NCBI GenBank assembly: GCA_000743035.1
Contig: CP008939.1
Coordinates: 30,001-62,000 of the forward strand
Length of the DNA stretch: 32,000 bases
Reading direction: 5' to 3'
DNA from: Candidatus Paracaedimonas acanthamoebae
GTDB taxonomy: Bacteria; Pseudomonadota; Alphaproteobacteria; Caedimonadales; Caedimonadaceae
Of this stretch, positions 1 to 32,000 are shown one piece after another. The notes below the pieces were generated by a model that was not told the DNA's origin, did no database searches, and saw only the letters and a list, made by a program, of their open reading frames with translations. The translations under genes were made by a program, and so were the position numbers. Numbering within the stretch: the stretch's first letter is position 1; each line of letters opens with the position of its first letter.

Positions 1-1734
1 GCTGAGTTATATAGTCCTGAATATGGAGAGCCTATGTATCTCTTAATGGATGCTGGTTCATCTGCTTATAAAAAAGAGCTTTTCTGCCAAGAATATTTTA
101 TGAGTAAAGCAGAAAAAATGATTTTAGAAGAAGGTGAGAAGGAAGCTACACTTAGTTCACCCCTACCCAGCTCTTCTTCCTCTTCTACCATTCCGCAAAG
201 TGTCCTCCGCCATCTTTCTCCAGGAGAATCACAAGCTTTAGGGAAAAAGCAAGTACAACAATATAAAAGTATCAAAGCCAGAATGATACAAAGCATAAGA
301 GATTCTCTAGGGGCTAGAAGAGATACAGCACCTATTAAGGTTATGACATTTTTTATCTCTCACCCTGACTCAGATCACTATAACCTAGCAGAAGATATTT
401 TTGAAAATGATGAAGATAAAATACATAATATTGTCTTAGGAGGGCTACCAGGAAAATATAGTTCATCATTCAGAGGTTGGCTCCAAAAACAGATTTCTAA
501 GAAAGAAGCAAGAGTCTATTTTCCCGCTCTTTTAACTCAACAACCTGTAGTGTTAATTGAAGATCTAGTTTCTGAGTCTCTTGCTGATATGAGCACACGC
601 ACTTATGCGCCTCAAATGTTCTCAGATCCTGAAGAAGGGTGGAAGCCTAAAGAGCATTTAAAAGAATTTGAGCAAGCCTTACCATTTGGCCCGCATATTA
701 AAACCTACCTTCTCTCTGTCAATCCAACCCATTGGCAAGAAGTTGGAAAAGAGAGGGTTCAGCGGTCTTGTCTTGAAGATGATGACAACAGTGACAGCTT
801 AGTTTTAAAGCTGCAAATTGGTGAGCACGCCATTATTATAACCGGTGATGCAACAAATATAACGACGGATCGTATTCTTGGAAACTATGAAGACAATCTT
901 GATTTTTTGAAGTGTACGATCCTCACAGCGGATCATCATGGCGCTAAAACGCATGGGAGTAATAATTTAAGATGGATAAAATCAGCGGCGCCTCAGCATG
1001 TTATTTTTAGTTGTGGCACAATGCATGGTCATCCCTCATTACAAGCTTATAACAATTTTAAGAAATCGTCTGCCCTTGCGGAGACTGAACCTCATGATAT
1101 TTGGGTATGGCAAGTCTCAGATAAAAAAGAAGAGGATGCCTTAAAATCACAGTCTAAGGGCCGAAAAGCCATTGTACATAAAACATACCACTCTCTCTTT
1201 TCTACATTTAATAGTGGGACGTTAAGCTTTACCCTCCCCATGCCAGGCGAGGTTAAGCTTGAAAGTCAACTTCTAAATTTAAAGTCAAAAGAATTAAGCC
1301 CTAAGAGAAAGTATACCTTATCTAAGGGAAAAGGAAAAAAACCAGGGTCTCTAGAAGAAGAGGTTGCAGAAATAATACTTGAGGAAGAAGAAATAGAAAA
1401 CCTTGAGCAATCTTTTAGCCTTGAAAGCCTCCAGCAGGCAACAGCATTCCAACCATCAACTTTATCTCCTTATCAAGCACCTCGTCATAGAGCTAAAAGT
1501 CACAAGAGGCTTGAGAAAGTTAAAGGAACAAAGAGAGAGTTTGAGCAAGCTCGTGACAGTATTAGCACTTTAAGTACTGAACGAAAGGGAAAAGATGCTT
1601 TAAAAGCCACAAGAGTTTCAAAAAAACGTCGTCTTGGAAAAGAGAAGATAGGAGAAGAGCCCGAAAAAGCCTCTGAAAAGAAACCCGCAAGAAAAAAAGG
1701 GCGTGTAAGAGGGAAAAAGGATAAGAATGATTAA
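1..1734 (+). CDS. Metallo-beta-lactamase-fold (ComEC/Rec2-like) domain protein with a Lys/Glu/Arg-rich basic C-terminal tail; the 5' end runs off the window
   Basis: Frame 1 is open from nt 1 (AELYSPEYGEP precedes the tracked Met at 34). Ordered MBL motifs are LLMDAGSS, SHPDSDHYN (an HxHxDH-type site with Asp replacing the second His), IIITGDA and TADHHGAKTHGS. The last ~150 aa are K/E/R low complexity with KKRR and KKPARKKGRVRGKK clusters. Confidence 0.6.
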   Translation, partial: AELYSPEYGEPMYLLMDAGSSAYKKELFCQEYFMSKAEKMILEEGEKEATLSSPLPSSSSSSTIPQSVLRHLSPGESQALGKKQVQQYKSIKARMIQSIRDSLGARRDTAPIKVMTFFISHPDSDHYNLAEDIFENDEDKIHNIVLGGLPGKYSSSFRGWLQKQISKKEARVYFPALLTQQPVVLIEDLVSESLADMSTRTYAPQMFSDPEEGWKPKEHLKEFEQALPFGPHIKTYLLSVNPTHWQEVGKERVQRSCLEDDDNSDSLVLKLQIGEHAIIITGDATNITTDRILGNYEDNLDFLKCTILTADHHGAKTHGSNNLRWIKSAAPQHVIFSCGTMHGHPSLQAYNNFKKSSALAETEPHDIWVWQVSDKKEEDALKSQSKGRKAIVHKTYHSLFSTFNSGTLSFTLPMPGEVKLESQLLNLKSKELSPKRKYTLSKGKGKKPGSLEEEVAEIILEEEEIENLEQSFSLESLQQATAFQPSTLSPYQAPRHRAKSHKRLEKVKGTKREFEQARDSISTLSTERKGKDALKATRVSKKRRLGKEKIGEEPEKASEKKPARKKGRVRGKKDKND

Positions 1735-1749
1735 GAAAGGATTTAATTT

Positions 1750-1792
1750 GCAAGAAGTGCTCAACTTTAAGGTTGAATAAAGCACTTCTTGC
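1750..1792. terminator. 12-bp inverted repeat between convergent genes, a likely bidirectional terminator hairpin
   Basis: GCAAGAAGTGCT (1750-1761) is the reverse complement of AGCACTTCTTGC (1781-1792). It lies between the stop at 1734 (+) and the stop at 1828 (-). No strong T-tract. Confidence 0.45.
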
Positions 1793-1827
1793 GAAACTTC
1801 TAATGTCTATTGATTTTAAAGAAACCT

Positions 1828-3375
1828 TTAATTTTTCTGATTTGGTAATTCACTCCCAATTTCTTTATTGAGGAAGGCTTCAACGGAAGCAGGTAATTCA
1901 CTAGGAGGAGCACCATATACTTTGAGGGCGTCTATATATTTTTCATCTGATAGGAGCGTTGCTAGGCTACAGTAAGACATTTCCCACCCTAAAGCACACC
2001 CTTGCTTAGCAGCCTCTAACGCTTCAGCTTTTAAGAACAAAGCTTTTTCTTTATCTTGGCTAAGCCTAGAAAGAGCTAACTTAAGGTTTGTTAAATATTC
2101 ATATCCATGAGGATCATGGAGTTCGCCAGCTTTTTTGAAATAATCACAAGCTTGATTTAGATCTAAGGAAGAAGTTTTTTGTAATTTTTCCATATCCAAG
2201 CGATGCAAACGATCCCCAGCTAGCTTAAATCCTAAACCTATGAAACCATAAGAAACCTTAGCTTGAGCAGCTTTTTCTAAGCACATTAAGGATTCTTCTT
2301 TTTGGCCATGCTTATCATACCAATACGCAAGGTCAATCCATGCCAAGGGATAGTCTTGTTCTATTGCTTTTTCTAAAATAAGCTTTTCTACTTCTTTTTG
2401 TTTTGCTTTTTGAGCATGCTCAGCAGCTTCTATATAAGCGGGCAAGTATCCTTGACGAGCTAAAGCCAAGAAAGCCTCAATAGGCGATCCTGTATATCCT
2501 CTTCTTGATGCTTTTAAGCCTAAAGCAGCACATTGGTTTTTAAGGTCGCTCCCTTTCTCATAAAGTTCAATAGCATTCATCTTAATGTAGTTATCTGATA
2601 GTGATGTCGGCAGGATATCTCCTTGCCCTAAAGCATAACAGACATCTGGTTTGTCTAAGCATTGCTCTAATTCACAGCATGCTTTTTGCATCATGCGGGT
2701 ATAAAAGTTAGGCTTATTGAGCTCTCTATCATTTTTAAGGTCATCATCGAAGCGATTTATCATCCATAAAATATGGGTGGTATAAAAAAGACCTAAGGAG
2801 TGCTGAAAGGAAGCTGCAAAGATACAGCCATGTAGAATATCTGAGCGTTGTAACAAATGTTCTGTATAAGGTGATCCCTGCCAGTCATGAAGTCGAGAAG
2901 CTGGAAAAAAGAGCTGGCCACCAATGATTTCTTTCCAGCTTTCTTGTGAAGGCCACTGCTCTGCCTTTATTTGTTGCCCTAAGGTATGCCAGACTTCTTC
3001 AGGATAGCGTAGCTTCCTAAAAGCTTTGTAGCTTTGGAAAAGATCCAACCTTGAAGCTGTTGAATAAGCTTCTTCAATGCTTCTTGTTAAGGACTCAATT
3101 TCTTTTTTAAGTTTAAGAAGGGGAGAGGGCTTAGGGCGCGATTTTGAAGATTGCTTTTTAAATTTTGAGGGCTTTTGCTTTTTATAATGATTGCTCATGT
3201 TTTGTTGGTTTTCTTTATCAGCTTCAGAGGAAATAGTCTTCCTTTTATTTAAAGGGATCGTTTTTGGTAGAGCAGATAAATCTTGCTCTTCAGCCATAGG
3301 GCTTGCGTGGCTCGGCAGAGCAGTTGAGAAAAAAAGAACAAGACTTATTATGGATGTGAAAACTTTATGCTTCAT
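1828..3375 (-). CDS. Secreted Sel1-like/TPR-family repeat protein
   Basis: 515-aa ORF with an N-terminal signal-like segment (MKHKVFTSIISLVLFFSTALPSHA). The C-terminal half has repeated A-x-x-W/Y-x-K-A-A/G helical-hairpin units (YWYDKHGQKEESLMCLEKAAQ, ACDYFKKAGELHDPHGYEYL, ALEAAKQGCALGW). Confidence 0.55.
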   Translation of the reverse strand: MKHKVFTSIISLVLFFSTALPSHASPMAEEQDLSALPKTIPLNKRKTISSEADKENQQNMSNHYKKQKPSKFKKQSSKSRPKPSPLLKLKKEIESLTRSIEEAYSTASRLDLFQSYKAFRKLRYPEEVWHTLGQQIKAEQWPSQESWKEIIGGQLFFPASRLHDWQGSPYTEHLLQRSDILHGCIFAASFQHSLGLFYTTHILWMINRFDDDLKNDRELNKPNFYTRMMQKACCELEQCLDKPDVCYALGQGDILPTSLSDNYIKMNAIELYEKGSDLKNQCAALGLKASRRGYTGSPIEAFLALARQGYLPAYIEAAEHAQKAKQKEVEKLILEKAIEQDYPLAWIDLAYWYDKHGQKEESLMCLEKAAQAKVSYGFIGLGFKLAGDRLHRLDMEKLQKTSSLDLNQACDYFKKAGELHDPHGYEYLTNLKLALSRLSQDKEKALFLKAEALEAAKQGCALGWEMSYCSLATLLSDEKYIDALKVYGAPPSELPASVEAFLNKEIGSELPNQKN

Positions 3376-3522
3376 TGCTATTACCTATTTTTGAATGAAA
3401 TAATTTCTACTTATAACTGCCAAAAAGACATATGGCAATTTAATATAATTTTTAATCAATTTTGAAGGAGTATGATACAGAACACTGGCTTTTGAGCAAA
3501 TAAGCATAGAGCTGGAAAAAAG

Positions 3523-4257
3523 GTGAATTTCAGTAGAGGTTGTTTGATGTCTCTCACTAAAGCGCCTAAGCGTCACCGGTTTTCTTTATCTATTATTAAT
3601 CAAGCCATATGGCATTCTCATCGTTTTAATAACAGCTACAGAGATATCCAAGAACAGATGACTTTTCGAGGAATTATCCTCAGTCATGAAACAATCCGAG
3701 AATGGTGCCATAAATTTGCTCATCACTTTTTAAATCTTATTAAGAAGCGAGAGAGGCAACCTCATGATAAATGGCATTTAGATGAAATGAATATTAAGAT
3801 TAATGGACAATGGTTTGTTCTTTGGCGAGCTGTTGATCGAGAAGGACTAGAGCTAGATGTTTTTCTTCAAAAACATCGGAATAAGAAATCAGCCATTAGA
3901 TTTCTCAGTCGATTATTAAGATCTTATCCAACCCCTAGATTAATTGTTACTGATAAGCTGAAAAGTTATATTAAGCCTGTACGCTTTATGTGTCCTAAGG
4001 TTGAGTATCGAAGGCATAAAAGACTCAACAATCGAGCTGAGAATGCTCATCAGCCAACACGGCGGAAAGAGAAGATTTTGATAAAGTTTAAGGCTCCTCA
4101 AGCAACTTAAAGATTATTGTCACTTATGGGAAAGGTAAGAAACCTATTTTCAGTAGAGGTTGGTCGATACAAGAAGAAAGCCTCTGACCAGCTCCTTGCT
4201 TTTTCTGCCGCCAAGGCCATTTGGCTCAAGGCGGCTCTGAAGATACTTGCTGCCTAA
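3523..4257 (+). pseudogene. IS6-family DDE transposase (second lineage) interrupted by an in-frame TAA
   Basis: KRHRFSLSIINQAIWHSHRFNNSYRDIQEQM...HETIREWCHKF...WHLDEMNIKINGQWFVLWRAVD...VTDKLKSY is the IS6-type layout. An in-frame TAA sits at 4108-4110. The same frame then continues (RLLSLMGKVRNLFSVEVGRY...) to the TAA at 4255-4257. Confidence 0.6.
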
Positions 4258-4635
4258 AATAGGCTAAGCTCTTGCCTATTTACAAATCACTCCACTTAAG
4301 TTGACGGAGCCCTTTCATAGGCAGCTTGGTAAATTTGATCTCGGTCTTATAAATCAATTACGTTTAATAGACCAAGATGAGAGAGAATTACAGTACATAA
4401 TATTCCAAGAGTAAGCTTAGTCATTTATAATCTCTGTAATAATAGCATATTTTATGTATAATTATTAAATATATAAATTTAAGAAATAACTTTTACTGGC
4501 ATAAAAATAAAAAATATTACAATATATATACTATTTATTAATAATAAATATCAATAATAAGATTATTATAGGTTATTAAATATTAGTTAGACTAACTTAT
4601 AATATTTTCAATCATAAATAAAAATGGAGGTTTTT

Positions 4636-4902
4636 ATGTCTTTAAAGAAAATTTTAATTTCATCTTTTTCACTCGCAGCCATCGGTGCTTTTAATAATTA
4701 TAGTTTTGCTACAAATCCTCAAGACCAAGGATCGATCGATGAAATGAAAGCTCATATAGAACATGAGGTAGGAAAAATGCAAGCAGACATGCCTCGGATA
4801 CATCAAGAAGCTCATGAATTGGCTCAGAATACTGCTACATTTAAACCTAGGCCTTCTTCAAACAAGTCAACTGAGTCGAGTGATTCCTCAAAAAGAAAAT
4901 AA
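4636..4902 (+). CDS. Small secreted protein, unknown function
   Basis: GGAGG at 4626-4630 lies 5 nt before the ATG at 4636. The N-terminus MSLKKILISSFSLAAIGAFNNYSFA is signal-like. The gene is preceded by ~300 bp of very AT-rich DNA. Confidence 0.45.
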   Translation: MSLKKILISSFSLAAIGAFNNYSFATNPQDQGSIDEMKAHIEHEVGKMQADMPRIHQEAHELAQNTATFKPRPSSNKSTESSDSSKRK

Positions 4903-5017
4903 GCCTGTCTTCACATTTGTTGAGGTTAGAGTTAGTTTTGGATAAATGTTTGCTGAATACTATATATTTGTCCAAAGCGGCTCTCTTACTTTAAAGAGAA
5001 GTATTGCAAATTTATTT

Positions 5018-5553
5018 CTGTTGCAACTTTGAGCTAAGATTACAATTAAGCTAAGGAAATACAGACCTTTTTAAATTTTGGACATAGTTGGGGTGTAGAT
5101 ATTAAAAATCCGATGAATAAAATAAATCTGATCATGAATGCTTCCTGCAAAGAAACAGGATTGTTTTTTAACGATCATATTCATCGCCTCTATCCCTTTT
5201 ATGACTCTTTTAGCCGAGACTAAGCTTTTAAATCCCATCATCGGTCTTGTTCTTCTTTTTATTCTTCTGTGATCTGATTCTATAACGTTGTTGAGGTACT
5301 GATGCTGACGGTGCTCAACATGGGATTTAAGAAGCTTTTCTTTCTTTAAGGCTTGGATAGCTGGAGCATAACAAGGGTGTTTATCTGTTGTAACCTTGAG
5401 AGGTCTCTCATTAACTCTCGTTTTCTTAAAAGCATTCTTAAGGAATCGGTAGGCCGCTTGATAATTCCTTGTACTTGAGAGCATGAAGTCTAGGGTGCCT
5501 CCGTTCTTATCGATAGCACCATAAAGATACTTCCATTCTCCCTTGACTCTCAA
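5018..5553 (-). mobile_element. IS6-like element fragment: terminal repeat plus the C-terminal two-thirds of the transposase, 5'-truncated
   Basis: End sequence CTGTTGCAACTTTGAGCTAAG at 5018-5038. ORF 5071-5553 (RVKGEWKYLYGAIDKNGGTLDFMLS...TDKHPCYAPA...YLNNVIESDHRRIKRR) is the catalytic part of an IS6-type DDE transposase. It lacks the N-terminal HTH and a real start codon. Confidence 0.75.
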
Positions 5554-5585
5554 ATCCTTAAAAATTTTAACACAGTGTTAAAACC
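5551..5585. repeat. Tn3-family-like terminal repeat remnant (shortened copy)
   Basis: The reverse complement reads GGTTTTAACACTGTGTTAAAATTTTTAAGGATTTG. It is related to the copies at 10043 and 19455 and abuts the IS6-like LRVKG codons exactly as the 19408-19455 copy does. Confidence 0.35.
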
Positions 5586-5599
5586 TTTAATACTAGGTG

Positions 5600-5630
5600 T
5601 TGACACTTTTCAGCAATCACGTGCTATAGA
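5600..5630 (+). promoter_or_regulatory. Candidate sigma70-type promoter for the riboswitch-nrdAB transcript
   Basis: TTGACA at 5600-5605. Extended -10-like TGcTATAGA at 5622-5630 (19-bp spacer to TATAGA). It lies just upstream of the riboswitch aptamer. Confidence 0.3.
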
Positions 5631-5635
5631 TGAGA

Positions 5636-5856
5636 TGTCTGGTGCTTTGCGACTAAAACTTGAGAAGCTTAAAAGGGAATCCGGTGCGAAATAATAACTT
5701 TTATTCCGGAGCTGCCTCCGCAACTGTAAACGGCGAATGTTTCATTCAATATGCCACTGAAGCAATCTGCTTTGGGAAGGTCGAATGAAATGTAATGACC
5801 CGTAAGTCAGGAGACCTGCCGACAAACTAATAACAAACATCGGGCGGGGTGCACCG
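5636..5856 (+). promoter_or_regulatory. Cobalamin (B12) riboswitch
   Basis: Conserved core blocks appear in canonical order: AAAAGGGAATCCGGTGCGAAA (5671-5691), CCGGAGCTGCCTCCGCAACTGTAA (5706-5729), GCCACTG (5753-5759), GGGAAGG (5774-5780) and the B12 box AGTCAGGAGACCTGCC (5805-5820). A possible P1 pairs GGTGC (5641-5645) with GCACC (5851-5855). Confidence 0.8.
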
Positions 5857-5928
5857 GTTGAGAGTACTGAATACACTTTTGTATTCCTGGTTTTCGGCCA
5901 CCTGCTCTCTACACAAAGAGAGGGTATT

Positions 5929-7854
5929 ATGCTGACAAAAGCATACGATTTTGACCTTAATGGTCATCTGATTAGCTACGATCCTACGCGTAGAATTATT
6001 CCATTTCCTGAAACACAAGAACAGAAGCCACTTTATCGTAAATCAGCAGAGCCACCAATTAAAAAGGCTAAAGTGGAAATTTCGCAACTAACGCTTGATT
6101 ATAAGCGTGATGCCCTCTTAACCAATTTTGGTAAAGCGACCCTTGATGATCGTTACTTACTGGAAGGCGAGAATTATCAGCAGATGTTTGCGCGTGTGGC
6201 ATGCACGTATACCAATAATGTTCAGCATGCACAACGACTGTATGATTACATTTCTCGTCTATGGTTTATGCCTGCAACACCAATCCTTTCTAATGGTGGT
6301 GCTAAACGAGGTTTGCCGATTTCCTGTTTTCTCAATACTGTAAGTGATTCATTGGATGGCATTGTTACAACTTGGAATGAAAATGTATTGTTAGCTTCTA
6401 ATGGTGGAGGAGTAGGAACTTATTGGGGATTTGTGCGCGGTGTGGGAGAATCAGTAGGCCGTGCTGGGAAGACATCAGGGATTATTCCTTTTATTCGCGT
6501 CATGGATTCTTTAACATTGGCAATTGCACAAGGAAGCCTACGTCGTGGCTCAGCAGCGGTATATCTTGATATTCATCATCCAGAAATCGAGGAGTTCTTA
6601 GAAATCCGTAAGCCTTCAGGTGATTTCAACCGCAAAAGCTTGAACCTACATCATGGTATTAATATTACCGATGAATTCATGGAAGCTGTAAAGCATGATA
6701 CAGAATTCGGTCTACGAAGTCCGAAATCTCAAGAAGTACTGCGCAAGGTCAACGCCCGCCAGCTTTTCCAGAAAATTGTGGAAATGCGCCTGCAAACTGG
6801 TGAACCCTATTTAATTTATATCGATACAGCTAATAAATCCATGCCTAAACATCAGCGCGAGTTGGGACTCAAAGTACGCATGAGCAATTTGTGCAGTGAA
6901 ATCTTGTTACCTACCGGCCCGGATCATTTAGGCAATGATCGCACCGCTGTTTGCTGTCTTTCATCGCTTAATGCTGAGACCTGGGATGAATGGTGCAATA
7001 ACGAAATGATTATAGAGGATGTACTACGGTTTCTCGATAATGTACTGCAAGAGTTCATTGATACTGCCCCTGATGGCATGGCACGTGCTAAATATGCCGC
7101 CATGCGCGAGCGCTCTGTTGGGTTAGGTTTAATGGGGTTTCATTCTTTCTTACAAAGTAAGGGTATTCAGTTTGAAAGCGCAATGGCTAAAAGCTGGAAT
7201 TTAAAGATATTTCGCCATATTCGCCGCTTAGCTGATGCTGCATCAGTCACATTGGCTGAGGAACGCGGCGCTTGTCCGGATGCAGCTGAGCGTAATATTA
7301 ATGCGCGTTTTAGCCATAAACTTGCCATTGCGCCTACAGCCTCAATCAGTATCATCTGTGGTGGCACAAGTGCTTGCATTGAACCAATCCCAGCGAATAT
7401 CTATAATCATAAAACGTTAGCTGGGAACTTTGTAGTCAAGAATGTCTACCTTGAGAGATTGCTAGAGCAAAAAGGTATTAATAATGATGCCATTTGGCAA
7501 TCAATTGTTGAAAATGAAGGCTCAGTACAACACCTTATACAACTTTCACAAGATGAAAAAGATGTATATAAAACGGCTTTTGAGATTGATCAACGTTGGG
7601 TAGTAGAATTGGCAGGAGATCGTACTCCATATATTTGCCAGGGACAGTCTATCAACCTGTTTTTGCCTGCCGATGCTGATAAATGGGATTTGCTTATGTT
7701 GCATTGGATGGCATGGGAGAAAGGCGTAAAAAGTCTTTATTATTGTCGCTCTAAGTCTATTCAACGTGCAGAATATGCGGGGGGTGAAGGTAAAGAAACC
7801 AAGCAACTTAAAACAAAACGTACTGACTATGAGGAGTGTTTAGCATGTCAGTAA
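5929..7854 (+). CDS. nrdA: Ribonucleotide-diphosphate reductase alpha subunit, class I, without an N-terminal ATP-cone
   Basis: 641 aa. Motifs include PISCFL, the catalytic NLCSEILLP, TAVCCLSSLN and a C-terminal redox pair (CLACQ). The N-terminal ~60 aa show no VxKRDG-type ATP-cone signature. Confidence 0.9.
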   Translation: MLTKAYDFDLNGHLISYDPTRRIIPFPETQEQKPLYRKSAEPPIKKAKVEISQLTLDYKRDALLTNFGKATLDDRYLLEGENYQQMFARVACTYTNNVQHAQRLYDYISRLWFMPATPILSNGGAKRGLPISCFLNTVSDSLDGIVTTWNENVLLASNGGGVGTYWGFVRGVGESVGRAGKTSGIIPFIRVMDSLTLAIAQGSLRRGSAAVYLDIHHPEIEEFLEIRKPSGDFNRKSLNLHHGINITDEFMEAVKHDTEFGLRSPKSQEVLRKVNARQLFQKIVEMRLQTGEPYLIYIDTANKSMPKHQRELGLKVRMSNLCSEILLPTGPDHLGNDRTAVCCLSSLNAETWDEWCNNEMIIEDVLRFLDNVLQEFIDTAPDGMARAKYAAMRERSVGLGLMGFHSFLQSKGIQFESAMAKSWNLKIFRHIRRLADAASVTLAEERGACPDAAERNINARFSHKLAIAPTASISIICGGTSACIEPIPANIYNHKTLAGNFVVKNVYLERLLEQKGINNDAIWQSIVENEGSVQHLIQLSQDEKDVYKTAFEIDQRWVVELAGDRTPYICQGQSINLFLPADADKWDLLMLHWMAWEKGVKSLYYCRSKSIQRAEYAGGEGKETKQLKTKRTDYEECLACQ

Positions 7855-8933
7855 ATTATTCCAATCAAGATCCTCGCAAACTTCAGGGCAAAGGTATTGT
7901 TGGACTGCTTGAAACATCTGGCTCATATAACATCGAACGCTACCCTTGGGCATATTCAGCATGGAAGCGCCAGCAACAAATTCATTGGATGGGTGAAGAG
8001 GTCCCGCTGGGAGAAGATATTAAAGATTGGAATGGAAAGGACCTTACTGAAAGTGAACGTAATTTACTTACGCAGATTTTTCGCTTTTTTACTCAATCTG
8101 ATATTGAGGTGAGTGATAATTACTTTAAGCGTTACATTCCTATTTTTCAGCCGCTAGAAGTGCAAATGATGATGGCAGCATTCACTAATATGGAAACTGT
8201 GCATATTGATGCATATGCATTATTACTTAAAACGCTGGGTATGCCGCAAGTTGAGTTTGAAGTCTTTCATAATTATGCTGCAATGCGTGCAAAAGCAGAT
8301 TATATGAAAACCTTTGGTATAGGTACTTGCTCTGATGTGGCGCGCACACTTGCCATGTTTGGGGCATTTACAGAAGGTATGTCCTTATTCGCTAGTTTTG
8401 CGATGTTGATGAATTTCCCACGTTTTAATAAAATGAAGGGTATGGGGCAGATCGTTTCATGGTCAGTGCGTGATGAATCACTCCATTGTGAATCAGTTAT
8501 TCGCCTATATCATGAGTGGGAAAATGAAACTGGGTCAGTCACAAAATCGGTTGCTGCTGATATTACAGATGTTGGTAAAATGATGGTAGGGCTGGAAGAC
8601 AAGTTTATTGAACTTGCTTTTGAACTAGGAGGTATTGAGGGCATGGCGGCAAAAGATATTCAATCTTATGTGAGATACATTGCCGATTGGCGACTTACAC
8701 AACTTAAGCTCACACCATGCTATGGTTATTTTACCGGCACAGCAGGTGAATATAAGCAAACAAAAGAACACCCTCTTCCATGGTTAAGTGCTATGCTCAA
8801 CGGCGTAGAACATGCCAATTTTTTTGAAGCCCGCGCAACAGAGTATTCCAAGGCAGCAACAAAAGGTGAATGGCATGGTGATGATGGCGTATGGGCAGTA
8901 TTTGACAGCTTGCAGAAAAAAGATGCCGCATAG
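7845..8933 (+). CDS. nrdB: Ribonucleotide-diphosphate reductase beta subunit (radical tyrosine present)
   Basis: Metal and radical motif METVHIDAY (ExxH...Y) plus SLFASFAMLMNF and RDESLHCE. Preferred start is the ATG at 7845, 8 nt after GAGGAG (7831-7836), overlapping the nrdA stop. The ORF track starts at GTG 7836. Confidence 0.9.
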   Translation: MSVNYSNQDPRKLQGKGIVGLLETSGSYNIERYPWAYSAWKRQQQIHWMGEEVPLGEDIKDWNGKDLTESERNLLTQIFRFFTQSDIEVSDNYFKRYIPIFQPLEVQMMMAAFTNMETVHIDAYALLLKTLGMPQVEFEVFHNYAAMRAKADYMKTFGIGTCSDVARTLAMFGAFTEGMSLFASFAMLMNFPRFNKMKGMGQIVSWSVRDESLHCESVIRLYHEWENETGSVTKSVAADITDVGKMMVGLEDKFIELAFELGGIEGMAAKDIQSYVRYIADWRLTQLKLTPCYGYFTGTAGEYKQTKEHPLPWLSAMLNGVEHANFFEARATEYSKAATKGEWHGDDGVWAVFDSLQKKDAA

Positions 8934-9030
8934 TGTTTAGAAAATTTCTGGGATTATTATTTTAAAAGTAGATTTAAGGAAAATAAGCAAGAAGAAAAAA
9001 ATATGAATCATAAATTTAATTTCTTTGATT

Positions 9031-9084
9031 GGTTCTGTTGCGAGTTTGAGGTAAGGTTAGAATTAAGCTAAGGAAATATAGATC
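9031..9084. repeat. Solo IS6-like right-end remnant
   Basis: GGTTCTGTTGCGAGTTTGAGGTAAGGTTAGAATTAAGCTAAGGAAATATAGATC parallels the element end at 5018-5070. Confidence 0.5.
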
Positions 9085-9133
9085 TTATTATCTATTTGAT
9101 ATACTTTATAAAAATAATAATGAAAGCCATAAT

Positions 9134-10012
9134 ATGAAAAAATTTATATACTTCTTTGTTCTTTGTTTCGCTGCCTCATTTTTTAATTTAGGGAAGGCTT
9201 CTAGTTTAACAGAAGTGCTTATAGAAAGCGATGATTATGCAAAAGTTTTTAATGTAGAGAAGAGATTTGATGGTACTGTATTAGTTTTTGATCTGGATGA
9301 TACGCTTATTACTCCTTCCGGAGGAAATATTTTAGGTAGCTCTTGCTGGTTTTATGACATTGTTAAATCCGTTATTTATAAGGATAAAGTTAGCATAAAA
9401 GATGCAGGTGACAGAGTTTATCCCTTGGCAACATTAGTGCTAAGTCATACCGAGATACAACCTACTCAACCTGATCTTGCATCTATTATAAAGAAGGTCC
9501 AACAACAAGGAGGAGAATGCATAGGACTTACTGCCCGAAGGCCGACCCTAAATTCCTCTACTCTCAAAAAGCTAGCATCCTTAGATATAAATTTAAAACT
9601 GGATACAGTAGAAGAGAGATGGGATTATGAAGAAGCAGCATATATTGGAGGAGTAATTTTTGCGTGTGAATATCATGATAAAGGTTTAATTCTTAAAAAC
9701 TTTTTATCATTTTTATCCCAAAAATATAATAAAAGTTATAGAAGTATTGTTTTTATAGATGATATGTTAAAAAACTTAACAAATGTTTATGAAAAATTTA
9801 AAGAAGACAAATATCAATTAACATTGATAAAGTATACTCGTTATCATCACCTTCAACAAAGCTATTGCCCACTTACTGCTGCAACAAAATTAAAAAAATT
9901 CATAGATAAATTAATTTCAATTGAAGATAGAGAAATTCAGTTACTTTTAGCTTCTGACACTTATACTCAACAACAGCATGAAATTGCTCGGAATCACCAA
10001 GATAAATCTTGA
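9134..10012 (+). CDS. Secreted HAD-superfamily-like hydrolase (DxDxT motif)
   Basis: Signal-like N-terminus MKKFIYFFVLCFAASFFNLGKA. HAD motif I is VLVFDLDDTLITP. GLTARR and a later FIDD are compatible with motifs II-IV. Confidence 0.45.
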   Translation: MKKFIYFFVLCFAASFFNLGKASSLTEVLIESDDYAKVFNVEKRFDGTVLVFDLDDTLITPSGGNILGSSCWFYDIVKSVIYKDKVSIKDAGDRVYPLATLVLSHTEIQPTQPDLASIIKKVQQQGGECIGLTARRPTLNSSTLKKLASLDINLKLDTVEERWDYEEAAYIGGVIFACEYHDKGLILKNFLSFLSQKYNKSYRSIVFIDDMLKNLTNVYEKFKEDKYQLTLIKYTRYHHLQQSYCPLTAATKLKKFIDKLISIEDREIQLLLASDTYTQQQHEIARNHQDKS

Positions 10013-10042
10013 GGTTATCGATAATAAAAATGTAATATCAAG

Positions 10043-10086
10043 GGTTCTGATACAGTGTTAAGGATCAAGGGATATTTTTAAAGATT
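10043..10086 (+). repeat. Tn3-family-like terminal inverted repeat remnant
   Basis: (A)GGGTTCTGATACAGTGTTAAGGATCAAGG... resembles the GGGGTCTGA...CAGTG...TAAG pattern of Tn3-family 38-bp ends. It is about 90% identical, by eye, to the reverse complement of 19408-19455. Confidence 0.4.
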
Positions 10087-10170
10087 GTTTTTTGCTTTAT
10101 AATACCCACAAGGTTATTGTATGACATAAAAAATAAGTATCCTACCTATGCTTAATGTAAAGAAATAATA

Positions 10171-10770
10171 ATGTATAAGTACCTCTTTATTTTCATTTTT
10201 CTCAGCCATTTTCTCACTCACGCTTCAGTTACAAAATTTGAAGAGGAAAGCGATAATATCCCAGCGCACCTCAAACCCTATTTTGAAGTTACTCAATTTG
10301 TTATGCAGGAAAAATGGATTGAAAAAAGTGATGCTCTTAAACCTGCCAATTATAACGGTTATAATGCCATCATCAAACAATGCTTAGAGTGTATTGTTAA
10401 CCTTAAAAAAAGCCGTCCTTCCATCTCTTATATACCTCAAACACCAGAAGAAATTGATGATTATCGATCCCTGAACCCGAGCATCCTTAAAAAGTTTTTT
10501 AGCACACCTCTTCCAGAACAATTTTTAGCTTATCAGAAACTGTGGGAGATTTATAAAGCTAAATTTATTGATACCGCAAACTTTACTGACCATATAAAGC
10601 TTGTGAATGATCTTACTTATATCCAATATGGCCATGAAGCTTTGAAAGAAAAAGCCTGGAATACAGCAGAATATTATACTTGGCTTCAAGAAAAGATTAA
10701 AACTTATAAAGACCCTTTTCAATTCTGTATAAGATACTTTCCTGGGTATTTATCATCTCATCCGTCATAA
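10171..10770 (+). CDS. Hypothetical secreted protein
   Basis: 199-aa ORF with the hydrophobic N-terminus MYKYLFIFIFLSHFLTHA. No motif recognised. Confidence 0.4.
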   Translation: MYKYLFIFIFLSHFLTHASVTKFEEESDNIPAHLKPYFEVTQFVMQEKWIEKSDALKPANYNGYNAIIKQCLECIVNLKKSRPSISYIPQTPEEIDDYRSLNPSILKKFFSTPLPEQFLAYQKLWEIYKAKFIDTANFTDHIKLVNDLTYIQYGHEALKEKAWNTAEYYTWLQEKIKTYKDPFQFCIRYFPGYLSSHPS

Positions 10771-10803
10771 TTTTAGCCTTCTTTTTAAGAATGCTTTTTT
10801 TTG

Positions 10804-10870
10804 GGTTGTGTTGCAACTTTGAGCTAAAGGTAGAATTTATCTAAGGAAATAAAGAACTTTTTAATATTAG
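10804..10870. repeat. Solo IS6-like right-end remnant
   Basis: GGTTGTGTTGCAACTTTGAGCTAAAGGTAGAATTTATCTAAGGAAATAAAGAAC parallels 5018-5070 and 9031-9084 in the same orientation. Confidence 0.5.
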
Positions 10871-10910
10871 ATGCAATTAAAGTTTAAATATTAAAAGCTC
10901 ACTGTACAAG

Positions 10911-11250
10911 TTAATTACTCCTTAAGTATTGATAAAGTGTTTCCCGACTAATATTAAGCTCCTTGGCAATGGCTAATTTACTCTGACCTTGAGAAATCTT
11001 CTCCTTAAGCTCTGTTATGGCTTCATCTGTCAGCTTCTTCTTCCTTCCTTTATAAAGACCTTTCTGCTTTGCAAGATGAATCCCTTCTAACTGGCGCTCT
11101 CTGATGAGGGCTCTTTCAAACTCTCCAAAGGCTCCCATCACGGAGAGAAGAAGCTTGGCCATGGGGGAGTCCTCGCCTGTAAAGACTAATTGCTCTTTCT
11201 CAAATCGAATGCCTATCCCCTTCCCTGTTAAACCTTTTACAAGCTCCCTT
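10911..11250 (-). pseudogene. Serine recombinase (Tn3-type resolvase) fragment lacking the N-terminal catalytic part
   Basis: The frame reads LRELVKGLTGKGIGIRFEKEQLVFTGEDSPMAKLLLSVMGAFGEFERALIRERQ...ISRETLYQYL, which is the resolvase core end plus the C-terminal HTH. Homology stops at the IS6-like end at 11248-11272. Confidence 0.7.
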
Positions 11251-11272
11251 AGCTCAAAGTTGCAATAGAACC
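11248..11272. repeat. IS6-like terminal repeat (reverse orientation) truncating the resolvase gene
   Basis: CTTAGCTCAAAGTTGCAATAGAACC is the reverse complement of the GGTTCTATTGCAACTTTGAGCTAAG-type end. Confidence 0.5.
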
Positions 11273-11412
11273 AAAGCCAGTGTCCATATCATCAAAGCAA
11301 AAAAATACTCTCCAACTTATTCACTTTTTAATAATAAAGGAATTATTAAGGTTTATATGACTAAGATATATGAATGATGATTTTATCCGACTAAGCTTGA
11401 AAGGAATATGAT

Positions 11413-11853
11413 ATGAAGTCTCAATTTAAATCTGTAATGTTTAGTGCAATTATTTCAGGTATAATAGCACCAGTCGTCTATGGCTGTCCCCCCTCAATTC
11501 CAGCTACCACAATAACTGGAACTCCCCAGCTTGCAGGCATCACTTACAATAAACCACAATTATTTAGCAACCTGCAAATAGTCGTGGGTGGCCATACTTA
11601 TGACGTCATATCTGCGCGCGTCACCTACAACCAAGAGGATAAAAAACTTTTGCCAGCAGCGAACTTGGCAGATACACTTGGCTTTGTTATGACACATAAT
11701 TCATTAGATTCAGTGTCACTGAAAGAAACTAAACAGTATTCATGTGTATACTCACGCAAAGGAATTTATCATATAAATACCCCTATTGAGATTGAAATCG
11801 AACTTAAAAAAACTAATATAAACGGTCTTCACCTTGAAATTAAGATAGGGTGA
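11413..11853 (+). CDS. Putative lipoprotein or secreted protein, unknown function
   Basis: 146 aa. Signal with a possible lipobox (IIAPVVYG-C). Confidence 0.4.
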   Translation: MKSQFKSVMFSAIISGIIAPVVYGCPPSIPATTITGTPQLAGITYNKPQLFSNLQIVVGGHTYDVISARVTYNQEDKKLLPAANLADTLGFVMTHNSLDSVSLKETKQYSCVYSRKGIYHINTPIEIEIELKKTNINGLHLEIKIG

Positions 11854-12068
11854 AGACCTCATTTCGTTTATCCTCATAGACCACATATTTATACATTAAG
11901 ATTCCTAGGGTTTAAGACAAAAATTTAAACCAATTCTAGCTTTAATTAGAATTTTACAATTATTTAAGAAGTGCATGTTGTTAGTTAAAAACGCACCTTT
12001 TTAGGTTGTGTTGCAACTTTCAGCTAAAGGAGTAGATTTGGGAGTATAAATAACTTTGTGTCCTACTT

Positions 12069-12438
12069 ATGAAATATCAAGATTTCCGTTATCGCCAATT
12101 TTTACCAACTATTATCCTACAGTGTATGCGCTGGTATTTAAGGTATCCCTTGAGCTACCGTAATCTGGAAGAGATGATGGAAGAAAGAGGCGTGGAGGTT
12201 GACCATACAACTCTTTATCGCTGGGTGCAAAAGTATGCCCCTGAACTTGAGAAAAGAATCAGATGGCATGCGCGTACCTTCTGCAGATCTTGGCATCTTG
12301 ATGAGACCTACCTGAGGGTAAAAGGGAAATGGAAGTATCTTTATCGGGCTATTGATAAGAATGGAGGGACTATAGACTTCATGCTCTCAAGCAAACGTAA
12401 TTATCAAGCAGCATATAACTTTCTTAAGAATGCTCTGA
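12069..12438 (+). pseudogene. IS6-family transposase N-terminal fragment
   Basis: FRYRQFLPTIILQCMRWYLRYPLSYRNLEEMMEERGVEVDHTTLYRWVQKYAPE...WHLDETYLRVKGKWKYLYRAIDKNGGTIDF. Homology ends at the IS3 terminal repeat (12439). Confidence 0.8.
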
Positions 12439-12456
12439 TGATCTTGCTACAAAAAT

Positions 12457-13332
12457 TTAGACATTGTGAACTGAGATGGTTTGATTTTTGTAATGATTGT
12501 ATTCCCACTGATTTGGACTTTGATAGTTGAGTGTCGAGTGCCTCCTTTTAGAGTTATAAAATGTGAATATGTATTCAAAGATATCGGTTTTTGCTTCTTC
12601 TAAAGTTTTATAGTTCTTAAAATAGACATGCTCTGTTTTAAGCGTATGAAAGAAGCTCTCCATTGCAGCATTGTCATAAGCACATCCTGTTTTTCCATGA
12701 CTCAGTTTTATTCCATGAGTTTGAGCTATTTCATAAAGGTTATTGCTTGTATATTGGCTCCCCATATCAGAATGATGAATAAGCCCTGAAGGAGGTCTCC
12801 TTAATAAGAGAGCTTGATTAAGTGCTGCTAAAATTAAAGAACTTCTCATGTGATCACTCAAAGCCATTCCCACCACTTTTCGAGAGAATAGATCAAGAAT
12901 AATAGCCAGATAAGCCCAGGTTCTATTGATGGCAATAAAAGTAATATCTGCGGCCCAAATTCTATTAGGAAGAGGAGAATAAAAATTCTGCTGAACGAGA
13001 TCCTGGGTTGGACGAGTGATATTTTCTGAACGTTTTGTTGTTTTAACAAACTTCCTATACATCTTGGCTTGGATATCATTCTTCTGCATCAATCGAGCGA
13101 CTTTAACTCGAGAACAAAAAGTTCCCTGAGCACAAAGTTCTGCATGGATCCGAGGACTGCCATAAGTTTCTCGGCTCTCCTCAAAAATAGTCCTCATTCT
13201 TTTAACAGTCTCAGTGTTCTCCAGTTCTCTCTTGCTGGGACTCCTTTTAATAAAATCGTAATACCCACTGCGAGAAACCCCTAAGACTTGCGCCATCTGA
13301 TCCAAGGAAAATAAAGTGGTATGATGCTTCAT
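12457..13332 (-). CDS. IS3-family transposase OrfB (DDE integrase core), copy A
   Basis: 291 aa: YGSPRIHAEL...RIWAADITFI...HHSDMGSQYTS...DNAAMESFFHTLKTE (rve-type DDE). Confidence 0.85.
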   Translation of the reverse strand: MKHHTTLFSLDQMAQVLGVSRSGYYDFIKRSPSKRELENTETVKRMRTIFEESRETYGSPRIHAELCAQGTFCSRVKVARLMQKNDIQAKMYRKFVKTTKRSENITRPTQDLVQQNFYSPLPNRIWAADITFIAINRTWAYLAIILDLFSRKVVGMALSDHMRSSLILAALNQALLLRRPPSGLIHHSDMGSQYTSNNLYEIAQTHGIKLSHGKTGCAYDNAAMESFFHTLKTEHVYFKNYKTLEEAKTDIFEYIFTFYNSKRRHSTLNYQSPNQWEYNHYKNQTISVHNV

Positions 13333-13380
13333 GAATTCGTACCTTTGCCTCGGGGTTCGGAGAAGATGGCAACTGCTTTC

Positions 13381-14748
13381 CTAAGAAACTCCCTGTACCA
13401 AGTCCTGCATTTTATTCTCTTGCAATATATAACCTAAAGCAGCAGCTCGCTTTGATAAGTTATCAAGAACCCGCTTTTGATATCGTGCCTCATAGTAATT
13501 GGCACCTGGATCAACATATTGCATTCCATAACGCAGAGCATTAAAAAATAATACTGCCATTTTTCTAGCTGTTGCAGTAATTGCCTTTGATTTACCAATG
13601 CGAGCCGAGAGTCGTCTATAAAACGCACCAAGAGCCGTATTTGTCTTTCCAATTGTTACAGCAGCCAATCTTAATGCTGCTGCCGCACGACTTGAGGAAC
13701 GCCGTGTTCGTGATGATAATACTTTCCCTCCTGATACCTTATTCCCTGGAGAAAGACATAGCCAAGAAGTAAAGTGCTTGCTGCTCGGCCAGCGAGACAT
13801 ATCAGTGCCACATTCTGATATTAATTTTAAGGCTAATGAAGGTCCAACACCGTGTATTTGTGTTAAGTCCATTCCTAATGCTTGGTAAAGGGATGCTCTT
13901 ACATCAAAGCTTAAGCTATTAGGTTGTTTAGTGCGATGCCTGGCTTTGGGTAGAGGTTGATCAGGCAACTTATTATCTTTTCCAAGCAAGCTTAATGTCT
14001 CTTCTATTCGACGATCACACTCATTAATTTTTTGTGTGTAATAATCGAATAATTCAACAGCTTGAGTTAAAGAAAACAAATGCTCTTCTTGATAATTACC
14101 CTTTAAGGATTCCTCAATAGTTTTAATGGATTCCTTACAACGTATGTCTCTATGTTCTGCTAATACAGCAGGGCAACGTTCACCATTCATAATCGCACGA
14201 ATGATCTTCATGCCTGTGGCTCCCGTTATATCCGATACGACATGATGCAACTGTAAGTTCATTTGCATTAAAGCTTTTTGCATATGCTGGATATGAGAGG
14301 CTCTGAATTCAAGCATACGTTCACGTTGTCTAATATAAGCACGTAGCACAGTAATTTGTTTTTCTGGTCTGAAGCTAGCACGTAACAAACCAAATTGATG
14401 TAACCGTTGAATCCATTGCGCATCATTGACGTCTGTTTTACGTCCAGGAACATTTTTAGCTTCTCGTGGATTAACTAAAAATACCTCAAAACCATAATTC
14501 TCTAAGATCTCAAAAGCAGGAATCCAATAAATACCTGTGGATTCCATAGCAATGCTGGTGACCTCACAGCTTTTAAGCCATTTTGCCATAGCATGTAAAT
14601 CTGTGGTAAAACTTTGAAACGTACGAACTGGTTCTTTTGCTTTATCACTCCCTACAGCAACAACGTGAAACTTAGCACCAATATCAATCCCAGCAGCATT
14701 TTGATGAATAATTGGCATACTGGATTGTCTGTTAGATTGAGTCATCAC
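13381..14748 (-). CDS. IS110-family (DEDD) transposase, copy A
   Basis: AAGIDIGAKFHVVAV, ESTGIYW and QIHGVGPSLALKLISECG (Transposase_20-like). The likely start is the ATG at 14745, 6 nt after GAGG. Confidence 0.85.
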   Translation of the reverse strand: MMTQSNRQSSMPIIHQNAAGIDIGAKFHVVAVGSDKAKEPVRTFQSFTTDLHAMAKWLKSCEVTSIAMESTGIYWIPAFEILENYGFEVFLVNPREAKNVPGRKTDVNDAQWIQRLHQFGLLRASFRPEKQITVLRAYIRQRERMLEFRASHIQHMQKALMQMNLQLHHVVSDITGATGMKIIRAIMNGERCPAVLAEHRDIRCKESIKTIEESLKGNYQEEHLFSLTQAVELFDYYTQKINECDRRIEETLSLLGKDNKLPDQPLPKARHRTKQPNSLSFDVRASLYQALGMDLTQIHGVGPSLALKLISECGTDMSRWPSSKHFTSWLCLSPGNKVSGGKVLSSRTRRSSSRAAAALRLAAVTIGKTNTALGAFYRRLSARIGKSKAITATARKMAVLFFNALRYGMQYVDPGANYYEARYQKRVLDNLSKRAAALGYILQENKMQDLVQGVS

Positions 14749-14978
14749 TTACCTCTTCTCCTTGTTTATCTATAGAATCAAAGAGCAGGGTAACGAATAA
14801 ATCACTTTCCTAAACGGGGTTTGTACCTCCAATGCCGGGTTCGTTGTACTCCCTGGACCATGTTTTTTAACGGGGTAATCCACCAATAAGCAGACGGCCG
14901 CTCTCTTTGATAGCTCAACTTTAGCAGTTAACGAGCGCGAGTTTCTATTTATTAGGGAAAGGGGTGCCATTTAGGTGG
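14749..14978 (-). ncRNA. Candidate IS110 bridge-RNA-type non-coding left end, copy A
   Basis: 230-nt non-coding region between the element end and the transposase start. See copy B (20594-20823) for the sequence observations. Confidence 0.35.
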
Positions 14979-15226
14979 TTTTTTAAGATATCTCGCTCCT
15001 GGCGAACAAGATAAAGCTCCCGCTTAAGCGCTCTTAATTCTTCCTCAACAACATGGCCACTGCCAGGAAAACTTCTCTCTCCCTCACGCCGGTATTGTTT
15101 AATCCAGTGCCCTAAACTGGCACGCGAAATCCCTAAATCTAAAGCGATCTTCTCAATGCTCTTGTCATTACTCAAATAAACTTTAACCGCATTAATTTTA
15201 AATTCTTTATCGTATTTCTGGGTCAT
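14945..15226 (-). pseudogene. IS3-family OrfA (HTH), 3' end replaced by read-through into IS110, copy A
   Basis: MTQKYDKEFKINAVKVYL...ISRASLGHWIKQYR...LKRELYLVRQERDILK, followed by foreign codons. AAGGAG precedes the ATG at 15226. Confidence 0.8.
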
Positions 15227-15369
15227 GTTCTCTCCTTTCAATAACATTAACCCATCTCGGTTCCTTGTGTCCGCTTTATTGTAGCAAGATCACAAAATTT
15301 GAAAATCCCTATATTTCATTAGCTTAATTATAATCTTACCTCAAAGTTGCAACACAACCAACTCATCAA

Positions 15370-18018
15370 TTACCCCGCCTCGGCCTCTTTATCAGGCCTG
15401 TTATGGGCTGATATCGATGAAGATGGCGCGGTTCGTAGCGTATCAAGAAGATCATCCTCTGTATTGTTTGGCCGCGTTGTTGTCAAGTTTGTAAAAGGTT
15501 GATCATCTCTCTCATTATCGGGATGTATTCCTGAGCGTACACATTCAATAAATTGGTTAATATATTCAATGGCATTTTCTGAAGAGTGGCCATATTCTTG
15601 AACCCATTGAGAAGCGACATAACGGATACTGTCTAAATTCTCTTGTTGATTATTAATACGTTGTTTCGTTATGACAGTAGCAACATAAAACATTTGAAGA
15701 GTAGCAATACATTCTTTAAGGTTGTCTTCGAGTTCGTGTGAAAAAGCTAAAGCTTGGTTAAACTTCTCTTCGAGTGTTTCTGTTCGTTCCTTTAATTTCC
15801 TGACCTCTATTATCTTGTTTTCTAATACTGAACTTATATCACGTATATATGCGTCCGATTCATCTTGTTTTTGTATTAAATTGGTATTCCTCTGCGACAA
15901 TTTATGGTTTTCAGCTTTTAGCTGTTTCATATTTGTTGTTTGTTTTTTTAATTGCTTACTAAGATCTTCTAGCAAAAGATATAGCTTTGAGACATCATCT
16001 TGAGAAGCTATTCTATCTTTTTCGTATTTTTTGACTTTTTCTTCAAATTTCGATAAGGTGCGGTCTTTAGTCCTTATTAATTCATTTAGAGCCTTTCCAC
16101 TTTGTTCTAATTCAGCTTTCTCATTTTTTAATTGATAATTTTGTCTCTTAAGTTCTGAATTTTCCTTGATTATTCTTTTTAATTTAGCAGTCAACTCACT
16201 CAGTTCCGCTTCTTTCTTTGCGTTTTTATCTTGGGTTGACCACAATATTGCTTGTCCATGAGAAAGTTGTTGAGATAATTCATCAATTCTTTTGTTAAGT
16301 TCTTCTAAACGCTCTTGGTAAGCTTGTTCTTTTGCAGGATCATCAGGAATAGGGTTAAGCAAGCGGCTCTCTAAAAAATGAGATGTTTCAGCTTCTTCTT
16401 TTTCCTCTTGCGGAATTTCAGAGTTGCTGAAAACTGATACTTGCGGCATAAAAGTTGATTGTTTTTCTGCATTTCTTCTTCCTGTGTGACATAATGCTTC
16501 CTCATTACTTTCCGAGATTTGGATTGTACGCTCAAGAGTTTTATTGATAGCTTCTAAAGCCTGTTTATCGCTTTCTAAGATGCGGAGCTTCTCAAAAAGT
16601 TCTCTAATTAATTGTTCTAATTCAGAATTTTCTTGCTGTGATGCATCGATCGTTGTAACAGGTGTTGCTTGCCTTTCCTTAAGGTAGAGATTTTCTTGCT
16701 TGAAATTGGTTAAACAATTTTTAAGCTTTTTTGTATGATTTTTTTTCTGAGATATTTTTTGTTTAGCGAGATCTAGCTCTTGTGTTAATTCCATCATACG
16801 TTGTTCGTGAAGTTCAACATTTTCTCGGGTCGTATGATTAAATTTTTTTAGCTTGTTAACGTGAGTGTCTAGCGCAACCTGAAGCTCATGTATGCGTTGC
16901 TCCAATTCATTTTCTTTTGAGGGATCCGCACCCTCTTGTAAAGTATTTACCGATTGTTCTGTTTTAGTTAAAGAGGTAACAGCTGTCTTTGTTTGTTGTA
17001 AAGCTTGATTCTCGTCTTGTTCTTGTACTGTTTCGAGGCGACTCTTAAGGGTACCAAGCTCTCGTTGTAAATCTTCATGGTGTGTTTGCAAGCTGAAAAA
17101 GTCTTGCTCTACGGATTGTCGATGGCTAAGTTCTTGTTCAAGAGCATAATTTTGCTGCTCTAATTCTTGAAGACGTGCAGTTAAATGAGCGTGCTGTTGC
17201 TTATCAATCATAGAAACTTTTGAAACGGAGAGAGAAGACGCAGGAACTGACTCTTCTACGAGCGTAGCTGCTTCTTTTTCTATTGTGAATAAAGGTTGCT
17301 CGTTGCTTTTTAAAGTCTCGTGATGTTGATTGCTCTTATGTGGGGCTATGGGCTCAATAGAGATCTGCTCTTGCTGATTATGAGTGGAAATGGTTGGGAC
17401 ATCTTTGTTTACGACCATGTTTTCTTGTCTGAGTGAAGAAGGAACAAAACTGATGATGTCCTGTTGTTTTATTGTTTCTGGTTTTAATATTGAGATTATT
17501 TTTGAGGGAAAATATAAGTCCTCATTAATTAAAGAGCTTGTTTCCGTTTGAGGTGGAAAAGAAAAAATAGAATTTAAAGGCTCTTTATTTGTTTTTTGCT
17601 GGCTTATATTTATTTTTTGAAGACTTAGCATATGAAGATCAAATAAAGAAGTTTTTTGGCTAGAGGCTCTCATTGTTAAGCTTGACGACTCTTTTATTTG
17701 TTGGGCCTGAGGAATGGTTTGCTTATTCTGCTTTGTTAACTGATCAATTAATTCAGCTTGACGCTTGATAATCATATACAGAACTGTTTGCGTTTTATTT
17801 AAATCCAGGTTTTGTTGCAAAAGTGCCGCATTTTGTTTTCTGAGCCTATCGAGGTTTCGCAAAGATTCGCTTGTCTCTAAAGCTTTTTCACGACGCTCTT
17901 GTTTATCATCAATTTCTTTTGAAAGACTTGGAAAGGGATGAAGGAGGAGTACAATGAGGCTGTTAATAATAAATAAAAGAGCACTTCCCTTAGGTTTTTG
18001 TCCCATTTCATTCCTCAT
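15370..18018 (-). CDS. Large membrane-anchored or secreted coiled-coil protein (882 aa)
   Basis: Hydrophobic N-terminal segment GSALLFIINSLIVLLLHPFPSLS. This is followed by hundreds of residues of heptad-like E/K/Q/L-rich sequence (LQELEQQNYALEQEL, ELKRQNYQLKNEKAELEQ). No enzymatic motif seen. Confidence 0.6.
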   Translation of the reverse strand: MRNEMGQKPKGSALLFIINSLIVLLLHPFPSLSKEIDDKQERREKALETSESLRNLDRLRKQNAALLQQNLDLNKTQTVLYMIIKRQAELIDQLTKQNKQTIPQAQQIKESSSLTMRASSQKTSLFDLHMLSLQKINISQQKTNKEPLNSIFSFPPQTETSSLINEDLYFPSKIISILKPETIKQQDIISFVPSSLRQENMVVNKDVPTISTHNQQEQISIEPIAPHKSNQHHETLKSNEQPLFTIEKEAATLVEESVPASSLSVSKVSMIDKQQHAHLTARLQELEQQNYALEQELSHRQSVEQDFFSLQTHHEDLQRELGTLKSRLETVQEQDENQALQQTKTAVTSLTKTEQSVNTLQEGADPSKENELEQRIHELQVALDTHVNKLKKFNHTTRENVELHEQRMMELTQELDLAKQKISQKKNHTKKLKNCLTNFKQENLYLKERQATPVTTIDASQQENSELEQLIRELFEKLRILESDKQALEAINKTLERTIQISESNEEALCHTGRRNAEKQSTFMPQVSVFSNSEIPQEEKEEAETSHFLESRLLNPIPDDPAKEQAYQERLEELNKRIDELSQQLSHGQAILWSTQDKNAKKEAELSELTAKLKRIIKENSELKRQNYQLKNEKAELEQSGKALNELIRTKDRTLSKFEEKVKKYEKDRIASQDDVSKLYLLLEDLSKQLKKQTTNMKQLKAENHKLSQRNTNLIQKQDESDAYIRDISSVLENKIIEVRKLKERTETLEEKFNQALAFSHELEDNLKECIATLQMFYVATVITKQRINNQQENLDSIRYVASQWVQEYGHSSENAIEYINQFIECVRSGIHPDNERDDQPFTNLTTTRPNNTEDDLLDTLRTAPSSSISAHNRPDKEAEAG

Positions 18019-18202
18019 TATCTAGGTAATTTTGTTAGTTTTACTATTAAAAATGCATTATGGTCAAAAATATTTTTTAATTATTGTGATAAAACGCGGA
18101 TAATGGATAAGGTAGTTTAGTAATTATCGAAAAGTAGGATTATCCAAGACAGTAACATAACAAGAAAGGATAATCCCAATGATAAATTATGATAGTTTAT
18201 AT

Positions 18203-18347
18203 GGTTGTGTTGCAAAAATTGATGATGGTAATTAACTCGGAGGGTATTTTTAATATCTACGCCCCAACTATGTCTAAAATTTAAAAAGTCCCGTATTTTC
18301 TTAGCTAAGTTATTTGTTTCTTTAAACCCCAAAGTTTCAACAGAACC
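18203..18347. repeat. Miniature (MITE-like) derivative of the IS6-like element
   Basis: GGTTGTGTTGCAAAAATT at 18203-18218 and AAAGTTTCAACAGAACC at 18331-18347 form inverted ends. 18253-18290 is about 92% identical, by eye, to the reverse complement of 5064-5102. No transposase. Confidence 0.4.
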
Positions 18348-18444
18348 CAAAAATACTATCAGAAACTTTAATAAAAGTTAAGTTGACGATACTTGGAAAA
18401 TAATCCAATTATATTAATTTAAATTAAATATTGGGAGGTAAATA

Positions 18445-18551
18445 TGAGGAAATATTCTATATTTCTTATTCTATTTTTTTTCAATCAATTTTCTCAAGCT
18501 TCTCAACAAAAGCTTGCATTAGATTGTGAGATAAATATCTATGATGTAGGG
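18445..18551 (+). pseudogene. 5' fragment of a secreted-protein gene cut by the IS6 insertion
   Basis: GGGAGG then the ATG at 18445. MRKYSIFLILFFFNQFSQASQQKLALDCEINIYDVGG runs straight into the IS6 terminal repeat at 18552. Confidence 0.35.
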
Positions 18552-19380
18552 GGCCCTGTTGCAAAAATATTATTTGAGCAGATTTAGGTCTTTTTGCAGT
18601 TTTCAATTAAACAGTATAGACACTGAATTGTCGGTTAACGAGACGGATTTCTCCCTTGAGTCCTTGGCGATATTTCCAAAGATCCATCTGTCCCTTTTTA
18701 AACATCCTCATCACTTCAAACCCTTTAATCGTTGCATAAGCTGTTTTCAAAGATTTAAACCCTAGAGTTGGTTTAATCAGTCGTTTGAGTTTACCATGAT
18801 CAGCTTCAATAAGGTTATTGAGATACTTAATCTGTCGATGCTCAAGGTCTTGAGGACAAAGTCCTTCCTTCTTTAATTCTTTGATCGCTACAGCATAAGT
18901 AGGTGCCTTATCTGTATTAATTTTACTTGGTTTTTCCCATTCCTTAAACTTTCTTAAAGCCTTTGAAAGAAACCGTTTGGCAGCACTGATATTTCTTGTC
19001 GATGAAAGATAAAAGTCTATAGTACGCCCTCGCTTATCAAGAGCTCGATAAAGGTAAGCCCATTTACCCTTAACTTTTACATAAGTTTCATCAACTCTCC
19101 AGCTATAGCCAAGCCCTGGTTTCCAATACCACCTGAGCCTTTTCTCAATCTCTGGAGCATAAGTGATTACCCATCTATTAAGAGTTGTATGATCAACCGT
19201 AATGCCTCTTTCTTCCATCATTTCTTCAAGGTCCCGATAGCTGATCCCGTATTTACAATACCACCTTACGCATCCAAGAATAATATCCCCTTGAAAATGA
19301 CGCCACTTAAAATCATTCATCCAATAGTCCTCTAATTTTTAGAAACTCTGAACGAAGACAAAACTTTTTGCAACAGGGCC
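18552..19380 (-). mobile_element. Intact IS6-family (IS26-like) insertion sequence, 829 bp
   Basis: Perfect 16-bp terminal inverted repeats GGCCCTGTTGCAAAAA (18552-18567 and the reverse complement of 19365-19380). Single 237-aa transposase. The flanking 8-mers differ (ATGTAGGG versus TCCTCAAG), so there is no target duplication. Confidence 0.9.
18607..19320 (-). CDS. IS6-family DDE transposase
   Basis: MNDFKWRHFQGDIILGCVRWYCKYGISYRDLEEMMEERGITVDHTTLNRWV...WRVDETYVKVKGKWAYLYRALD...TDKAPTY...NNLIEADHGKLKR. Confidence 0.9.
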   Translation of the reverse strand: MNDFKWRHFQGDIILGCVRWYCKYGISYRDLEEMMEERGITVDHTTLNRWVITYAPEIEKRLRWYWKPGLGYSWRVDETYVKVKGKWAYLYRALDKRGRTIDFYLSSTRNISAAKRFLSKALRKFKEWEKPSKINTDKAPTYAVAIKELKKEGLCPQDLEHRQIKYLNNLIEADHGKLKRLIKPTLGFKSLKTAYATIKGFEVMRMFKKGQMDLWKYRQGLKGEIRLVNRQFSVYTV

Positions 19381-19407
19381 TCCTCAAGTATAAAACAGCC
19401 TTTAACC

Positions 19408-19455
19408 CTCAAATCCTTAAAAATAATCCTTGATCTTTAACACAGTATCAGAACC
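19408..19455 (-). repeat. Tn3-family-like terminal repeat remnant fused to an IS6-like LRVKG scrap
   Basis: The reverse complement reads GGTTCTGATACTGTGTTAAAGATCAAGGATTATTTTTAAGGATTTGAG, followed by GGTTAAAGG. It has the same junction as at 5551. Confidence 0.4.
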
Positions 19456-19461
19456 GAAAAT

Positions 19462-19489
19462 GCTGTTGAAGCTGTGATGCTTGAACAGC
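19462..19489 (-). terminator. Terminator hairpin after the toxin gene
   Basis: On the minus strand: GCTGTTCAAGC-ATCACA-GCTTCAACAGC (one mismatch), followed by ATTTTC. Confidence 0.45.
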
Positions 19490-19508
19490 AAAGGAGAGCG
19501 GCATGAGT

Positions 19509-19790
19509 TTAATCATAAATTTCTTTACGGTGTCCTATTTTAACAACTGTTATCAAGATTTTTTGATCGTTAATTTGACAGACTACTCTGTAGTCTCCAA
19601 CTCTGTATCTCCAATAAGTTGCAAGGTTCCCAGTCAACGGTTTGCCCAAAGTCCGTGGATCTTTAAGTCCACTGATACGTTCTTTTACAAAGGCTACAAT
19701 TTTTGCGGATATTTGCTTGTCGAGTTTTTTCAGTTGTTTCAAAGCTTCATCAGAAAACTCAAGAGTCCAAAGATGATTTGTCATTCTCAA
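19509..19790 (-). CDS. RelE/ParE-family type II toxin
   Basis: 93 aa: LEFSDEALKQLKKLDKQISAKIVAFVKERI...PRTLGKPLTGNLATYWRYRVGDYRVVCQINDQKILITVVKIGHRKEIY. It overlaps the antitoxin gene's 3' end. Confidence 0.85.
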   Translation of the reverse strand: MRMTNHLWTLEFSDEALKQLKKLDKQISAKIVAFVKERISGLKDPRTLGKPLTGNLATYWRYRVGDYRVVCQINDQKILITVVKIGHRKEIYD

Positions 19791-20004
19791 GTCCTAAAGC
19801 TTTCATTACTTCTTCATAAGAGTGAACTTTTTCTTCACCTCTTTTTATGCGTTCAACAACAGCTAAAGCATCAAGATAATCTTCTTGATCTTCTAAAAAT
19901 TCTGCCAATGCTTGTTGGACACAAGAACTTTTTGAGCGATGTGTTCTCTCAACAAGTTGATCAAGACGCTTTTCAAGCTCAGGGGGGAGGCGAACAGATA
20001 GCAT
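19759..20004 (-). CDS. Ribbon-helix-helix (CopG/RelB-like) antitoxin
   Basis: MLSVRLPPELEKRLDQLVERTHRSKSSCVQQALAEFLED. Preferred start is the ATG at 20004, preceded by AAGGAG. The track ORF extends to 20049. Confidence 0.8.
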   Translation of the reverse strand: MLSVRLPPELEKRLDQLVERTHRSKSSCVQQALAEFLEDQEDYLDALAVVERIKRGEEKVHSYEEVMKALGLENDKSSLDS

Positions 20005-20031
20005 GGTAAACTCCTTTAATACATTCTTTAA

Positions 20032-20047
20032 GTATGACATGTCATAC
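20032..20047. promoter_or_regulatory. Perfect 16-bp palindrome, the likely TA operator
   Basis: GTATGACATGTCATAC lies about 30 nt upstream of the antitoxin start, within a TTGATG...TCATAC promoter-like stretch on the minus strand. Confidence 0.5.
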
Positions 20048-20218
20048 ATTCAAACATCAAGCAGAAAATATGCTTATGTATCAGCATTTCTGTGGATTGT
20101 GGGTTCAAATTTTTCAGTGTGTAAAGCTAAAGATTTAGGTGTTCAAGGTCCTCTCTTTACCATTACTGAAGAAAGCTTATTAGATGTTATTAAAACTAAG
20201 TTACAAGCACTCAATTAG
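20038..20218 (+). pseudogene. traW: N-terminal fragment of the F-type conjugation protein TraW
   Basis: Signal-like MSYIQTSSRKYAYVSAFLWIVGSNFSVCKA, then KDLGVQGPLFTITEESLLDVIKTKLQAL. This matches my recollection of the F TraW N-terminus (ADLGTWGDLWPVKEPDMLTVIMQRLTAL). A stop follows after 60 codons. Confidence 0.55.
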
Positions 20219-20345
20219 TTCAACATCAATTATAAAAATGATGATCCTTATGCTTAATTTAAGAAATCTGTCAAAGGTGTGATCTTGCTACAATAAAGCG
20301 GACACAAGGAACCGAGATGGGTTAATGTTATTGAAAGGAGAGAAC

Positions 20346-20627
20346 ATGACCCAGAAATACGATAAAGAATTTAAAATTAATGCGGTTAAAGTTTATTTGA
20401 GTAATGACAAGAGCATTGAGAAGATCGCTTTAGATTTAGGGATTTCGCGTGCCAGTTTAGGGCACTGGATTAAACAATACCGGCGTGAGGGAGAGAGAAG
20501 TTTTCCTGGCAGTGGCCATGTTGTTGAGGAAGAATTAAGAGCGCTTAAGCGGGAGCTTTATCTTGTTCGCCAGGAGCGAGATATCTTAAAAAACCACCTA
20601 AATGGCACCCCTTTCCCTAATAAATAG
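20346..20627 (+). pseudogene. IS3-family OrfA disrupted at its frameshift site, copy B
   Basis: AAGGAG then the ATG at 20346. OrfA homology ends at ...ERDILK (TTA AAA AA at 20586-20593). The displaced OrfA tail KAVAIFSEPRGKGTNS* resumes at 22193. Confidence 0.8.
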
Positions 20628-20823
20628 AAACTCGCGCTCGTTAACTGCTAAAGTTGAGCTATCAAAGAGAGCGGCCGTCTGCTTATTGGTGGATTACCCC
20701 GTTAAAAAACATGGTCCAGGGAGTACAACGAACCCGGCATTGGAGGTACAAACCCCGTTTAGGAAAGTGATTTATTCGTTACCCTGCTCTTTGATTCTAT
20801 AGATAAACAAGGAGAAGAGGTAA
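20594..20823 (+). ncRNA. Candidate bridge-RNA-type non-coding left end of the IS110-family element, copy B
   Basis: 230 nt with no credible CDS (the 66-aa track ORF has no support). It is relatively GC-rich and rich in self-complementarity, for example CCTAAATGG (20597-20605) with CCGTTTAGG (20755-20763). It contains short matches to the element end and to both flanks (see findings). Confidence 0.35.
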
Positions 20824-22191
20824 GTGATGACTCAATCTAACAGACAATCCAGTATGCCAATTATTCATCAAAATGCTGCTGGGATTGATATTGGTGCTAA
20901 GTTTCACGTTGTTGCTGTAGGGAGTGATAAAGCAAAAGAACCAGTTCGTACGTTTCAAAGTTTTACCACAGATTTACATGCTATGGCAAAATGGCTTAAA
21001 AGCTGTGAGGTCACCAGCATTGCTATGGAATCCACAGGTATTTATTGGATTCCTGCTTTTGAGATCTTAGAGAATTATGGTTTTGAGGTATTTTTAGTTA
21101 ATCCACGAGAAGCTAAAAATGTTCCTGGACGTAAAACAGACGTCAATGATGCGCAATGGATTCAACGGTTACATCAATTTGGTTTGTTACGTGCTAGCTT
21201 CAGACCAGAAAAACAAATTACTGTGCTACGTGCTTATATTAGACAACGTGAACGTATGCTTGAATTCAGAGCCTCTCATATCCAGCATATGCAAAAAGCT
21301 TTAATGCAAATGAACTTACAGTTGCATCATGTCGTATCGGATATAACGGGAGCCACAGGCATGAAGATCATTCGTGCGATTATGAATGGTGAACGTTGCC
21401 CTGCTGTATTAGCAGAACATAGAGACATACGTTGTAAGGAATCCATTAAAACTATTGAGGAATCCTTAAAGGGTAATTATCAAGAAGAGCATTTGTTTTC
21501 TTTAACTCAAGCTGTTGAATTATTCGATTATTACACACAAAAAATTAATGAGTGTGATCGTCGAATAGAAGAGACATTAAGCTTGCTTGGAAAAGATAAT
21601 AAGTTGCCTGATCAACCTCTACCCAAAGCCAGGCATCGCACTAAACAACCTAATAGCTTAAGCTTTGATGTAAGAGCATCCCTTTACCAAGCATTAGGAA
21701 TGGACTTAACACAAATACACGGTGTTGGACCTTCATTAGCCTTAAAATTAATATCAGAATGTGGCACTGATATGTCTCGCTGGCCGAGCAGCAAGCACTT
21801 TACTTCTTGGCTATGTCTTTCTCCAGGGAATAAGGTATCAGGAGGGAAAGTATTATCATCACGAACACGGCGTTCCTCAAGTCGTGCGGCAGCAGCATTA
21901 AGATTGGCTGCTGTAACAATTGGAAAGACAAATACGGCTCTTGGTGCGTTTTATAGACGACTCTCGGCTCGCATTGGTAAATCAAAGGCAATTACTGCAA
22001 CAGCTAGAAAAATGGCAGTATTATTTTTTAATGCTCTGCGTTATGGAATGCAATATGTTGATCCAGGTGCCAATTACTATGAGGCACGATATCAAAAGCG
22101 GGTTCTTGATAACTTATCAAAGCGAGCTGCTGCTTTAGGTTATATATTGCAAGAGAATAAAATGCAGGACTTGGTACAGGGAGTTTCTTAG
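20824..22191 (+). CDS. IS110-family (DEDD) transposase, copy B
   Basis: Identical translation to copy A. The likely start is the ATG at 20827, after GGAGAAGAGG. Confidence 0.85.
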   Translation: MMTQSNRQSSMPIIHQNAAGIDIGAKFHVVAVGSDKAKEPVRTFQSFTTDLHAMAKWLKSCEVTSIAMESTGIYWIPAFEILENYGFEVFLVNPREAKNVPGRKTDVNDAQWIQRLHQFGLLRASFRPEKQITVLRAYIRQRERMLEFRASHIQHMQKALMQMNLQLHHVVSDITGATGMKIIRAIMNGERCPAVLAEHRDIRCKESIKTIEESLKGNYQEEHLFSLTQAVELFDYYTQKINECDRRIEETLSLLGKDNKLPDQPLPKARHRTKQPNSLSFDVRASLYQALGMDLTQIHGVGPSLALKLISECGTDMSRWPSSKHFTSWLCLSPGNKVSGGKVLSSRTRRSSSRAAAALRLAAVTIGKTNTALGAFYRRLSARIGKSKAITATARKMAVLFFNALRYGMQYVDPGANYYEARYQKRVLDNLSKRAAALGYILQENKMQDLVQGVS

Positions 22192-22239
22192 GAAAGCAGT
22201 TGCCATCTTCTCCGAACCCCGAGGCAAAGGTACGAATTC

Positions 22240-23115
22240 ATGAAGCATCATACCACTTTATTTTCCTTGGATCAGATGGCGCAAGTCTTAGGGGTTTCTC
22301 GCAGTGGGTATTACGATTTTATTAAAAGGAGTCCCAGCAAGAGAGAACTGGAGAACACTGAGACTGTTAAAAGAATGAGGACTATTTTTGAGGAGAGCCG
22401 AGAAACTTATGGCAGTCCTCGGATCCATGCAGAACTTTGTGCTCAGGGAACTTTTTGTTCTCGAGTTAAAGTCGCTCGATTGATGCAGAAGAATGATATC
22501 CAAGCCAAGATGTATAGGAAGTTTGTTAAAACAACAAAACGTTCAGAAAATATCACTCGTCCAACCCAGGATCTCGTTCAGCAGAATTTTTATTCTCCTC
22601 TTCCTAATAGAATTTGGGCCGCAGATATTACTTTTATTGCCATCAATAGAACCTGGGCTTATCTGGCTATTATTCTTGATCTATTCTCTCGAAAAGTGGT
22701 GGGAATGGCTTTGAGTGATCACATGAGAAGTTCTTTAATTTTAGCAGCACTTAATCAAGCTCTCTTATTAAGGAGACCTCCTTCAGGGCTTATTCATCAT
22801 TCTGATATGGGGAGCCAATATACAAGCAATAACCTTTATGAAATAGCTCAAACTCATGGAATAAAACTGAGTCATGGAAAAACAGGATGTGCTTATGACA
22901 ATGCTGCAATGGAGAGCTTCTTTCATACGCTTAAAACAGAGCATGTCTATTTTAAGAACTATAAAACTTTAGAAGAAGCAAAAACCGATATCTTTGAATA
23001 CATATTCACATTTTATAACTCTAAAAGGAGGCACTCGACACTCAACTATCAAAGTCCAAATCAGTGGGAATACAATCATTACAAAAATCAAACCATCTCA
23101 GTTCACAATGTCTAA
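22240..23115 (+). CDS. IS3-family transposase OrfB, copy B
   Basis: Identical translation to copy A. Its ATG overlaps the orfA-tail TGA (ATGA at 22240-22243). It is in the -1 frame relative to the orfA tail. Confidence 0.85.
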   Translation: MKHHTTLFSLDQMAQVLGVSRSGYYDFIKRSPSKRELENTETVKRMRTIFEESRETYGSPRIHAELCAQGTFCSRVKVARLMQKNDIQAKMYRKFVKTTKRSENITRPTQDLVQQNFYSPLPNRIWAADITFIAINRTWAYLAIILDLFSRKVVGMALSDHMRSSLILAALNQALLLRRPPSGLIHHSDMGSQYTSNNLYEIAQTHGIKLSHGKTGCAYDNAAMESFFHTLKTEHVYFKNYKTLEEAKTDIFEYIFTFYNSKRRHSTLNYQSPNQWEYNHYKNQTISVHNV

Positions 23116-23166
23116 ATTTTTGTAGCAAGATCAGTTCAGAGACAGAGGAAAGCACATAAGCTCTCA

Positions 23167-23511
23167 TCAGCTTCCCCCCATAAATTGAACAAGGATATTA
23201 ATACCGATAAGCGCACACCCAACACCACAAATGGAGCCAATCCATTTCCAGTTTCCTCCTTGATTCGTTAAGAACTTAAAAAGAGCTGCCACCAGCGCAA
23301 CACCTACACACGCCTTACCAATTAAGATAAGGCCGTTCCTTAATTCTCCTAATTTCCCAGTAAAGACTTGAGAAAAGGCAAAGGCCGGATGGCTCTCCAA
23401 CATAAGGTAAGTGCTGATAGAAAAATGAAGGGTGTACTTCTTGCATTTTTTGAAAAAAGATCCTTTGTAATCATTTTTCTTGAGGTCATTAAAAACTTGG
23501 ATGTTATTCAT
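23167..23511 (-). CDS. Putative type IV secretion pilin (TrbC/VirB2-like) or small two-TM membrane protein
   Basis: 114 aa. It has a long basic leader, a possible cleavage site at HPAFA-FSQ, two hydrophobic helices (GLILIGKACVGVALVAALFKFL and WIGSICGVGCALIGINILVQFM) and a Gly-rich C-terminus. Confidence 0.35.
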   Translation of the reverse strand: MNNIQVFNDLKKNDYKGSFFKKCKKYTLHFSISTYLMLESHPAFAFSQVFTGKLGELRNGLILIGKACVGVALVAALFKFLTNQGGNWKWIGSICGVGCALIGINILVQFMGGS

Positions 23512-23545
23512 AAAATTCTCCTTAGGATTGTTTAGATTGTTGAAA

Positions 23546-24238
23546 TTAATTGAAATTTATTTGGTAAGAATGGTTACGGATGGCTAGCTCAAACTGCGTA
23601 ACGCTTGAGAGAAAATTCTCAAGATCTTTAAAGACTTCTTGATAAATTAGAGCTTCTTCATCTTGGCTATAATTTTTTATGAATGATTGATGAAGAATGC
23701 GGCTTAAAGCACTCACTAATTCTTGAGGGGAAGCGTTAGAAATTCTCTCTGTCCAAACCTTAAAACCATGAAAATATGTCTTTTCACTTGCGAGAACATA
23801 ATAGATACCCTCTCGAATCCATAATTGGACAAGAATCGTCAAAAGCTTATGAGGATATGAGGCACTATTCCATATGTTCTCAAGTTCTTCACAATAGTTT
23901 TTAGTAGGGCATGATATAAGAGATTCAATATCTATAGGTCTCAAATTTTCTGAGGCTTCGGAGTATAAGAAAATTCCAATCCTCATTAATTCATCATAAT
24001 CTTCGTCAGATTGATTGATCGCGAAATTTAAGGCCTGTCTTGCGAGAAAATCATAAATGTATGCTTCTTGAGTCATAAATGACTGAAACTGCTTTAAAGT
24101 CAGCTTATTATTAAGAAGATCGATCATCCATTCATGGTGGATAATAAGATCAAAAGTTTCTTTAAATTGGTCTCTTAGCTTCTCAGTTAAAGAAAGAGAT
24201 GATTTTTCCCACAAAATGGGTATAATCTTGTTGTACAT
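23546..24238 (-). CDS. TenA/PqqC/heme-oxygenase-like-fold protein (tentative)
   Basis: 230 aa, all-helical by composition. HHEWMIDLLNNKLTLKQFQSFMTQEAYIYDFLARQAL resembles the N-terminal helices of the TenA/PqqC/CADD family. No clear ExxH metal motifs seen. Confidence 0.3.
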   Translation of the reverse strand: MYNKIIPILWEKSSLSLTEKLRDQFKETFDLIIHHEWMIDLLNNKLTLKQFQSFMTQEAYIYDFLARQALNFAINQSDEDYDELMRIGIFLYSEASENLRPIDIESLISCPTKNYCEELENIWNSASYPHKLLTILVQLWIREGIYYVLASEKTYFHGFKVWTERISNASPQELVSALSRILHQSFIKNYSQDEEALIYQEVFKDLENFLSSVTQFELAIRNHSYQINFN

Positions 24239-24257
24239 CAGTTTACCTCTGAGTTCT

Positions 24258-24312
24258 GGTTGTACGAGGAGCCTGTGCTGTTGACGCCAATCTTAAGCAC
24301 AGGCTCTTTTTT
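24258..24312 (+). terminator. GC-rich stem-loop with a T6 tract on the + strand (hairpin family member 1)
   Basis: GGTTGTAC (24258-24265). Stem GAGCCTGTGCT (24269-24279) pairs with AGCACAGGCTC (24296-24306). The loop is GTTGACGCCAATCTTA, followed by TTTTTT (24307-24312). Confidence 0.45.
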
Positions 24313-24319
24313 CTAGTTT

Positions 24320-24589
24320 CTATTCTTTTAAATGTTGTTTTTTCTCGATTAGTTTAATTCGTCGCTCGAGGTACCACACCGCCTTTCGTAAGTCTTTAAC
24401 TTCGTCATGCTTACGACCAGCTCGAGAAATATATTTGAGAGCACAAGCTAAATGATGATTTAAATTCCAGTCCTCAACTATACTAATAGGTTCTATTGTT
24501 CTCCCTTCTATGTAATGCTTTGGGGATTCAATTTCTGCATCTTGGTCGTCTTTTGCGGGGAGTTTTATAAGGTATAAATTCTCAGTCAT
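24320..24589 (-). CDS. DUF3310-like (phage SaV-like) small protein
   Basis: PKHYIEG...IEPISIVEDWNL..HLACALKYISRAGRKHDEVKDLRKAVWYLERRI matches the HY...KY..R.g.K...DL.KA..YL signature. The ATG at 24589 overlaps the rep1 TGA (ATGA). The track start is 24595. Confidence 0.55.
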   Translation of the reverse strand: MTENLYLIKLPAKDDQDAEIESPKHYIEGRTIEPISIVEDWNLNHHLACALKYISRAGRKHDEVKDLRKAVWYLERRIKLIEKKQHLKE

Positions 24590-26001
24590 GAGCATGCTCT
24601 CATAAAGGGTTGATTTAAATATTCTGTATATCTCTTCCCTGACAAAGACCCAGCAGGATTTAACCTACTGGGGTTAGTTAAGGGAGAGATTTGAGGAACA
24701 TCTTGTTCCTCTCTATTTGATGCTTGAAAGGCATCAAAACTTAATTGTGTTGAGGAGATAGAAGGAGAGTTATTGGGGGCCTCTCCTTCTATCAACTTTG
24801 GCCTTAGGAGGGGGTGGCCAAAGTTTTGGGGGATGTCTATTTGAAGATGCTTAATGGGATGACCTAAAGCTTCTTCTAAGGCTGATAGAATTTGAGCTTT
24901 TAAGTTCTTGGTGATCCAGCCCCTTGCAAACAGGTTGGAAACTTGTAAACAAACTTCTTGAGAAGTGAGAGAGGCGATATCGATCTCTAAGAGCCATTGG
25001 CGAACACTAAAGACACTTATCTTTTCAATCAGTGATAAACACACTTTCTTCCACAAAGGATGATGGGAAGAAGAGAGAATCTCTTGGCGTAATAATTCTT
25101 CTTTTTCTGCTTCGAGAAGAAAGGTGATACGATCTCCTAAAGTAAACTGACCCGCTTCAATATTTTGGTAAGTATCAGCTTTAATTGCCCAGGTGAGCCA
25201 AGGTTTTTGGAAGTTCTTACCACTCGCCTCTCCCATCAAGAATTTATAGGAGGCAATCTTCCAGCAATAAGATTTCCAATTAGTAAGACAAGAGCCACAA
25301 AGGCTTTGAAATGATCTATAAAGGCTCAAGATTAAAGAAGGGGTTAACTGGCTGACCTCAAGAGAGCCAATCTCTTCCATCCAGATTTCTTTCATTTTAT
25401 TGGCTATGTTTTTTTCTTCTGCACTTCCCAATGAGGAAGAGGTAGGAGAAAGAGAAATATCTTTTATACTCTCTGTGTATAATCTCTTATCTATATTGTT
25501 TGCTAATTTTTTAACATTCGAAGGTCCATTTTTGACGTTCGAATGTTGTGAACTTAACATTCGGGAGTTATGCGGGTTTTGAGGTAATGTAAAATCACTT
25601 AAAGGATAGCCAAGTGCAAATAAGCTTTCCTGTAGTTTTACCAGGTTCAGCCTATATTTGGTTGTCTTGTCCCATTTATTATCATCAAGATATGCCTCTT
25701 CGATAACCTCAAGGTCGACAAGGTTTTTTAAAACGGTGCGCATTGTTTGACGAGAAACTCCAAGCATTGTTTCATCAGCTAGATCTTGAGCTGTTTTAAT
25801 GATCCATCCATGTCTAAGATCAACATTACACTCTGGATTGCGGTTATGTTCTTCTTGAAGAAATCTATCAAAATCATGGACACGTTTTGTCCAATAAATG
25901 AGCTGATGCAATACAACAGCAACCTTATAGTCTTGTGTTAAAGCCACAAGATCTTTGAAAATAACTGACTCCATAATAGGACGCACAGTATTAGATTGCA
26001 T
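24586..26001 (-). CDS. Plasmid/phage-type replication initiator-like protein (Rep paralog 1)
   Basis: N-terminal winged-helix-like region (VVLHQLIYWTKRV...GWIIKTAQDLADETMLGVSRQTMRTVLKNLVDLEVIE) and a Ser-rich linker. A central block is shared with Rep2 (IWMEEIG...YCWKIASYKFLMGE...WAIK...IEAGQFTLGDR). The C-terminus is DnaA-N-terminal-like (HPLWKKVCLSLIEKI...VRQWL...). Confidence 0.55.
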   Translation of the reverse strand: MQSNTVRPIMESVIFKDLVALTQDYKVAVVLHQLIYWTKRVHDFDRFLQEEHNRNPECNVDLRHGWIIKTAQDLADETMLGVSRQTMRTVLKNLVDLEVIEEAYLDDNKWDKTTKYRLNLVKLQESLFALGYPLSDFTLPQNPHNSRMLSSQHSNVKNGPSNVKKLANNIDKRLYTESIKDISLSPTSSSLGSAEEKNIANKMKEIWMEEIGSLEVSQLTPSLILSLYRSFQSLCGSCLTNWKSYCWKIASYKFLMGEASGKNFQKPWLTWAIKADTYQNIEAGQFTLGDRITFLLEAEKEELLRQEILSSSHHPLWKKVCLSLIEKISVFSVRQWLLEIDIASLTSQEVCLQVSNLFARGWITKNLKAQILSALEEALGHPIKHLQIDIPQNFGHPLLRPKLIEGEAPNNSPSISSTQLSFDAFQASNREEQDVPQISPLTNPSRLNPAGSLSGKRYTEYLNQPFMRACS

Positions 26002-26093
26002 GCGAGTTAGACCCTTCTTAGCTCAATTTTCTTATAAGGTGAATAGAGTATTAAGAGGAGCTAAGCGTTTAATGCATAGAGGGTATGCACATA

Positions 26094-26109
26094 ATGTGTC
26101 TAGACACAT
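26094..26109. promoter_or_regulatory. Perfect 16-bp palindrome upstream of rep1 (operator-like)
   Basis: ATGTGTCTAGACACAT lies 93-108 nt upstream of the rep1 start. It is embedded in the larger imperfect symmetry GGGTATG...CATACCC (26081-26114). Confidence 0.4.
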
Positions 26110-26157
26110 ACCCCTAACTTGTGCAATATTAGTCATACGATTCTTCCTTCATTGGTA

Positions 26158-26206
26158 GGTTGTACAAGAGGCCCGCAATTGACGTCGAAATCATAAGTGC
26201 GGGCTT
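26158..26206 (+). other. Stem-loop, hairpin family member 2
   Basis: GGTTGTAC (26158-26165). Stem AGGCCCGCA (26169-26177) pairs with TGCGGGCTT (26198-26206, one G-T pair). The loop is ATTGACGTCGAAATCATAAG. The flank and loop are shared with 24258-24306 but the stem sequence differs. Confidence 0.4.
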
Positions 26207-26599
26207 CTCTACTTTATTTTCTTTATGCAGCTCCAGTTTTTATTTCTCTTAAAAAAGGCTCCAGTAACCCGAAGATTACTGGAAACAAGTTTACAGGGAG
26301 GCTTATCGAGAAAACTATTCTCGATACTTAACACGGGAGCCGCGTTAAACTATTTATATTAAAATATGATTTAACTGTTCATATGATGAACAAATAACCA
26401 TAATTAACTCTTAATATTTTTCTCAAAAAAATTATTTTGATCTTCCTGTTCTATAACCCCAAAGTACATATATATTTTTTATATGTTATTATTTTATGCT
26501 TGTCAAGAAACTTTTTTGTATGTTTCTAATATAGAAACATTTTAAAAACTATTTTAATGAGGAGTGAGGTTTTATATATAAAAATTTATATACTTCTAC

Positions 26600-27499
26600 T
26601 CATTTGCGTTTGTACTTAATATATGGGTATGTTTTAATAATTTTAAAGGGTAGCATTAGAATTATGTTGCTTAAAGTGATGAGTACACTGGCATATAATG
26701 TGTTTTTTGATGGAAATTCTCTCCAAATTGTCCATCCCATTAACATAGAAATAGGAAGCATTAAGTAACTTATTAATGATATTGTAGTCAAATTATTAAT
26801 TCTTAAACCATACGTGTATAAAAAACTTGCAACAATATGTATAATGGCCATAAAAGAAAAAATGGTTAGTTCGTGTAAGTTGACTTTAATTTTACTATAA
26901 TCTATGAAAATTAAGGATATACCTATACAACATAAACTATAATAAAACATAATCGAGAATATTGTTTCTGATACGGGCATTTTTTTAAATACTAAAACAG
27001 CTAAGGATATACAGAAAGCTGCTCCTATAGCGTATAAACCATGAACGCTTAAAACTTCATCATTTGGCCTAAAAGCTATATAAATTCCTACAATACACAT
27101 AATAAATGAAATCATTTGTTGATTTGTAAGTTTTTCTTTTAAAAATATTATGCCTAGAATTGTCATAAATATTGGATTTAAAAAATACAAGTATTTATAA
27201 GAATATAACTGTAATCCTGCTAAAGCTTTTGTTGCAAATATTAAGCTAGTTGCTGAAAAAAAAGATCGAAGCAAATGCATTTTAAGGTTTTTGGTCTTAA
27301 ATAGCGCTATTTTTTTTAATATGAATGCTGATGGTGCTAAAAATATAATTAATAAAATGCTTCTATAAAGCAATATTTCATAAGTTGTATATGTTTCGGT
27401 TGATAACTTGAGCAAACTTTCAGACAAGCAAAATAAGATGCTTCCTGAAATAAGTGAAATGTATTGAAAATAGCTACTATTAATTAATTTATTTAACAT
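26600..27499 (-). CDS. EamA/DMT-superfamily transporter
   Basis: 299 aa, about 10 hydrophobic helices in two halves. Divergent from the LysR gene. Confidence 0.7.
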   Translation of the reverse strand: MLNKLINSSYFQYISLISGSILFCLSESLLKLSTETYTTYEILLYRSILLIIFLAPSAFILKKIALFKTKNLKMHLLRSFFSATSLIFATKALAGLQLYSYKYLYFLNPIFMTILGIIFLKEKLTNQQMISFIMCIVGIYIAFRPNDEVLSVHGLYAIGAAFCISLAVLVFKKMPVSETIFSIMFYYSLCCIGISLIFIDYSKIKVNLHELTIFSFMAIIHIVASFLYTYGLRINNLTTISLISYLMLPISMLMGWTIWREFPSKNTLYASVLITLSNIILMLPFKIIKTYPYIKYKRK

Positions 27500-27644
27500 T
27501 ATGAGTTACCCATATGTAATAATTTTAAATTGTGAAAGAACAATTTTCATTGCTACTTCAATAATAACATTATAAATATCAAATATAAGAAAAAATTTTC
27601 TAAAATAAGAGATACATTTTACTGGATGAGGAAAAAAACATCCC

Positions 27645-28562
27645 ATGAGCCCAATGAAATTTAATATTCCTAACAATTTAGATTGGGAGTTACTTAAACG
27701 TTTTAATATTTGTACTCATTCTTCCACATTTGCAGAGGCAGCTAAGAAAATCAAAACTAGCCAGGGTGCTTTAAATAGGCAACTTGACACATTAGAAAAT
27801 GAACTTGGAAAAAAGTTATTTTTAAGAACAGCTAAATACCGTTCTATGGAATTAACTCCTGATGGTAAGGATTTGAAAAATATTGTTGATCAAGTTTTTG
27901 ATATAATATCAAAAAAGATTACAAGAAAAATACCCTCAACTTTAAATCAAGAAAGAAAAAAAGTACTAAAAATAATATCTACCCCAGGTTTATCTACAAC
28001 TTTACTCCCTAATGCTCTTTCCGAATATGTTCATTTTAATAAAGAGATCCGCATTGAATTAAGTGCTCAAGTACCACCAAAAAAATTAGATGTTGGAGAA
28101 GTTATCATAAGAAATGATTTTCTTCCTCAAAATAACCTTAAATTTGTTAAATTATGTTCACTATCAATGAGTTTTTATGCATCTTCTTCTTACTTAAGTA
28201 CCCAAGGGGTTCCATCTTCTTTTGAAGAATTAACAGAACACAGCATTTTAACTACACATTATTCTAATATTTCAAGTACCGATAAATATGCTATAAGCCA
28301 AAAAAAATCAATTATTATTGAGCCATTGTTTCAAGCTGACTATATTGATTTTCTTGTAGAAATGGCTTATAGAGGCCATGGTATTTTATCCTTGCCTGAT
28401 CTTCACCCAGCAACAAGAAATCTTATTAAAATAGATTCAATTCCTGCTCAGAATGAAGAAATTCAAGCAGCTTTTCTTGATATAGCTGAACAAGATTCAA
28501 GTATTTATAAGTTTATTAATTATTTAACCACCTATTTAGAAAGAAATAATCATGGAAACTGA
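27645..28562 (+). CDS. LysR-family transcriptional regulator
   Basis: N-terminal HTH (LLKRFNICTHSSTFAEAAKKIKTSQGALNRQLDTLENELGKKLFLR) followed by a ~200-aa substrate-binding-type domain. Confidence 0.75.
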   Translation: MSPMKFNIPNNLDWELLKRFNICTHSSTFAEAAKKIKTSQGALNRQLDTLENELGKKLFLRTAKYRSMELTPDGKDLKNIVDQVFDIISKKITRKIPSTLNQERKKVLKIISTPGLSTTLLPNALSEYVHFNKEIRIELSAQVPPKKLDVGEVIIRNDFLPQNNLKFVKLCSLSMSFYASSSYLSTQGVPSSFEELTEHSILTTHYSNISSTDKYAISQKKSIIIEPLFQADYIDFLVEMAYRGHGILSLPDLHPATRNLIKIDSIPAQNEEIQAAFLDIAEQDSSIYKFINYLTTYLERNNHGN

Positions 28563-28635
28563 GATAATATATGAGAAGACCACACCGATAGAAAATTTTG
28601 AAAATTTAACTGATGACTGGTATGCTCCTTGGTAA
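28552..28635 (+). CDS. Mini-ORF A: 27-aa candidate precursor or signal peptide METEIIYEKTTPIENFENLTDDWYAPW
   Basis: The ATG at 28552 overlaps the LysR stop by 11 nt. Stop TAA at 28633-28635. It is a paralog of mini-ORF B, sharing P-(x)-I-E-x-hydrophobic...E...(D/N)-D-W-Y-x-x-W-stop. It is below the 60-aa ORF-track cutoff. No strong SD. Confidence 0.4.
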   Translation: METEIIYEKTTPIENFENLTDDWYAPW

Positions 28636-28751
28636 ATGATGAGGTATTAGTACCAAACCATCAAGCTACAAGAAGTTTAGAAAAGATTACAACAATACTG
28701 TTCCAAACCATGGACACTCTTATTAGATATTTAAATGTTGCGGGAACAGGG

Positions 28752-28781
28752 TTCAATAATTTTCAATTTTATTGAATTTTT
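28752..28781 (+). terminator. Weak AT-rich hairpin plus T5 between the two mini-ORFs (possible attenuator)
   Basis: TTCAATAA (28752-28759) pairs with TTATTGAA (28769-28776), with a 9-nt loop, then TTTTT (28777-28781). Confidence 0.25.
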
Positions 28782-28810
28782 ACTCAAATTTTTAAAGGAT
28801 AAAAATAACC

Positions 28811-28900
28811 ATGACCTCAAAGACAAGTTTAGTTAATGAATTACCTCAAATAGAAGAAGTTCTCGAAAGCACGATAAATGATTGGTATATAACTTGGTAA
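28811..28900 (+). CDS. Mini-ORF B: 29-aa candidate precursor or signal peptide MTSKTSLVNELPQIEEVLESTINDWYITW
   Basis: AAGGAT lies 10 nt upstream of the ATG at 28811. Stop TAA at 28898-28900, only 7 nt before the oxygenase GTG. The stop region also supplies the oxygenase SD (TAAGG). Confidence 0.45.
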   Translation: MTSKTSLVNELPQIEEVLESTINDWYITW

Positions 28901-28907
28901 GGTCTAA

Positions 28908-29651
28908 GTGTTAAAAATAACTCAGGAAGGCCCAGGATTCATTGTATGGGATGATTTTCTAAGTAAAGAAAATCATCGGCTTGTATGGAACTATATTCAG
29001 AGCGAAACTCTAGAATTTGTACATCAAAAAAAATGGGTTAAAGCATTTCGATTAACTGATGGAGAGCCTTTATGGGGGCCTCCTTACCTTTCTGATCCTT
29101 ATACCCCAGACATAAAAAGTATTGTATATCCTACTAAAAAAGGAATCGACCTTTTTATCTCTGAACTTAAAAATTTAGCACCTCATTGCGAGCATATTAT
29201 TGGTAAACAAGGGCAAGACTGGGCTTATTTTTTTGCACGTGCGTATATTTATCCTAAAGGTACGGGATTATCTTGGCATAGGGATAATGAAAACAGTGCA
29301 CAAGGGGCTTTTGTTTATTATGCACACCAGGAATGGGATCCTCAATGGGGCGGAGAATTTTTAATATCTTCTTATGAAACACAAAAGTTAAAATACCCTG
29401 AATCAGAACTTTATGGTGGTGAAAAGAAATACTTAGGGTCACATTTAGATAATACCTTTGAAAAAGAAACCTTATTAAGTTCAGGAATAGGGACTTATAT
29501 TATGCCTAAGCCAAATAGGCTTATAATAATAACTTCTGGTATTATTCATTGTATTAAAAAGGTAGAAGAAGCAGCTGGAAATAAAGTTAGAGCTTCAATT
29601 ACTGGTTTTTTTCAAGATCCTGCAATGCTTTTAAAGAAAAGTGAAAATTGA
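28908..29651 (+). CDS. 2-oxoglutarate/Fe(II)-dependent oxygenase (prolyl-4-hydroxylase-like fold)
   Basis: Facial triad H124-R-D126 (SWHRDN) and H214 (SGIIHCI). R228-A-S230 is a 2OG-binding RxS. WGGEF and PNRLIII strands are typical of the family. GTG start 5 nt after AAGG. Confidence 0.75.
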   Translation: MLKITQEGPGFIVWDDFLSKENHRLVWNYIQSETLEFVHQKKWVKAFRLTDGEPLWGPPYLSDPYTPDIKSIVYPTKKGIDLFISELKNLAPHCEHIIGKQGQDWAYFFARAYIYPKGTGLSWHRDNENSAQGAFVYYAHQEWDPQWGGEFLISSYETQKLKYPESELYGGEKKYLGSHLDNTFEKETLLSSGIGTYIMPKPNRLIIITSGIIHCIKKVEEAAGNKVRASITGFFQDPAMLLKKSEN

Positions 29652-30095
29652 TTTATGTTTTAAATCATAAATTGGTGGGGGTGAGTTTCCTCTTTAAGCA
29701 TCCCTGTTGGTTATTTTAGTATCTAAGGCTTTCTCCCCAATTCGCCTTAAATAACTTTTTGGAGACTATGGCAGCCCCCTGCTGCTCTTACTAAATGTAG
29801 TATATAAGAATCATTTTAAAAATATCAAGTAAAAAGTTGTTGATTTCATTATGTTTTATCTCATTTGTTGCAATAAAAGATTTATATCTCATTTTTTAAA
29901 AAATTAATGTATCGTTAATCAATTAGTAAGGTATTGTTAAGATTATATTAATAGTTTTTTAATAAATTCATGGTTGAATTCCTCAGGGTTTATATACTCA
30001 TCAAAAGTAAATTTATCCCTAATCTCAGCATGGAACTCTTTATCCTTAAAAATAGCAAACATTACATTGTTCTCTTTTTTCCTTCATCCTATCTC

Positions 30096-31364
30096 TCAAA
30101 CAGTAAAGCTAAGATAATTAATTTTTGTGCTATTAATCTCTTCTAAAGCTCTTTGAATTTCTTTCTCATACTTTTTTTGGAGATAATCTTTATAAAATCT
30201 GCTTGAGGCTTTAAGCTCAGCTATATGTTCATTGGAATCATTGTTTCCTAGATAAGTTAAGTCTAACTCTTGGAAATATTTAGCGGCATTGCCCCCTACC
30301 CTTTCAGTTAAAAGCAAGCATGCTTTAATCCATAAAGGATGTCTTGGAAGTTCTAAGAATTCTTGCCTAGTTTCCTGAATAACTCTCTCAGCCTCTTTTT
30401 GTTGTTGGTCTTTGCTTAAAACAACTTCTCGATCCCCCAGGGTAAAATCCCCTGCCTGAATTCTTTCAAAGCTTTCATGCTGGATGGCCCATGAGAGCTT
30501 AGCCTTAAAATTTGTATTCTTCTTCTCTCCCATTAGGAACTTGGAAGAAGCAATTTGGCGGCAGTACGTCCGCCAAAGGTCAAAGGAACTTTCAAAGGTT
30601 CTCTTGAAAGCGTTGTTCAGATTTGTGATGAGAGTATTTGAAAGAAAGCTAACATCTAACCATCCAATTTCTTCCATCCAAATATTTTTCATTTCATTTG
30701 CAACCTTCTCCTTCTCAACATTTTGTAATGAGAGAGAGGTTGGATAGAGAGAAGAAGATGAAGTACTTTCTGTAAAATCATTATTCTTCCCCCCTATAGT
30801 CCCCCCATAGGAATGGCTGTTTGTGTCGTTACTGGAACGGTTGCTCAAAAGCACCTCTTCCCCCTTCCCTTTAGCAACTCTCTTAGGACTAAGCTTAGAA
30901 TTTTCCTCTTTTTGGGCCTTATTCTCAAGGTTCAAAGGCTTATTAGCTGATTTCTTTTCTGCTAATGCTTCTTTAGGTTGGTCGGGAGTCTTATTACGAA
31001 CAAAAAAGGTTCGATTGGTTTTTCTGTCATGATAACTTGCATAGAGTTTACCTTGAAACTTATCTTCAGCTTTCATGAATTCTGTTTTGCTTTTATAGCG
31101 GATGCCAATAGTATCAAAAGCTGCATTAAAGACACGGCGCGAAAATCCTAGTTCCTCAGTCCAGCTGTCTCCTAATCGATATAAGCGATGTTTGCAAGGC
31201 TCTAAGAATTTATAGAAGCCTTGAGGATATTTAGAAAACCAATAATCAAGTTGGCCTCTTATAAGACCTAAATATGGTGAGCCTAGCTCAGGCTCAGGAG
31301 TACGATAACATAAAATCACAAAGGATTTTTTAGGGCACAAAATCCTATTAGGTAAAACACTCAT
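30096..31364 (-). CDS. Replication initiator-like protein (Rep paralog 2)
   Basis: The central and C-terminal blocks are homologous to Rep1 (IWMEEIGWLDVS..., YCRQIASSKFLMGE, LSWAIQHESFERIQAGDFTLGDR, HPLWIKACLLLTERV). The N-terminal ~150 aa are different. Preferred start is the ATG at 31364, 7 nt after AGGAG. The track start is 31379. Confidence 0.55.
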   Translation of the reverse strand: MSVLPNRILCPKKSFVILCYRTPEPELGSPYLGLIRGQLDYWFSKYPQGFYKFLEPCKHRLYRLGDSWTEELGFSRRVFNAAFDTIGIRYKSKTEFMKAEDKFQGKLYASYHDRKTNRTFFVRNKTPDQPKEALAEKKSANKPLNLENKAQKEENSKLSPKRVAKGKGEEVLLSNRSSNDTNSHSYGGTIGGKNNDFTESTSSSSLYPTSLSLQNVEKEKVANEMKNIWMEEIGWLDVSFLSNTLITNLNNAFKRTFESSFDLWRTYCRQIASSKFLMGEKKNTNFKAKLSWAIQHESFERIQAGDFTLGDREVVLSKDQQQKEAERVIQETRQEFLELPRHPLWIKACLLLTERVGGNAAKYFQELDLTYLGNNDSNEHIAELKASSRFYKDYLQKKYEKEIQRALEEINSTKINYLSFTV

Positions 31365-31408
31365 TTGTTTTCTCCTCATGTTGAGGTGCTACAAACAAGC
31401 TTTTCCCG

Positions 31409-31436
31409 TTGACAAAATCGATAAATTCGATAATAT
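31409..31436 (+). promoter_or_regulatory. Near-consensus sigma70-type promoter pointing away from rep2
   Basis: TTGACA (31409-31414), a 16-bp spacer, then TAATAT (31431-31436). On the opposite strand TATTAT (31435-31430) gives a face-to-face -10 for rep2. The whole region is bracketed by the imperfect inverted repeat GGTGCTACAAACAAG (31385-31399) / CTTGTTTCTGTGGCACC (31461-31477). Confidence 0.4.
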
Positions 31437-31442
31437 CTAAAT

Positions 31443-31517
31443 TACAGTATTCGGTGTTGCCTTGTTTCTGTGGCACCATTTTATATAATAAAAGCCTTGG
31501 TTCCAGCCAGGGCTTTT
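31443..31517 (+). ncRNA. Hypothetical ~75-nt small RNA (promoter to terminator-like hairpin)
   Basis: Starts about 7 nt after the -10 at 31436. Stem GCCTTGG (31494-31500) pairs with CCAGGGC (31507-31513, one G-U), extendable with A-T pairs, followed by TTTT (31514-31517). Confidence 0.25.
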
Positions 31518-31604
31518 AAGTCTTCTATGAAATTTATATCATACTTTTTCCTTTTTATTATGAAAGTCATTGTTTGAATAATTTTAGTATATGTCAAGCA
31601 TAAA

Positions 31605-31900
31605 ATTATCAAAAAGATATTTAAATGATATCAAAAAGGTATCAAAATTATATATAAAAAATATCATATGTCGTATGGTTTAATATCTTTATGATAGCTA
31701 AATCATATCGAAATGATATATTTAAAAAATTAAATAACAAGGTCTCTTACATTTTCTTAATTACACACATAAGTAATTTAATATAATGATCCTACTCATA
31801 AATAATTATAAGAAGCAGACGATATTTAGATTAATAGCTTAGCCAAAAATTTTAAAAAAAGATATCATAAAAAAATCATATTGATATCATAATGATATTA
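31605..31900. repeat. Phased TATCA/GATATCA repeat array between rep2 and parA (candidate centromere or iterons)
   Basis: TATCAAAA occurs 3 times with TATC starts at 31607, 31629 and 31640 (spacings 22 and 11 bp). GATATCATAA occurs twice at 31861 and 31883 (22 bp apart). Additional ATCATAT/ATGATAT half-sites lie at 31661, 31702, 31713, 31874 and 31891. Confidence 0.5.
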
Positions 31901-31936
31901 ATATAATGTTTATATGATTTTGAGAAAGGATATTAT

Positions 31937-32000
31937 ATGATTATATTAATAGGCGGCGAAAAAGGCGGCCCAGGTAAAACCACTATTGCCACAAACTTAG
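31937..32000 (+). CDS. parA: ParA/Soj-family partition ATPase, N-terminal 21 codons only (runs off the window)
   Basis: AAAGGA lies 6 nt before the ATG at 31937. MIILIGGEKGGPGKTTIATNL is the deviant Walker A KGGxGKT. Confidence 0.65.
   Translation, partial: MIILIGGEKGGPGKTTIATNL

Follow-up and report, generated by a model that had tools for sequence, protein, structure and literature searches.

The plasmid-borne locus described here, about 3 kb of the 32,000-nucleotide stretch of DNA that was analysed (the window), can with reasonable confidence be placed in a family of compact RiPP-like cassettes that appears to be undescribed, and for which a mechanism is proposed below. This is probably a new RiPP-like family: a short peptide ending in Tyr-x-Pro-Trp is encoded near a 2OG/Fe(II) oxygenase that would modify it. 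Searches of the searchable full-text literature, by motif string and by topic, returned nothing relevant to the cassette or the motif. (A preprint on tiarin and trifolitoxin that mentions Legionella concerns an unrelated system, TfxB/C.)

An earlier note on this DNA had proposed five parts: an EamA transporter, a LysR regulator, peptides A and B, and the oxygenase. All are present at the positions it gave them (Table 1), and the tight packing that it described is real. Peptide A begins with an ATG 8 nt ahead of the LysR TGA, so that the two genes overlap by 11 nt; the peptide B TAA (28898-28900), a Shine-Dalgarno-like TAAGG, and the oxygenase GTG (28908, 7 nt past the stop) are crowded together. 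In three related loci (L088, L089, and L003), the peptide start is likewise overlapped or abutted by the LysR 3' end. Also borne out are the flanking rep genes (ORFs 24586-26001 and 30096-31379, both with DnaA_N domains) and the IS-rich replicon (IS110, IS3, and IS6 transposases within the window). From the EamA gene to the rep gene downstream of the cassette, there is no ORF beyond these. ORF and domain searches of the cassette agreed with the note in finding no leader-removing protease, and also found no RRE recognition domain or immunity gene; RREs and proteases are common, but not obligatory, in RiPPs. No PLSDB plasmid matched the locus in a BLASTN search, and a defence-system search matched only its generic 2OG model.

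Table 1. Features of the cassette, in window coordinates.
Feature	Coordinates	Strand	Basis
EamA/DMT-family transporter, putative exporter (299 aa)	26600..27499	-	PF00892, E 3e-21
Divergent EamA/LysR promoter region, with candidate LysR box TGCTA-N9-TAACA at ~27551-27569	27500..27644	.	Conserved block
LysR-type transcription regulator (305 aa)	27645..28562	+	HTH_1 and LysR_substrate
Peptide A (27 aa, ...DDWYAPW-stop), METEIIYEKTTPIENFENLTDDWYAPW	28552..28635	+	ORF list; full Y-x-P-W C-terminus
Frameshifted remnant, last ~58 codons of a second, Caedibacter-type lysR	28659..28833	+	DNA alignment, blastx
Weak A-U/G-U hairpin and U5	28748..28785	+	Folding, -7.5 kcal/mol, z -3.7
Peptide B (29 aa, ...NDWYITW-stop), MTSKTSLVNELPQIEEVLESTINDWYITW	28811..28900	+	ORF list; ortholog of Caedibacter-type peptide
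2OG/Fe(II) oxygenase (247 aa, GTG start)	28908..29651	+	PF13640 and PF13661

The small ORFs are not chance occurrences. Related loci were taken as those whose oxygenase is at least ~44-45% identical to that of the window, which gave 31 species-level genome loci and nine further metagenome contexts, 40 in all. One to three small ORFs lie near the oxygenase in 39 of the 40. In 37 loci they end exactly in Y-x-P-W-stop; in the other two, the stop has been lost and five more residues follow the motif. By source, a Y-x-P-W peptide ORF is present in 30 of the 31 genome loci and in all nine metagenome contexts, and in none of 49 loci with more distant oxygenase homologs. The exception, L042, encodes an oxygenase homolog at 57% identity on an 8-kb contig with no peptide. 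Across all fetched loci, Y.[PT]W-stop terminates 54 of 90,861 six-frame ORF tails, and 52 of these 54 adjoin an oxygenase homolog. The neighbourhood check suggested by the earlier note, which asked whether EamA, LysR, and small-ORF genes travel with oxygenase homologs, came out in its favour.

Y-x-P-W small ORFs stand beside the oxygenase in four phyla. The cassette was found in Legionella, Caedibacter-like symbionts, Bdellovibrio relatives, and myxobacteria; carriers of the motif are short acidic peptides in alphaproteobacteria, Legionella, and one Bdellovibrionales MAG. All 23 distinct peptides have Y(-3) and W(0), and 22 have Pro at -1 (the sole exception, the window peptide B, has Thr); the acidic leaders are variable. 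The peptide is under purifying selection at the protein level: the final nine codons (EDKDEYMPW) encode the same residues in all 16 distinct alleles from Legionella, and six of the nine vary synonymously. A perfect Shine-Dalgarno sequence precedes the Legionella peptide ATG.

A distant branch speaks to function. In Corallococcus and in metagenomes (L006, L097, L099, and P0120-P0128), precursors of 113-122 aa contain a Nif11 domain (PF07862, TIGR03798; for L006, PF07862 E 7e-10), and all end in ...QQGR[YF]SGYYRPW. Their genes adjoin orthologous oxygenases together with B12-radical SAM, Rieske, and methyltransferase genes. That Nif11-leader precursors share the C-terminus and adjoin orthologous oxygenases speaks directly for a role as RiPP substrate.

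A relationship that the note had missed is that peptides A and B are paralogs, both ending in DWYxxW-stop; neither has a Pfam or NCBIfam match or a Nif11 domain. Peptide A keeps the complete C-terminal motif. Peptide B is the ortholog of the single peptide in Caedibacter-type cassettes (...INDWYIPW), with 18-19 of its 29 residues identical to the L088 and L089 peptides. Its Pro has become Thr (codon CCC to ACT), and the near-ATG Shine-Dalgarno sequence of its relatives has been lost. Judged by this substitution and the weakened ribosome-binding site, peptide B may be degenerating. Peptide A, its motif intact, is probably the working substrate of the cassette.

How two peptides came to lie together is explained by the stretch between them, which is the frameshifted remnant of a second lysR. 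Its DNA aligns with the lysR 3' end of L088 and L089, and blastx matched it, in two segments and different frames, to residues 267-324 of the L088 LysR (64% and 72% identity, combined E 2e-15). The window cassette is thus a recombinant of two cassettes. By these alignments it is a chimera, to which one lineage contributed an EamA-LysR-peptide A module and the Caedibacter lineage a module of truncated lysR, peptide B, and oxygenase, and the remnant marks the junction. The presence of two peptides, which the note had listed as candidate substrates or signals, reflects recombination of two diverged cassettes and not an original two-substrate design; the closest relatives have one peptide. A metagenome scan, with the single oxygenase protein as query, recovered only near-identical Caedibacter-type loci with the one-peptide layout, which is ancestral.

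The hairpin and T5 that the note had placed between A and B, and likened to an attenuator, do exist: 12 A-U or G-U pairs (28748-28780) precede the U5, and the z-score was calculated against shuffles. There are no G-C pairs, and the terminator scan did not call the structure. A designed attenuator was rejected, because the hairpin sits in dead lysR coding sequence and its U-run represents codons for ...EFL....

The HxD...H...RxS site of the oxygenase is intact, as the note had reported (H124-x-D126, H214, and R228-x-S230), and conserved across homologs; H124, D126, H214, and R228 are invariant throughout the peptide-linked clade. The protein is 92-94% identical to Caedibacter MAG proteins, and its PF13640 match exceeds the gathering threshold. 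(An NCBIfam match, to 'FlmC 2OG oxygenase', is weak: 27 bits against a cut-off of 240.) The AF2 model (pLDDT 96.4) adopts a PHD-like double-stranded beta-helix fold. The best 50 PDB matches in Foldseek are overwhelmingly PHD-type prolyl hydroxylases (PPHD, PHD2, and Dictyostelium PHD; E ~1e-9), and a profile search against the PDB returned P4H (4e-5) and PHD2 (~3e-3). As modelled, the oxygenase most resembles PHD-type peptidyl-prolyl hydroxylases; the similarity is remote, at 14-20% identity and TM 0.55-0.6.

A lysR gene stands directly upstream in the window and in L003, L004, L088/L089, L095, L098, and L101. Identity between the window LysR and its cassette counterparts is 52% for L088 and L003, and 30-33% for L004, L093, and L095. 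The EamA of the window, at 67% identity to L088 (Caedibacter-type) and 50% to L003, occupies the same divergent position there. Plasmid-borne cassettes always have a transporter attached (EamA, MFS/POT, or MatE), and three cassettes (L095, L098, and L101) lie 0.6-2.5 kb from tra genes. A block, ATTGCTACTT..AATA(A/G)CATTATA, is conserved among the window, L088, and L089; in the latter two it contains a perfect dyad, TGCTA-N9-TAGCA, and the window counterpart is a candidate LysR box.

The earlier note had read the locus as a self-contained layout to make, modify, export, and sense. LysR and non-homologous small-molecule transporters do recur, in several gene orders. However, because a 354-359-aa protein replaces the transporter or LysR in the Legionella and Bdellovibrionales cassettes, the "export and sense" part is not universal. 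(The 359-aa gene of Legionella and a 389-aa gene of L085, tested as one conserved third gene, are not homologous.)

These observations suggest a general model, in which we infer the peptide as substrate, the reaction type, the trimming, the transport direction, and the ligand of LysR. The ribosome would make a short acidic peptide with an invariant Tyr-x-Pro-Trp-COOH end, and the adjacent PHD-like 2OG/Fe(II) oxygenase would recognise and oxidise this C-terminus. Hydroxylation of the invariant proline would be the single likeliest reaction; the Tyr and Trp could instead be oxidised or cross-linked, with about the same likelihood. Against proline hydroxylation counts peptide B, which is the peptide that directly precedes the oxygenase in the window and does not have the Pro such a reaction would need. 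General peptidases could then cut the peptide down to a small C-terminal fragment, and a small-molecule transporter (EamA in the window) would carry this product across the membrane. The cassette's LysR would control both the lysR-peptide-oxygenase operon and the divergent transporter gene.

The same gene neighbourhood admits a small-molecule pathway, in which the oxygenase hydroxylates a free amino acid or metabolite, EamA or MFS moves it, and LysR senses it, while the peptides serve as accessory proteins, such as enzyme partners, inhibitors, or chaperones, or do something unrelated. PF13640 does include small-molecule hydroxylases, and PolD is also among the structural matches of the oxygenase; LysR with EamA, POT, or MatE is a common metabolite-transport layout, typical of uptake or efflux; the leader protease and RRE are absent; and L042 has no peptide. 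Even so, such a pathway seems unlikely. It leaves unexplained why the invariant part is exactly the last four peptide residues, and why Nif11-leader RiPP precursors of larger clusters terminate in the identical four residues. An arrangement in tandem, with leaders that vary, is typical of precursor peptides, and the best fold and profile matches are overwhelmingly hydroxylases of peptide or protein prolines. The history of the locus raises a different doubt: the family may be real and the window cassette a dead recombination product, consisting of a lysR fragment, a mutated peptide B, and a peptide A parted from its own lost oxygenase. The frameshifted remnant, the peptide B lesions, and the IS-rich surroundings fit such decay. 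Nevertheless, none of EamA, LysR, peptide A, and the oxygenase is truncated, the oxygenase closely matches its relatives with every catalytic residue intact, the motif is complete in peptide A, and the terminator scan predicted no strong terminator from lysR to the oxygenase. On balance a dead cassette is quite improbable.

Much the least plausible reading is that the small ORFs are cis-acting regulatory leader peptides, TnaC-like and ending ...PW-stop, that tune the oxygenase by stalling or attenuation, so that the peptide itself is functionless. Like TnaC-type leaders, many lie just upstream, often 7-45 nt from the oxygenase start or overlapping it, and have a conserved C-terminal Pro near the stop. 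Genuine hairpins occur downstream of the peptide gene in Legionella and L100, and the conserved C-terminal segment would occupy the ribosomal exit tunnel. A TnaC layout, however, requires a single same-strand upstream ORF in all members, and the family departs from this repeatedly. The three peptide copies of L093 are encoded on the other strand, 2 kb away from the oxygenase and beyond a HipAB insertion; L006 and L099 also encode the precursor on the strand opposite the oxygenase; in L101, the EamA gene intervenes between peptide and oxygenase; L094, L095, and L098 have two tandem peptides; peptide A is ~270 nt and one ORF distant from the oxygenase; and the same C-terminus is fused to Nif11-domain proteins.

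If the peptides are substrates, as the RiPP-like reading holds, they define a new and very small RiPP class: a precursor of ~20-35 aa and one PHD-like 2OG oxygenase. The C-terminal Tyr-x-Pro-Trp signature is easy to mine for. About 25 species of Legionella, L. pneumophila among them, carry the cassette family (the 359-aa gene that accompanies it there is recorded on >1000 contigs); so do amoeba-symbiont-like alphaproteobacteria, Bdellovibrionales, and myxobacteria, the last in elaborated form. The host-associated bacteria that carry it have few known natural products. A mobile peptide product linked to a regulator and exporter could serve in signalling, as a toxin, or as an effector directed at the host. 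One speculative and rather unlikely extension is that Gram-negative host-associated bacteria use the modified, trimmed Y-x-P-W fragment as a diffusible peptide signal, exported or re-imported by EamA/POT and sensed by LysR, letting plasmids and integrative elements gauge donor density or the host-cell environment. If true, this would be peptide quorum sensing of a kind not known in Proteobacteria, and present in Legionella pneumophila.

Set against the generic features of RiPP cassettes, the locus has a short candidate precursor beside a putative modifying enzyme (A and B upstream of the oxygenase, and similarly in 39 of the 40 related loci), and conserved and variable peptide segments under protein-level selection; no leader protease or RRE is in the cluster. 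In the crocagin pathway, the Fe(II)/2-oxoglutarate dioxygenase CgnC oxidises Tyr/Trp of the CgnA C-terminal core (IYW), a key step toward a small alkaloid-like product (PMC10070186). The likeness is one of pathway design (short ribosomal precursor, extreme C-terminal Tyr/Trp, Fe/2OG oxygenase). Crocagin also needs peptide-binding CgnB and CgnE and the esterase CgnD, whereas the window cassette has no further ORF; the 359-aa Legionella partner gave no sequence match to the CgnB and CgnE chains in the PDB, and no fold match. Basic residues matter in the crocagin leader, whereas Y-x-P-W family leaders are acidic, and crocagin has no conserved Pro.

PHD-type prolyl 4-hydroxylases (human PHD2, Pseudomonas PPHD on EF-Tu, and Dictyostelium PHD on Skp1) share the HxD...H triad and Arg. 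They hydroxylate Pro inside a peptide; in the Y-x-P-W family, a Pro at -1 is found in 22 of 23 peptides and is absent from peptide B. HIF degrons likewise are acidic around the target Pro. The PHD-type enzymes act on large regulatory or translation proteins whose genes lie elsewhere, and they have no transporter or LysR partner; the candidate substrate in the window is encoded by a dedicated adjacent mini-gene.

Other systems also make very small products from little sequence. In the pantocin A cluster, paaPABC, a precursor of 30 aa, PaaB (predicted to be a 2OG/Fe(II) oxygenase), and the exporter PaaC yield a very small RiPP-derived molecule from few residues. The class-defining enzyme there is the ThiF-like PaaA, and the core is an internal Glu-Glu-Asn; unlike the window cassette, the cluster has neither the Y-x-P-W motif nor a LysR. 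PQQ (PqqA) and mycofactocin (MftA) start from tiny precursors with invariant aromatics near the C-terminus, and only those residues reach the small-molecule product. Both depend on radical SAM enzymes and on dedicated peptide chaperones and proteases, none of which the window cassette has. Nif11-leader RiPP precursors differ from the window peptides, which are 27-29 aa long with an unstructured acidic leader in place of a Nif11 domain; in this distant branch, however, the precursors end in the same Y-x-P-W C-terminus.

Homologs of the window oxygenase are numerous, and their neighborhoods were compared, as the earlier note had proposed, across 80 genomic loci from a species-level genome collection plus further metagenome contexts (L001-L101). 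Where the oxygenase is at least about 44-45% identical to that of the window, all loci but one (L042) contain small open reading frames (ORFs) ending in Tyr-x-Pro-Trp (Y-x-P-W), with one to three per peptide-bearing locus; such ORFs are absent from the 49 loci whose oxygenase is a more remote homolog (below about 44% identity). LysR and transporter genes also travel with the oxygenase. The stop codon directly follows the motif in 37 loci. Legionella santicrucis and L. erythra (L014 and L025; peptide ORF end near 5972) differ: loss of the stop adds five residues (…DEYMPWLSMEI and …DEYMPWLSKEI), which leaves the Trp at an internal position. Among 90,861 six-frame ORF tails from all fetched DNA, Y.[PT]W-stop occurs 54 times, and 52 of these adjoin the oxygenase.

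Peptide forms include ...INDWYIPW in Caedibacter MAGs; ...EDWYVPW, ...DEWYAPW, ...DDWYMPW, ...DRFYTPW, ...SLYSPW, ...DMYDPW, and ...EGEWYTPW in other alphaproteobacteria; M..YYSNRIDxDEDKDEYMPW in about 25 Legionella and Fluoribacter species; and MKQNKKVVEPKEDIKDVYVPW in a Bdellovibrionales MAG. Alignment of 23 distinct peptides shows no variation at Tyr(-3) or Trp(0); Pro(-1) is shared by 22, all but peptide B of the window.

Two other conserved ORF ends were seen beside distant oxygenase homologs. Planctomycetota and a Glaciecola MAG (L050, L051, and L062, ends 5745, 6020, and 6020; oxygenases 37-39% identical) share an upstream ORF, …SWYRLGHVES(Q/Y/H)(F/I)(H/Y)GH-stop, a possible second family of peptides that would belong to a sister clade of the oxygenase. 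Aeromonas, Serratia, and Biostraticola (L053, L054, and L063, ends ~5989-6007; oxygenases 32-37% identical) share another ORF ahead of the oxygenase, with the tail …(A/Y)FLP.W(K/R).(L/M)IE.W(K/N).E…, which, seen over its last 45 residues, may end a larger protein.

Evidence from Legionella argues for translation of the Y-x-P-W peptides and for selection at the protein level: across 16 distinct alleles, the amino acids encoded by the nine final codons (E-D-K-D-E-Y-M-P-W) are constant, with synonymous variants at six of the nine; and a perfect AAGGAG Shine-Dalgarno sequence lies upstream of the ATG. The same C-terminus also occurs on a wholly different scaffold, proteins of 113-122 aa with an N-terminal Nif11 domain (PF07862; the TIGR03798 score is slightly below cut-off), a recognised RiPP leader, and the invariant tail RLK(A/S)VMQQGR(Y/F)SGYYRPW. 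These precursors adjoin oxygenase orthologs (46-50% identity), and the cluster of Corallococcus carmarthensis (L006) further encodes two B12-radical SAM enzymes, a Rieske oxygenase, and a TylF-type methyltransferase; metagenome contigs L097 and L099 hold similar clusters.

The small ORFs might instead be cis-acting regulatory leader peptides upstream of the oxygenase. Several arrangements argue against this: the precursor lies on the strand opposite to the oxygenase in L006 and L099; metagenome locus L093 carries its three peptide genes in tandem on the opposite strand, beyond a HipAB insertion and 2 kb from the oxygenase; L094, L095, and L098 carry two tandem copies; and in L101 the EamA gene separates peptide from oxygenase. 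Such opposite-strand, tandem, and separated layouts are normal for RiPP precursors. The peptides are probably the oxygenase's substrates, and we infer that the locus is RiPP-like and that its enzyme and core motif form a new defining pair. Pfam, NCBIfam, and PADLOC hold no family for the peptides or the cassette, and the labels given to the oxygenase in source records go no further than "proline hydroxylase," "2OG-Fe(II) oxygenase," or "hypothetical." Records for L. pneumophila and L085-L087 have no calls for the peptide genes; in L093-L098 these genes are called and unnamed. A full-text literature search of incomplete coverage found no description of the motif or cassette; a prior account is possible.

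Coordinates of the window cassette, neighboring features, and comparison loci
Feature	Location	Strand	Basis or remark
EamA transporter	window 26600-27499	-	ORF and domain match
Candidate LysR box	window 27551-27569		TGCTA-N9-TAACA
LysR regulator	window 27645-28562	+	ORF and domain match
Peptide A	window 28552-28635	+	METEIIYEKTTPIENFENLTDDWYAPW
lysR remnant	window 28659-28833		DNA alignment; blastx
Peptide B	window 28811-28900	+	MTSKTSLVNELPQIEEVLESTINDWYITW
2OG/Fe(II) oxygenase	window 28908-29651		PF13640
Rep-like genes	window 24586-26001; 30096-31379		DnaA_N domain
Inverted blocks	window 12439-15294; 20278-23133		2,856 nt each
Ribonucleotide reductase, large and small subunits	window 5929-8933
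Legionella three-gene unit (example)	L083 7892-7957; 8001-8762; 8825-9904
Bdellovibrionales soluble protein	L100 4017-5081		after oxygenase
Proximity of cassette and tra genes, metagenome plasmids	L095 9692-10735; L098 9563-10723; L101 1172-1833

The earlier note had read the window locus as a make, modify, export, and sense unit. Comparative genomics largely supports that reading, with corrections on the hairpin's role and on how the two peptides arose and what their status is. All five parts were recovered, at the coordinates the note gave, from the ORF list, sequence, and domain search. The peptide A ATG lies within the final 11 nt of lysR; the peptide B stop, TAAGG, and the oxygenase GTG are crowded into 10 nt; and the catalytic residues H124-x-D126, H214, and R228-x-S230 are all present. 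DnaA_N-type rep genes flank the locus on both sides, with IS110, IS3, and IS6 transposases close by. Unremarked before, peptides A and B are paralogs, each with an acidic N-terminal part and a D-W-Y-x-x-W-stop end.

What remains of the final ~58 codons of a lysR of the Caedibacter type, now frameshifted, occupies the 175 nt between peptides A and B. Only one peptide gene accompanies EamA, LysR, and the oxygenase in the closest relatives (L088-L090; oxygenase 92-94% identical), and identity between the window and L088 is uneven: EamA, 67%; LysR, 52%; oxygenase, 92%. Together these features mark the window cassette as a recombinant, in which an EamA-LysR-peptide A module of one lineage was joined, directly after the peptide A stop, to a truncated-lysR-peptide B-oxygenase module of another. 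The G+C content of the cassette (29.5%, versus 36.3% for the whole window) would fit either recent acquisition or a separate origin. The motif is complete in peptide A; peptide B has Thr for the otherwise invariant Pro (CCC to ACT), and the AGGAA that precedes the L088 peptide ATG is lost ahead of it.

The hairpin between the two peptides, proposed earlier as an attenuator, is rejected in that role: this weak structure (-7.5 kcal/mol, with no G-C pairs) lies inside the dead lysR coding sequence, its U-run being former Glu-Phe-Leu codons. Most Legionella loci have a stem-loop after the precursor gene, and L100, the Bdellovibrionales MAG, has a G+C-rich terminator-like hairpin, so the attenuator idea is reasonable for the family at large, although not for the window site.

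In the window, L003, L004, L088/L089, L095, L098, and L101, the gene immediately before the peptide is lysR; for the window, L003, L088, and L089, its 3' end runs up to or into the start of the peptide. The candidate LysR box, a dyad in the divergent EamA/LysR promoter region, is conserved in the L088 and L089 intergenic regions as TGCTA-N9-TAGCA. All plasmid-type cassettes contain a transporter, of differing family: divergent EamA (window, L003, L088-L090); co-directional EamA (L101); a downstream MFS/POT-like permease (L004, L093, L094, L095, L098; 21-48% mutual identity); or MatE (L096). The L098 permease scores 97 bits on an oligopeptide:H+ symporter model, below cut-off. All are small-molecule carriers and none is a bacteriocin ABC exporter, which suggests a small final product.

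Many cassettes are plasmid-borne or part of mobile elements, as indicated by ParA, DnaA_N rep, Tra, Mob, ArdA, or integrase genes. On three plasmids from metagenomes, no more than 0.6-2.5 kb separates the cassette from traL, traE, and traK, which are conjugation genes. The two window rep-like genes are paralogs of each other and homologous to the ~420-aa gene that follows the oxygenase on Caedibacter MAG contigs L001 and L002; the cassette-next-to-rep layout is thus conserved. Elsewhere in the window, two 100% identical, mutually inverted blocks each contain an IS110-type transposase, an IS3-type integrase ORF, and a 100-aa ORF. The 4,983 nt between them encode an 882-aa ORF without a Pfam family and an IS6-type transposase, and the whole resembles a composite transposon. 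Ribonucleotide reductase genes are also present on this replicon, which in other respects resembles an IS-rich plasmid.

A three-gene unit recurs in about 25 species of Legionella and Fluoribacter, L. pneumophila among them (L007-L028, L044, L067, L081-L084): it encodes a 21-aa peptide (…EDKDEYMPW) together with the oxygenase and a soluble protein of 359 aa. A conserved protein of 354-359 aa follows the oxygenase in 24 of 24 Legionella loci and in the Bdellovibrionales MAG (33% identity between the two), standing in place of the transporter; it belongs to no family in Pfam or NCBIfam, and its fold search gave no significant match. Genes of mobile elements (ArdA, SocA, SSB, and integrase) often lie beside the Legionella unit.

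The reaction type, trimming step, direction of transport, and LysR ligand of the cassette are matters that we infer. The AF2 model of the window oxygenase (pLDDT 96.4, pTM 0.92) finds almost exclusively peptidyl-prolyl 4-hydroxylases among its 50 best PDB matches (Pseudomonas PPHD, human PHD2, Dictyostelium PHD; E-values ~1e-9, TM 0.55-0.77, identity 14-20%), and a profile search of PDB sequences returns the same families. The iron triad and 2OG-binding Arg are invariant across the whole peptide-linked clade. Given this fold and these residues, hydroxylation of the invariant Pro is the simplest guess. Oxidation or cross-linking of Tyr/Trp round a Pro turn would fit the joint invariance of Tyr, Pro, and Trp equally well. 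Crocagin provides a precedent for Tyr/Trp oxidation: the Fe/2OG dioxygenase CgnC acts on the precursor by beta-oxidation of the Tyr and Trp at its C-terminus (PMC10070186).

Follow-up and report, generated by a model that had tools for sequence, protein, structure and literature searches.

Short peptide genes ending in Tyr-x-Pro-Trp accompany one clade of prolyl hydroxylase-like oxygenases and probably encode precursor peptides

We report that short open reading frames (ORFs) ending in x-P-W-stop accompany members of a single clade of Fe(II)/2-oxoglutarate (2OG) oxygenases in about 16-19 independent lineages, and that this trait is confined to that clade. In the 32,000-nucleotide stretch of Candidatus Paracaedimonas acanthamoebae DNA analyzed here (the window), two mini-ORFs, designated A and B, are flanked by the genes for a LysR protein and a 2OG-Fe(II) oxygenase. 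Comparison with relatives makes it likely that they are real genes for the precursors of a compact, conserved cassette for peptide modification. The peptide family is apparently undescribed, and its members are probably modified by the enzyme and exported. The cassette in the window comprises the following features.

26600-27499, minus strand: EamA/DMT-family transporter gene, divergent from the LysR gene (PF00892, E=2.9e-21)
27645-28562, plus strand: LysR-type transcriptional regulator (PF00126, PF03466); its 3'-terminal 11 nt are shared with the start of mini-ORF A
28552-28635, plus strand: mini-ORF A, encoding a precursor-like peptide of 27 aa in which an acidic leader precedes the canonical core W-Y-A-P-W-COOH
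28629-28775, plus strand: LysR 3'-end remnant (pseudogene fragment) of Caedibacter type, at the junction of two diverged cassettes
28811-28900, plus strand: mini-ORF B, a 29-aa peptide with the core W-Y-I-T-W-COOH, orthologous to the single Caedibacter peptide
28908-29651, plus strand: Fe(II)/2OG oxygenase, PHD/P4H-like, 247 aa (PF13640, E=9.5e-10; PF13661)

A check of the sequence placed both mini-ORFs exactly where a preliminary description of this DNA had put them, and agreed that mini-ORF B ends 7 nt before the oxygenase gene. Mini-ORF A encodes METEIIYEKTTPIENFENLTDDWYAPW, followed by TAA; it ends in DDWYAPW-stop, has a net charge of -6 and lies 273 nt upstream of the oxygenase gene, with the LysR remnant in between. 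Mini-ORF B encodes MTSKTSLVNELPQIEEVLESTINDWYITW, also followed by TAA, and ends in NDWYITW-stop; its orthologues of Caedibacter type are MILKTNPANDLSQTEEALESKINDWYIPW and MISKTTPTNDLFQIKEDLESKINDWYIPW. An AAGGA motif is found 11 nt 5' of its ATG, and its stop codon, which overlaps a possible SD sequence (TAAGG), precedes the GTG start of the oxygenase gene by the 7 nt mentioned above. Of the 1828 frames in the window that run from stop to stop over 10 or more codons, only these two end in WY..W; composition-preserving shuffles of the window gave a mean of 0.035 such frames, versus the two observed, which are adjacent and on the same strand. Neither peptide matched Pfam or NCBIfam at E<=1, and no Nif11 domain was detected in them. 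Rfam returned no RNA family in 28300-29100. A promoter and terminator scan of 27400-30100 found fewer promoter-like sites than in shuffles and no terminator between the mini-ORFs.

The preliminary description had proposed co-occurrence of such ORFs with oxygenase homologues in other genomes as a check. Within the clade to which the window oxygenase belongs, 20 of 22 sampled loci carried one to three short ORFs ending in [aromatic]-x-P-W-stop, as opposed to 0 of 40 sampled relatives outside it, and six of seven held-out loci that were fetched afterwards were also positive. A same-strand x-P-W-stop ORF was present no more than 700 nt upstream in about 13 of 20 lineages (oxygenase identity >=43%); two further lineages (L009 and L097) have opposite-strand ORFs 1.3-2 kb from the oxygenase gene. 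The background frequency of x-P-W endings was 34 in 20,893 frames (0.16%), giving a lineage-level binomial P of 1.6e-17. L022, a well-sampled clade member, lacked an x-P-W ORF over 3.2 kb of sequence, and the 1.4-kb contig of L016 is too short to be informative. Conserved small ORFs of the x-P-W type were absent from oxygenase homologues with less than about 43% identity. The only candidate common to such homologues, MFPGRRCTRWVGPW, was seen downstream in L030 and L069; it is located in GC-rich DNA, and we put it down to chance or redundancy. A contig scan with one protein query returned only two close Caedibacter loci, and a nucleotide search of PLSDB plasmids with the cassette gave no match. 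For mini-ORFs that fall below annotation cutoffs, clade-restricted co-occurrence can by itself serve as validation, and it supplies a rule for finding unannotated precursor genes: [YF]-x-P-W-stop beside a member of this oxygenase clade.

The conserved core proved to differ from the WYxxW suggested by the two mini-ORFs. A regular expression for WYxxW found matches only at oxygenase identities of at least 62%; its relaxed form yielded x-P-W with Tyr at position -4. The relatives instead show Y-x-P-W-COOH after an acidic stretch, the first Trp not being general, and the P-x-I-E resemblance between the leaders of A and B likewise did not extend to them. Across 25 peptides from about 16-19 lineages, the family is defined by a C-terminal Y-x-P-W with a free carboxylate, following a hypervariable acidic leader. 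Trp(-1) never varies and Tyr(-4) seldom does (the peptides of L025 and L027, ending in PVPW-stop, have no Tyr), while Pro(-2) is present in 24 of the 25 and is encoded by all four codons (CCT, CCC, CCG and CCA). The Tyr codons (TAT/TAC) and the stop codons (TAA/TAG/TGA) vary as well. This synonymous variation shows that selection acts on the peptide and not on the DNA; conservation at the DNA level only, or absence of the small ORFs from relatives, had been named beforehand as counting against the mini-ORFs, and what we found is that the ORFs are kept while their codons vary.

The peptide genes encode 20-36 aa, and the short-form peptides carry net charges of -2 to -9. Several copies occur in the window, L018, L024, L094 and L097; the last has three of them on the opposite strand, separated by a HipAB module from the oxygenase gene about 2 kb away. 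In L003, L018 and L094, the peptide ORF runs into the start of the oxygenase gene, and in Legionella, L024a, L025 and L026 the two are 41-134 nt apart; the Legionella pneumophila ORF encodes the 21-aa peptide MKVYYSNRIDADEDKDEYMPW. In myxobacterial relatives, the ending GYYRPW-stop is carried on Nif11 leaders (TIGR03798/PF07862) in nine protein clusters. The Corallococcus copy is a 114-aa protein encoded on the opposite strand 1.3 kb from the oxygenase gene, in a cluster with two B12-rSAMs, a PhyH protein, a Rieske protein and a methyltransferase. RiPPs are recognized by, among other features, a short gene-encoded precursor that joins a variable leader to a conserved core, and by conservation of the precursor gene beside that of a modifying enzyme; both were found here.

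Mini-ORF A fits the family consensus, and its WYAPW-stop core recurs in L018b, L093 and L094b; it is best read as the canonical substrate of the candidate cassette in the window. In mini-ORF B, an ACT codon for Thr replaces the Pro (CCC) that is otherwise invariant, making B the sole non-Pro variant among the 25 peptides. With this Pro lost, it could be a copy that is decaying or relaxed, or else a variant.

The arrangement of A and B reflects the joining of two diverged cassettes. The DNA of the remnant at 28629-28775 aligns with the LysR 3' end of L011/L012, and over 28 aa its translation shows 61-64% identity to the C terminus of the Caedibacter LysR, compared with 32% to the LysR of the window itself. 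Between the window and Caedibacter, the LysR proteins are just 52-53% identical, whereas the oxygenases are 93% identical. Because the A-B interval holds the 3' end of a second, Caedibacter-type LysR gene, the resemblance of A and B does not stem from a recent DNA duplication, as had been argued from their codon usage; they are parts of a mosaic.

Regulator and exporter genes recur beside the peptide genes. A LysR gene adjoins them in the window, L003, L011, L012, L014, L024, L094, L095 and L097, and in the window, L003 and L011 the peptide gene lies immediately downstream and overlaps it. The EamA transporter matches TIGR00950 (carboxylate/amino acid/amine transporter), has seven TM-like segments and keeps its position in five lineages; an MFS/POT (POT-like MFS) or MATE transporter replaces it in others. 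It is the probable exporter of the product. While these exporters recur, no protease gene is conserved in the cassette across the loci compared, and the minimal cassette has neither a RiPP recognition element nor a dedicated protease. L091 and L093 have chromosomal contexts with no LysR or exporter gene nearby. The recurring LysR and exporter neighbors, the flexible number (one to three) and position of the copies, the alternative leaders, including Nif11, that bear the same C terminus and the restriction to one clade all support the RiPP-like architecture put forward in the preliminary description.

The oxygenase retains an intact HxD...H/Arg site: H124-x-D126...H214 and R228 are invariant in 30 homologues. 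A P-K-P-N-R motif at residues 200-204 is likewise invariant. Its AF2 model (pLDDT 91.4) displays the features of the PHD/P4H class (double-stranded beta-helix fold, iron triad and 2OG-binding Arg). The top Foldseek matches in the PDB were P. putida PPHD, human PHD2 and Dictyostelium PhyA, with E values of about 1e-8, TM scores of 0.55-0.76 and identities of 15-20%, which is moderate similarity. A PDB sequence search gave peptidyl-prolyl 4-hydroxylases as its only matches, and these were weak. The P4H-like assignment made from the sequence is in line with these searches, and the fold is PHD-like with its catalytic residues intact; the modelled similarity, being moderate, does not fix the residue that the enzyme targets. 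PHD2, PPHD and PhyA share the HxD...H plus Arg site and act on substrates with a defined Pro (HIF, EF-Tu and Skp1, respectively). The HIF CODD, a PHD substrate, presents L-A-P-Y after an acidic stretch. These targets are large folded or regulatory proteins encoded elsewhere, whereas the candidate substrate here is encoded by an adjacent mini-gene. We know of no PHD-type hydroxylase paired with a dedicated, adjacent, multicopy mini-gene substrate or with an exporter.

Literature searches, including searches with the literal motif strings, found no prior description of an oxygenase-peptide pair of this kind, in keeping with the earlier remark that it was not recognized as any described class. 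Among the closest known systems is crocagin from Chondromyces crocatus, in which CgnA, a 21-aa precursor with a tiny C-terminal core, and the 2OG dioxygenase CgnC give a small exported product (PMC10070186). Common to both are a very short precursor, a C-terminal core ending in Trp-COOH, an Fe(II)/2OG enzyme, transporters and a regulator. Membership in the crocagin class was nevertheless rejected after comparison with the CgnB, CgnC, CgnD and CgnE sequences from the supplement of that paper. CgnC is a PhyH protein (PF05721, E=1.6e-19), whereas the window enzyme belongs to PF13640 (hhalign probability, 0.07%). Neither the window nor any of the peptide-bearing loci has the class-defining binding proteins CgnB and CgnE or the hydrolase CgnD; tblastn searches of the window and all 97 loci found none of the three at E<=0.01. 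Crocagin leaders are strongly basic and end in N-x-Y-W (Supplementary Table 4 of that paper), whereas the leaders here are acidic and the core is Y-x-P-W.

Two further RiPP systems bear comparison. Nif11-leader RiPPs (TIGR03798; proteusin and prochlorosin type) are linked directly, since the Corallococcus precursors of L009, L021 and L023 end in GRYSGYYRPW-stop; because these clade members are paired with Nif11-leader precursors, the x-P-W core is tied to an accepted RiPP leader family. The Nif11 domain is present only in the precursors of those three relatives, whereas the window peptides, 27-29 aa long, have a simple acidic leader and no such domain, and the rSAM and other tailoring genes found in the Corallococcus cluster are missing from the window cassette. 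Pantocin A is made from a 30-aa precursor, PaaP, with PaaA, the 2OG-oxygenase-like PaaB and the exporter PaaC. As compared by description, it resembles the present cassette in having a precursor of roughly 30 aa, a product of about three residues, an Fe/2OG oxygenase-family protein, an exporter and no dedicated protease, and differs in its internal Glu-Glu-Asn core and in the ThiF/E1-like PaaA, which has no counterpart here.

Taking these observations together, we consider it likely that the mini-ORFs encode RiPP-like substrates of the oxygenase. The adjacent PHD-fold oxygenase would oxidize the Tyr-x-Pro-Trp core, most likely by hydroxylating the penultimate Pro. Since a dedicated protease is not encoded, housekeeping aminopeptidases are proposed to trim the leader and to stall at X-Pro bonds, which would leave a product of di- to tetrapeptide size, x-Hyp-Trp or Tyr-x-Hyp-Trp. 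The divergently encoded EamA transporter, or an MFS/POT or MATE transporter in other lineages, would export it, and the LysR protein would control the cassette. We infer from genomic association that the peptide is the oxygenase substrate and, likewise, that Pro is the modified site; the route of leader removal, the species exported and the signal sensed by LysR are proposed in the same spirit. Prolyl hydroxylation, which was not among the chemistries first listed for this locus, is the leading guess because of the invariant Pro and the PHD-like fold. The absence of the proposed target Pro from mini-ORF B speaks against the peptides being substrates in this way.

The same substrate could instead undergo other chemistry, namely, beta-hydroxylation of Tyr or Trp, a Tyr-Trp cross-link or oxidative decarboxylation of the C-terminal Trp, with Pro serving a conformational role. 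We regard this as unlikely, though several observations favor it. Trp(-1) and Tyr(-4) are as well conserved as described above, and mini-ORF B keeps an intact ORF and W-Y-x-x-W without Pro. There is also precedent: the crocagin 2OG dioxygenase beta-hydroxylates the C-terminal Tyr-Trp of its 21-aa precursor (PMC10070186), and 2OG enzymes are reported to decarboxylate C-terminal aromatic residues oxidatively (PMC12871766). On the other hand, CgnC is of the PhyH type and unrelated at the family level (the hhalign probability of 0.07% given above), the nearest solved folds are all prolyl hydroxylases, Tyr is missing from L025 and L027, and a Pro that 24 of the 25 peptides retain, with all four of its codons in use, is beyond what a spacer would be expected to show.

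It is less probable still that the peptide stays inside the cell, either as the substrate of a PHD-HIF-like switch, in which hydroxylation of its C terminus in response to O2, iron or 2OG would alter its stability or its binding to LysR, or as a small molecule that regulates LysR or the oxygenase. The PHD-like fold, the overlap of the peptide gene with the LysR gene directly upstream (window, L003 and L011), the want of an encoded protease and the loci with no exporter or LysR nearby (L091 and L093) would all suit such a role. It accounts poorly for exporters of three unrelated families recurring beside the pair, for several diverged precursor copies per locus, for the Nif11-leader version within a large tailoring cluster and for hypervariable leaders, which are typical of leader peptides that are discarded.

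A role in cis, whereby the mini-ORFs would tune oxygenase expression by translational coupling or ribosome arrest, is very improbable. In TnaC-type arrest peptides, the conserved last residues and the stop codon act as a termination-stalling element, and the conservation seen here, in a short ORF directly upstream, is likewise concentrated at the last residues and the stop. The 7-nt spacing of mini-ORF B, with its stop overlapping a possible SD, and the overlap with the oxygenase start in L003, L018 and L094 fit this idea. The positions of the ORFs, however, are too varied for a cis element, and the reading is largely refuted: they lie on either strand, from overlapping to about 2 kb away, in one to three copies. 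Mini-ORF A is 273 nt upstream, beyond the LysR remnant; the three copies of L097 are on the opposite strand beyond HipAB; the Corallococcus copy is a 114-aa Nif11 protein, also on the opposite strand, 1.3 kb away; and gaps of 41-134 nt are found in Legionella, L024a, L025 and L026. Finally, coincidental resemblance between chance frames, conceivable for very short ORFs without database annotation in AT-rich intergenic DNA (at 36% G+C, the window has many stop-free stretches, though short ones), is refuted by the shuffles (0.035 expected versus two adjacent, same-strand frames), the lineage-level P of 1.6e-17, the synonymous codon variation and the limitation to one clade, and we give it next to no weight.

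A conserved protein of about 360 aa (359 in L. pneumophila) accompanies the oxygenase-peptide pair in Legionella, L025 and L093 and occurs on at least 1,000 contigs of the human pathogen Legionella pneumophila. Its sequence had no match in Pfam, NCBIfam or the PDB, and its AF2 model (pLDDT 83) had no significant Foldseek match in the PDB. Because it accompanies the pair elsewhere, the chemistry may depend on a partner missing from the window; being absent there, the protein says nothing on mechanism.

The cassette is hosted by Legionella species, by Caedibacter-like and other alphaproteobacterial MAGs and by myxobacteria, and it is often plasmid associated. Few secondary metabolites are known from the Caedibacter-like and other alphaproteobacterial MAGs. 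A bolder reading, to which we give somewhat less than even odds, is a new RiPP-like class defined by a HIF-PHD-type prolyl hydroxylase, in which the core is hydroxylated in dependence on O2, Fe and 2OG and the trimmed di- to tetrapeptide is exported as a diffusible signal or effector. In that case, this oxygenase would be the first prolyl hydroxylase from bacteria to have a peptide substrate encoded by a gene of its own, and the cassette might tie oxygen or iron status to a secreted signal that is read by the adjacent LysR. If the peptides are indeed substrates, PHD-type prolyl hydroxylases would be extended from protein regulation to peptide biosynthesis. The peptides lend themselves to immediate testing, because synthetic 20- to 30-mers are cheap. 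The family would then represent an uncharacterized group of peptide natural products or signals with a tiny genetic footprint, a 20- to 36-aa gene plus one oxygenase.

Re-examination of the window reproduced the two mini-ORFs of the preliminary description, ORF A and ORF B, in their coordinates, in the TAA stop directly after the second Trp (the last residue of both products), and in the 7 nt separating the ORF B stop from the GTG start of a predicted Fe(II)/2-oxoglutarate oxygenase gene. The whole window has 1828 stop-to-stop frames that are 10 codons or longer, of which only ORF A and ORF B end in WY..W; shuffled windows gave a mean of 0.035 such frames.

Features of the peptide-oxygenase locus in the window
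26600-27499: EamA transporter, divergent, upstream
27645-28562: LysR regulator, upstream of ORF A; final 11 nt overlap ORF A
28552-28635: ORF A, product METEIIYEKTTPIENFENLTDDWYAPW, TAA stop
28811-28900: ORF B, product MTSKTSLVNELPQIEEVLESTINDWYITW, TAA stop
28908-29651: oxygenase, 247 aa, GTG start, matches 2OG-FeII_Oxy_3 (PF13640)

Oxygenase homologues were placed on contigs by a genome scan, a metagenome scan with an alignment as the query, and exact-protein look-ups; the loci around them carry L-numbers. In Caedibacter sp. 38-128 and 37-49, whose oxygenases show 92-94% identity, a single peptide, ...INDWYIPW, is encoded 8 nt upstream of the oxygenase (endings are given up to the stop codon). 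Alphaproteobacterium 41-28 (oxygenase 74%) has the order EamA, LysR, MNEHEKESVIPFEQNIQSGEDQGEEIKNIEDWYVPW, oxygenase, and in Legionella pneumophila MKVYYSNRIDADEDKDEYMPW lies 41 nt upstream of its oxygenase. Peptides of other lineages end in ...DEWYHPW and ...DDWYMPW, and one further lineage has two copies (...DGWYSPW and ...NVWYAPW). A looser motif search recovered ...SLYSPW and ...DMYDPW at L024 and ...DFVPW at L026; L025 and L027 carry a 62-aa form ending ...APVPW. This search shows the general rule: an aromatic residue, x, P and W, then the stop. The WYxxW core originally proposed is refined to Y-x-P-W.

The suggested search for small ORFs near oxygenase homologues thus returned x-P-W peptides across relatives. 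PW-ending frames make up 34 of 20,893 among all other frames of 90 loci; at this background rate, and given ~13.5 frames in each upstream region of 700 nt, 13 or more of 20 lineages would be positive with a probability of 1.6e-17. Seven additional homologues, whose surroundings were not known when they were fetched, served as a held-out set. Peptides were present at L091 (...EEDDWYMPW), L093 (...QEDDWYAPW), L094 (two copies, ...NEDWYGPW and ...NDRWYAPW), L095 (...PEDRFYTPW), L096 (Legionella sp. 16cNR16C; ...EDKDEYMPW) and L097 (a set of three, ~2 kb off on the opposite strand, adjoining LysR); no peptide ORF was found at L092 (Puniceispirillum). In a neighbour-joining tree of 62 oxygenases, every peptide-associated enzyme falls in a single clade of 20 positives and 2 negatives (L022 and L016, the latter on a contig of just 1.4 kb where a toxin-antitoxin gene lies upstream), and the peptide is absent for all 40 sequences outside it, L092 included. 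At L041, two separate ORFs (577-1271) make up a homologue of 57% identity, which indicates a pseudogene or a frameshift; upstream of it, no x-P-W ORF was found, and this locus may be a decaying cassette.

Across lineages, the codons vary for Pro (CCT/CCC/CCG/CCA), Tyr (TAT/TAC) and the stop (TAA/TAG/TGA), and the leaders are essentially unalignable, although the 11 residues preceding the core are acidic in all short forms (net charge -1 to -5). The conserved feature is therefore the amino acid core and its location at a free C terminus, and selection acts at the peptide level.

H124-x-D126, H214 and R228 of the oxygenase are invariant in 30 homologues, and the active site is therefore of the hydroxylase rather than the halogenase type. 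A PDB sequence search gave weak matches to PHD2 only (E about 6e-3). The folds nearest to the AlphaFold model (pLDDT 91.4) are Pseudomonas putida PPHD (an EF-Tu prolyl hydroxylase), human PHD2 and Dictyostelium PhyA (E about 1e-8; TM 0.55-0.76), all of them peptidyl-prolyl 4-hydroxylases. Given this similarity to the HIF-type prolyl hydroxylases (PHD), and given that all but one of 25 peptides (24 of 25) have Pro as their second-last residue, Pro(-2), hydroxylation of Pro would be the most economical guess at the reaction. The fold leaves the target atom unfixed, and modification of the Tyr or Trp of the core instead of Pro is a serious alternative. The oxygenase family is a small one of 136 clusters (50% identity; E<=1e-30) among 1.84 billion representatives. 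Some distant relatives, P0224 (2461 aa), P0277 (1827 aa), P0254, P0262, P0263 and P0305, are very large proteins whose last ~230 residues are the oxygenase domain; these may be assembly-line or multidomain enzymes.

LysR accompanies the peptide-oxygenase pair in the window and at L003, L011, L012, L014, L024, L094, L095 and L097. An EamA transporter lies beside it in five lineages, an MFS transporter resembling POT di/tripeptide permeases at L018, L024, L041, L094 and L097, and a MATE transporter at L095; no conserved protease was found among the neighbours. The peptide could instead be an intracellular, HIF-like sensor substrate, as the PHD-like fold might suggest, but this is less likely given the recurring exporters and the multicopy precursors. 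The chromosomal loci L091 and L093 have neither LysR nor an exporter adjacent. Legionella, L025 and L093 encode beside the oxygenase, in place of both, a soluble protein of ~360 aa (about 355-370 aa), and the minimal conserved unit is therefore peptide plus oxygenase.

Members of the ~360-aa partner family
L008: 5813-6904
L096: 5751-6830
L025: 1506-2621
L093: 3539-4603 (-)

This partner family is widespread among Legionella species and was not found in the window. It had no match in Pfam or NCBIfam, and its confident, beta-rich AF2 model (pLDDT 83) had no significant fold match in the PDB; the protein may have a new fold or be a novel partner enzyme.

The window locus itself is a mosaic of two cassettes. 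Identity between window and Caedibacter is 93% for the oxygenase, 66% for EamA and 52-53% for LysR, and the DNA between A and B (28640-28780) can be aligned to the Caedibacter LysR gene at its 3' end, the translation of this stretch being 61-64% identical to the Caedibacter LysR C terminus versus 32% to the window LysR. These unequal identities and the LysR remnant point to a first part comprising EamA, LysR and peptide A and a second, Caedibacter-like part comprising peptide B and the oxygenase, preceded by the LysR 3' remnant. Derivation from separate cassettes explains the different codons of A and B. The core of peptide A is canonical. In ORF B, CCC of its orthologues is ACT (Pro to Thr) at an otherwise invariant position. 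The presence of A may be allowing peptide B to drift; alternatively, B may be a variant that is tolerated.

DnaA_N-domain paralogues (37% identity over 255 aa) flank the cassette at 24586-26001 (-) and 30096-31379 (-). An equivalent bracket surrounds it in Caedibacter (L011, L012), and DnaA_N homologues adjoin it at L024, L094 and L097, with ParA or Tra genes near in the last two. These proteins are probably plasmid Rep-like, and the cassette therefore seems to move together with replication regions of plasmids.

Further feature of the flank
24320-24595 (-): DUF3310 protein, directly downstream of the upstream DnaA_N paralogue

DUF3310, a family common in phages, is a further sign of a mobile-element context. 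HipA and an HTH protein (toxin-antitoxin) are inserted between the peptide genes and the oxygenase at L097 (3343-4814), and a toxin-antitoxin gene of the XRE HTH type lies between the contig edge and the oxygenase at L016 (159-455), which fits a mobile or plasmid context. Elsewhere in the window is an inverted repeat of 2441 bp, 99.9% identical (12433-14871 and about 20700-23140). Each arm carries IS3-family (rve, 291 aa) and IS110-family (455 aa) transposase genes, and in the ~6 kb between them lie an ORF of 882 aa without a Pfam match (15370-18018) and an IS6/IS240 transposase (18607-19320). The whole resembles a composite transposon.

In Corallococcus carmarthensis (oxygenase 46% identical), a 114-aa Nif11-family protein that matches Nif11 RiPP-leader models ends ...GRYSGYYRPW. 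Around this precursor lies a large, RiPP-like, uncharacterised cluster (L009/L010, 2009-10747) with genes for PhyH and PHD-like oxygenases, two B12-radical-SAM enzymes, a Rieske oxygenase, a TylF methyltransferase and an aldo-keto reductase. Nine Nif11-type protein clusters share the ending ...RLK[AS]VMQQGRYSGYYRPW, bar one that is truncated, and one is labelled by JGI as a predicted ribosomally synthesised peptide. Leaders of three unrelated types (short acidic, 62-aa and Nif11) thus carry one and the same core, always adjacent to this enzyme clade, as would be expected of an enzyme-substrate pair. That the mini-ORFs are cis-acting leader or arrest peptides is contradicted by this Nif11 form and by peptide copies that lie 1.3-2 kb away on the other strand.

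The nearest described architecture is that of crocagin, in which a 2OG dioxygenase oxidises a precursor of 21 aa that carries its I-Y-W core at the C terminus (PMC10070186). Every test of crocagin membership failed for the cassette: CgnC is PhyH-type and unrelated to the window oxygenase, no homologues of CgnB, CgnE or CgnD occur in the window or the peptide-bearing loci, and crocagin leaders are basic whereas those of the short peptides are acidic. The short peptides are unnamed in databases, and no description of the pairing, literal core strings included, was found among open-access papers and preprints, a scope that leaves room for prior work in subscription journals.

Comparative genomics (clade-bound co-occurrence, peptide-level conservation and the Nif11 link) supports the original reading of the mini-ORFs as RiPP precursors. 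Under LysR regulation, the peptides would be translated and the core hydroxylated by the oxygenase, probably at Pro. General aminopeptidases stall at X-Pro bonds, and we infer that they would trim the leader to that point, leaving a product that would correspond in size to x-Hyp-Trp or Tyr-x-Hyp-Trp, for export by EamA. The peptides and their PHD-type oxygenase are thus a candidate for a new RiPP-like family defined by that enzyme.
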